Under the pieces are notes generated by a model that did no database searches, was not told the origin of the DNA, and saw only the letters and a program-made list of their open reading frames with translations. Position numbers and translations under genes: made by a program. Below, one piece after another: positions 1 through 64,000 of a DNA stretch of 64,000 nt. Every line of letters begins with the position of its first letter. The stretch's first letter is position 1. This stretch comes from a virus: positions 3,387 through 67,386 of IMG/VR virus record IMGVR_UViG_3300036398_000516. One strand, given 5' to 3'.

Positions 1-3000
1 AGAAATCTATTGTACCAGCAACACCTCTTTTAGGATCATACACAATAACCTCAGCCATAAACTTAGTTCCTTCAGGGAAAGAGTTTAATCTTATTTGTAA
101 GTTATCTCTAAGTGTTTCATAGAACTTTCTGTTGTTAGGATCTAATTGAGATATGTATCCGTCATCATTTAATGGATCAGCTCTCAAGTCACCATTCTCA
201 TCTACAAATAAACCAAAGGCATATTCAATATCAGAGTGACCTTTAGTACCATTAAGTGCCTTTTCATTATCTATAAGTTTCTTATACTCAGACTTAGTTA
301 ATTCATTTGCATCAAGTAAATCTTTATTCCAGCCTTTAATAAGCTCTGTAACCCTAGTAGGAATCTTCTTACCATTTATATAATAACCGTCATCTCTCTT
401 CTCAATCTTGGATCTCACCTCATTAATCTTATCATAAACTTGTTGTTGAGAATTCTTTTGGAAATACACCTCACCCTCTTTAGCTCTAATGTCTGCAGCT
501 GTACCCATTGCCTCACCAGACATCACTTTAATAGCAGCTTGGTCCATACCTGACTTAGCAAATAAATTCTTAATAGAAGTTATTATGCTCTGCCACCAGT
601 TTTCCACCTTAGCTAAGTTCTGAGGAATTTCTGTTCTACCCTCAGCTTTATTAATAATAGTTTCAGCTAACACCTTACCAATAGCTTCCTTCTTTAATTT
701 AATAACATCAGGTTTACCATCTTTGGTTTGATAGTTAGGGTCATTACCGTATAACTTAAACACCTTATCAAGAATAGCGTAACCGTTAATCTCTTTCAAT
801 AACTGGTTAAATAACTTAGGGTCAGTTTGTTGTATAATCTCTACAGCAAAGTGCATAGCTTCTTCAGGAAGAGCTACATCTTCTTTACCCTCTATAACTT
901 GTACAAGCTTTTGCATAATCAATGCAGCACCGTTAGCATCTTGTTTTGCCCCATCAACTATGATAGACTTAAGTGTTTGAATATCAACACCTGCTCTCTT
1001 TAAGAAATCTTTAAAAATAGCTACACTAGCTGGAGAAGCTGGAGAAGCAGGTAATTTATTACTTGTTTCTGCTGCTGGTTGCTTAGCTTCTAAACCATAT
1101 AGTACAGGAGTGTTATAGTTGTAATTGCTTAAATCAACTAAGTAACCACCAGCACCACCTTTAATTCCTTTGATACTAGGCTGCCATATAAGTTTAATCC
1201 CTGGGATTTGACTCATAGCATTATACAATGCTCCTGTCTCAATAGGTCTACCCTTAGTTAATTGTAATATTTCACTTGTAATTCTTGAAGCATTGAATCT
1301 ACCTTCCTTCTTAAACTCACTCAATGCTTTGTTAACTTCTTCAGTGGTTGGATTTGTAACTGAACGTAGTAACCCTAAATTTTGAGCAGCTTCTTTTTTA
1401 ATCTCTCTAACTTGCTCAGGAGTGAAAGGAATCTCTTCCTTACCAGCATAGATTAAAGCTGTTTGTTTATTTCCTTGTGTAAGAAGAGTGATATCATGAC
1501 CACTAAAATACATAGGTGTTTCTTTTCCAGCCTCTTTGATATGCTTTTGAAGAAGATGATGTACTAATGGAGTGAAGTAGTTCATCTCTATGTTCAACGT
1601 TTCTTTAGCTATTTCTTCTGGATTTTTATACTTCTTACTTAATTCTTTTGCACTCTTATCTGCATCTGCTAAAGCTTGTTTATAGAAACCTTCTTGTTGT
1701 TCTAATAGTTCATCTAAATTTTCATTAGAGTTAGTTTGTTTTTGAAGTAGGTCTATTTCAATTTGTTTATCTACAGCTTGTTTTAATAATTCTTCATTAT
1801 AATTAATGCTATTAATTACTTGAATAAATTGATTACGTGTAATCTTTAATAAGTTCTTTTGGAAATTATAAACGCTTTCAGCTTTTAAAGCCCCAAGTTT
1901 TTGCTTTTTTTGATCTGTTATTGACTTATTGAACTCTTCCATTATCTTCTTCTCACTATTATACAATAGATATTTAATAGAAGGATTCAATCCAGTTCTT
2001 CCACGTTTAGCAGCAATGTCTAATTTAAATTTAAGATATGTATTCTTATACGTTGCATTTAGATAGTTATTAATCTTCTCTTCAATCTCCTTAATGCGAT
2101 AATCACTTTTAAAATAACCAATGTCTTCAGATATATTATCAAATCTACCTTCTGCAAAAGCAATTACATCTTCAATGTTTTTGATATCTTCAGCTGATAA
2201 AATAGAACTCGCACCTCCTTTTCTAAAGAAATCTTGATATTGTCTTCTTCCAGAGTAAAGTCTATCTAATGTATTATTTATATTTATAAGTGTTTCTGCA
2301 CCACGGTTTCCTTCGTATAGATCTGTTCTTTCTCGTAGGTTTATTAACAATCTTTCATGCAGTATTTCAATTTCTTGAATTGATGGTGTATCACCTACCA
2401 CTTGATTGTCTTTAAGAAATCTGTATAAATAGTTTTCATTAAAAACAGGTGATACTCTCGTTGATGTACTTACTACCATACCTTCAAAAGAAGGATCTTC
2501 ACTTCTTCCAGAAAAACTTATAAATCCATCTTTTGCTTTAACAACCTTAAGTCCACCATTACGAAGCTGTTGTAAGTTCTCAACTAATGTTTCTTCTAAA
2601 TCATTTTTAAATTGTAACAATTGATTATCAAGGTTAAGCTCATTGGGCTTAAACTCTCTTAAGAACTCAATATTGTCATTCTGTATTTCATGTAATAACA
2701 CAGCATCTTTAAATGTGTTATTTCCTGTATAGAAATAAGTTAAGTTACCCCATGCTGATGGAGATAATTTAAAGTGAGTTGATCTATCAGCAAAGTATTT
2801 ATCATTAAATCTTAATGACACTTTGTTATGATAGACAGAAGGGTTTTGTTTTGTAAGTCCTGTAAGTTGAATAAGTCTTTGTCTCTCTGCCATAGGCATT
2901 TGAGCTAGTGTCTCATCATTAAGGTTTGTCATATCAACATCTTCATCTGTTGTTCTATCAGGAACCTCAGTGAATGTTTGATCTATTCTATATGATAAGT

Positions 3001-4822
3001 ATTGATCTTCGTTAGCAAATCCTAATAAGTAATTGACTTTTAAGTAGTTACTCACTTCATTCACTAAATCTTCTGCACTAATACTTTTCTTTGTAGGATT
3101 TTCTTCTTTAATCATACCCATTACAGCATTGATTACAAGCAATTCTTGTTTCTTAGCTGTATCCATCTTCAATGGTTCTGATAAAGATATAGGATTCTTA
3201 CTATACTTCTTCAATACATCAGGTAACACCTTTAATGTTGGAGTGATGTTTGTATAGTTGTTTGTATGAATAAGAGCTTCTTTTTCTATTGGAGAAAGCT
3301 TCTTAGTTATTTCTACATTAGTTAGTCTAGGACGAAAATCACCGTAACTACGTAATCCACCTTCACTATCTAAAATTTTATATTGTTTCTTGAGAGTTTT
3401 AGATAAGAATCTACTTCTTTGTTTAAATGTCTTATTCAATAATCTATCAAAGAATATTTCATTGTCTTTAACTTCTTGTAAAGATCTTTCTTGTCTTAAT
3501 GTATATTGAGGAACGTTATTGAAGATCCAAACATCTAATTCTTCTCTTGTATCAAATGCAGGAGATGGTGCAACATTTACAGCATCATTAAATCCTGCAT
3601 CAAGATTAGCAACTTCATTCTCATCATCAATATATGTTTCATAAAGTCTTTCTCCAAATACCCATCTATATCTTTGTGCCACACCATCAGGATATCTTAC
3701 TAGGTTATCTGTAAAGCCAGTGAGTATTTCCACTCTACCAAGGTCAGCAATAATACTTGTATCTACAGGAGAGACAGATTGGTCACTCACCACAGAATCA
3801 ATATAAACAGAATTATTCAATGCATTGTATTCTTCCCAGCTCATTAAGTCTGTTAGGTCAGAAGACAAGATCTTCATAGCAGCTACATCATATGGATCTG
3901 CTTCTGTAGATTTAAACATGTCAACAATGCTATTAATCCATTCAATAAACTTCTTTAAGAATGAATAATCCTCAGGGGCAGCGTTTCTTTGTTCAATACG
4001 TTGAATAGCTTCAGCAATTAGTTGACCTATGGCTTCTTCTCTTATAGCAGATAGAGCAGGAAGCTGTGTAACATTTCCATCTTCATCTAATGCTAATTGA
4101 CTAATCACCTTAGGTCCCTCATATAAATCTCCATATAAAGAATCTCTAAGTTCTGATTCTTTTCTAGTAGTGGCAGCAGAAGTTAATAAAGCCTCCTTTA
4201 GTTCAGAATTCTTATCTAACAATCTATACCACCAGTGTGCTGCTTCTTCTGGAAGTTTATTCCAAGCAGCTGGTCTTTTATTTAAGTCATCAAGAATATC
4301 CACTGTACCATTAACAAAGTTTGCTGCAGCCAATGCTCCTTCTACAACAGAACCATCTTCTGCTAAGAACTCAGGAACAAGTCTTTGTTCTATTCCTATG
4401 TTCTCTAAGAACTTACCAACAGCACTTAATGTATTAATATGGAAATCTAAATTGCTTTTATCTAATCCAAATAAGGAAGACTGAGTAGATATTTGTGGAC
4501 CATCGCCCTCTCTTAATTCATTCTTCTCTTGTTCATACAAAGCAGCATCAGACTTAAAGAAGTCAAGGTCTCTCTCAAACTTCTTTTCTGCAACTGATTG
4601 TCTAGCAAATTCTCTATCAACAGCTTCATCTAATCTAGAAATAATAATTCTATATCCCCCTTGTCCTGATGTTTGTTGTACAGATGCAATAGATCCCCAG
4701 TTGCTATTTAATTTAACAGCTGCATTTCTAGCATCCTTTTCTCTAAAACCCCAATAATCATTTTGAGTTAAGGTGTCTATGTTCGCATCAATTGCTTTTC
4801 TAATTTCTATTTTACAAGGCAT
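1..4822 (-). CDS. Giant virion (cargo/ejection-type) protein, partial: 1607+ aa; N-terminus at 4822, C-terminus beyond window start
   Basis: An ATG at 4822 on the minus strand begins one nucleotide after the stop of the 3923-aa ORF. By-eye translation towards position 1 (MPCKIEIRKAIDANIDTLTQNDYWGF...) shows no stop codon. The six-frame track omits it because it runs off the window edge. Confidence 0.6.
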   Translation of the reverse strand, partial: MPCKIEIRKAIDANIDTLTQNDYWGFREKDARNAAVKLNSNWGSIASVQQTSGQGGYRIIISRLDEAVDREFARQSVAEKKFERDLDFFKSDAALYEQEKNELREGDGPQISTQSSLFGLDKSNLDFHINTLSAVGKFLENIGIEQRLVPEFLAEDGSVVEGALAAANFVNGTVDILDDLNKRPAAWNKLPEEAAHWWYRLLDKNSELKEALLTSAATTRKESELRDSLYGDLYEGPKVISQLALDEDGNVTQLPALSAIREEAIGQLIAEAIQRIEQRNAAPEDYSFLKKFIEWINSIVDMFKSTEADPYDVAAMKILSSDLTDLMSWEEYNALNNSVYIDSVVSDQSVSPVDTSIIADLGRVEILTGFTDNLVRYPDGVAQRYRWVFGERLYETYIDDENEVANLDAGFNDAVNVAPSPAFDTREELDVWIFNNVPQYTLRQERSLQEVKDNEIFFDRLLNKTFKQRSRFLSKTLKKQYKILDSEGGLRSYGDFRPRLTNVEITKKLSPIEKEALIHTNNYTNITPTLKVLPDVLKKYSKNPISLSEPLKMDTAKKQELLVINAVMGMIKEENPTKKSISAEDLVNEVSNYLKVNYLLGFANEDQYLSYRIDQTFTEVPDRTTDEDVDMTNLNDETLAQMPMAERQRLIQLTGLTKQNPSVYHNKVSLRFNDKYFADRSTHFKLSPSAWGNLTYFYTGNNTFKDAVLLHEIQNDNIEFLREFKPNELNLDNQLLQFKNDLEETLVENLQQLRNGGLKVVKAKDGFISFSGRSEDPSFEGMVVSTSTRVSPVFNENYLYRFLKDNQVVGDTPSIQEIEILHERLLINLRERTDLYEGNRGAETLININNTLDRLYSGRRQYQDFFRKGGASSILSAEDIKNIEDVIAFAEGRFDNISEDIGYFKSDYRIKEIEEKINNYLNATYKNTYLKFKLDIAAKRGRTGLNPSIKYLLYNSEKKIMEEFNKSITDQKKQKLGALKAESVYNFQKNLLKITRNQFIQVINSINYNEELLKQAVDKQIEIDLLQKQTNSNENLDELLEQQEGFYKQALADADKSAKELSKKYKNPEEIAKETLNIEMNYFTPLVHHLLQKHIKEAGKETPMYFSGHDITLLTQGNKQTALIYAGKEEIPFTPEQVREIKKEAAQNLGLLRSVTNPTTEEVNKALSEFKKEGRFNASRITSEILQLTKGRPIETGALYNAMSQIPGIKLIWQPSIKGIKGGAGGYLVDLSNYNYNTPVLYGLEAKQPAAETSNKLPASPASPASVAIFKDFLKRAGVDIQTLKSIIVDGAKQDANGAALIMQKLVQVIEGKEDVALPEEAMHFAVEIIQQTDPKLFNQLLKEINGYAILDKVFKLYGNDPNYQTKDGKPDVIKLKKEAIGKVLAETIINKAEGRTEIPQNLAKVENWWQSIITSIKNLFAKSGMDQAAIKVMSGEAMGTAADIRAKEGEVYFQKNSQQQVYDKINEVRSKIEKRDDGYYINGKKIPTRVTELIKGWNKDLLDANELTKSEYKKLIDNEKALNGTKGHSDIEYAFGLFVDENGDLRADPLNDDGYISQLDPNNRKFYETLRDNLQIRLNSFPEGTKFMAEVIVYDPKRGVAGTIDF

Positions 4823-4823
4823 A

Positions 4824-7800
4824 TTAACAAGTTTTCTTATATGTGATAGCTTTAGCTAAAATAACTTCTTTTTCAGCAACAGTTAACTTTGGTTCTTTTC
4901 CAAAATTATTCTTAGTTGCGTCTATAATTTTTCCATCATTCAATACAAAATAATCAGTCCCATTGTAGTTAGCAACTTTAATGCTACCATTTTGAATTTG
5001 TTGTCTAGCAGTTATTTGATTTATAACTCCTTGGTCTTTAACAATATTACCATTACCATAGGTTATATCACCGTTAGGTTTTAAAAAATAGTAAGTGCCA
5101 CCTATTAAAAACTGCTTATCTTCTTGAACAGGAATTGCAGGTAAAGGTACATTATTTTCTTCTACAACTTGTAACTTTTTATCAAAATAATCAATAATAC
5201 TTTGATTAGTAAGTTCACCTTTTACATGAACAGTTCCATTGTTAAATACAGACTCTCTGTTATCATCATACATTTCTGTAGCATATTGACCATCTCCCCA
5301 AAGATTGATAGCTTTGTAGTAGTATTTAGAACCTCTTACAAAATCTGTACCATCTTCATATTTAACTTTTTGGAAGCCCATTACATCATTTAAAGATGTG
5401 TCACCTATTGCTTTTCTCTTCTCAAAATCAGCACGTGATACGCTCTCTCCATTAATTATATCAATTCTTTCATTACCGTTTTTAACCACTCTAGGAACTA
5501 AAATGTAATCAGATGCTACATCTTTAAAGTTATCAAATCTATCAAGCACTAACACTTGTTTAACTCCTTCTGTAGATATACCTTCTAGTGTTGGGAACTC
5601 ATCAAACTCAACTTCACTAACAAACTCTCCAAGATCATTTACCCCTTCTCCAAAGAAGCTTGGTGCAATATCAGTGATCTTTTTAAATATAGCTTCATCG
5701 TTCCAGTTGTTTCTTTGGAATGCCCCCACCTTACTGAAGTTATCTAACTTTAAATCAGAAGCTAATGAATTAACAACATCTTTTAATCTCTCAGAATAGT
5801 CTTCAATAGGGACAATGTTCTTAATAGATATAGCTGATTGGTAGGTTCCCTGAAGGATAGCCAAGTCTACTATTCTATTATATAAACCATTTGTAGCTGG
5901 GTTATCTCTAAGCTCTCTCATCATGCCTTGATATAAGTTATTATCATAAGCAGTTTTAAGATTTGCTTTTAGTCTAAGACTCTTAGCACCCCCAACTCTA
6001 TCAGAAGAAACTTGTTCTAATTGTTGTAAAATCTCCATGTCTGGATAATCCTTCTTTGCTTTAGCTACATCAGTAACTACAGCTGTATAAGGATCAACTA
6101 ACAACTCTGTTAGTCTAGAACGTAGATTAGTTCTAGTTAGGAATATATAATCAAGGAACGATGTCTTAACCTTATTACCCACTCTATCAAAGTCATCAGC
6201 AGCCAAGTACTCATCTTCTTTATATGGATCTAACACCTTATTAGTGATTACAGCAAACTGAACTTGGTCAAGTTTTAATATAGGAGATAATGCATTTATA
6301 GCATTCTCAGTGATGTTAGCTTTCTCACCTACAAAGGAATTATTCAACACATCTCCAACAGATGAAATTATATTTGTTTTATCAGCTAAAGTAGTTCTCA
6401 ATCTCTTCTTACTCATAGCTTCTGCACTTCCAAACTTAGTAGTGTCGTAGTTAGTAGCTTGTGTAAACTTAAATAAGAACTGACCCATCTTATGGTATTT
6501 CAAGAATTCAACCAATATTCTTTGTTGTTCAACATTGTCAATAGCTGTACCAGCATAGTAATTTTTAATATTAGGAGCTAAGTTCTTCATATCAATCTTA
6601 TTACTAACTACAGCTTTTCTATCAGCTGGGAACTTCTTACGAATAAAGTCTAAGTTCTTCTTGCTATACACAGAGCTAGAACCAATACTATCTAGATAGT
6701 TCATGTACTCTTTAATGATAGGTTGGTTTAAGAACAATGCGGTTGTCTTTACAGGAGTTCCTATTCTAGTCAAGAACATTGCTGTACTGATGATGTTATT
6801 GCTGCTTAAGATTTTAAGAATGTAAGGATCTTTAGCCACATCCACAAATGATGTAATGAATCCTGATAAGTTATCAGAGATGTATTTGTTTGCTCTATCT
6901 AATACACCAGACAAAGATATTCTATCTTGTCCATTGATTCTCACTGTGTTATGAGGAAGTATCACTCTACCGTCACCTATTATCTTTCTTTCATAATCAG
7001 ATAGCTGAGAGAACTTTAATGGATCAATATACCCTTCTATTTTTTGGAACAATGAATGGTTAGTGATATTAACAGCACCAATACCCACCCACTTCTTAGC
7101 TACAACAAACGCATGTCTTAGCATAGTTAAGAAGTTACCATCAAGGATTCTATTTTCTATTTTGCTTTCATCCACTCCTCTAAGACCATCAAGTTCATCA
7201 GCAATACCTTTTAATCCTGCATCAGAGATAGGAGTGATTAATCTATCATAGTTCTCATCAAGAGTTAATATATCCTCAAGACTCTCATAATATTCATTCT
7301 CAACAGATTGTTTGTATAACTTATCAGATAATACAGTATAATCATCTTCTCCAACAACTACAAAGTCATCTTCTAGATTAAGCATGCTTTCAATATCTTC
7401 TTTTAATATGAAGTTTTTAATAGCATCTTTAGCCTGCTCACCATACCCAAAGAAAGGAACTTGTTTCAATTGACCTTTAGAGTTGATGTATGTATTCTTT
7501 AAATACATATTAAGCTTATCTATATCAAAGTCAGATCCTGCTATCTCTGTAATCTCAGAAGGTAACACAACTGTCTTACCCATAGATTGAGGTAGGAAAC
7601 CTTTTATCTTAAACACTAATGAAGAACTTGCAGCCTGGTTAGGGATACGGAAACCAATACCCTTAAGAATTGATTCATTCTCAGGCTTATTTAAATATTC
7701 CAATAACTCTTCATCAGACTTAAATCCAGCCTTCTTAAACTGCTCCTTAAACCAATAAGGAACTAGTATCTCCATGTAACGATTTTCTTTAGTGTAGGAC

Positions 7801-10800
7801 TTAAGGGTACCGTCTGTAAATACTTTCTTACCATTAATTTCAACCACACCTCTCTTCTCTCCAGACTTCTCCCACATAGTTACAGGAACCTGTACAGCAG
7901 GGAAACCATTCACCTTAGGAGAACCAATTGCTTTGTCCACCATAGAATAAAGAATATCTCTAATCTGTACATAAGCAGTAGATGCTTCAAATGGAATTGG
8001 AAACTCTCCATTTGCATCAGTTCTGATTGTATCTATAGCATTATCATCTAGCTCTCTTCTTAACATTTCATATTCAAGAGATTTAGATACAGCAGTTGGG
8101 TCCACTATATTATATACACCACCAAGATCTTCAACACCTAACTTCTTTAATAACTGATTGTAATTTTCTAAGAATAAGTTATTTAACGCTTTTACATTAC
8201 GAGTGTATGCTTTTTGAATCACTTCAGCTCTTTCAGGATCTGCAGTTCTAGGTTTACCATTTTCAAATAAATCTAAGCTAGCTATCTTAGTAGGCTGAGA
8301 ACCAAGGGTTTGTCCAGTACCTCCATCATAACTATTCTCCACTTGAATACCATAAGTCTTCCAAGCTACAGGAATCATCTTACCAAAAGGTGCTGTGTTT
8401 ACATCTCCTGTTTCAAGATCGTATAAATCAAACAACTCTTCAGCACCCACCTTTCTACCAGATTCAAATATAGCGTATTCAGCTTTCTCCTTCCACATCT
8501 TTATGTAGAAGTCTCCTAAGTTATAATCCTCTAAGTCTTTATAATATAAAGGCATTTGAGAAGTTTTATCTAGCACTAAGTCAATTCTATTTGAACCATA
8601 CTTAGGACCAGACACAATAGGCTTTAACACCTCTCTGATAAACTCAGGCTCAGGAGTGCTAAGAAGCTTATCATCATGAGCTTTTAATTTCGTATTATTT
8701 CCATAGGTCCATTCAACATCTTTTCTCTTATCAAGAGCTCTTCTTGTATAAGCCATGTTCCACTGATAGTTATCTTCAGCAAGACCATTTAAATCCCATT
8801 GACCATTTCTAAGCTTAACACTTCTATACACGTGATCCATTATCCAAGAACCAGCATCTGCTTCATTTATCTTACCTCTAACTGTTACATCTCTAAGAGT
8901 GACAGTGTTCATGTAAGGTTTGAACAAATGGTGTCCTGGATCATTTTCAGTTAATTGCACTCCACCAGCATTGTTATATTTTTGGTTATGGAATGTATTA
9001 AACTCAGGATGATCAAATGTTGTTTTTCTACCAGACAAGAAAGACTTAACACGTTTAGTTTCATCTAATTTACCTTTCTTTGTAGCAAACTGATATGGAT
9101 CACCAAATAAGATTTTATGGAACTCTATATTGTTAATGATGTAGTTTATTCTAGCAAATGTTAGAATATCAGTTACATCATCTTGTGATAGTTTGTTTTT
9201 ATTTAATTGCTCAGCTTTAGCAAACTTACTATCTAAGTCTTCATAAGTTACTGTCTTATTAGGATTATTAGTAAGCTTATAGTTGTCTACTAATATTTTA
9301 TTAGTAGCTGCTACATTACGTTCAATGTATGCTTTTACATCTGCATTAATAGCTTCTGCATTCTCCTTAATGTATGCATCAATTTGATCTTGTGTAGCAC
9401 CATTGATAATCAAGTTGTTAACACCAGCTAGCGTTTTACCCTTAAGGATATCTTTAAAGAACCTAAGCTCTTTTGCCTTTCCTAAGTTCTTAAAGTCATC
9501 AGTGACATTAGCTAACTTCTCTCTATTTTCAAAATCTAATGCTAATGCAATATCATCTTTTAAGTATCCTTGGAAGATTGTATTCACCTTTCCCCAAGCT
9601 AATCCACCAGCAACTTCTTTAAAGCTGATGTTATTACCTAAGTTCATCATCCATTCTGTAGAACTATCTGCAGGGATTAATATATGGTAGTTACCATTAA
9701 GGTTTTGATTAATCTCTTGAGTGAATCTATTACCAAGTGTTAAGCCTGTAGTGCTTTTATCTACACCAGTGTTTTGGTTCTTTGTACCACCAATGTGAGA
9801 AACTACTAAAGTTTTAATCTTCTTACCATCTTTATTGTAGAACAGTCCTCCCTTCTTGAAGAACAAACCGTTTGTAGAGAATACATCATTAAGCTCAGGT
9901 CTATTTGATTTTAATTCTTCAACTGTATCAGCCTCATTAAATTCATTTGCAAGTAATGAAGGAGCATTGTTTTCTGTATATGCTTGTGTATTCTCACCTT
10001 CTACGTTAGGATATGTAGTGTCCTGGATAGGATTTTCCACTCTAACATATAAGTCAGCTAATGTATCTAATGGTCCATCAATTCCTAATGTCTTACCACT
10101 CACTGTAGCCACCTCACCTGTCTTTCCAAAATATGCATGAATAGAACCCACTGCCTTAACAAAATCATCTCTTTGTTCAGGCTTCAATCTTAAATATGTG
10201 TCCATTGTATATGTAACACCAATCCTATTTAAGAAGTCTACCATTTGTTGAGGTGATTCAATATCTACACCTTCTGTAGACACCACCTTATATCTTCCCT
10301 GTCCTTTGTTAAATCTAACTAAAGAATTAGGATCAGTTGACAAGTCTTTAAGATTGTTCATCCAACCTGTCTTAGTTTGCTTACTTACAGTGAATTGATC
10401 AGCAGGAGATGTATACACCTCATCAGCGTTAACGTATTGTATTAATGCATTAGGTCTTTGCTTTGTAAAAGTTTGGTAGAATTGTACAAACAATCTCCAA
10501 TCATGTGGCTCAAACTTACTGAAATCAATAGCAACCATCTCACCACTTTCTCCAGTGGTTCCTTTCAAACGTGTAAACAATCTAACATAGTTAGAGTCAT
10601 ATTTAGCTAAGTCTACTAACTTATCTACCATCTTGCTCACCTTAGTGGTATTAGCTAACTTGTCTATCACTGTAGCAAATGCCCTACTGAAGTTTACAAG
10701 CTTTAAGAAATACTTATCAGTGGTAGCTAAAGCAGGTAGAGATAGTGTAGAACTATCAACTTGGTTAGTAGGAACTGTTTCTAATAGTGTACCTATTAAC

Positions 10801-13800
10801 AATTTGATTTGATATGAAGAACTCTTCTTCCAATCTGTAGTGAATGCTTCAGCAGCATACATTCTATTAGTTACATTCTCTGCATTAATATCTAATATAT
10901 CATCTTTATTAAACTCAATCTTAAACGTACGTAAGAAATCTTTTGTCTTATCTACAAGAGCTAACCAACTCTTTTCTCCAATTATCTTATTCTCTTCTTC
11001 ATATTCAGCTTTGATAGCATCAAATAGTTCAGGAGCAGTTAAGTTAGAAATCTCATACAAAGATTTGTTTGTACCAAACACCTTTGCAAAGAATCTAGCA
11101 GTCATATCTCTTACAACATCATTAGTGTCCTTCTCACTTAATCCTTCAACAGCTCTATATTCTGGAGCTAAGGATTTAGCAGATTCAGGAATAGTGTAAC
11201 TCTTATACTTACCTGTATCAATAGCTTTAAACAATTGTTCTTTTGCTGAAGGCTTGTTTACAAATGATTTAACAAATGCAATGATATCTCTAAAGAACTT
11301 TAATATAGCTTCACCAATATTTCTAGCAGGAAGTTTACCAAGTCTAAAGTCAGCAAAATCATCCATGATTCTTTCCTTAGCCTGTTGATCTGTAGCCTCT
11401 TCATAGAACAACATCTTACCAGATTCTCTATCTTTAAACTTACCAGCCTTAGCTTTGAATTCATCAAGAAGAGATTGTTGTTCTTCAGGAGATAAGAAAA
11501 CATTCCATATACCTTCACCAATCTCATGATACTCTGTACCTCTCTGACCACCTTTGTAGAATTTAGCTACACCATTTTCAAACACACCCCAAGCTTTCTC
11601 ACCATCATATGTAGTGATGATACGATCTAATATCTCAAAAGGAATACCAGGAACATTCTTACGTGCCCACTCTTTAAATAACTGAATCTCAGCATCAGTC
11701 ATTCTTTCAGTCTTATCAGCACCAAGTCTTCTATATTGAGAACCTTTAGGTGCTTTAGATTTACTAAAGTCTACATCTGAAGGTTTATCTTCTTTCACAT
11801 CTACAGACTCTGTAGAAGTGGTAACTGCAGGAGCAGCTTCTGTACCATAAGGAGTGGTTTGTGTAACCGTAGCAGCTGTAGATGTAGGAGCAGCTTGATC
11901 TTTGCTCTTAATCTCATTAGCTATTTGAATCTTAAGATAGTCTTTAACTATACCAAGATCATCTTTAGTAGCATCAAATCTTTCTGCTTGTTTTAAATAC
12001 TCAACAATTTGTAAAACCTTAGCTTCAGTGTTAGCTATATCTGTAACTGTTTGATTATCAGTTATTTTAATAAATAATCCATCCTTAGTTTTCTTAGCTG
12101 TAAATAAGACAGGACCTGTAGAAACATCATAGATGTTTTCTGTAGTGCCATCTAAATTATATCCACCAACAACATCAGGTGATGTTGGAGTGGTTGTAGC
12201 TGTAGCAGGAGGAGTAGGTAATTGTTCAGGAAGTTCCATTCCTTCTAAGACAGCATACTTCTGTTTGAAGTTGTAAGGAACAGCATCTGTAATCTTTGCT
12301 ACGTTTGTAGACAAAGGAGTTTCACTAACAGGTCTAGATGACCCATTAGGAAACTTGTTTCCCAATAAATATGTTTGATAGTTCTCCCACTCACTGATGA
12401 TTAAATTACCATCAGGACCAATGTGTGGTTCTAAGAATTTTTCGTGGAATTTTTTAGTAAGTGTATCTCTATTAAGATTCTGATACACGCTCTTTAATTG
12501 ATCAACTATTTGATCTTCTAATTCAGCTATTTTAGTTAGGTCATACTTTTCTTTACCTAACTCAAGATTCATTGTGTTAGTGTTAATAAAGATTTGGTTG
12601 TTTGAACTAGCTCCTTTGCTCTTCCAATACAATACATTCTGCAAATATGTAGAATATAATCTATTGATTTTAATTGATTTACCAGCAGCTAATTGGCTAT
12701 TAACCTCTTCAGAGATTTTCTTTAGCACTTCAAACACACCCTTTGCTTCCTTAGCTGAGAAGTTTCTACTTCTTACATTCTGTAATGTATCACCATATTG
12801 GATATAAGGATGTCCAATAGACACCTTAACTTGCTTACCCTTATGGAATATAAATCCAGTGTTAGAAACTTGAATCAATCCTTCTTGTGTAGAAATAACA
12901 GATTCAGGAACTAGTGTTTCACCAATATGATTTCTTTCTCCTTTTGTAAGTTCAGGAATACCTTTAGACACTGTGAAATTATAAACCTTATATCCAGGTT
13001 CTTTAAATAACTCAGCTCTTTTAATCTTCCAACCAGCTTGCTTAGCTTCAGCTAAAGCTTTTTGTTCAGCTCTGTATTTAGGAGATTTGTCTTTATATCT
13101 TAAATCTGTAGTGGGCATAGTGTTGTATACCAACTTACTCATGTCCATTGTCTCACCCACCTTAGCAACACGCTTACCATCTTTGTCTACAAAGTAAACA
13201 TTACTACCATCTTGTTCTACGTATACAGCAGCCACTAAGCCAATATCTACATTTGTAGCATCAGGCACTTCATCTTTAGGAACACCATATTGCATCTCAG
13301 TTAATCCTGTTAAACCAAGAGAGTCTTCTTGATTAGGAGTTACTAAAATGGCTCTTATTTTAGATCTGTTAGGAAACTTACCAACGTTGTTTAAGAACTC
13401 AACAGCACGAAGTTGATGAGGTTTAAAAGATGCTATGTCTTCTTCTTTTTCAGAAGTTGTACGCTCAAACAATATATTAGCATCTACCAATCTACCTTCA
13501 TCTTCTGATTTTGTAATTGGTGTATCTACAATAGCAACATCACCAGAGTTAAGTTCAATCTCTGCCTGTTCTTTATTTACATCATCAGCAAACTTCTGTA
13601 ACTTCTCTTGGTCAGTTTGAATCTTCTCATATCCAGACAATTGATCAGGAGCAATGTTCTTAATGTCTCCATTAACATCTTCCACCTTAACTGTACCATC
13701 TTCATTAAGACCAATTACTCTCACCTTAGTAAGATCAGCTAAGTCACTATTAATATCTTCTAATGCAGCTTTTGCAGATTCTTCTGATTTGAATGATGTC

Positions 13801-16595
13801 ACAGTTCCATCAGGAGAAGTAACTTGCCATCTATCATCAGCTATTTTATTTAATGTAGCTAATTTAGATTTACCAATTTCATACTCTCTTCCTTCTTGTA
13901 CAGCTTCTTTCTCACCACCCTTGTTTACAAAATCATAAGCTGTTTCTGCAATTGGTTCTTCCACCACTTCCTCTTCTGCAACCACTTCATCTTCTTCAAC
14001 CTCAGCAGCTTTCTCTTTAGATATTTGATCAGCTTCTTCAAAGTATTTCTCAAATCCTTCTTTGGTAGTTAATTTATCATAAGCTTCAGAGGCTTTTTGC
14101 TTTCTCTCTCCTAGTTTATTAATGTCAACACCATAGTTACGTAAGTCATTAGCACTACCTAAAGGAAGCACATCAGATTTAGTTGCATCTTGACCATTCA
14201 ATTCAAAGTTTAATAACTTCTCAAAGGTCTTATCATCCACCTTCCCCTCTTTCAATAAGAGATTGATCTTCTCAGCGTTTGTACGCAAAGCTTTAATTTG
14301 ATCTCTACCTGCTTTTCTTTCAGCAGCGTTAGTGTACAAATCAATTGTTTCACTTAAGCCTGCAGCTTTTTGTTCGTAGAAATCACGTAACTCTGTTAGT
14401 CCCTCTCTATTAGTAAGTTGTGCAAGCATGCTATTACTGATCAAAGGGTTTACATTGCTTACAGAAGTTTGAATAGATTGTAATCTACCATCTATATTCT
14501 TATTTGTAACAGCATAGTAAGCTAAGTCAGTTTTATAATCTTCAAATGTATTATAATTACTAGCTTCAATTAATGTATTTACATCATCAAAGTTAGGAGC
14601 ATTCTTAAATGGATTCTTGAAAGTTTTGTTAATTAAGTCTGAAGTTTCTTTAATTTGATTTGCTTTATCAATTAAATTGTCTACATACTCACTTACAGTT
14701 TGTTTATTTGTAGCATCAAAATCTAATTGGAACATGCTTTCAAACTGATCTTTAGGAAGATCCTTAAGCATTTTTAATTGCTCAATTGTTACATCATGCA
14801 TTCCACTAGGAATACGTGATTGCACAAAGCTAAAGAATTGTGTATCTTGTAAGTTTTTGTATTTAAATACATCATTAGAAGCGTTTGCTTCTTGCATTTG
14901 TTTAGCAATAAAAGCAGATGTTTGTGTATTATCATACATTTGCTTTATTGTATTGGTAAGCCCTTGTGTATTAAGAACATTAATAGCATTACCTAATCTA
15001 GCATCTACTCCTTGCTTTTTATAATTATCAAACAAGCTCTGTCCTGTACCAACAACCAATCCTGTAAGGGCACCAATCACCATGTTTTCAATACCTTGTT
15101 GAGTACCAAACTGTTGATTTAAACCATACACAGTTGACTTAATAATTTCATCTAATTCATCTCTAGTGTCCTTATTGTCTTTAGACTTATACTGTCTTGT
15201 ATAATAATCATACGTTCCTTTTTCTGTACCATATTGTAAACCTTCTTCAGCTACCCCTTCTGTAAACATTGTAGCTAGCTTTGGCTTAACTACATCCCAA
15301 GCTTTTCCAGCAACTGATTCTACAGCCTTTCTTTCAAATACATCTAAGCTACCTTCTTTTAATCCTATCTTACCAAATTCTTCTAAGCTTTTTTGTAAAC
15401 CACCTGTAACAGGTCCTCCTCCAGCAATTATAGATTTAAATGCATTACCAAAGAACAATCCATTAGATGCAGTGAGTAATGCCATGTTGATACCAAACCT
15501 AGTGTTCATACCATCACGAGAGTAATTTTCTATTTCCTCCATTGCTGCAGCATCTGGCTCTTGACCAAAGTGATCAAACTTGTATTGGTTAACAAGTTCT
15601 TCCTTAATTGCTCTATAACTATCTCTTCCTTCTGTACCTGCCTCATTCATAGAAGCTCCTAGAACAGCCATACCATATCTAAACTTGGTTCCTAAAGAAG
15701 CAGCAGCAGACATTTGAGCAAGCTTTTCTAAAGCAACCATTTGGTTCTTACTCTTTCCTAACTCTTCTCCTAATTGTCTAAGTTTAGTTAATTTTGAAAG
15801 TTGGGTTGCACCAATTGCCTTACCCACCATAGTTTCAGCACTGAATAATTTATTTAAATATAAAGATGCTTTACCAAGTTGAGAAGCTACTAATGGAATT
15901 TCTCCAATAGCTCCTGTCATAGCACCAATAGCAACATCTTGAGCAGCAGCTGATGCAAAAGATCCTGCCATAAATCCTAAGTTAGGCATAAACTTCTCAC
16001 CCCAGAAATAAGAACTTCCTGGTGCAAAAGGAATAATACCAACAAACGGATGTTCTTTAGCATAAGTGCTTTGATATGTAGGGATAAAATTATCCATACT
16101 TTCCATCCAGCCATCTATAGTTCCTTCTACACCATTGGGGTCACCTGACAGTTTAGATGCATCTCCGCTTTTAATAGCAGAAATAAGATTGGGAATATTA
16201 AACATACCCTCAGCAAAAGAACCAACAGTTCTACCAGTAAATTTAACTAAACCTCTTCCAAGGTTACCTAATGCAGTTTGGCTCTGTGCATTAATATCTT
16301 CTAAGTCACCAACCTCTCTTCCGTATATAGGATAGCGTTGGTTTTCAATAAGTTCACTTTGTGGAATATATCCAAATGGTTGACCAAATCCCCCAGGACC
16401 AGGCATGTTAGCAACTTCTGATAATTGTTCAAGCGTCAACCCCTTAGGACTTACAGGAGCAGTTATAGGACCACCAGTAGTAATGTTATCTACATTAAGT
16501 AAATTTGGAGATGCCATTGAAACTATAGGTCCACCTAACGTTGGATCTAAAGGTAGATGTTGATCTTCGTCTAATTGATTATCTAAAATTGCCAT
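4824..16595 (-). CDS. Giant multidomain virion protein (3923 aa) with an RNAP-like DFDID motif; candidate virion-packaged RNA polymerase / cargo protein
   Basis: Single uninterrupted ORF. It contains acidic and Pro/Thr-rich linkers that suggest many domains. Residues 3020-3028 read GSDFDIDKL (nt 7518-7532), resembling the NADFDGD metal-binding loop of two-barrel (DPBB) RNAPs. It sits in the cluster of giant proteins at the end of the structural operon. Confidence 0.7.
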   Translation of the reverse strand: MAILDNQLDEDQHLPLDPTLGGPIVSMASPNLLNVDNITTGGPITAPVSPKGLTLEQLSEVANMPGPGGFGQPFGYIPQSELIENQRYPIYGREVGDLEDINAQSQTALGNLGRGLVKFTGRTVGSFAEGMFNIPNLISAIKSGDASKLSGDPNGVEGTIDGWMESMDNFIPTYQSTYAKEHPFVGIIPFAPGSSYFWGEKFMPNLGFMAGSFASAAAQDVAIGAMTGAIGEIPLVASQLGKASLYLNKLFSAETMVGKAIGATQLSKLTKLRQLGEELGKSKNQMVALEKLAQMSAAASLGTKFRYGMAVLGASMNEAGTEGRDSYRAIKEELVNQYKFDHFGQEPDAAAMEEIENYSRDGMNTRFGINMALLTASNGLFFGNAFKSIIAGGGPVTGGLQKSLEEFGKIGLKEGSLDVFERKAVESVAGKAWDVVKPKLATMFTEGVAEEGLQYGTEKGTYDYYTRQYKSKDNKDTRDELDEIIKSTVYGLNQQFGTQQGIENMVIGALTGLVVGTGQSLFDNYKKQGVDARLGNAINVLNTQGLTNTIKQMYDNTQTSAFIAKQMQEANASNDVFKYKNLQDTQFFSFVQSRIPSGMHDVTIEQLKMLKDLPKDQFESMFQLDFDATNKQTVSEYVDNLIDKANQIKETSDLINKTFKNPFKNAPNFDDVNTLIEASNYNTFEDYKTDLAYYAVTNKNIDGRLQSIQTSVSNVNPLISNSMLAQLTNREGLTELRDFYEQKAAGLSETIDLYTNAAERKAGRDQIKALRTNAEKINLLLKEGKVDDKTFEKLLNFELNGQDATKSDVLPLGSANDLRNYGVDINKLGERKQKASEAYDKLTTKEGFEKYFEEADQISKEKAAEVEEDEVVAEEEVVEEPIAETAYDFVNKGGEKEAVQEGREYEIGKSKLATLNKIADDRWQVTSPDGTVTSFKSEESAKAALEDINSDLADLTKVRVIGLNEDGTVKVEDVNGDIKNIAPDQLSGYEKIQTDQEKLQKFADDVNKEQAEIELNSGDVAIVDTPITKSEDEGRLVDANILFERTTSEKEEDIASFKPHQLRAVEFLNNVGKFPNRSKIRAILVTPNQEDSLGLTGLTEMQYGVPKDEVPDATNVDIGLVAAVYVEQDGSNVYFVDKDGKRVAKVGETMDMSKLVYNTMPTTDLRYKDKSPKYRAEQKALAEAKQAGWKIKRAELFKEPGYKVYNFTVSKGIPELTKGERNHIGETLVPESVISTQEGLIQVSNTGFIFHKGKQVKVSIGHPYIQYGDTLQNVRSRNFSAKEAKGVFEVLKKISEEVNSQLAAGKSIKINRLYSTYLQNVLYWKSKGASSNNQIFINTNTMNLELGKEKYDLTKIAELEDQIVDQLKSVYQNLNRDTLTKKFHEKFLEPHIGPDGNLIISEWENYQTYLLGNKFPNGSSRPVSETPLSTNVAKITDAVPYNFKQKYAVLEGMELPEQLPTPPATATTTPTSPDVVGGYNLDGTTENIYDVSTGPVLFTAKKTKDGLFIKITDNQTVTDIANTEAKVLQIVEYLKQAERFDATKDDLGIVKDYLKIQIANEIKSKDQAAPTSTAATVTQTTPYGTEAAPAVTTSTESVDVKEDKPSDVDFSKSKAPKGSQYRRLGADKTERMTDAEIQLFKEWARKNVPGIPFEILDRIITTYDGEKAWGVFENGVAKFYKGGQRGTEYHEIGEGIWNVFLSPEEQQSLLDEFKAKAGKFKDRESGKMLFYEEATDQQAKERIMDDFADFRLGKLPARNIGEAILKFFRDIIAFVKSFVNKPSAKEQLFKAIDTGKYKSYTIPESAKSLAPEYRAVEGLSEKDTNDVVRDMTARFFAKVFGTNKSLYEISNLTAPELFDAIKAEYEEENKIIGEKSWLALVDKTKDFLRTFKIEFNKDDILDINAENVTNRMYAAEAFTTDWKKSSSYQIKLLIGTLLETVPTNQVDSSTLSLPALATTDKYFLKLVNFSRAFATVIDKLANTTKVSKMVDKLVDLAKYDSNYVRLFTRLKGTTGESGEMVAIDFSKFEPHDWRLFVQFYQTFTKQRPNALIQYVNADEVYTSPADQFTVSKQTKTGWMNNLKDLSTDPNSLVRFNKGQGRYKVVSTEGVDIESPQQMVDFLNRIGVTYTMDTYLRLKPEQRDDFVKAVGSIHAYFGKTGEVATVSGKTLGIDGPLDTLADLYVRVENPIQDTTYPNVEGENTQAYTENNAPSLLANEFNEADTVEELKSNRPELNDVFSTNGLFFKKGGLFYNKDGKKIKTLVVSHIGGTKNQNTGVDKSTTGLTLGNRFTQEINQNLNGNYHILIPADSSTEWMMNLGNNISFKEVAGGLAWGKVNTIFQGYLKDDIALALDFENREKLANVTDDFKNLGKAKELRFFKDILKGKTLAGVNNLIINGATQDQIDAYIKENAEAINADVKAYIERNVAATNKILVDNYKLTNNPNKTVTYEDLDSKFAKAEQLNKNKLSQDDVTDILTFARINYIINNIEFHKILFGDPYQFATKKGKLDETKRVKSFLSGRKTTFDHPEFNTFHNQKYNNAGGVQLTENDPGHHLFKPYMNTVTLRDVTVRGKINEADAGSWIMDHVYRSVKLRNGQWDLNGLAEDNYQWNMAYTRRALDKRKDVEWTYGNNTKLKAHDDKLLSTPEPEFIREVLKPIVSGPKYGSNRIDLVLDKTSQMPLYYKDLEDYNLGDFYIKMWKEKAEYAIFESGRKVGAEELFDLYDLETGDVNTAPFGKMIPVAWKTYGIQVENSYDGGTGQTLGSQPTKIASLDLFENGKPRTADPERAEVIQKAYTRNVKALNNLFLENYNQLLKKLGVEDLGGVYNIVDPTAVSKSLEYEMLRRELDDNAIDTIRTDANGEFPIPFEASTAYVQIRDILYSMVDKAIGSPKVNGFPAVQVPVTMWEKSGEKRGVVEINGKKVFTDGTLKSYTKENRYMEILVPYWFKEQFKKAGFKSDEELLEYLNKPENESILKGIGFRIPNQAASSSLVFKIKGFLPQSMGKTVVLPSEITEIAGSDFDIDKLNMYLKNTYINSKGQLKQVPFFGYGEQAKDAIKNFILKEDIESMLNLEDDFVVVGEDDYTVLSDKLYKQSVENEYYESLEDILTLDENYDRLITPISDAGLKGIADELDGLRGVDESKIENRILDGNFLTMLRHAFVVAKKWVGIGAVNITNHSLFQKIEGYIDPLKFSQLSDYERKIIGDGRVILPHNTVRINGQDRISLSGVLDRANKYISDNLSGFITSFVDVAKDPYILKILSSNNIISTAMFLTRIGTPVKTTALFLNQPIIKEYMNYLDSIGSSSVYSKKNLDFIRKKFPADRKAVVSNKIDMKNLAPNIKNYYAGTAIDNVEQQRILVEFLKYHKMGQFLFKFTQATNYDTTKFGSAEAMSKKRLRTTLADKTNIISSVGDVLNNSFVGEKANITENAINALSPILKLDQVQFAVITNKVLDPYKEDEYLAADDFDRVGNKVKTSFLDYIFLTRTNLRSRLTELLVDPYTAVVTDVAKAKKDYPDMEILQQLEQVSSDRVGGAKSLRLKANLKTAYDNNLYQGMMRELRDNPATNGLYNRIVDLAILQGTYQSAISIKNIVPIEDYSERLKDVVNSLASDLKLDNFSKVGAFQRNNWNDEAIFKKITDIAPSFFGEGVNDLGEFVSEVEFDEFPTLEGISTEGVKQVLVLDRFDNFKDVASDYILVPRVVKNGNERIDIINGESVSRADFEKRKAIGDTSLNDVMGFQKVKYEDGTDFVRGSKYYYKAINLWGDGQYATEMYDDNRESVFNNGTVHVKGELTNQSIIDYFDKKLQVVEENNVPLPAIPVQEDKQFLIGGTYYFLKPNGDITYGNGNIVKDQGVINQITARQQIQNGSIKVANYNGTDYFVLNDGKIIDATKNNFGKEPKLTVAEKEVILAKAITYKKTC

Positions 16596-16596
16596 A

Positions 16597-19233
16597 TTAT
16601 TTCCAAGTTTTCATTGCTTGTTGAACACCAACATTACTTATTCCATTCATCATGTTTACTATTCCACCTGATTGAACATATCCTGTATGCATTCTTTTTC
16701 CTTTCCATCCAGTTCCTCCAGGAGGATGAACATACATAATTAAACTATAACCATCAGATTCTGTTCCATTATTATCTGGATTTCCTTCTATGTCAAATCT
16801 AACTAATGGAGCAAGAGGATCGTTTGCTAATAAAGGAACATCATATCCTGTTATTCCTGCATTTACAGCATTCGTTGCATCCACTTCACTATCTCTTTGA
16901 TTTGCTTTATTTGTAGTGTGATTCTCAGAATTTGCTATATTGTCTATGTATCTGTTTAGTATACTAGTCTTCTTAACTTTAGGAAAGAAATCTTGCTCTA
17001 ATGTTTTCATAGCAACAACTTGGCTTTGTGATCCATCAGGGCTAATTGCTAACATTTGAGTACTACCATCTCTAGATTTTTGTATTTCAAATCTTGTATT
17101 ACCACCATTCTCTCCATTCATCCATCCTAAAACTGTAGATGCAGATTTACCACCAGTGTTTAATTCTTCAGAAAGTTTACCAGTTAGGAACTTATCTATT
17201 GCAGCTTTCTCATTTTTATCACTCATGTTAAGTGCACTTCTTTGAATAAGTGACCTTGGGTTATGTTCAGCTAAGTAATCACTTTCAATTTTGCGTGACT
17301 CGTTATTTATAGTGTTTATTGTAGATGTTGCATTATCTAAAACCTTCTTAATTTCTTTTTGTTTTGGAGTGGCATTAAAACTAAAATTACCATTATAATA
17401 ATCATTATATAATTGTAAATACTTTCCTCCAGCATAAGTTTTAAAATATTTTGATGCAGCTTCAGTATCAAATCTAGTTATTCCTCTAGGGCCAATCCTA
17501 TTAAATTGTTGCAATTGTTTAGACATTTCTCCTATAGCCTCACCTGTATACCCAGCTGCTCCTTTTATCTTATCTTTAACTTCAGTGTTTACATATTCTT
17601 TTACTTTTCTTTGAGCAGCAGTTACTAAGTTAGCCTGAGCAACAAACGCATTCTCAGCCACCTCATGTTGTTTTAAAAAGTCTAATTGATCAGGACTATA
17701 ATTTGCTTTAGGATTTGTAGCATAATCTTTTAATAGCTTATTAAATCCAGCTCTCTTTTGATCATCAGTCATACCAGAAAATAATCTACTTGCAAACTTA
17801 TTTTCTAAAGCTGTAATTGCATTTGCTTTTTCAGTTAACACCACTGTTTCACTTGCTACTGTTGGAGCAGAACCACCTGTAGGAAGTGTACCTGGTAATA
17901 CAACATCACCAGGAGGTAAAGGATTATCTCTTGCGTCTTTTTCTTTATCAAAGGTAAGTCTATCTCTAGTAGTTTGAATAGATGCCCAACCTCTAGCACT
18001 TTCATCAGCAAACTTATTTTGATCAAACAAAAACTTTTGTTTATCCATATATGATTTGAAATATGGATTATCATCTAACTCTTGCTTATAGCTTCTAGTA
18101 GACATATCTGTTGCCATATTCATCAAATGCTTTTGAGTATATATGTCAGTTTTATACTTTTCTAAATTCTCAGGCTTTTGAAGTGCTTGTAATGTAGCGT
18201 TTAATTCTTTATCTATCACTCCATCTTTCTCATTAGTCTGAAGTTGATTTAACTTAGCTTTTAATGTAGCTTTTTGTAAATCAGTTAAATCTGGATTTTT
18301 TAAAGCTACAGCTGTATTAACTATTTCTTGAGATTGAAATTGTTTTTTATTATTAAAAACATCAACTATATCTTTTGTAAATGCCTCAGCTGTAATACCT
18401 CTGTATTTAGCTTTAGCGTCAATTCTTAATTGTTGTGCAGCTCTACTATCTATACTGTCTAAGAAGTTATTAAATAGCTTACTAGCAGAGGTACCTTTTA
18501 TAGATAACTTAAGTAAAGCATCATCAACTTTTTCTTTACCTTTAGAAGGATCTAAAGAATAAACTTCTCTAGTTACAGGCTGTTTAGTTTTAGGATTTAT
18601 TACTGTCTTACCCTTTGCATCTTTTACCACTTCATTGTAGAAATACTTTGTCCTTCCATCTGCATCTCTTTGCCAAGGATTATCTACAATATATTCATCT
18701 GGACGACTTAATATCTTATCAGCCCTTTCCATAAGACTTTTATCTACATCATAGAACTCATTGTATTGACCGTTAAATGGAGAATTAATATTATCATCAT
18801 TTAACCAAGCTGTTTTTTGATCAATCCAATCACGGTCATTGTTAGGAGAAGTCTTACCTGCTTTAGCAGCAGCTTCCCTATCAGTATCTCCTTTTTTAAT
18901 CTTTTGTGCAGAATAAATAGCAGTTTGAACTGTTGGATCTTTAATAATGCTTGTAGCCATACCACCAACAGAGTTAACTAGTTGTTGGTTTGAGAAGTCT
19001 CCAGCAGCCACAGTTTTTAACTTACCACCTAATTCATCAAGTTTAGATTGAAGGTATGCTTTGTGCTTATCTGTTACATCCAACCCAGCTATGTTATCCA
19101 TATAGGACTGGATCTTTTGTACACCAGCATCATATTGTTGCTGTTTGTACATACCTACCTTCACCATTGCCTCTGAAGGCAATTGTGCTACGTAGGGATT
19201 AAATTTTGATATCTGGTCTGTAAATGAAGCCAT
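16597..19233 (-). CDS. Large virion structural/cargo protein (878 aa)
   Basis: Long ORF. Its stop lies 2 nt upstream of the giant ORF start, so they are co-oriented in the late operon. No recognisable catalytic motif. Confidence 0.6.
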   Translation of the reverse strand: MASFTDQISKFNPYVAQLPSEAMVKVGMYKQQQYDAGVQKIQSYMDNIAGLDVTDKHKAYLQSKLDELGGKLKTVAAGDFSNQQLVNSVGGMATSIIKDPTVQTAIYSAQKIKKGDTDREAAAKAGKTSPNNDRDWIDQKTAWLNDDNINSPFNGQYNEFYDVDKSLMERADKILSRPDEYIVDNPWQRDADGRTKYFYNEVVKDAKGKTVINPKTKQPVTREVYSLDPSKGKEKVDDALLKLSIKGTSASKLFNNFLDSIDSRAAQQLRIDAKAKYRGITAEAFTKDIVDVFNNKKQFQSQEIVNTAVALKNPDLTDLQKATLKAKLNQLQTNEKDGVIDKELNATLQALQKPENLEKYKTDIYTQKHLMNMATDMSTRSYKQELDDNPYFKSYMDKQKFLFDQNKFADESARGWASIQTTRDRLTFDKEKDARDNPLPPGDVVLPGTLPTGGSAPTVASETVVLTEKANAITALENKFASRLFSGMTDDQKRAGFNKLLKDYATNPKANYSPDQLDFLKQHEVAENAFVAQANLVTAAQRKVKEYVNTEVKDKIKGAAGYTGEAIGEMSKQLQQFNRIGPRGITRFDTEAASKYFKTYAGGKYLQLYNDYYNGNFSFNATPKQKEIKKVLDNATSTINTINNESRKIESDYLAEHNPRSLIQRSALNMSDKNEKAAIDKFLTGKLSEELNTGGKSASTVLGWMNGENGGNTRFEIQKSRDGSTQMLAISPDGSQSQVVAMKTLEQDFFPKVKKTSILNRYIDNIANSENHTTNKANQRDSEVDATNAVNAGITGYDVPLLANDPLAPLVRFDIEGNPDNNGTESDGYSLIMYVHPPGGTGWKGKRMHTGYVQSGGIVNMMNGISNVGVQQAMKTWK

Positions 19234-19319
19234 AGTGTATTAATTAGCAAATGTAAATTAAAATATCAGAAATACCAAGAACAATAACAGATTTTGTTAA
19301 TTTGGTATAACTGGATTGG

Positions 19320-22300
19320 TTAGATGTTTTTGAGAGCTTTTACAATAGAACCGTTCATAGATTTGATCTTAGCACCACTTTTAGCAACTAGTTCAAATTT
19401 ATTAGCAACTCCTGTTTTATTATCATAATCTATAGGACGATATGTCTTACCGCCAATATTTATTGTACCATTAGTAGAACCTGGTGTTGTTGATCCTGCT
19501 ACAGGAGTATTAAAGAAGTAAGGATTGTTTGCATTGTATAAACGGTCATTTTGACCAAATCTATATCCATACAAATTCTCCATTGTATTAGTGTTTCTAG
19601 TCTCAAGCTTGTTTTGAGCAATCTTGTCACCAATAGATTTAAGAGCTTCAATAGTTTGTTCTTTAGTTTTAGATCTAGCTGTTGATTGTCTAACTTGTTG
19701 AGTATCAAGGATTCCTATATTCTTTAATACAGAATCATTAATAGCCTGTCTATTAGCTTGGAACACTTGAGCTCTAGTAGCTTGGTTGAATCTAAATTGC
19801 TCTCCTAACACCTTATTCTTTTGATCAGCAGCTTGAGACATAATGTAAGCCTGAGCAGAAGGATTATCACGAGCAGCTCTAATAGCAGCTCTAGATTGAG
19901 AATCAATAGCGTTTAATTGATCTTGTAATGAAATGTCATAAACATTGTCTAACATTGGTTGATATGTTTGAGCATATACAGGTTCTACTTGGTTATTACC
20001 TAATGCATACATCTCACCCATTAATTGACTACCATCTAATGGATTTTGAGTTCTAGGTCTAAAATAGTCACCTAATCCAGAAGCTAAAGTTTTAGCTAAC
20101 ATTTCCCAATCAAACTTTCCTTTCTTCTTCTTACTTTTAGCCATTTGTAGATCAAGAGGTTTGCCAGTAAAAGTTACTGGAGGTAATCCCATTTTAGGAA
20201 GATTAGTTTCTCTCTTTATAATTTGTAGTGGTTCTTTTGACTTTGGACGTTTTCCTGTAACCTGAACCTCAGGCAACATAGCTGAACCCTCTCCCATAAA
20301 TCCTGGTTTGCTCATTCCTCTTTTAATCATTTCAAGATCTGCAGCACTTAGCACTTGAGGTTCTTCATAACCAGATACATCTTCCCAATCTGGATGCCAA
20401 GTCACACCACTTTGAGCCTTCTTTAAGTTTAAACCATTCTTACCAATTAATGGATCTTTGATAGGCTTTAGCTTTCCTTTAGCCAACCCATCACTTTCTA
20501 CATTGTATTCTTTAGCTGTATCAAGAATAGCATTCTGTACCACAGCTGCTCTTTGTTTTTTATCAGCAATATCTTTTAATTTCATATTAGCTCCTAATAA
20601 GTTAGCACGGCTAGCGTTCATTGTTAATTGATCAAATGGATTATCATTCTTAATGCTGTTAACTAGCTTTGTTGATTTATCTATAATTTTGTTTTGTTTA
20701 GCTTCTGTTCTGCTAAGATCTGCAATGTAGTTTTTAAACTTCTTACCCTTAGCTTTGTCATCACCTATTTCATTCACACCATATTTAGGAATAACCATGT
20801 TACCAAATACAACTAGGTTGTCTTCTTGACCACCATCTTGTAATTTAACAGCTGGTTCTCCACCTTCTACCTCTACACCATTCTCACCATAACTAACTGG
20901 CATACCACCGTTGTCATGAGAAGGTCCTCTGAACATAACTGTTTCTCCATCTCCTGGTAAGTATGGATTGTAAGACATAGTTTCTGCTTTACCACGGTGA
21001 ACCTTTAAATCACCACCCATGGCCATCTGTCCACCATACTCCATATTAGGTGCTGTATATCCTGGTAATCCACCAGGCATAGCATCATTCATTTGTTGCA
21101 TGTATCCTTGAGCTTTCTTCTCATTTAACATATCATATCTATCCATGATTTGTTTTTTACCAATCAAGTTAAGGAATGGTCTACGCTCTTCTGTTCTACG
21201 AAGTTCATTTACAGCAGGTTGCCCTTCTGTAGCCATTCTTGTAAACTCTGAAAACTTATTACCATTATCTCTACCATATGAATAAACTTCCTGAGATGGT
21301 TGGTTATCATAATAGTCTTTAGTGTATTGAGCACTTGTAAAGTCTTGATTATAATTACTTCTACCATTTCTATTTGTATCAGTAGTATTCATTTGTGTAT
21401 AAGCTTTAATATTGCTCAATCGTGGATTTGCCATAGCACCACCAGTAGGTGCAACTTCTACACCTGGTTCATTTGTTCTCTTCATCCATTTACCATACTG
21501 AGCTCTATCTGTATACATAGCTGCAGCACTAGGAGGAGTGTATTCTTTTAAATGTCCACCAGCACGTAGCATATCAGCATCATGAGGAGACTTTAATAAT
21601 TCATCCATAGAATAATCACCAAACTTAGCAATCACTTGTGGTTGCCAATCATTACTAACCCATCCACCATCTTCCATGAAACTAGAATATGTAGATTGTA
21701 TATTTTGAGCACCTTGTGCCCAAGCAGCTCTCTCTGTATTTTTAGCTGTTGTATCTTGTAAGTTAGCAAGTCTATTAGCATCTTTAGCACCACCTAATAA
21801 GTTACCAACAACACCACCTAACGCTCCACCAACCATACCACCAATTGGACCAAACACACTACCAACAGCAGAACCTACACCTTTACCAATAGATGCTTGA
21901 CCTGAGTCTTGGAAGTAATCTCCAAACTCTGCTGTAGGTAAATTACCACCATAAGCATATTGTTTAGCGTTATCATCATTCAATGGAGTGAATCCAAGGT
22001 CTGAATATATATCTAAAGGGCTATTATATGTATTCTGAATCTCTGTTGAATTACCTCCAACAGATCTACCATTCTGAGCTAAATAGTTTGTACCAGCACC
22101 TTGAGGATTACCTAATTGTCCAGGTTGTACCAAAGCATCTTCTGGTCTTGTATATCTACGTTTTTGTAATAAAGGTTGTGACTCAGCAGCTTGTGCTGTA
22201 ATTCCTGAAACTTGAGCAGTTTGATCAGCTTGTTTAATTGCTTGCTTTTGTTCTTTAATTTGACCAATACCTTGTAAGATTTGAGGAGCAGCATTTAATA

Positions 22301-30800: not shown

Positions 30801-32712
30801 TAGCAACAGCAGTAACTTCTCCTGTATAACAATCAGTTATTTGCATTGTACCAACTGTGGCAACTACAACTTTAAATGTTTGACATTGAGCGTTATAAGC
30901 ATTATTATCTTTTAATAAAAATGGATCAGTCTTAATGTCATTATAAGGATAGTTAGGATAGTAATATTGTGTACCTTCTCTTTCATAAGTACCAACATTT
31001 CTTAACATACCTTTTGCTACAATAGATTTGTTTGTAGCCCTATCACCTCTTACAATTTTATATGCAACTATATCAGCTTTTTGATCAGCTGTTAGATTAG
31101 AGTTATCAATTAACGATATTACCTGTTGTGTATTTATTTTAACACCAATAGGATATAAAGCATTTGCTTTTTGAAGTTCTGGAAAATTATAGTTTGGAGC
31201 TTGTGACTCAAACATTGGACTAACTAGAATATCAGGAAATTTATGATGACGAATCTTTTGTCCAGCTAAATCTCCATATACAAAAGTGTTACATGGATAT
31301 TCCTCATTAGATTCCCAATACGCAAAATCACCAAATTTATATGGTGTAGCATTTCCAATATTAGGTCCTAAAGCATCTCCAACTACAGTTGCAGTGTTGT
31401 ATATTTTCCAATAAGGAGCAGTTGTTCCTGTACCAATAAAATCAGCATTTGTAGATTTATTAACAATTACTAAATCATCAGCTGTAGCAGCCCTACCAGG
31501 AATATGAAAACCATCTGTTTGCTTACCATTTCTCAATAAGAAAACAATTTCAAATGCATATATTTCATCACGTAGATATCCACGTAAATTAGTAGCATTT
31601 AGTTCATCAGCGTAAGTTTCTCCAGCTGGAATTTTGTAAGTTTGCCATTGAAGATCAATTTTACTAGCAATACTTTGATAATTAATTTTATCAATAGATG
31701 TAAGTTGATCCCATACAAGAATATCTTGTACAGCTGTTAAATCTTGTGCAATCTCATAGTACGGAAACTTTTCAAATATATCAGCAATTGCTAAACTGAT
31801 AGCTGTTACATCTTGTCCTGTATAAGTAATTTGATTTGTAGCACCATCAATAAAATATGTACCTACTAATTGAACAGAGGTGATATCATTTATTGTTTTA
31901 ATTACAGCTAGATTGTAATATTCAAAGTATCCTGTTAAATCAATATTGCTTATATCAACTACAATAGATCTACCTACAGCGTAATCAAAGTTAGCTGTGG
32001 TTAATTTTGGATTAGCAATAGGAGTTGGATTAGTTACTGAATAGTAAGACGTATAAGCATCTCCTTGTGCACTACAATATTGAATAGCAAATTGATATGT
32101 ACCAGCTTTTAAATCTCCACCATTAATAACATCAACAACTTCTAAATCTGGAATACTAAAATTAGGTTGTATCTTTAATTTATTACAATCAAGTATTGGT
32201 GTTACAATAGGATCACAAATAACACCATCTGGAAAAGTTGTAATATATGGAATGTTATCAAGATCTAAATATCTTCTAGGGTTTAATCCATCTGTCCAAT
32301 AAATCTCTGTACTACAGTTTGAAATCTTGTGTACAGCTTTTTGTATTGGATAGTTAATATTAAAGTTTAAACAAAGTCCTTCTACGTACATGTGATAGAT
32401 ACAATCGTTGTTATCCATGTATCCAATCTGAGAAGCCCCAGTTTCAGGATTGGTTAAAAAGAATATATGTTGATTCTTCTCTTGAATAAAATGTGTTCCA
32501 ATAAGAAGAAAGTTCTCAGGAAAGTTTAGACATACCTCATTACCTGGTTCATTTTGGTAGTTTACAGCAGTGGCACTAAAATTCTCAACAGATGCATTTA
32601 AGGCATACGTAAGCTTACCCTTCTCAACTTGGTTTACAGATGAGTCCATGTTTAGTCCAGTTCTACCTAGACTAAATTCCTGTCTAATATTTCCTTGTTC
32701 TTGCTCTGCCAT
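27820..32712 (-). CDS. Large tail protein (1630 aa), tail-fiber/tailspike or muzzle-like
   Basis: Long ORF with poly-Thr/Ser linkers (TTTTTSTSSTTTSTTTTEPP, STSTTFIY). It lies between the fiber paralogs and the small structural genes. No enzymatic motif recognised. Confidence 0.5.
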   Translation of the reverse strand: MAEQEQGNIRQEFSLGRTGLNMDSSVNQVEKGKLTYALNASVENFSATAVNYQNEPGNEVCLNFPENFLLIGTHFIQEKNQHIFFLTNPETGASQIGYMDNNDCIYHMYVEGLCLNFNINYPIQKAVHKISNCSTEIYWTDGLNPRRYLDLDNIPYITTFPDGVICDPIVTPILDCNKLKIQPNFSIPDLEVVDVINGGDLKAGTYQFAIQYCSAQGDAYTSYYSVTNPTPIANPKLTTANFDYAVGRSIVVDISNIDLTGYFEYYNLAVIKTINDITSVQLVGTYFIDGATNQITYTGQDVTAISLAIADIFEKFPYYEIAQDLTAVQDILVWDQLTSIDKINYQSIASKIDLQWQTYKIPAGETYADELNATNLRGYLRDEIYAFEIVFLLRNGKQTDGFHIPGRAATADDLVIVNKSTNADFIGTGTTAPYWKIYNTATVVGDALGPNIGNATPYKFGDFAYWESNEEYPCNTFVYGDLAGQKIRHHKFPDILVSPMFESQAPNYNFPELQKANALYPIGVKINTQQVISLIDNSNLTADQKADIVAYKIVRGDRATNKSIVAKGMLRNVGTYEREGTQYYYPNYPYNDIKTDPFLLKDNNAYNAQCQTFKVVVATVGTMQITDCYTGEVTAVAMPLGMTSICSITVPLVVTGSATFTNVTAVSYTLTSYLSIPSTSTTFIYTDPVTLVSVNVTVPVNTSITVSSTTVPSRVSGSPRYTILETTNNKNTNCYPVNLSGFDNSSKYRMVFNSPETSFGQPYLGNVLKLESAMFGGGRAHFVQVKNHALYKLITKQAQVDALTSSYNIANITAPFNATAMFTAYQAYLTIYINGISRRNFTYSFNSTAQYDYNADVQNAAPDAFGNIGVKQRELDLYQYLIPGFQSVGDVYNVNNFQRESSVYLKTLDAITPLPFAEQTPSLVVAGNSLITDDSRFTISSRDNCASPEMQEPIKVVSYYGSIKNININQWGQLYSYQTIDTGFQKHLSDVAGVDTVFGGDTFIGRFAYKTKLPFFIDNRVGAPDDSDIFYDELGNVAYPQYWYSARSILSNYKAGATLMKNIISIKAHYLDCPNDYTFISNTTTTTSTTAAPGSTSLSDTTYSYDGKMYLFAYGIPYYYVESSINVDLRQAFNNLEGDYYPHVSSGIPDNWLQQSVVPIQFDNTYTYNVTYSKQNKENFFSHLPVDFDDDQCYTSFPFRAVYSEAQADNPSVRVNSWLNYKPVAFFDFPQNYGKLTSLDGIQNKAVLARFENKSLLYNTLLTMNTSNPQAAYLGNPSLFRSAPPIDFAETDLGYVGSQNKFLLKIPNGQVTIDAKRGQVFLINGMGGQIQDLSAFGSGLNKFFTDHLAFEILRYYPNADTDNHFNACGLHGVYDSKYDRIIISKLDYIPQPAYASVIKYDELTGEYYIDKAYGDLSLRKVVSLTDRQYFCNKSWTLSYSVNIQSWVSFHSYIPNYYIAENNFFYSGLNEGCDLEAIAVMEIPSPTTTTTTTVILNCNLGGTAEYVIPVTTTTTSTSSTTTSTTTTEPPSANCTLTAGSVQESYFLYSEDRFHFSNSVLGTCIAVASPAYYQPGTLLFDPVVKLFQDPEGLVPFPYTYVTDTLFSSLPTPIYNYSSTTGVVGSYVSSCLN

Positions 32713-32717
32713 AATTA

Positions 32718-33686
32718 TTAATTATTTCTTCTCCTGCCGTATCTGTTAGTTCTGTTAGGTAACTCATACATTTGGAATCTGTTCAAGTCATTTTTAATTC
32801 TTCTTTGCTTCTCCCAAGGAGTTTGTTTCTTGATTTCAATATCAGCCATGATAAACGCTTCATCATGTAACTGTTTGTAATAAGCTAGCTTTTGTTGTAT
32901 TTGTTGGAAGGTCTCATCATTAATTTGATTTGAAAGAGTTTCAAACACTTTATATTTAATGAATGCTTCTACAAATTCTCTAATACGATAGTTATCAGGA
33001 ATTAATTGATTACCTATATTATCATACTCTGTAGCATAAAATAATAGATGTACTACACCATTTCTGAAGTTAGTAACAAATTTATTATCTCTAATGTCAA
33101 ATGAATCATAACCAGCAGAACCAGGGGTGAACTCATGTACTGTTGGAGGTGGAGCATAAAACTCCCAAGCATTGCTGTATTCAACCTCACAGTTGTTTCT
33201 TGCAGAAATGTTACCTGGTTTTAATAAATATTCTTGTCTATAAGATCTAGCTATTGCATTGTTTGTTTTGTATACAGCTTGTATAAGCTCAGGCATACAT
33301 GTAGGACAACCTGTTGTACAGTTAGGTTCTACGCAAGGAACTCCACCACTAGTGATAGGTGCTATTTGAATAGTTGTTTGAGATGCAGCTTGTGAGTAGA
33401 ATGAGTTAGCTGATTGATAAGGATAACCTGGAATCTCAGTACACATCCAAGCTTCTCTAGCAGCATAAAAGTTATCAGGAAGCCTAGCTTCAAAGTCCTC
33501 AATATAAAGAACTTGCTCAGCAATAGCATAAGTTGTCCTACCTAACTTGTTTAAACACTTGTTTAAATAAGTAGGGAAAAGCAAATCATCCACAGCTCCT
33601 GTGTCAAAATAGCTTTTTAATTCTTCTTTAACAGTTGCATAAACTGGTTCAGGAGATACAAATCTGTACTTATAATAGTATGACAT
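32718..33686 (-). CDS. Hypothetical structural protein (322 aa)
   Basis: ORF in the late operon with tight spacing. No recognisable motifs. Confidence 0.45.
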   Translation of the reverse strand: MSYYYKYRFVSPEPVYATVKEELKSYFDTGAVDDLLFPTYLNKCLNKLGRTTYAIAEQVLYIEDFEARLPDNFYAAREAWMCTEIPGYPYQSANSFYSQAASQTTIQIAPITSGGVPCVEPNCTTGCPTCMPELIQAVYKTNNAIARSYRQEYLLKPGNISARNNCEVEYSNAWEFYAPPPTVHEFTPGSAGYDSFDIRDNKFVTNFRNGVVHLLFYATEYDNIGNQLIPDNYRIREFVEAFIKYKVFETLSNQINDETFQQIQQKLAYYKQLHDEAFIMADIEIKKQTPWEKQRRIKNDLNRFQMYELPNRTNRYGRRRNN

Positions 33687-33689
33687 AAT

Positions 33690-34166
33690 TTATTTTTTCC
33701 ACTCACGATAGATGTGTTGATACGTATCGTTTGTTTTTATATAATGTGAGAGCAATCTTGATGTAACTCTTGAAGGTTTAAAATACCACAAGTCTATGTT
33801 TCTTAGTCTGGCAGTTTCTTTAAACCATACCCAGCCAAAAAAGTAACCCTCTGTGTGATAATTAAAGTTGTATATAATTTTTCCCTTCTCTTTAGACTTT
33901 TGCCAGTCTACTGGTAAGTTAATGTACTCCTTACCATTGATATCCTTAACCTTCTTTCTTTTCTTTTTATTGATTGAGAACTCACCAAACCCAAAAGGTA
34001 GCTTTGCTTTTTCTCCAGTTTCTAGTATATAACTTTTAAAATTCTCATTATAAGAATATAAAATGTTTCTCCACTCATCAAATGTAATTTTAATTGTGGG
34101 ATGCTTCTTGCAAAAGTTATTGTAGTTTTCTTTACTGGAGCTTCTCCAATCAATTTTTATCCTCAT
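33690..34166 (-). CDS. Hypothetical protein (158 aa), Lys-rich
   Basis: ORF in the late operon. Its stop overlaps the start of the upstream gene at 34166. Confidence 0.45.
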   Translation of the reverse strand: MRIKIDWRSSSKENYNNFCKKHPTIKITFDEWRNILYSYNENFKSYILETGEKAKLPFGFGEFSINKKKRKKVKDINGKEYINLPVDWQKSKEKGKIIYNFNYHTEGYFFGWVWFKETARLRNIDLWYFKPSRVTSRLLSHYIKTNDTYQHIYREWKK

Positions 34167-34900
34167 TACTGGGTTGGTTGTGCATTAGGAGCTTGCCCAT
34201 CAACACCGTTATCTGCCATATCTGTTTTAATACTAAAATATGTAGATAATAATTTTTGAGACGTAAGCTCTAATACTTGTTTCTCAAGATATCCTGGACA
34301 ACCATATTCTTTATCCAAAGGATTTTTACAGTATTCTTCATCAGTAACCTCAGGACCAGTACCACAACCACATTCTGGATACGCAATATCATTAGGAATA
34401 TCTTCTTCAAAGAATGCTGATATCCTAACTGATTTTAAATTTGGATTACTCAAATATAAGTAACCTTCATTTGCTATCCAATAGTATGTTTGTTTTTTAA
34501 TAATAGGAAGTCCCAGTAAGTTTAAATATCTATTGATTGTAATCTCTTTAAACTTTGTACCCATTCCTCCCATAGCGTTTATAGAATAAACACCTTGTAT
34601 CAAATATTGATAATTTCCTTCTGTAATTCTAGGAAGTTTATATTTACTTCTAGAAACAGTACATGGATCTACGTAATTACAACAGTCAGAAATAGGAACT
34701 TCTACCATTTCCAAACATTGGATGGTATTAAAGACAGTATCAGTAGCCCAAAGCTTTCTGAGATTTGTCTCACGTTTAACTAATAACTGTGTGTTGTTTC
34801 TAATCTCTGATGCAATAACCCTATCTGTGATAACGTTATCTGTGGATATAAGCTTATGCATTCCACGCACATCTGAAACTAACTTACGTAATGTTGCCAT
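34166..34900 (-). CDS. Hypothetical structural protein (244 aa), Cys-containing
   Basis: ORF that overlaps the neighbouring gene by 1 nt at each end (coupled translation). Confidence 0.45.
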   Translation of the reverse strand: MATLRKLVSDVRGMHKLISTDNVITDRVIASEIRNNTQLLVKRETNLRKLWATDTVFNTIQCLEMVEVPISDCCNYVDPCTVSRSKYKLPRITEGNYQYLIQGVYSINAMGGMGTKFKEITINRYLNLLGLPIIKKQTYYWIANEGYLYLSNPNLKSVRISAFFEEDIPNDIAYPECGCGTGPEVTDEEYCKNPLDKEYGCPGYLEKQVLELTSQKLLSTYFSIKTDMADNGVDGQAPNAQPTQ

Positions 34901-36141
34901 TATAAATACTGTTTAAATATATTTGTCATTCCTGACCCTTGTTCTATTAAGAATCCAGTCACTTCTGCTTTAGACATTGTGTGACCGTTCTTATCATCCC
35001 AAAGGCTTTTAGCATTAGAAAATGCTGGTATTTGGTAAAATTTAATACCATTAAAGTCGTGACTTACTTCATGGTGTTTGTCTCCTGTGAATATGTAGAA
35101 GTTGTTATGGAAAGACCATCCTTCTCTAAATTCTATTGGGAATAGTGCTGCTAACTTAGCAGGTTTGATTGCATCTCCATGGTTAAACATCATTGCTGAA
35201 TTACCATAGCTTATATACTTTCTATACTTAGGAGAACAGTCAAAAGTTAATCTATCTGTATTTCTAAAATAGGTTTGTAACCAATTAACCATGTGCCATC
35301 CTACAAACTCATCATGATTACCTGCTACGTACACAACATTCACATTTTCAGCATATTGTAATAACATTGTAATCATTAACACCTCATGCCCACAGATGTA
35401 TTCAAAAGATGTTTGATATGTATGAGTGTTTGTTTGAGGAGTACCTTTTGTAGTCATTCCTGTAAACTCACTGTTAAACTCATCAGAACCAATGATGTAT
35501 GTAATTTGCTCTAAGTTGTTGGAAAGCTGTGCTTGATTAGCAATCAACTCTACCTTGTACATGATGTTAGAAAGTCTATCAACTATATCATTGTTGCCAT
35601 CAATGTCATATTTGTTTAAGTGAGAGTCTTGTTTATTGATAACCAACATACCATTACTCTTACCGTTTACAAACTTAGGACTCATAATGTCCTGACTAAC
35701 AGGCTTATATGAAGCTAAAAAGTCCACAAAGCTATCTTGAAACACTTGCTCTGCAGACTTCTTTCCTAACCAGGCTTTTACTTGCCAGTGTGGACTATCT
35801 CCGTTTCCCCAATAGTTTTGTACGTATTTAGTTATCTCCCACTTATCTGTGTCTATCTTACACTTCTCAATAAGCTCATCAAGGCTTTTAATCTCTTCTG
35901 TAACGTTAGCTACAATCTCTCCAGTTCCTTTCACTAGGTCTTCTGTAAACTTAACTACAGTGTCCTCTAAATCAGATATATAGTTGCCAACTATGGCTTC
36001 ATCTTCTCTTTTTCTAATATCTGTTAACAACTCATCAATCTCTAATTCTGTCACTCCTAGCTTGTCAGCGTAATATTTCTTTGATTTTTTCCAGTGTAAC
36101 ATCTGCTGTAGCTGCTCCAAAAGGGGTTGGTTTCCAGACAT
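34900..36141 (-). CDS. Calcineurin-like metallophosphoesterase family protein (413 aa)
   Basis: Motif VVYVAGNHDEF (GNH[DE]), plus NHGD and GDKHHEVSH near the C-terminus, consistent with a metallophosphatase fold. The ATG at 36141 is preceded by a CAAATTTA box (reverse complement TAAATTTG). Confidence 0.45.
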   Translation of the reverse strand: MSGNQPLLEQLQQMLHWKKSKKYYADKLGVTELEIDELLTDIRKREDEAIVGNYISDLEDTVVKFTEDLVKGTGEIVANVTEEIKSLDELIEKCKIDTDKWEITKYVQNYWGNGDSPHWQVKAWLGKKSAEQVFQDSFVDFLASYKPVSQDIMSPKFVNGKSNGMLVINKQDSHLNKYDIDGNNDIVDRLSNIMYKVELIANQAQLSNNLEQITYIIGSDEFNSEFTGMTTKGTPQTNTHTYQTSFEYICGHEVLMITMLLQYAENVNVVYVAGNHDEFVGWHMVNWLQTYFRNTDRLTFDCSPKYRKYISYGNSAMMFNHGDAIKPAKLAALFPIEFREGWSFHNNFYIFTGDKHHEVSHDFNGIKFYQIPAFSNAKSLWDDKNGHTMSKAEVTGFLIEQGSGMTNIFKQYL

Positions 36142-36199
36142 ATAGGTTTTAAGTTTGGTTAAAATTAAAGTAAAGGTATGAAACTTTTTTGATATTTTC

Positions 36200-36207
36200 C
36201 AAATTTA
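36200..36207 (-). promoter_or_regulatory. Candidate -7 box (TAAATTTG on minus strand) upstream of the metallophosphoesterase gene
   Basis: Plus-strand caaattta has reverse complement TAAATTTG, matching TAnnTTTG. It lies ~55 nt upstream of the ATG at 36141. Confidence 0.3.
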
Positions 36208-36252
36208 GTTAACTAATTTAATTATATAGTTTAATCAATTTGATTAGAGTTC

Positions 36253-36316
36253 AAAAAAAAAACCCCCAGCCTAGAAAGGCCAGGGGATGCCCTGTAAACC
36301 AACAAACAGGGTTTTT
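36253..36316. terminator. Bidirectional terminator-like element between the fiber cluster and the metallophosphoesterase gene
   Basis: The element is an A10 run, an imperfect hairpin cccccagcc-tagaaa-ggccagggg, a second hairpin ccctg-N12-caggg, then ttttt. It is flanked by A-runs on one strand and T-runs on the other. Confidence 0.45.
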
Positions 36317-36322
36317 ACTATC

Positions 36323-36934
36323 TTATGAGCAATTGTTTAAAAATTGCCAGAATGATTGATGAGTTAATGATGTATCACTATAAGCTAACACCGTTGATCC
36401 TAACTTTAACTGTATTGTAAAATATACAGGAGTTGCTGATCCAGAAGGCTCGTAATACAATATCCTAGCTGTAGAAGGCTGTGTATCAGTTAAACTTACA
36501 CTAGCTGTAGATGCAGGGAAAGTTGTAACTAATTCTACGTATGATGCAGGAGGAGCGTTGTTTACAATTATATCATAAACTACAGCACAAGCAGCATTAT
36601 CATTACAGTTGTTATATTTACAAATTGGTTGTCCTAAGTAGATAGTTGGAACAATAGGAGCTTCTGTTGTAGAAGTACTTGTTGTAGAACTAGTAGTACT
36701 AGTTGTTGTAGCAGGAGCACCTGATACATCTAAATAAAGATCTCTTTGACAAGCTCCTGTAGATCTAACTAAAACTTCTGTAGTTCCATCAGGAACAGTT
36801 GCATTATAGCCAGCTACCAAAGACGCTCTAGATACACCAGAGATGATTATTGTTGAAAATCCATTTGAATTTGAGTAGATGTTAAATGGTCCTGTATCAG
36901 AACCAGCTGTTGTCAAAGTTATTAATACTGTCAT
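36323..36934 (-). CDS. Putative tail fiber / receptor-binding protein, paralog family member (203 aa)
   Basis: N-terminus MTVLITLTTAGSDTGPFNIYSNSNGF...GVSRASLVAGY...STGAC matches the family anchor domain. This is followed by a Thr/Ser linker and a unique C-terminal domain. Confidence 0.55.
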   Translation of the reverse strand: MTVLITLTTAGSDTGPFNIYSNSNGFSTIIISGVSRASLVAGYNATVPDGTTEVLVRSTGACQRDLYLDVSGAPATTTSTTSSTTSTSTTEAPIVPTIYLGQPICKYNNCNDNAACAVVYDIIVNNAPPASYVELVTTFPASTASVSLTDTQPSTARILYYEPSGSATPVYFTIQLKLGSTVLAYSDTSLTHQSFWQFLNNCS

Positions 36935-36948
36935 GTTGGTTTATTTAA

Positions 36949-38199
36949 TTAAGGTAATTTTGTCCAATTAGATCCACCATCTGTAGATCTCCAAAGTCCA
37001 GTTGTTTCTGAAGCAACTGCTACAGTTGCATTGTAAGAGATGGATACTCCAACCCATTCTTTAGAACTTCCCACTGCAGAAAGTGTACCAAATGAAACTG
37101 ATCTATATAAAGTGCTTGCACCAGTTGGAAGAGCTATAATATTTGTACCACTTCCATCTATAGCTACATCATACCATTTAGAAGAAACCCCACCAAACTC
37201 TACGAATGAATTTCCATAATTTGTACTTTGTAGTAATTGAATATTTGCAGGAGTGTATCCATAAACTCCAGCTTGATTAGCAACAACAACCTTTGACCCA
37301 TCAGCAGATGTGCTCACTGCCCAATATGTTTCGTTAACCCCACGTCCAAAGACATTAAGAGCTGGGGTTAAAGGAGTTGTTCCTTTTCCTACACAAGCAT
37401 CAAGTCCACCTAAATAAAAATTAGGACTAACAGCATATTGACGATCACCTGAACTACTTATTGCAACATCAGTTGCTGCTTGTTCGCCAATAGTAGTAGC
37501 AAATGATACTCTTGTAAAAGACACTCCGTAATCTGAAGATCTCCAAACCTGAGCTATACCAAATTGCCCACTAGTTGCTTCACTTAAATTCATTGCTGCA
37601 ATTAATACATATTGCCCTGTTCTATTTGTAGTAATTGAATAGAATGAATTAGTTACACCACCTGTAGCATTCCAATTAACACCATAGTCTGTAGATCTTG
37701 AAATAACAGCTGCTTGTCCTTGTGGTTGTGTAAGACAATACATGTATTGACCCGTTCCACTTACAGCAACTCTTTGAAGTGTATTTGTCCCAGCAACAGT
37801 AACTGATCTATAGGTAAGTCCATAGTCATTAGAAATATATAATTTATTATTTGATCCACATACCACTGCAACATATTTTCCATCATTTGAGCTAGTAACG
37901 TCATCTCTGCTTACAGAAATATTGCTAAATCTAAGATTGTTAGTTGGATTAATTGTAGTGGTTGTAGTTGTAGTGCTAGCACATGGAATAGCTTGTGATA
38001 TTACATTTGTACAAGCTCCAGTAGATGTTACTGTCACTTGACTAGCAGCGTTGTCTACATCAACAACTTTACCTGCAAGCAGTTCTGCTTTTGTAGCAGT
38101 TGATGGACTTACACTTCCAACATCTGCTGTTAAATTAAAGTTTGGTCCTAAGTTAGCACCTAACCCAGCACCTAATGTTAATGTTATATTTATTGCCAT
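36949..38199 (-). CDS. Putative receptor-binding protein with N-terminal family anchor domain and C-terminal BNR/Asp-box beta-propeller (416 aa)
   Basis: N-terminus MAINITLTLGAGLGANLGPNFN...STGAC, then a TTTTTTTINPT linker. Repeated S-x-D-x-G-x-[ST]-[WFY] motifs follow: SNDYGLTY, STDYGVNW, SSDYGVSF, STNYGNSF, STDGGSNW. These are typical of BNR/sialidase-like propellers. Confidence 0.6.
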   Translation of the reverse strand: MAINITLTLGAGLGANLGPNFNLTADVGSVSPSTATKAELLAGKVVDVDNAASQVTVTSTGACTNVISQAIPCASTTTTTTTINPTNNLRFSNISVSRDDVTSSNDGKYVAVVCGSNNKLYISNDYGLTYRSVTVAGTNTLQRVAVSGTGQYMYCLTQPQGQAAVISRSTDYGVNWNATGGVTNSFYSITTNRTGQYVLIAAMNLSEATSGQFGIAQVWRSSDYGVSFTRVSFATTIGEQAATDVAISSSGDRQYAVSPNFYLGGLDACVGKGTTPLTPALNVFGRGVNETYWAVSTSADGSKVVVANQAGVYGYTPANIQLLQSTNYGNSFVEFGGVSSKWYDVAIDGSGTNIIALPTGASTLYRSVSFGTLSAVGSSKEWVGVSISYNATVAVASETTGLWRSTDGGSNWTKLP

Positions 38200-38213
38200 T
38201 TTCTTTTATTTAA

Positions 38214-39083
38214 TTAGAGACAAGCAGTCTCGCATGTTGCAAATGTTCTTAAACTCAATGTGTTTCCAACATCTCCAGGTTGAACTGTATATACTATTGT
38301 TGTTAATATTGTAGAACCATCCCCACACGATGCATCTGCTATAATGTCAAATGTGTATGCGTTTGCTTTTGTTGCAACACTATCACAACCACTTGTAAAT
38401 ACTTCAACGTATATTTGATCACCAACATAAACAGTATAATTACCAGTAGCTGTATTACTTCTACTTTCTACAACTGAACCATTTACATATAATTCCATAC
38501 TTCCAACCGCACCTGATGTAACATCACGTGTGAAACTCCAATTTAATGTTGCTGATGAAGTTGTGTTACAAACTACAGTGAGTCCATCATAATTACATTG
38601 AGGTAAAGTGGTTGTACTAGTTGTAGTACATGGATAGTTTGAATAACAGCATACTCCATAAGCTATCTCAGATACACGAGCGGCAACAACTGAACCTCTT
38701 AATATACCACAACCTGCTATAGGTCCTGAATCTCCTGAAATAAATGTACAACCAGTAAAAACTGCAGTTTGACCGTAAGGAAGATAAAAATAATATGTAT
38801 TTCCAGAACAATCCTCGTATGATATAGTTTGACTAAATCCAAATGCTAAATTATTTTCTACTCCAACACTTGCTACACAAGGACATGGATAGTCTTGATA
38901 TTTAGGAGCTCTTGTATTAGGATAGGTAGACCAAGGACTAACTGAACCATCTATATAATAATTAGCATCAGCTTCCCCTTTGCTCATGATGCTGCCATCA
39001 AGAGGAGGAGTTGTCCCAGGTTTTTGTCTATATCCCATTGTAGCAAGATCTGCTCCTGTTACTAAAAAATTATTAACTTTCAT
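38214..39083 (-). CDS. Cys-rich putative tail fiber/adhesin protein (289 aa)
   Basis: ORF with many Cys and a TTTSTTT linker. Its N-terminus FLVTGADLATMGY resembles the LTGAG.DTG family motif only weakly. It sits between fiber genes. Confidence 0.45.
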   Translation of the reverse strand: MKVNNFLVTGADLATMGYRQKPGTTPPLDGSIMSKGEADANYYIDGSVSPWSTYPNTRAPKYQDYPCPCVASVGVENNLAFGFSQTISYEDCSGNTYYFYLPYGQTAVFTGCTFISGDSGPIAGCGILRGSVVAARVSEIAYGVCCYSNYPCTTTSTTTLPQCNYDGLTVVCNTTSSATLNWSFTRDVTSGAVGSMELYVNGSVVESRSNTATGNYTVYVGDQIYVEVFTSGCDSVATKANAYTFDIIADASCGDGSTILTTIVYTVQPGDVGNTLSLRTFATCETACL

Positions 39084-40945
39084 TATTGGTTTAATTTAGC
39101 TTCTAATTCTGCTATGCGTTTTTCTAATTGTGCTATTTTCAATGTATGTACATCTGAATAGTTAACCACTAATTTATCTTCTCCTGACACAGCGTCAGGT
39201 AAAATTTCTTGTACCTGTTGTGCAGAATATCCATATCTAATTTGGTTAGACTCTTCATCTGTACGAGTAAATTTAATTACTTGTATTCCTAATACATCAA
39301 TATTAGGATTTGTTTCTAATACATTTTTAAATCTGATATCTGAAGTTTCAAAGAATGAACCAGCATTTAACTGACTAGTGCTACTTATATAAACTGAAGG
39401 ATTAGCTGTTGCACTGTTTGATGTACCATTAGCTGTAAGAACAGCTCCTGATGTTGTAGGAGAAATAGAATTAAATCCTGCTCCATTAGCTCCACTAGTT
39501 CCAGAAGTTCCAGATGTACCTCCTGTACTAGCTCCTGAAGAACCAGATGTACCTGAAGTTCCCCCAGTGCTAGCTCCTGAAGAACCAGAAGTACCAGATG
39601 TACCACCTGTACTAGCTCCTGAAGACCCTGAGGTACCTGAAGTTCCTCCAGTACTTTGACCTGAAGACCCTGAGGTACCAGATGTACCACCTGTACTTTG
39701 ACCTGAAGATCCACTGGTTCCTGTTGTACCGCTAGAACCTGAAGACCCACTGGTTCCAGTTGTTCCTGAAGTACCTGTTGTACCAGACGTACCAGTAGTT
39801 CCAGATGTGCCTGATGTACCACTAGTACCAGAGGTTCCACTCGTGCCGCTTGTACCAGATGTACCACTAGTACCTGATGTGCCTGATGTGCCAGTGGTAC
39901 CGCTAGAACCAGCTGTTCCAGATGTTCCTGAACTACCAGCAGCACCTACAGGAACTATCATGAATGTTTCACCACTTACAGGATTTGTACCCTGAGCTGC
40001 AGTTTGAGTAACTATAAATCTTTCAAAACCCACTTCAAAAGGAGAAGTGGATACAATTTCTAATATTTTAAATCTAGAAGAATCAACTGTACTAACTAGC
40101 TTAAGTGCTGAGAAAGGGTTCAGTGCATCTAGATATGCTGAGAAGTCAGCACTAGGACTATATGATAAATCACTGATTGCAATTTGAGAAGCAGATGCTA
40201 ACCAACTTGCATCATTTAAAGTGAAATATGTAACACCAGGGTTAACGTTTGTATTTGTACTAGGATTAAATCTCCATTGTGCAAGACCTCCTTCAAAACC
40301 TGATGTACCAGAAGTTCCAGTCGTTCCTGAAGTTCCAGTGGTTCCTGAACTACCAGAGGTGCCATCTATTCCAGAAGTTCCAGCTGAGCCAGAAGTTCCA
40401 TCTACAGCACTTGTACCAGAGGTTCCATCTATACCAGATGTTCCTGAAGAACCATCAGTTCCTGAACTTCCTGTAAGACCACTTGTACCATTTGCACCAC
40501 TGGTTCCATTAATACCACTAGTTCCATCAGCACCTCTTGCACCAGATGTTCCACTGGTTCCTGAAGCACCGTTTGTACCACTTATACCAGAAGTACCAGA
40601 AGTTCCATTACCACCAGAAGTACCATTGGCACCAGATGTTCCAGATGAACCAGCAGCTCCTGAAGTTCCGTTAGCACCAGAAGTTCCTGATGTACCACTA
40701 GTTCCACGAGTGCCAGAAGAACCAGACGTACCAGAAGTACCTGTTCCTCCACCACCTGTACCAATAGAATCATCTATTTTTGATAGTGCACAGTCTAGAT
40801 TATCTCCAGTGTGAATTCCTGTATTAGGTAAGTTAGGTCCATTATATATAACATGATCTGCTGTTGTCTCACAAGGAGAGCATCCAGAAGTTTGATTAGG
40901 ATGATAATAAGCGTCATAGCAAGGTGTACCAGGTAAACAAGACAT
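39083..40945 (-). CDS. Tail fiber protein with two collagen-like (G-X-Y) repeat blocks and a C-terminal peptidase-S74-type intramolecular chaperone domain (620 aa)
   Basis: There are long (GTS/GSS/GAN) triplet repeats with Gly at every third residue. The C-terminal ~90 aa contains SDIRFKNV, matching the SD-R-K Ser/Lys dyad of autoproteolytic tail-fiber or endosialidase chaperone domains, and ends in a coiled-coil (LEKRIAELEAKLNQ). Confidence 0.7.
   Translation of the reverse strand: MSCLPGTPCYDAYYHPNQTSGCSPCETTADHVIYNGPNLPNTGIHTGDNLDCALSKIDDSIGTGGGGTGTSGTSGSSGTRGTSGTSGTSGANGTSGAAGSSGTSGANGTSGGNGTSGTSGISGTNGASGTSGTSGARGADGTSGINGTSGANGTSGLTGSSGTDGSSGTSGIDGTSGTSAVDGTSGSAGTSGIDGTSGSSGTTGTSGTTGTSGTSGFEGGLAQWRFNPSTNTNVNPGVTYFTLNDASWLASASQIAISDLSYSPSADFSAYLDALNPFSALKLVSTVDSSRFKILEIVSTSPFEVGFERFIVTQTAAQGTNPVSGETFMIVPVGAAGSSGTSGTAGSSGTTGTSGTSGTSGTSGTSGTSGTSGTSGTSGTSGTTGTSGTTGTSGTTGTSGSSGSSGTTGTSGSSGQSTGGTSGTSGSSGQSTGGTSGTSGSSGASTGGTSGTSGSSGASTGGTSGTSGSSGASTGGTSGTSGTSGANGAGFNSISPTTSGAVLTANGTSNSATANPSVYISSTSQLNAGSFFETSDIRFKNVLETNPNIDVLGIQVIKFTRTDEESNQIRYGYSAQQVQEILPDAVSGEDKLVVNYSDVHTLKIAQLEKRIAELEAKLNQ
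39475..39958 (-). repeat. Collagen-like GXY triplet-repeat coding block 2
   Basis: Same triplet periodicity, (SGTSGT)n and SSGQSTGGTSGTSG units. Spurious overlapping ORFs lie at 39385-39945 and 39807-39995. Confidence 0.7.
40321..40762 (-). repeat. Collagen-like GXY triplet-repeat coding block 1 (low-complexity DNA)
   Basis: Repeated ggtac(c/t)agaagttcc-type units encode G-T-S / G-S-S / G-A-N triplets. They generate spurious ORFs in other frames. Confidence 0.7.
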
Positions 40946-40964
40946 TTATAGTTGATTTAGAATA

Positions 40965-42068
40965 TTAAGGAATATACATGATGTAATAAGAAGCAATTAC
41001 AGGTTGAATGTTTGGATGACCTTGATTACTACCAGTGTTTGTGTTGCTTACATTTACAGTTGTTGCTACAGTGATACCTGTTGTAGAAGTAGTAGTTTGA
41101 TTATTTTGTGGTATATTTTTAGATAAACCTATACTTCCACTTGCTCCACCAAAATCATTTTGTCTTCCTGCAAAGTGACTATGTCCAGGATCTGTTACAA
41201 TAGATGTAGCACTTGCTGTTGCACCATGTGTATGACTAGGAAGTTGATTAACATTTATAGCCACTGTGTTTGCACCAGCAATATCTTCAAGATCATAATT
41301 TGGATTACCAGCATAAACAGGATCTACAGCAGCGTTTAATGGACCACCAGGAACATTAAGAATAGCTCCTACACCAACTCTACCTCTTTTATCAGGAGTG
41401 CCGTTAGAGCCATTACATAAATAGATTTTATCCCATCCTAATGTTCCTATACCAGCACCTGTACCATCAAAGTTTGTAAGAGGACCGTAGTATTCAACCA
41501 CTGTAAAAGGAACCATCTTTAAATAGTTCTGATTTACATTACCTGATTGACTAGCTATGTAAGCAGCTATTAATGAATCTAATTCAGATAGTTTTACATA
41601 GTTTGTACTTACATCTAAATCTAATGCTGCTAGATCTGCCACTACAACACAAAGTCTTGTAATAACAGCTTGTAAGATAGCATGTGTGTCAGAAGAGGCT
41701 GTTACACCTGTAAGACAACCTATTGTATAATCTGCATTTAATACAGCAATATCAGCAGCAACTGCAGTCACCTGAGCTTGTAAACTACAAACAGATTTAA
41801 CTAATGCTGTGAATAATTGAGTAGAATTAGGAGAAGTGATTCCTATTAAGAATCCATTTATAAGAGCACACTTATCACCAGAAGCAATAGTTATAACATC
41901 ACCTGTACCAGTTAATAACGGAACAAGTTTAGTTGTAATCATTTCTTCTACATGAAGTAATGTATCTCCTGTAGTAATATTTAGAGCAGGAATAGTTGGA
42001 CCTGTATATCTAACACATTGGTCAGATACAGTCTCAACACATCCATTAAAACAACTTGTACAAGACAT
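40965..42068 (-). CDS. Tail fiber protein with phage tail-collar (MdpB-like) domain (367 aa)
   Basis: The C-terminal half contains FDGTGAGIGTLGWDKIYLCNGSNGTPDKRGRVGVGA ... QLPSHTHG ... GHSHF ... GHPNIQPVIASYYIMY. This matches the LPDLRGR ... P.H.H pattern of the tail-collar domain. Confidence 0.65.
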   Translation of the reverse strand: MSCTSCFNGCVETVSDQCVRYTGPTIPALNITTGDTLLHVEEMITTKLVPLLTGTGDVITIASGDKCALINGFLIGITSPNSTQLFTALVKSVCSLQAQVTAVAADIAVLNADYTIGCLTGVTASSDTHAILQAVITRLCVVVADLAALDLDVSTNYVKLSELDSLIAAYIASQSGNVNQNYLKMVPFTVVEYYGPLTNFDGTGAGIGTLGWDKIYLCNGSNGTPDKRGRVGVGAILNVPGGPLNAAVDPVYAGNPNYDLEDIAGANTVAINVNQLPSHTHGATASATSIVTDPGHSHFAGRQNDFGGASGSIGLSKNIPQNNQTTTSTTGITVATTVNVSNTNTGSNQGHPNIQPVIASYYIMYIP

Positions 42069-42076
42069 TTTATAAT

Positions 42077-42343
42077 TTATTTATTAATTAACACTATTAC
42101 TCTGCTTGCAATCATATCCACTGTAAAAGGTGCACAGTATTCTGGATTACAAAGTTTGTAAGTTAATATTTGTTTATAGTGTAGTAAGTCACCAATTACC
42201 TGTCCTGGAATAAAATAATTCAAGGAGTATACAATATTATTATACTGATCATTAGCTAACGCAGTTAGTCTAAGATCAATATCAGTTAATAGTGCAGGTA
42301 TGCTAGCACACTCAATACAATCCGTTAATCTTGGTGATAACAT
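42077..42343 (-). CDS. Hypothetical protein (88 aa)
   Basis: ORF in the late operon. Confidence 0.4.
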   Translation of the reverse strand: MLSPRLTDCIECASIPALLTDIDLRLTALANDQYNNIVYSLNYFIPGQVIGDLLHYKQILTYKLCNPEYCAPFTVDMIASRVIVLINK

Positions 42344-42453
42344 TTCTTATTCTTTGATTAATTTGTTTCAACTTGTTATTACATGCTGAACACAAGCCAT
42401 TAATTAATTGACATCCGCAACCTACTTTAAGGCCACAATCTCTACAGTTTGCC
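42316..42453 (-). CDS. Small Cys-rich (zinc-ribbon-like) ORF, ~45 aa, not in the ORF track
   Basis: By-eye translation gives MANCRDCGLKVGCGCQLINGLCSACNNKLKQINQRIRNVITKINGLY. It fills the gap between the 186-aa and 88-aa genes. Its C-x2-C ... C-x-C ... C-x2-C spacing is zinc-ribbon-like. Confidence 0.3.
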
Positions 42454-42456
42454 ATA

Positions 42457-43017
42457 TCAATAGAAGTTATTTATATAGTTGTTTCCAGAACAACCACAGT
42501 TGTTCCTAATAAAATTATCTAATTGTCTATCTGCCTGTACATATAATTTGTTAGCTGTATCTATTGCACAGTTATTAGCAGCAGCAATAGAGCCTTGAAT
42601 CATATAATATATACTATTTAGATTCACTTTTGCTTGTGTTCTAATCGCACTATCACATTCCATCATATCAAGCTTCATGAAAGCATTGTCAAATTTTTCT
42701 TGAATTCTTTCAGTACGCATTATGTTCTTTTCTACAAAATTTAAATATGCAGGAGCAACAGAATATTTCATATAGTATACACCATCTGGAAGAGGTTGCA
42801 TACCTCCTGCAAGATTATTAAGTCCTAATATAATAGAATTATAAACATTAAAATCTTGAGGTATAAAAGGAATAGACACAGGAACAGTATATCCAGGAAT
42901 AGTAATCTCCATAGTTGGAGCAACAACATTAGGGGGCTGTGTATCATAAACTGATATATCAGCAACACCTAGTGTTTTTGTATTGAAAGTATTTATTACT
43001 AAAAAATCTAGAGTCAT
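42457..43017 (-). CDS. Hypothetical structural protein (186 aa)
   Basis: ORF; first gene after the terminator hairpin at 43033-43072. Confidence 0.45.
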   Translation of the reverse strand: MTLDFLVINTFNTKTLGVADISVYDTQPPNVVAPTMEITIPGYTVPVSIPFIPQDFNVYNSIILGLNNLAGGMQPLPDGVYYMKYSVAPAYLNFVEKNIMRTERIQEKFDNAFMKLDMMECDSAIRTQAKVNLNSIYYMIQGSIAAANNCAIDTANKLYVQADRQLDNFIRNNCGCSGNNYINNFY

Positions 43018-43022
43018 GTCTT

Positions 43023-43072
43023 TAAAATAAAAATGCCAGAGGACTTGAGATTATCCTCTCACCCTCTGGCAT
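43023..43072 (-). terminator. Rho-independent terminator for minus-strand transcript downstream of the 379-aa gene
   Basis: A perfect 10-bp inverted repeat, atgccagagg ... cctctggcat, is preceded on the plus strand by aaaataaaaa. On the minus strand this reads as a hairpin followed by a U-run. Confidence 0.6.
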
Positions 43073-43098
43073 AGGTTAATATGATTCTACTTTTATTC

Positions 43099-44238
43099 TT
43101 AAGGAATCAAAGTAGTTGTTGTTGAAGTACTAGGCCAAATAGTAGTTGTAGTACTAGTTGTAGAAGTGATATCACCACTTTCATCAGACACAAGACCCAA
43201 AGCAGCCTCTAATACATCTAAGATGTCTTGAGTTAACGCTTGTGGAGCAGCAATGATTACTTGAGAATCTTCAATGATATAATCACCCCACTTGTAAGCA
43301 GATTTGTCATACTCATTAAACTTGATATACAAAGTATCGTAAGTAGTACCATCAGTTACCCAAGACTCAAAGTTCTCGTTGTAACCAACCATTCTGTACA
43401 AATGCTTCAAATAACCAGCTTGGTAGCTATAGAAGTTTTTCTCTAATTGTTGAATCTCTGCAGAAGTACCAGAAACATAAGAACTACGTTGAGTAATTAC
43501 AGCTTGAGCTACTTGGTTACAAGGATCAGCAACAATGAAGTCAGCAGTTGTAGCTGGACCAGAGAAGATGAATGTACGGAAGTACATACGGTCATACTCC
43601 CAAGGGAATGCAGCCACATCACATGGTTGTCCATAGATAGTCAAAGGCTTACCGCTGATAACTAACTTAGCATTCTGATCATTACCAACTCTTTGGAATT
43701 GATAGAAAGTGTCAAAGCTAATGTTGTCAGGGTTGTTACCTGGAGCTTTTTGACGTAACTTGATGATTAATTCATCAATTAAAGCAGGTACATCAACATC
43801 AGTACAAGGATCTTCACCACATGCTAAACATGGAGCGTTTACTGTTACTGAACGTGTGAAGCCATTGAAATACAATGTGTCAATGTAGCTAGAGAATGCA
43901 CGTAATGTTAAAGTTACAATTTCACCTGGTTTTACAGTGAAATCACCAACTTCTGTTACTTGGTTAGCAGCAACTGGATTACCTGTAACTTTGTACCATT
44001 CAGATACATTGTTTGCAGAAATCTTGTCAGAACGCTTAGAACCTTGTAAATACGTGTTTACTCTACCTTGAGCTAAATAGAAATAAGGAGCAGCTGCAAT
44101 GTTACCTACAGTTGCAACAGCATAGTTATTGGTATAAATACCAAACTGACCAGCTGTTAAGTCTTGTGTTGATCCAGAGCTAGGTAATGAATTTCCTACT
44201 GGTACAACAAAGAGGGTGGTTAATGAAAAATCCGCCAT
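43099..44238 (-). CDS. Abundant structural protein (379 aa), candidate major tail/tube or second major capsid component; Thr/Ser-rich C-terminus
   Basis: ORF immediately followed by a strong terminator, which suggests high expression. The C-terminus is TSTTSTTTTIWPSTSTTTTLIP. Confidence 0.45.
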   Translation of the reverse strand: MADFSLTTLFVVPVGNSLPSSGSTQDLTAGQFGIYTNNYAVATVGNIAAAPYFYLAQGRVNTYLQGSKRSDKISANNVSEWYKVTGNPVAANQVTEVGDFTVKPGEIVTLTLRAFSSYIDTLYFNGFTRSVTVNAPCLACGEDPCTDVDVPALIDELIIKLRQKAPGNNPDNISFDTFYQFQRVGNDQNAKLVISGKPLTIYGQPCDVAAFPWEYDRMYFRTFIFSGPATTADFIVADPCNQVAQAVITQRSSYVSGTSAEIQQLEKNFYSYQAGYLKHLYRMVGYNENFESWVTDGTTYDTLYIKFNEYDKSAYKWGDYIIEDSQVIIAAPQALTQDILDVLEAALGLVSDESGDITSTTSTTTTIWPSTSTTTTLIP

Positions 44239-44264
44239 TTTGTTTTATTTTAAATTATGAAAAA

Positions 44265-44996
44265 TTACTCGTTTGTTTGAATCCTCATCTGAGCTGTTTG
44301 AACTGCAGACATGTTTTCTGTGTACATTGCTAAATTTTGAACTGTTAAATCTACTAATTCATCTTCTAAGTATAATTCAAGTTCGCAATCTTGGTTGATT
44401 GATGGTTGTCCATCAAAGTCAGTATACCCTACTGAATCAATATACACTGGGTATCTCATATAAGAGATGTATATTTTACTTGGTGTAAATGTACCATCTG
44501 TAAATATAGAAATCTCATCTGAAGATAGTAAGTTAAAAGTCTCTTGATATTCAAAAGAAGGTCTATAATGAGTGTTGTTTAAAAGCACAGATAAATCACC
44601 ATGCTTTGCCAAATCCTTATTAATCCATATCTTTCTATCAGTACATCTTCCTTTATTAGCCAAAACATATGAGTCTACATAGAACATATATTTAGGAACT
44701 AATAAATCTAAATTAGCAGACCATTGATTTAACTCTGCGTCTTTTATAGCTAGAGATAGATCACCATCAACGTAATTCACTATCAATCTTTGTAGGTCTT
44801 CGTAACGCTTTTTAAAAGAGTCAAGGCCCATACCTGAAACTGTACTAAACCCATCAACCTTTTGCTTTATAAGCTTTATCTGAGCTTCATTTAAAGCTAA
44901 AATTTTGTCTTCTAGGTTAATTTGTTGATGCTCGTTAGTTGATAGTTTATTTAGTTTCTGGTCTATCTTATATAATAAACTATCTACAGGGATCAT
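44265..44996 (-). CDS. Hypothetical head-tail connector/adaptor-type protein (243 aa)
   Basis: ORF between the capsid genes and the abundant structural protein. No recognisable motifs. Confidence 0.35.
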   Translation of the reverse strand: MIPVDSLLYKIDQKLNKLSTNEHQQINLEDKILALNEAQIKLIKQKVDGFSTVSGMGLDSFKKRYEDLQRLIVNYVDGDLSLAIKDAELNQWSANLDLLVPKYMFYVDSYVLANKGRCTDRKIWINKDLAKHGDLSVLLNNTHYRPSFEYQETFNLLSSDEISIFTDGTFTPSKIYISYMRYPVYIDSVGYTDFDGQPSINQDCELELYLEDELVDLTVQNLAMYTENMSAVQTAQMRIQTNE

Positions 44997-45961
44997 ACAG
45001 AGGCTAGTTTTTTAAGTTTCAATTTTTGTTCCAAAGTGATCAATGCATCTTGATTATCTTCATCTGCTAAGAATCTGATTAAATCATCTTCATCTTTTGC
45101 AATAGCATGTTCACCTTCATATACTTTGTCATTTGCTTTTATTCTATAAATAGAATGTGCAACTGCTTGTTTTACTAAATCTTTAATATGGAGTAAGTTT
45201 TCACTCATGTCTGCAAATCTGTTAAACACTTCTACAGGATTTAAACCAGCGTGTTTACCATTTTTGAATTCAGTTTGTTTTAATAGGTTGTCTACTTGGT
45301 TATATACAGACTCTTCTTTAGAATCTTCACTAACTGGTAAACCTAATAATCTTGCTACCTTACGTTTCTTTTCAGGAGTCATTGCATCAAACTTAACAAT
45401 AGCCTTGTTGATCAATTGTTTTTTCTTGAAAATCACTTGGTTTTCAATCTCATCATCAGCAACATAAAATTGTATATCTGCTGCATATTCACCACGCTCC
45501 CATGCTTGATAGCTAGAAGCAATTGTTGGATGAACTCTTAACCATGCAAAAGCTAACTCTTGAGATGGATTACTAAAATCAAAGAAGTTATCACCATCCA
45601 TTAACTTAACAGCTTGTACATGTAGCACATCATCTGTAGATGTAGACAATCCATAGTTCCAAAATTTAGAACGAGGACCTAAGTCAATATCACCCATAGC
45701 AGCTTCAAGTTTAGCTTTCAATGCTGTAACTCTTTCAACTTCTAACTCTCTTTCAAGATTATCACTAATGCGTCTAATGTAAGCAGCATTTGGATCAAGA
45801 CCTGTTCTGTACTGTCCATCAAGTTCTTTATAAGGATACTTGAAAACACCTGTACCAGGAATTCTTGTTAAGCCTTTCTGTGCAAGACCAGCCTGCATCG
45901 TTTGTAACTGAGAATTGTTATACTCTTTTTTTAACGTAGAGATTTTTCCTATCTTACCCAT
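44993..45961 (-). CDS. Hypothetical structural protein (322 aa)
   Basis: ORF overlapping the downstream gene by 4 nt. Confidence 0.4.
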   Translation of the reverse strand: MGKIGKISTLKKEYNNSQLQTMQAGLAQKGLTRIPGTGVFKYPYKELDGQYRTGLDPNAAYIRRISDNLERELEVERVTALKAKLEAAMGDIDLGPRSKFWNYGLSTSTDDVLHVQAVKLMDGDNFFDFSNPSQELAFAWLRVHPTIASSYQAWERGEYAADIQFYVADDEIENQVIFKKKQLINKAIVKFDAMTPEKKRKVARLLGLPVSEDSKEESVYNQVDNLLKQTEFKNGKHAGLNPVEVFNRFADMSENLLHIKDLVKQAVAHSIYRIKANDKVYEGEHAIAKDEDDLIRFLADEDNQDALITLEQKLKLKKLASV

Positions 45962-46050
45962 ATGTAGTTGTTTTTTATTGGTTTATTTGCAGATGGTTCC
46001 CATTGAAGGGAATGCGGTGGGGCATGGAGCCCAAACCCATCCATCTGTGT

Positions 46051-46092
46051 AAGAAGATTCCCCCTCGTTGAGGGAGGGGGGAACATCTTCTC
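46051..46092 (-). terminator. Long GC-rich stem-loop downstream of the major capsid candidate (terminator/attenuator)
   Basis: The sequence aagaagattccccctcgttgagggaggggggaacatcttctc forms an extended imperfect hairpin (agaagat...atcttct outer stem, ccccctc/gagggagggg inner stem). A further small hairpin, ttcccattgaagggaa, lies at ~45990-46010. Confidence 0.45.
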
Positions 46093-46129
46093 TGTGTAGT
46101 TTTAAGGATTTTAACCCTTAACTCTTTTA

Positions 46130-47683
46130 TTAGAATTGAGGAATTTCTTCAATCAATACTGTTCTAGATAAATCTTCAATGAATACATCACAACGATCTT
46201 TCATCCAGATTTCGTATCCTGGGAATTTATTTGCAGAACTCATACCTTGAGACTTAGCAAAGCCTAAGTGGTGACGAGTACCATCAATATAACCCCAAGT
46301 CATAGAAGGAGCACCCTTCATACGTACTTCACGAATGTTGTTGATCATAGAACCATCAGACATTGGAGATACATCAAACACCATAAATACTGGAGTTGAC
46401 TTCTTATTCTGACCAAATTCTAAGTTTGTTTGAGGAAGATCTAATTCTTTCAAGTGGATCAATTCAACACGACCAGTCTCACGTGTAACCATTGCATCAA
46501 ATGCAAAGTTGTAAGTAATGTGTTGACCTTCTCCTTGTAAATATCTGTTACCAGAATCAGCCATGAAAGTTAAACCTGAATTCAATGCATCATTCTTTAA
46601 AGCTTGTTGGAACACGTCAAAACCAGCTTCGTTAGTGTACATTTTAACTCTACGATCCTTAACATCAACACGTCTGTAGAACAAGTCACCAAACACTGAA
46701 CGAATCAAGTTTGCAGTGAACTCACCGCGGTTGTATTGTACTAAGTTACCGTTGTTACGCATTCTGTGGTAAACACCAGCAGATGTACGCTTTAATTCTT
46801 GCTTAGAACCATTAGTCTTCACGGTACCAGGCTTAGCCCAGATCATACGCTTAACTTTCAATTCTAACATAGACTTACGCATCCAGAACTCAATAAATGG
46901 TTCCCATTTAACATCGTTACGAGTTAAAGGTAATTGGTTACGTCTTTGTGGAGCATATACTAAGATATCAAGAGGCTTACCAGAAGCATCACGCATCATT
47001 TTGTCATCAGCCCACTCAGTGATTTTGTGCTCATAACCATATGCAGAACCTAAAGATTCAAACATAGTGATTTGCTCACCTAAACGAGGAAGACCTAATA
47101 AGTCTTGGTCAAATTCACCAATTGCAGCATCAACTAATTCCAATTCAATACCAACTCTTAAGAAGTTAGGACTAACGAAATCTACAGTTGGATTGTCTGT
47201 AACTAAAGTGAAAGTGTATAAGTAACCCATGTTCCAGTTTACTGGATCTTTGATTACATAGAAACGAGGACCATACTGACGAGTACCTACAGATACAATT
47301 GCATTCTTAGAGAACTCATTAGTATCAATTACTAATTGGAACTCTTGACCATCAATACCTGGCTTGCTCAGCTCTAAAGTACTTGTTGGAATGTCAATGA
47401 TTTTTGGAAACTTGTAAGGAACTTGTACCTGCCACTTCCAAGCATCACTGTTGTTGTCAATATAGTAAGGAGTGCTCTTGTTAATCATGTCCAAGAAGTC
47501 ATTACTGTAAAGAGAGCTTTGAGTATACAAGCTTATGATTTTCTTATCATAATCTGCTGGCTCTGTAGAGTGAAAGCTTTCCAAGTGGTTAGCATCTGTT
47601 AATTTACCTACAGCACGCTTGTCCATAGAAGCTACTCTTGCGTAAGTAAAACCAGTTAAACCTGGAATTGTTTGAATTGCCAT
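46130..47683 (-). CDS. Major capsid protein candidate (517 aa)
   Basis: It lies directly downstream of the scaffold-like gene and upstream of a long stem-loop. Its size is compatible with HK97-fold major capsid proteins of large podoviruses. Confidence 0.5.
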   Translation of the reverse strand: MAIQTIPGLTGFTYARVASMDKRAVGKLTDANHLESFHSTEPADYDKKIISLYTQSSLYSNDFLDMINKSTPYYIDNNSDAWKWQVQVPYKFPKIIDIPTSTLELSKPGIDGQEFQLVIDTNEFSKNAIVSVGTRQYGPRFYVIKDPVNWNMGYLYTFTLVTDNPTVDFVSPNFLRVGIELELVDAAIGEFDQDLLGLPRLGEQITMFESLGSAYGYEHKITEWADDKMMRDASGKPLDILVYAPQRRNQLPLTRNDVKWEPFIEFWMRKSMLELKVKRMIWAKPGTVKTNGSKQELKRTSAGVYHRMRNNGNLVQYNRGEFTANLIRSVFGDLFYRRVDVKDRRVKMYTNEAGFDVFQQALKNDALNSGLTFMADSGNRYLQGEGQHITYNFAFDAMVTRETGRVELIHLKELDLPQTNLEFGQNKKSTPVFMVFDVSPMSDGSMINNIREVRMKGAPSMTWGYIDGTRHHLGFAKSQGMSSANKFPGYEIWMKDRCDVFIEDLSRTVLIEEIPQF

Positions 47684-47719
47684 TTTTTTATTTTTTTAAT
47701 TAATGTTTATTGAAATTGT

Positions 47720-49000
47720 TTATTGAAACCATGAGTTAGCTTTGACTGGTTGTTTAGATTTCACAGCACTTTTACTAACCTGTCTGGCTACCTCACCAAA
47801 CAATTCATTTGACTTTTTGGTGACACCATTCTTTTGAATCGTAGAAAGTGTAGGATCTTTTTCTAAGATCTTAAGCAAAAGAGCAACTTTTACTTTTCTT
47901 TCATGATTCTCAGGACGTTTAAGTTCTAGAATAGTACGATCAAAGTCTGTTAATGTTTCACCAGAACTTGTCTTATACTTATCTGTTACTAAGAAATCTT
48001 GTAGTTCACCAGCCAGTTTTGGATTAAGAGGAATACCATCAAACTCTTTTGCTTTTAGCTTATCTTGTAAAACTTGGTTTACATTTGCAGCATATTGTTG
48101 TTTATATTGAGCTTGTTGTTGTAATTGTACTTCTTTCTCTTGTTCCATTTGTTGAAGCTTTGCAGCTTCTTTTTTTACTAAGACCTTATGATGCTTTGTA
48201 GCAACAGTTTCAAGATCTCCGTAGTTCTTAAGTCTTTCAACTTCAGATATAATATCTTCAGGATCAAATCCTTGATCTTCTAATGCTTGTCTAATTACAG
48301 AAACTTGATTTGTTTCTTGTGCAAGATCCATTTCAGCAAATGACTGAATTTGGTTATATGCACCAAAGTAATCTTTAGGATCAACTCCTTTTACAAATAT
48401 GGCATCAAATGCATTACGATAATCTTCTCCAAATTGACCTAAGAAGTTATCAACCACTTCAATTGCTCCTTTCTTTTTCTCAGCATTAAACTTTTCTAAG
48501 AATTGTTCTGGAGTTGTAATTATTTCTTCTTCGTCATCTTCTTGAGTGAATACACCCAATTTGAAAAGGTCTTTAGATAAAGATGAAAATGTTGACTCAG
48601 GAGCATCATCTCCCTCTTCATCATCATCATCTTCTTTACTATCTTGTTTACTAGTTTTTGTAACTGGTTGATTATCAGTGTCTTCTGAATCATCATCACC
48701 ATCTTCATCTTCTCCACCTAATAAGAAGTCTGTTAAAGATTTCTTTTCATCAGGTTTTTTATCAGAAGTGTCATCACTAGAATTGTCTGCATCAGGTTTT
48801 TTACCAGAATTTGCAGAAGTAGTTTTTTTCTCAGGAGCAGGAGGGGGAGTCTTATCAATATCCTGAATGTCATCAGGACTAGATGTAGCACTATCAGGGC
48901 CCATTAAATCGCTTAACAATTCAGCGTTGCCCATTCCCATTTCCATTGTATCTTGGATACTAAAGTTCCCAAAACCTGGATTATCTAGATTTTCAGCCAT
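47720..49000 (-). CDS. Scaffolding-like protein (426 aa): acidic low-complexity N-terminal half, coiled-coil C-terminal half
   Basis: A D/E-rich segment (DEDGDDDSEDTDNQ ... EDDDDEEGDD) is followed by a Q/K-rich helical region (QQMEQEKEVQLQQQAQYKQQ). It lies between the portal and capsid genes. Confidence 0.5.
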   Translation of the reverse strand: MAENLDNPGFGNFSIQDTMEMGMGNAELLSDLMGPDSATSSPDDIQDIDKTPPPAPEKKTTSANSGKKPDADNSSDDTSDKKPDEKKSLTDFLLGGEDEDGDDDSEDTDNQPVTKTSKQDSKEDDDDEEGDDAPESTFSSLSKDLFKLGVFTQEDDEEEIITTPEQFLEKFNAEKKKGAIEVVDNFLGQFGEDYRNAFDAIFVKGVDPKDYFGAYNQIQSFAEMDLAQETNQVSVIRQALEDQGFDPEDIISEVERLKNYGDLETVATKHHKVLVKKEAAKLQQMEQEKEVQLQQQAQYKQQYAANVNQVLQDKLKAKEFDGIPLNPKLAGELQDFLVTDKYKTSSGETLTDFDRTILELKRPENHERKVKVALLLKILEKDPTLSTIQKNGVTKKSNELFGEVARQVSKSAVKSKQPVKANSWFQ

Positions 49001-49120
49001 ATGTAGTTGAGTTTTAATTGGTTTTGTAATGTAAAAGTATACTATAGTAAATTAATATCAAAGAGATGAAGCTCTATATAGATCATTATTTAAGATAATA
49101 TAGCATTAATATTTTTTACT

Positions 49121-49651
49121 CTAATCTAATTTATTAATAAAGTTGTCATTTATAAGTCTAATACTTCTTATTGGAGCTAGGTCAGTGAGTGTAACTTGTT
49201 GAACTTCAACCCCCCACTTCTTAGCTTCCACCCTCACTTTCTTAGTAAGAGTGTTATCAAGTTCAGAATCTGTACACTCGTCTAATGTCATAGACATAAT
49301 GACATTTTTAATGATGGCTTGTGACATATCTGATATAGCATCTTGGGCATCCCAAACTTCTAATAAGAATATTTTAACGTCAGCTATCTTATATTTAACC
49401 AATCCTTTTACAACAATGTTTTGTTTATCTGCTGTATACAAAGATTGTGCATCAAGACTTAATGTTGTAGTGACAACATGCTGGTCAATCACCTCATCAA
49501 ACATTGGGATTTTGAAATGTATTCCAGGTTCAAGAACTTTTTTAAATTTTCCAAACCTAAGTAATACAGCTTTCTCGTAATCTCTTATTATAATTATTGG
49601 GGTTAGTTGTAACCACCAATTAGATATAATCTCAATTAATTTATCAAACAT
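49121..49651 (-). CDS. SPFH/band-7 (stomatin/prohibitin/HflK-like) domain protein (176 aa)
   Basis: The segment LLRFGKFKKVLEPGIHFKIPMFDEVIDQHVVTTTLSLDAQSLYTADKQNIVVKGLVKYKIADV matches the SPFH core rFGK...vePGlHFkiPfid.V..vd.r......T.D...v.vd..v.Y.i.D. It carries an N-terminal hydrophobic segment. Confidence 0.75.
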   Translation of the reverse strand: MFDKLIEIISNWWLQLTPIIIIRDYEKAVLLRFGKFKKVLEPGIHFKIPMFDEVIDQHVVTTTLSLDAQSLYTADKQNIVVKGLVKYKIADVKIFLLEVWDAQDAISDMSQAIIKNVIMSMTLDECTDSELDNTLTKKVRVEAKKWGVEVQQVTLTDLAPIRSIRLINDNFINKLD

Positions 49652-52233
49652 TATTTAGGTTTTTTAGCAGCTCTACCTTTAGCGTTCTCTCTAGCAACAG
49701 CTAAATCATTTGCTTGGTTTTCTCTAGCTACTTGTAATTTTTCTCTTTCTATTGCCATCTTTTCTGCGTCCTGTCTATTTTTAGTTTGAATATCAGCAAG
49801 TTTAGCTTGGTAATCTCTAGCAGCTTTTGTTTGTTCAAACTCTAACTTACTCATTTCTAATACATCAGGAATTCCATTTACATCATTGTCTGGTAATCCT
49901 CCTTTAGATTCAGCCATTATTGTAGCAATCTCAATTTTATTAATTCTATCTAATTCAGCTTGATAATCATCATGAGCTAATTTCTCAGCTTGAGCTTGTT
50001 GAGCAGCTTGTATTTGAGCGTCAGCTTGTTGTTGCTGTTGATCTAATTGTTGCTGTTGTTGCTGCATTTTTTGATCTTCTAATTGTTGTTGTCTTTCCTT
50101 AAGAGTTTTAAACACCTTCTTCATTTGACGTACAGAGTTAGTGCTGTAAAGTTCAATGATATCATGTAATGAACCACCATTCTGTAGAACAGCTTGAGAT
50201 AATCCTCTAATTTCATTAAACATTTTTTGATCTTCTGGTCTGTTAGTCAGATACACTTTTAAATCTCTAAATCTAAGATCTGTACCATTCACTTGTACAA
50301 AAGCAGATTCTCCTTCATTAGTAATATAAGAAATAGTTGATTCAGGCTTTTTAGATTCTACATATAATGAAGCATCAATGATTGCTTGATATAGCTGACC
50401 TAATACATACTCATGAGCAATGAATATAGGCTCAGTTTGAGAATAAGATTGTTGAATAGCAGTGTTGGTACCTGTAGCTGATTCACTGGCTGAAATAGAC
50501 CCCATACGCTGTCTAGACATACCTATCAATTCCCAGCACTCATTCTTTAATTGCATTGCAAGATTGTAACGAGATTGAATCTCCTGCGTACGTGTAAGGT
50601 CAATATCTCTAAATTGATTAAATGAGCTTGGACTCTTTAAGTTCTCTGGGCTATCATCAATGAACATCACACCACGGTTACGTGCTTCCATTTCCCATAC
50701 ATCAAGAGCATCTTGTGCATCTCCATCTTTAGGAATAGGAATATGTCTAATAGATGTTAAGTACACCTTACCCACTTCTTTTTCTAATAGCTTGTATAAC
50801 TGATTCATACAAACATTATAAAGAACCTGGAATGGTTTCATCATGTCTATTAGACTTCTAGCTTCTGTATTCTTCACCTCATGTACTAATCCAATAATAG
50901 GACAGTAAGGAAGTAATTTAAATGGTTTAATGTGATAGATATCTGGACCAATTTTAACACCTTGGTACCATTGGTTAATCCATCCCCATTCTAAAGATTC
51001 TTCTGTAGGAATAGTTCCTGACTTATAGTTTTCATCTACAAGCATAGATTGTTCATTACCCATTTCATCTAGATAGATGAGCTTACCAATCTTCTTCTTA
51101 GAAATCCAATATGTACGTACAACAACATACTTGTATCCAAATGAACTAACGTTAGACGTAAGACCTAAGAAGTCTTGTAAGCCATCATTGTTTTCTTTCA
51201 TTTCAGACTCAATCACCATTCTTGTTTGTAACACTAATGGATCATATGTATCATATTGTACTGAATCAATACCTGGAATAGCATTAGGATTACCCAAATT
51301 AGATTCACGTACGTTGATCAAACCGTAGTCTTGTAATGAACTACGTAAGTGATCTATCTCTTCTTTAGTGATATCAGGGAATGTTTCAATAATCTCAGAT
51401 AGTTCCATCACCATAACTGTACCAGCAGCATAAGCTCCTTGTGCACGTCCTGTAGGATCTGAAATATATTTTCTATCTGGTGTAGTTAAGAAGAATGTAT
51501 TTTTAGGGTTAGATACTTCTACATTAAATCCTACCTTTGAGTTATCTTCGTATACGTGGTAAAATTCTCTAGCTGAAATTAATAAATCTCTAAAAGCATC
51601 TTCACTCTTTTCCTTCATAACAAACTCAGCTTTCTGAGCTGTTAATACGTGACTTGCCCATTTCTCAGCAATAGATGTGTAAGAATCTAATTGATCCTTC
51701 ACTTGATCTATTGTCATCTGTTGTAACTCTTCATCAGGAATTTCTTCTCCCCTTAATGCAGCTTGTTCTTGTAATTTTGATTTAGCTTGATTAATTACAT
51801 ATTCTTGTAATATACCTGTTTTAAATTCAAGCTCTTCTGCTTTACTATCATCATCAAAAGCTTTTACTTGAAAAGCATCTGGACGTTTAGAAATCTCACC
51901 TACCAATTCATTAATAGGAGTGGTTAAAATAGAATAATGTTTTACATAGGCAGGAAGAGCAAGATCTGCTGTTAGCATATCTGTAAAACTTCTTACCTCA
52001 GGTTCTTGATAGAAATCCTCATGACGCAAAATTCCTTTTACTAAGTCATAGTTTTTAACAAATGTATCACGGTTCTTTACATACTCAGCATAAGCTTTGT
52101 TTGCAAAGTAGTCCATGGTGTTCTTTATCCAACTCTCATCCATCTTTTCCTTCTCAGTTTTAAACTGATCTGGGAAGATGTTTAAGTAGGCATACCTAAT
52201 TGTTGCGTCTTTTGTATATCTTATAATTGCCAT
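49651..52233 (-). CDS. Portal protein (860 aa) with Gln-rich coiled-coil C-terminus
   Basis: Large ORF immediately downstream of TerL with 1-nt overlaps. The C-terminus is QQQQQQLDQQQQQADAQIQAAQQAQAEKL. The call rests on position and size. Confidence 0.55.
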   Translation of the reverse strand: MAIIRYTKDATIRYAYLNIFPDQFKTEKEKMDESWIKNTMDYFANKAYAEYVKNRDTFVKNYDLVKGILRHEDFYQEPEVRSFTDMLTADLALPAYVKHYSILTTPINELVGEISKRPDAFQVKAFDDDSKAEELEFKTGILQEYVINQAKSKLQEQAALRGEEIPDEELQQMTIDQVKDQLDSYTSIAEKWASHVLTAQKAEFVMKEKSEDAFRDLLISAREFYHVYEDNSKVGFNVEVSNPKNTFFLTTPDRKYISDPTGRAQGAYAAGTVMVMELSEIIETFPDITKEEIDHLRSSLQDYGLINVRESNLGNPNAIPGIDSVQYDTYDPLVLQTRMVIESEMKENNDGLQDFLGLTSNVSSFGYKYVVVRTYWISKKKIGKLIYLDEMGNEQSMLVDENYKSGTIPTEESLEWGWINQWYQGVKIGPDIYHIKPFKLLPYCPIIGLVHEVKNTEARSLIDMMKPFQVLYNVCMNQLYKLLEKEVGKVYLTSIRHIPIPKDGDAQDALDVWEMEARNRGVMFIDDSPENLKSPSSFNQFRDIDLTRTQEIQSRYNLAMQLKNECWELIGMSRQRMGSISASESATGTNTAIQQSYSQTEPIFIAHEYVLGQLYQAIIDASLYVESKKPESTISYITNEGESAFVQVNGTDLRFRDLKVYLTNRPEDQKMFNEIRGLSQAVLQNGGSLHDIIELYSTNSVRQMKKVFKTLKERQQQLEDQKMQQQQQQLDQQQQQADAQIQAAQQAQAEKLAHDDYQAELDRINKIEIATIMAESKGGLPDNDVNGIPDVLEMSKLEFEQTKAARDYQAKLADIQTKNRQDAEKMAIEREKLQVARENQANDLAVARENAKGRAAKKPK

Positions 52234-54275
52234 TATGTAAACAATTTATTTCTTTTATATTTATTATGAGATGTGCCAAACATCCCTCCTCTTGATTCTG
52301 TAAATAATACGTTTCCTTGCTTCTTACTAAACATTGCTTTCACCCTATCATCAGAAGTTCCACCAATCTTACCCATAATAGGGTCCATCTTAAGAGCTTG
52401 TGCAATAGCTAACTCTGCAGCAATGATACGGTCAAAGTTACCTGAGTCATTGTATTGAATAATCTCTTCTAACAATACAGGATCAAATATCTTACTCACC
52501 CCTAGAACTTCTCTTATAGTATCACCAGCCTCATTTGTTTCTTTGAATATCACAGACTCCATATACTTCTTTAAGCAGGTGTGAAGATACTCAATTATTT
52601 TATCACTTGAACGATGAATTCCATAATCTCTTTTAACTGTTGTGTTTGGAACAATTTCTTTAAGCCATTCAGGTTGTCTCTCTAAATAGTGAGCATCCCC
52701 TTTAGCCTTCATATATTCTATAAATGATATATCATCATTCTCACACAGTGTTCGTGCATTATAATACTTGATAAGAAGTCTAGCTTGTTCTTCCCAAATT
52801 TCTTTCTTATCAGGTCTAGCACAATACGAAGCTACGAACATATCTTGATACTTTTCACCACTAATTTCATGCATCCTTTTATATATGAACACAGAACCAA
52901 GTGAGCTTGAATATGCAGATTTACCTTGTCTATAAGGGTCAACTCCTGCTACATACAATCCATAAGGAGGGTTTTCTACAGGAAATTCATATATAACTAT
53001 AGGAGCATCTTTTGTATCACTGTTCTTTAATGGAAAGTTAGATATAGGAAGCTTGTCCGTAAACTCATGTTCAATACCATTTTCTCCAGAGAACAATACA
53101 ACAGGAGTTCCTGTTCTTTCTTGTTGTAACAGTTTGGTTTTCTGTCTCTTAGCTGATTCAATATCAAAGATGTTGGTATCCTCATTCAGGAAGATGTCAT
53201 CCACCTCCATTGGGTAGTACATCTTTTCTTTTAAATAAGCAATCCTATCTCCAGCCTTTTTAAGTCTTTCTAGATTCTTTTCTGTAATCTCTTTAGCTCT
53301 TTCCTCATCACCCACTAACATTTCAACATTATATAAGTCTGATCCAGTAGGCTCATTTAAGAAAGCTCCTAATGTAGATTTCTCTTTAGCTTCCATTCTA
53401 TATTTAGCTGGGATGAATAAGCCATGTATACGCTTATCATCTTTTGCATTATTATATGTAAGGAAATTAAAGTTGTCTACGTCAAACATCAGGGATTTTG
53501 CATCCTGAAATTTCTTCATATCACCACCAGTGCCTGTGAGAATTGGAGAACATCCCCAACCATAGGGTGTAGTGAAACCTGGTATAGCCGCCTGTAAACC
53601 TCTAAGAAAATTTCCTTTACCAATCTCATCTATAATTAATTTACGTGGTTTTGTACCTGCAATTGCTTCTTCATTATTACCTTCATCAAGGTTACGTATC
53701 AGAATGGAAGAGAATGGGATACGTTCACCAGATTTGGTTTTAATACCTAATGTGACCTGGTTTTTCCAGTTATCCTCAATTCTCTGCCATCTCCAATACT
53801 CAGGGATAAAGTTTAATCCTTTATCTATTTTATCCGTAATAAGTTTTATATCTGGTGCATTCAAACCAGCAATAATATTCTGGGAGTTCTCATCAAATGT
53901 TGCACCCCATGCAATATAGGATGCTTCAAGAACGGATTTAGCAAAACGTCTAATACCTAGAATAACCAAGCCCTTTTTTTCCTGTTGGGCCCTATCAATT
54001 TCGTTTGTTACCAGCCATTCATTATCTCTTAAAAACGGATTAGCATATTTTTGTGCAATTCTTCCTCTTTCATCTATAACATCCACCTCAGTGTGCCATA
54101 TATTTAGGTGCCAATATAAAAAGGGGTTGATATATACACCCCCCATCATAGCACCATTCAAACATAATTCTCTATGAAAGTCAAAAAACGGTTTACATTC
54201 ATCAGAGTCCTTATCAGGAATACGTTTCTGATTTATAAACCAGTCTTTATAATCTATGTTCTGTAGTTCAATCAT
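52233..54275 (-). CDS. terL: Terminase large subunit (680 aa)
   Basis: A Walker-A-like motif LVILGIRRFAKS lies in the N-terminal half. The nuclease domain contains LYVAGVDPYRQGKSAYSSSLGSVFIYKR, matching the v.GvDpa.g..D..a..v RNase-H-like motif of TerL. It lies directly upstream of the portal. Confidence 0.75.
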   Translation of the reverse strand: MIELQNIDYKDWFINQKRIPDKDSDECKPFFDFHRELCLNGAMMGGVYINPFLYWHLNIWHTEVDVIDERGRIAQKYANPFLRDNEWLVTNEIDRAQQEKKGLVILGIRRFAKSVLEASYIAWGATFDENSQNIIAGLNAPDIKLITDKIDKGLNFIPEYWRWQRIEDNWKNQVTLGIKTKSGERIPFSSILIRNLDEGNNEEAIAGTKPRKLIIDEIGKGNFLRGLQAAIPGFTTPYGWGCSPILTGTGGDMKKFQDAKSLMFDVDNFNFLTYNNAKDDKRIHGLFIPAKYRMEAKEKSTLGAFLNEPTGSDLYNVEMLVGDEERAKEITEKNLERLKKAGDRIAYLKEKMYYPMEVDDIFLNEDTNIFDIESAKRQKTKLLQQERTGTPVVLFSGENGIEHEFTDKLPISNFPLKNSDTKDAPIVIYEFPVENPPYGLYVAGVDPYRQGKSAYSSSLGSVFIYKRMHEISGEKYQDMFVASYCARPDKKEIWEEQARLLIKYYNARTLCENDDISFIEYMKAKGDAHYLERQPEWLKEIVPNTTVKRDYGIHRSSDKIIEYLHTCLKKYMESVIFKETNEAGDTIREVLGVSKIFDPVLLEEIIQYNDSGNFDRIIAAELAIAQALKMDPIMGKIGGTSDDRVKAMFSKKQGNVLFTESRGGMFGTSHNKYKRNKLFT

Positions 54276-54607
54276 TATTTTCTATTTGCTAAGAACTCAG
54301 CAGCAGCTCCTGATAACTCACCCTTTCCTCTAACTTCCACCTTTGCTTCTTCCATGCTTCTTAGCTTATCTACCACTTCTACTAAAGCTAGGTAGTTTTT
54401 CATTGTCTCTTGTACAAATTTACCTTGAGCTTCAATACTAGCTATTACCATAGGTAACATTCCTCCTTTAGCTGTAGGTTTCCACTCAATCCTATCTTTC
54501 AATTCATGTAATGGATTTGCATCTACATATTGCTTCCATGAAACAAGTTGTGACTCAGCCCACTCAAGCTCTGTATTTATATATGTAGTTTTTTTAATAG
54601 TCGCCAT
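54275..54607 (-). CDS. Hypothetical protein (110 aa); candidate small terminase subunit by position only
   Basis: Its stop overlaps the TerL start. Size is in the TerS range. No motif support. Confidence 0.3.
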   Translation of the reverse strand: MATIKKTTYINTELEWAESQLVSWKQYVDANPLHELKDRIEWKPTAKGGMLPMVIASIEAQGKFVQETMKNYLALVEVVDKLRSMEEAKVEVRGKGELSGAAAEFLANRK

Positions 54608-54875
54608 CTTCTTCTTCTTTTAGTATATTATCAAGGTCCATGCCCTCTTTAATTATTTTTTCAAGCTCAGACTCATCTGTATGTGGAATGTCCATCTCAA
54701 TCTCTGCCTTATATTTTTGTAAAGCAAAAACTAATTCTTTGTCTGTCATCCCCCATATATCTCCATAATCACTAAGAGCTGTAGCAAGATGCCTTCCTAA
54801 ATTGTATGTAGGAAAGTCTTTATGTAGTTCTTCTAGTATATAAAGAGCCTTTTCGTAGTTGTTCTTTTTACTCAT
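54594..54875 (-). CDS. Hypothetical protein (93 aa)
   Basis: ORF in the operon with a 4-nt overlap upstream. Confidence 0.4.
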   Translation of the reverse strand: MSKKNNYEKALYILEELHKDFPTYNLGRHLATALSDYGDIWGMTDKELVFALQKYKAEIEMDIPHTDESELEKIIKEGMDLDNILKEEEDGDY

Positions 54876-55138
54876 ATTAAATCATTCAAGTCTTTATCAG
54901 ACAGTTTTTGATTCAGAAGCTCATTTATATCCATTTCTTGTAAAGTAACATTTTTAAAGTTTTCTTCAGCTCCTTCCATCATGTAATCTGTTGTGAATGA
55001 TATTGCCATTCTATCTTGATCACTGTCTGGAACACCCATAAGATCAATATAGTCCACACCTTTATTATACAATTCTACAAGAACCTCTATAAATCCATCT
55101 AAATGAATCTTTCTTATACGTATTTCTTTATTTTCCAT
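54872..55138 (-). CDS. Hypothetical protein (~88 aa from internal Met MENKEIRIRK; track ORF extends to 55237)
   Basis: The track ORF overlaps the upstream 99-aa gene by 110 nt. Starting at the ATG at 55138 reduces the overlap to 11 nt, which is more plausible. Confidence 0.4.
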   Translation of the reverse strand: MENKEIRIRKIHLDGFIEVLVELYNKGVDYIDLMGVPDSDQDRMAISFTTDYMMEGAEENFKNVTLQEMDINELLNQKLSDKDLNDLI

Positions 55139-55427
55139 GAACTTCTTTTTTGAGAGCTTCTTCCTCTTCTTGATTAGCCATAACAGCTTCCCATTTCTTA
55201 AGAGGACAGTCACATGATAAACATTTTGTTTTAGCAATTAACATACATCCACAGTCTGTGCAATGTACATCAGGTCTGACAGTTTTATGCTTTGTTGATA
55301 TGAGATCACACTCCTCACATATAGCCATTCTTTCATCACTCACTTGTTGAATGTGAGCTCTCATATTCTCAGCTGGGAAAAGGTTATTTTTCCAACCCTC
55401 GTATATCTGGGAGAAGTTAATCTTCAT
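55128..55427 (-). CDS. Cys-rich zinc-finger protein (99 aa)
   Basis: Motifs CEECD ... HCTDCGC ... CLSCDCP give eight-plus Cys in CxxC-type spacing, followed by an acidic tail. Confidence 0.5.
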   Translation of the reverse strand: MKINFSQIYEGWKNNLFPAENMRAHIQQVSDERMAICEECDLISTKHKTVRPDVHCTDCGCMLIAKTKCLSCDCPLKKWEAVMANQEEEEALKKEVHGK

Positions 55428-55770
55428 ATGTAGTTCTTGGTTTAAGTTGGTTTATCTGAACTATTGTCTTTTCTAATGTGACAATAGAAGACTTCTTCTT
55501 TTGCTCAGACGTATTAACATCATTAATAATACGTTCCATAGCTAGCTTTTTAGCATTTAGCTTCTCCACCTTCTTTTCTGCTTTCTTTCTATTAAAGAAA
55601 AGCTTTCCAAATCCAGAAATTTCTATGCTGTCATTTAAGTCCATTGCCTCATTGGCTGATTGGAACTGATGATTGACCACTGTCTCAATTGTCTTCTCTG
55701 AAACCATCATCTTAACAGCTAGTGTCCTGACTAGATAATCCTTCACTGACATTGAGATTGGCTTATCCAT
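55417..55770 (-). CDS. HU/IHF-like DNA-binding protein (117 aa), divergent beta-arm
   Basis: The N-terminal half SVKDYLVRTLAVKMMVSEKTIETVVNHQFQSANEAMDLNDSIEISGFGKLF aligns with the HU/IHF dimerisation helices and the GFG.F turn. The canonical R-x-G-R-N-P arm is absent. Confidence 0.5.
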   Translation of the reverse strand: MDKPISMSVKDYLVRTLAVKMMVSEKTIETVVNHQFQSANEAMDLNDSIEISGFGKLFFNRKKAEKKVEKLNAKKLAMERIINDVNTSEQKKKSSIVTLEKTIVQINQLKPRTTYED

Positions 55771-56125
55771 GACTTACAGTTATTTGTAAGACAATGTCTT
55801 TCTCAAAGTCTAGGATGATGACTGGGTTGACCTTTACCTTGGTACCGTCTTTGACAAATACACCAATACGTTTAAGTTTGGAGATGATGTTATTGATGGT
55901 GGGAGGCGAGCTTTTGTACTTCTCACAGAACTCTTGGCGAACATTGGCATAGGAGATGTTACCCTTGATGGCTGTGAAAGCAATCAATTGCACCTCACGT
56001 TCTGTCAATCCAAGACCATTCACAGCTGACAGTATATTGTAATACTTCTCAGCCACAGCGTAGGAATCCCCCACTGGTCTCTTCATCTTCTGAACAATTA
56101 GCTTCTTGTTGTCTGTTGGTTCCAT
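55763..56125 (-). CDS. Hypothetical protein (120 aa), first gene of the minus-strand late operon; possibly a second nucleoid-associated/DNA-binding protein
   Basis: ORF preceded by a TTG-N19-TAnnTTTG promoter candidate. No firm motif. Confidence 0.4.
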   Translation of the reverse strand: MEPTDNKKLIVQKMKRPVGDSYAVAEKYYNILSAVNGLGLTEREVQLIAFTAIKGNISYANVRQEFCEKYKSSPPTINNIISKLKRIGVFVKDGTKVKVNPVIILDFEKDIVLQITVSHG

Positions 56126-56137
56126 AATTAGTTAAAG

Positions 56138-56167
56138 CAAAGGTATGTATATTCCTTTGATTGTCAA
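56138..56167 (-). promoter_or_regulatory. Bacteroidetes-type sigmaA promoter candidate (-33 TTG / -7 TAnnTTTG) for the late operon
   Basis: Plus-strand caaaggta (56138-56145) has reverse complement TACCTTTG, which equals TAnnTTTG. Plus-strand caa (56165-56167) has reverse complement TTG, spaced 19 nt away. It lies 13-20 nt upstream of the ATG at 56125. Confidence 0.4.
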
Positions 56168-56282
56168 ATAACTATTTTAGTTATCTGGAATAGGAATGCT
56201 ATATTATGCACTATTTTTATAATCCATTATATTCTACCAATAAATTGTAGATAGTGTATAAGCTGAATAGATGTACTTAGGG

Positions 56283-56301
56283 CCCCCCCTAAATCCCCCC
56301 C
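56283..56301. repeat. Two C7 homopolymer tracts (gggccccccctaaatccccccc) in an AT-rich intergenic region
   Basis: Seen directly. They are unusual for a ~33% GC genome. Confidence 0.6.
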
Positions 56302-56576
56302 AAAGTTACGAAGACTATTTTGAAACTACCAAATTTATTTTCACCTATTATCAAAACTTGCAAAATATTATAGTTTTGATACAACAGGAGTTTATAATTT
56401 TGGTGGAACATTCCATCACTATACACCATAACATACCATAATGTGTTATAAAAGCAACATTGTTAAGCTGAGCATATCCCTTATAAGACACATTATGTAA
56501 AGCAATAGCTTGACAAAACGTAAGATGGGTAAAGCTGTAGCTTGACTTTTGGCAGAATATAGCTGTGTTATATCTT

Positions 56577-56614
56577 GCCAAACCTGGAAGTGAAACCCAG
56601 CCAAACCTGGAAGT
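56577..56614. repeat. Tandem direct repeat gccaaacctggaagt (x2, 23-bp spacing) in the divergent control region
   Basis: Copies at 56577-56591 and 56600-56614. Nearby agcttgac repeats occur twice at ~56505-56545. Confidence 0.6.
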
Positions 56615-57062
56615 CTCGTAACAAATAGTACTATAAATATGTTACGAGAATGTCACAAATATTTGAAAAAGTGTGACAACCTCTGCATGAAACTTTGGAA
56701 AAATTCATGCAAACATTTAACATGGGGCTTTTGGACATTTAACACAGGGGTGCCATAAGCCATTGGTCCTCAGATAATTATACCCAAGGTTCCATGTGGA
56801 ACATTTTACAAAATTTTTTTTCAAATTATACAAACCTATTGTGTCCATGGGAGGGTAGCCCTCACCACATCACAACCCCCTGGGCAAACTTGGAGGTTGG
56901 GGGCACTCCCCACACCTTGACATTATGTTCACAAAACCCAAATGGTGGGTTCCTTATTGCTTTGGGCCGTAAAACCAAAAAGAAGCCTAGCAAGCACAAG
57001 ACCTGAAACAAGTCTTAAAACTGTTTTTCTTTTTATTTTATTAACCTCTAAAATAATAAACA

Positions 57063-64000: not shown

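Follow-up and report, generated by a model that had tools for sequence, protein, structure and literature searches.

A giant crAss-like phage protein probably joins a two-barrel virion RNA polymerase to a gp47-like cargo module in one chain

The 3,923-aa protein encoded in the window (the whole stretch of 64,000 nucleotides that was analysed) is very probably a single-chain, two-barrel DNA-dependent RNA polymerase (RNAP) of the crAss-like virion-RNAP family, structurally QDE-1-like, which is fused to a homologue of gp47 of Bacteroides phage crAss001. Four lines of evidence speak for the polymerase: sequence homology, a catalytic signature that is conserved throughout, the fold predicted for the protein, and a position in a cargo block of the crAss type. 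Neither the enzyme nor a fusion of this kind is new, and both are frequent in metagenomes.

Results

The giant open reading frame

ORF listing and translation agreed with a preliminary description of this DNA in that a single ORF of 3,923 aa extends over positions 4824-16595 and contains the sequence DFDID. The same product was found on at least six contigs, and the 11,772-nt gene showed 0-1 mismatches between four independent assemblies (Logan, JGI, ENA); the giant ORF is therefore not an assembly artefact. A megablast search of the giant gene against phage genomes gave no match, and Pfam and PHROGs searches with the giant protein returned 0 families. Searches for homologues were run on parts of the protein, namely aa 2401-3923 and aa 1-1600. 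The features assigned are listed in Table 1.

Table 1. Features of the giant ORF and of its neighbourhood in the window
Feature	Position (nt)	Strand	Residues (aa)	Basis or remark
Giant ORF	4824..16595	(-)	3,923 aa + stop	Complete, ATG start
N-terminal module	11844..16595	(-)	1-1584	BLASTP, profile HMM, tblastn, composition
Two P/T/S/A-rich linkers	11796..12216	(-)	1460-1473, ~1564-1600	Small segment between them
Junction domain	11181..11738	(-)	~1620-1805	Conserved motif GTxYHExx[E/H]
Predicted RNAP N-terminal part	9261..11180	(-)	1806-2445	Moderately confident model, best structural match 6VR4
RNAP core	6429..9260	(-)	2446-3389	BLASTP, phmmer, model and fold searches
Predicted first beta-barrel (beta-subunit-like DPBB)	8340..8627	(-)	~2657-2752	Bounds inferred from model strands
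Inter-barrel connector	7896..8360	(-)	2746-2900	gp66 aa 1095-1238; alignment mapping
Predicted second beta-barrel (beta-prime-like DPBB)	7485..7907	(-)	~2897-3037	Bounds inferred from model strands
Putative catalytic Mg-binding motif DFDID	7518..7532	(-)	3022-3026	gp66 D1361/D1363/D1365; alignment
Bridge-helix equivalent	7050..7142	(-)	3152-3182	gp66 aa 1529-1559; G3171, A3174 invariant
Trigger-loop equivalent	6768..6884	(-)	3238-3276	gp66 aa 1598-1636; D3252 invariant
C-terminal region	4827..6428	(-)	3390-3923	Relatives conserve up to about aa 3820
Upstream large virion/cargo gene run	16597..32712	(-)		Muzzle, 268 aa, 288 aa, 1,029 aa, 1,232 aa, 878 aa
Muzzle protein	27820-32712	(-)		Pfam crAss_MUZ, E 6e-38
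Next gene	1..4822	(-)		Cut by window end; begins 1 nt past the stop of the giant ORF

The C-terminal half is homologous to crAss-like virion RNAPs

Sequence comparison identified aa ~1800-3923 as a homologue of the crAss-like virion RNAPs phi14:2 gp66 and crAss001 gp50. BLASTP aligned aa 2446-3389 with gp66 aa 829-1751 (E 7e-24) and aa 2575-3458 with crAss001 gp50 (E 3e-28), the identity of the module to the characterised polymerases being ~20-25%. When all PDB chains were searched by phmmer, 6VR4 was the only match (E 3.9e-14). A tblastn search of 50,697 phage records yielded 103 matches, all of them in crAss-like phages and many annotated 'putative RNA polymerase'; furthermore, an exhaustive search matched the RNAP core to 2,179 representative clusters.

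Translation of the giant ORF contains exactly one DxDxD, the DFDID at aa 3022-3026 (context EIAGSDFDIDKLNMY). For this motif the interval nt 7518-7532 given in the preliminary description was correct; for residues 3020-3028, to which it had been assigned, it was too short, as these span nt 7512-7538. In our own alignment of 50 sequences, which reaches down to ~20% identity, 28 residues including D3022, D3024 and D3026 were invariant, and around the catalytic loop this extended to G3020, S3021, F3023 and K3027. The motif reads DFDID, DFDVD or DFDFD in 140 of the 141 best representative relatives. The invariant residues K2658, K2677, K2715 and Q2751 were located in the first barrel; R2983 and P2985, likewise invariant, lie in the second barrel together with the catalytic loop.

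The predicted model of the core placed two DPBBs, joined by a connector of ~140 residues, in one chain, and the equivalents of bridge helix and trigger loop were both helical. For both modelled regions, the core and aa 1806-2445, the best structural match was 6VR4, and no T7-like structure appeared among the fold matches. Thus, two of the checks proposed in the preliminary description, a prediction of two DPBBs and conservation of the aspartates, came out in favour of its suggestion that DFDID is the catalytic loop of a two-barrel RNAP. According to the model, aa 1806-2445 may possibly include one or more winged-helix domains. The last ~100 aa of the protein are common to some relatives only; others carry AlkB, NADAR/YbiA, PIF1-like helicase or DUF7831 domains at this place.

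The N-terminal half resembles crAss001 gp47

The region aa 1 to ~1800 is, as judged from sequence, a homologue of crAss001 gp47 fused in frame to the RNAP. BLASTP matched aa 94-712 to gp47 80-721 (E 3e-14), and a profile HMM of the N-terminal module was colinear with gp47 over aa ~96-1756 (E 3e-51). The same profile matched a protein of 1,552 aa that stands alone in Leptolyngbya phage Lbo-JY46 (E 5.6e-83). A profile search of the module against PDB sequences gave no match. The module is Gly/Ala-rich over aa ~100-560 and has an acidic stretch at aa 861-885, and no window in it is hydrophobic in the way that is typical of a transmembrane helix. Acidic and P/T linkers had been taken earlier as a sign of additional fused domains. 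Both kinds of segment are present.

From the order of the genes and their combined length (1,797 + 2,180 aa), phi14:2 gp67 had been considered as a counterpart of the N-terminal module. This assignment was downgraded to tentative: it is backed by a single weak BLAST match (E 1.7e-5, database of 12 sequences), and gp67 was not recovered by the N-module HMM.

Between the linkers and the polymerase lies a junction domain in which YHE is invariant. In crAss001, the C-terminal region of gp47 is colinear with this domain and reads HEAFH at the motif, whereas the giant protein reads HEIGE (aa 1690-1694, nt 11514-11528) and thus lacks the HExxH signature of a zinc-binding helix. HExxE occurs in most relatives, HExxH in crAss001 gp47 and in ~18 of the 141 best representative relatives. 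Searches with the junction domain were negative, and a zincin-like origin, suggested by the motif, is only a lead.

Fused and split layouts occur among relatives

The N-terminal module and the RNAP are combined in one protein of 3,500-5,650 aa in 106 of the 141 best representative relatives. An initial view that relatives are mostly unfused was overturned by this exhaustive search of representatives. In close relatives these parts are divided among two or three genes, the boundaries lying at equivalents of aa ~567, ~1584-1632 and ~1805-1870. In one relative (L010), two neighbouring genes separated by 12 nt encode the parts as proteins of 1,807 aa and 2,216 aa; another (L007) also has them as neighbouring separate genes with the boundary at the equivalent of aa ~1584-1632, a position that is possibly also used in P0001, P0022 and P0058.

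The preliminary description had further regarded the protein as far larger than described crAss-like virion RNAPs. This exceptional size did not hold up, because crAss RNAP genes of up to ~6000 aa have been described in a review (PMC10136315) and 127 of the 141 best representative relatives have at least 3,500 aa.

Genomic context

The gene order TerL, portal, MCP, tail fibres, muzzle, followed by ORFs of 1,029, 1,232, 878, 3,923 and 2,781 aa, agreed with the earlier placement of the protein in a run of huge ORFs past the structural genes, where crAss-like phages encode their virion RNAP. PHROG matches were obtained for portal, MCP and terminase. An ART-PolyVal domain was detected in the 1,029-aa upstream protein. 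The gene following the giant ORF encodes 2,781 aa at full length (L003-L006), and its product has weak homology to gp49, a cargo protein that is associated with the RNAP in crAss001.

Matches of TerL among known phages were largely crAss-like (phi17:2/phi4:1, 33%; crAssE-Sib, 29.5%; cr118_1; cr50_1), and the match list includes 29 Flavobacterium phage records. The best match overall, with 40%, was the unclassified Leptolyngbya phage Lbo-JY46; no RNAP was detected in the cargo block of this phage by BLAST or HMM. A tmRNA search against phage genomes gave no match. On the evidence of hallmark TerL, portal, MCP, muzzle and a giant RNAP block, the window is assigned to the Crassvirales, and it represents a large, uncultured, crAss-related clade that is probably aquatic.

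Discussion

Comparison with known polymerases

The closest characterised counterpart is gp66 of phi14:2 (PDB 6VR4), which is located in the virion, requires Mg and each Asp of its DFDID, is resistant to rifampicin and transcribes early genes (Drobysheva et al. 2020/2021). Like gp66, the giant protein is predicted to be a single-chain two-barrel polymerase, the GSDFDIDK loop is identical in the two, and their colinear homology over gp66 aa 829-1751 extends across the two barrels and the connector as well as the bridge helix and trigger loop. The gp66 gene, too, is flanked by two further giant cargo genes where the structural operon ends. However, the identity to gp66 is ~20-24%, and gp66 is a separate protein of 2,180 aa, whereas here the polymerase makes up the C-terminal ~2,100 of the 3,923 aa of a fusion. 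The C-terminal tails are unlike each other, and a counterpart of the cleft-blocking self-inhibition domain of gp66 (aa 196-233) was not identified in the giant protein.

In crAss001, gp47, gp49 and gp50 were found in virions by MS (Bayfield et al. 2023); there, gp47 and gp50 are distinct products of genes on opposite strands, whereas their homologues here form one polypeptide. Fused giant RNAP genes and polyproteins of crAss-like phages are reported from Yutin et al. (2018), as cited by Drobysheva et al. (2020/2021), and the giant protein shares their general arrangement: polymerase and neighbouring cargo proteins within one ORF of several thousand codons.

More distant two-barrel enzymes differ clearly. 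The beta-prime subunit of multisubunit cellular RNAP carries Gly at position 4 of the motif in its NADFDGD loop, in contrast to the DFDID found here, and the cellular barrels reside on separate beta and beta-prime subunits instead of one chain. Neurospora QDE-1 and the eukaryotic RNA-dependent RNA polymerases of RNAi share ~9-10% identity with the giant protein, without detectable sequence homology; they additionally have another biological role and the canonical Gly in the motif. At the level of the virus, the virion RNAP of coliphage N4 (Schitoviridae) is alike in being a giant packaged early-gene polymerase. This protein of ~3,500 aa is packaged in the capsid and ejected, and its polymerase is embedded in a much longer chain, the remainder of which has a role in ejection or encapsidation. 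In N4, however, the polymerase domain belongs to the T7-like single-subunit right-hand enzymes and has no two-barrel architecture. No such right-hand structure appeared among the fold matches of the giant protein; the likeness is one of analogy, not homology.

Alternative explanations

DFDID by itself is weak evidence, because DxDxD frequently arises by chance in a protein of such length: with an Asp content of 7.1%, a shuffled protein should contain 1.4 DxDxD on average, and at least one was present in 74% of 2,000 shuffles (DFDxD in 5.8%). A fortuitous motif in a giant structural or ejection protein lacking polymerase activity would also agree with the absence of Pfam and PHROGs families. 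We nevertheless consider this hardly credible, as the motif gains its significance from homology over ~940 residues, from flanking residues that are identical in gp66, from its retention as DFDID, DFDVD or DFDFD in more than 140 divergent relatives, and from the predicted two-barrel RNAP fold. It could also be argued that the module is homologous to virion RNAPs and catalytically dead, being retained as a cargo or ejection scaffold while the host polymerase transcribes the early genes. Crystals of gp66 showed a self-inhibited enzyme with a non-canonical loop conformation (Drobysheva et al. 2020/2021), and the related lineage of Lbo-JY46 has no detected RNAP in the same gene block. However, all 28 of the 28 family-invariant residues are kept, among them the aspartates, the barrel lysines and residues of bridge helix and trigger loop, and conservation at 20-70% identity over hundreds of clusters points to selection on catalysis; we therefore regard loss of activity as very improbable.

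Cleavage of the giant chain near aa ~1460-1870 could yield two products, a gp47-like protein and a separate polymerase of ~2,100-2,300 aa; the protease would be either the junction domain with its conserved HExx[E/H] or a different one of the phage. This possibility, which we put forward tentatively, refines the identification as a fused RNAP and does not replace it. The gene boundaries of relatives fall at equivalents of aa ~567, ~1584-1632 and ~1805-1870, and the parts are therefore able to work as separate proteins. P/T/S/A-rich linkers are found at aa 1460-1473 and 1564-1600; furthermore, YHE is invariant in the junction domain, and crAss001 gp47 and ~18 relatives display the HExxH zincin signature. 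It has been proposed that such fused polyproteins are cleaved and that one of the three proteins is a zincin-like protease (Drobysheva et al. 2020/2021). More specific, and in our view rather unlikely, is the proposal that the gp47-like module, the junction domain and the polymerase act as one uncleaved ejection-and-transcription machine of ~440 kDa, or that the junction domain is a non-canonical, self-processing HExxE metalloprotease that frees the polymerase only after ejection. The uncleaved machine, if real, would be an independently evolved counterpart of the N4 virion RNAP with a two-barrel enzyme; either form would provide a handle on the activation of crAss-like virion RNAPs, which the work on gp66 left open.

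Proposed mode of action

By analogy with its characterised homologues, the fused RNAP would be produced late and packed in the cargo zone of the capsid. At infection, it may be extruded through the tail in a partly unfolded state, ahead of or together with the DNA, and refold inside the cell. There, the DFDID aspartates of the beta-prime-like barrel together with the lysines of the beta-like barrel would transcribe early genes in an Mg-dependent, rifampicin-resistant manner, the targets probably being the small genes on the plus strand from ~56 kb in the window. The fusion would ensure that gp47-like module and polymerase are delivered at a fixed 1:1 ratio.

Biological significance

An injected two-barrel RNAP for early genes is established for phi14:2; the giant protein therefore adds breadth and no new principle. 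It illustrates that reading a sequence alone, from a five-residue motif and gene context, is able to spot a virion RNAP at ~20-25% identity. Furthermore, it points to a large clade in which the polymerase is permanently fused to a gp47-like cargo protein in most best-matching clusters. The natural fused and split variants offer ready domain boundaries for expression constructs, and they may be used to probe the gp47-like protein as a partner of the polymerase in ejection, anchoring or activation.

Gene order and phage affinity

Between 4.8 and 54.3 kb of the window, nearly all genes were found on the minus strand. In minus-strand order, the large terminase, portal and major head protein come first, followed by collagen-like tail fibres, virion proteins and an exonuclease, a 1,630-aa muzzle protein (Pfam Crassvirus muzzle family, E 6e-38) and a run of ORFs of 268, 288, 1,029, 1,232, 878 and 3,923 aa. 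Packing is tight; the ATG of the 3,923-aa ORF lies 1 nt past the previous stop, and the following gene begins 1 nt past its own stop. TerL is nearest to that of Leptolyngbya phage Lbo-JY46 (40% identity) and then to those of Cellulophaga phages phi17:2 and phi4:1 (33%), members of the epsilon crAss-like group, and a nucleotide-level search of 50,697 phage records gave no match. The window belongs to an uncultured, deep-branching crAss-related phage, and the small plus-strand ORFs from about 56 kb on are probably its early genes.

Coordinates of the features discussed, with residues invariant in 50/50 polymerase sequences
Feature	Window position (strand)	Residues of 3,923-aa protein	Remarks
ORF crossing left window end	1-4822 (-)		2,781 aa in source contigs; full gene at 21774-30119 of contig L003
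3,923-aa ORF	4824-16595 (-)	1-3923	unbroken frame, ATG start
Acidic stretch		861-885	
P/T/S/A-rich linkers		1460-1473; ~1564-1600	
Junction domain		~1620-1805	
Most N-terminal invariant residues			invariant K2514, R2515, D2580
First strand-rich region (barrel)		~2657-2752	invariant K2658, K2677, K2715
Connector (gp66 landmark, alignment mapping)		2746-2900	
Second strand-rich region		~2897-3037	bears DFDID loop
DFDID	7518-7532 (-)	3022-3026	context EIAGSDFDIDKLNMY
Catalytic loop			invariant G3020, S3021, D3022, F3023, D3024, D3026, K3027
Bridge helix (gp66 landmark, alignment mapping)		3152-3182	invariant G3171, A3174
Trigger loop (gp66 landmark, alignment mapping)		3238-3276	invariant D3252
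Further invariant residues			Q2751, Q2767, K2770; G2897, Q2902, R2983, P2985; N3100; P3292, F3364, D3384, T3385
1,029-aa ORF	23039-26128 (-)		
Exonuclease/metallophosphatase-type gene	34900-36141 (-)		PHROG 704, E 1.5e-42
tmRNA	61809-62232 (+)		

The PHROG 704 DNA-repair gene is placed within the structural operon, with tail genes on one side and virion-protein genes on the other. The 1,029-aa ORF ends in a Pfam ART-PolyVal domain (aa 842-993, 52.8 bits against a cut-off of 31.2), the ADP-ribosyltransferase of polyvalent proteins (Pfam), and also has an HExxH motif (AFAHEMFHPMEK) at aa 192; it lies in the run of cargo genes and probably encodes an injected effector. Furthermore, a complete tmRNA gene lies amid small, presumably early, plus-strand phage ORFs (ARAGORN, tag ending in EYALAA; Rfam RF00023, 86.8 bits against a gathering threshold of 47, model positions 1-374). 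It may be phage-encoded or mark a junction with a host; blastn against the 50,697 phage records returned nothing similar, and GC content and gene style around it remain phage-like.

The C-terminal part is a crAss-like RNA polymerase

The single ORF and its DFDID motif, as given in the preliminary description, were confirmed by ORF listing and translation, and the acidic and P/T-rich linkers were both located. The identical protein was found on at least six contigs, and its 11,772-nt gene differed by 0-1 nt among four assemblies (Logan, JGI and ENA samples); the long frame is therefore not an assembly artefact. Taken by itself the motif, the sole DxDxD of the protein, is weak evidence for a polymerase: at an Asp content of 7.1%, a shuffled protein is expected to contain 1.4 DxDxD, and shuffles carried at least one in 74% and DFDxD in 5.8% of cases.

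A phmmer search of every PDB chain with the full protein gave one match, 6VR4 (E 3.9e-14); this is gp66, the virion RNA polymerase of Cellulophaga phage phi14:2, and it shares GSDFDIDK. In BLASTP alignments, aa 2446-3389 correspond to gp66 aa 829-1751 (E 7e-24), and the crAss001 RNA polymerase gp50 pairs with aa 2575-3458 (E 3e-28). A tblastn search of phage genomes with aa 2401-3923 matched 103 records, all crAss-like and at most 27% identical, many of them annotated 'putative RNA polymerase'. The C-terminal ~2,100 residues are thus a gp66-type polymerase. Gp66 is a virion enzyme that resists rifampicin and transcribes early genes; its catalytic motif is DFDID (aa 1361-1365), with every Asp needed for Mg-dependent RNA synthesis (Drobysheva et al.). 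Isoleucine at position 4, which the preliminary description treated as deviating, is therefore what is usual in this family.

Conservation was analyzed in an alignment of 48 relatives, gp66 and gp50, in which 28 residues, among them all three aspartates of the motif, were invariant. An AlphaFold2 model of aa 2400-3520, computed with this 50-sequence alignment as input, was confident (mean pLDDT 86.7, pTM 0.83). It contains two strand-rich regions, the first bearing invariant lysines and the second the DFDID loop. Foldseek matched the model to 6VR4 in the PDB (E 2.7e-30, TM 0.70) and to QDE-1, the two-barrel polymerase of Neurospora (E 1e-4). As a predicted double-psi beta-barrel fold at the motif, a predicted second barrel and conserved aspartates were each looked for and found, the polymerase interpretation stands, except for a claim of exceptional size. 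The analysis shows homology, a catalytic signature that is intact, a two-barrel fold by prediction and a position in a crAss cargo block. The protein is a divergent, new member of an already known kind.

The N-terminal part is a gp47-like cargo protein

The three 'RNA polymerase-associated' cargo proteins of crAss001 are gp47, gp49 and gp50; mass spectrometry detected them in the virions, and they have been assigned to the capsid cargo zone (Bayfield et al. 2023). By BLASTP, gp47 aa 80-721 pair with aa 94-712 of the 3,923-aa protein (E 3e-14), and gp47 aa 2053-2191 with aa 1575-1724. A profile of the N-module matched gp47 in three colinear stretches (E 3e-51) and a 1,552-aa protein that stands alone in Lbo-JY46 (E 5.6e-83). 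The first ~1,800 residues make up a second cargo protein in fused form; hence, gp47-like and gp50/gp66-like proteins are joined in one chain. The downstream 2,781-aa ORF weakly resembles gp49 (E 7e-10) and lacks HExxH; since it is cut by the window edge, the window holds just part of the three-protein set.

N-module homologs are present in Lbo-JY46 and as a 'structural protein' in phi17:2/phi4:1, phages whose corresponding gene blocks gave no detectable polymerase; the N-module is therefore a virion protein of its own. Neither Pfam nor the PDB gave a match to the N-module, which lacks classical transmembrane segments. Its profile did not recover phi14:2 gp67, which gave one weak BLAST match; gene order and the summed length of 1,797 + 2,180 aa suggest a link. 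Lbo-JY46 (PP438436.1, 15761-28667), a cyanophage not classified in Crassvirales, carries homologs of the muzzle, the 878-aa protein and the N-module in the same order; the 2,748-aa protein that follows showed neither polymerase similarity (BLAST, HMM) nor DFDxD.

Between both modules lies a well-conserved junction domain with the motif GTxYHExx(E/H), in which G, Y, H and E are invariant. HExxH is the zincin signature. This form occurs in gp47 (HEAFH) and about 18 of 141 relatives, whereas the 3,923-aa protein (HEIGE) and most of the clade have HExxE at the same site. No credible Pfam or PDB sequence match was obtained, and a model of aa 1590-2420 was of moderate confidence (pLDDT 68, pTM 0.46). 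A zincin-like domain was assigned to phi14:2 gp65 (Drobysheva et al.), which has HEIMH at aa 245; hhalign of the junction domain with the gp65 N-terminus gave nothing. A putative protease fold or family is only a lead for this domain.

Fused and split forms

To determine the size of relatives, 1.84 billion representative proteins were searched exhaustively with the polymerase core; 2,179 clusters matched at E ≤1e-3, of which 539 reached E ≤1e-30. Among 141 new best representatives (median 4,137 aa, maximum 5,650 aa), 127 had at least 3,500 aa, 105 at least 3,923 aa and eight at least 5,000 aa. A word-indexed search returned nothing above 2,660 aa, missed the query's own protein and over-represented short or partial forms; as the exhaustive search gave mostly 3,500-5,650 aa, word-indexed length distributions are misleading for giant proteins. 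The protein is thus a little smaller than the median representative, and crAss RNA polymerase genes of 'up to ~6000 aa' are on record (review PMC10136315); its size is not exceptional.

Both modules occurred together in 106 of the 141 representatives, so the fused layout is the rule in the clade. The colinear sequence is split at differing points among relatives. The relative L010 encodes 1,807 aa (matching aa 1-1872 of the 3,923-aa protein) and, after 12 nt, 2,216 aa (matching aa 1805-3819), a crAss001-like division; L007 is split at aa ~1584-1632, just past the second P/T-rich linker. In L008 (4876-17413) a break falls within the N-module at aa ~567; what remains is a single 3,641-codon frame, of which the public gene call begins only near codon ~1170. 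The cause may be a wrongly called start, a frameshift or a real alternative split. Polymerase and neighbours have been described as joined in one very large polyprotein that is probably cleaved (Drobysheva et al.). Cleavage of the 3,923-aa chain near its linkers is possible but less likely than not.

Past the equivalent of aa ~3820, relatives (P0011, P0015, P0017, P0020, P0034, P0045, P0048, P0051, P0073, P0080) bear differing C-terminal enzyme domains, namely AlkB dioxygenase (PF13532), YbiA/NADAR (PF08719), PIF1/UvrD-like helicase and DUF7831, which suggests that the polymerase is a carrier of variable injected enzymes. The protein described here ends in a tail of ~100 aa common to only some relatives. 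The main, modest interest of this protein lies in its natural fused and split variants and in its uncharacterised junction domain.
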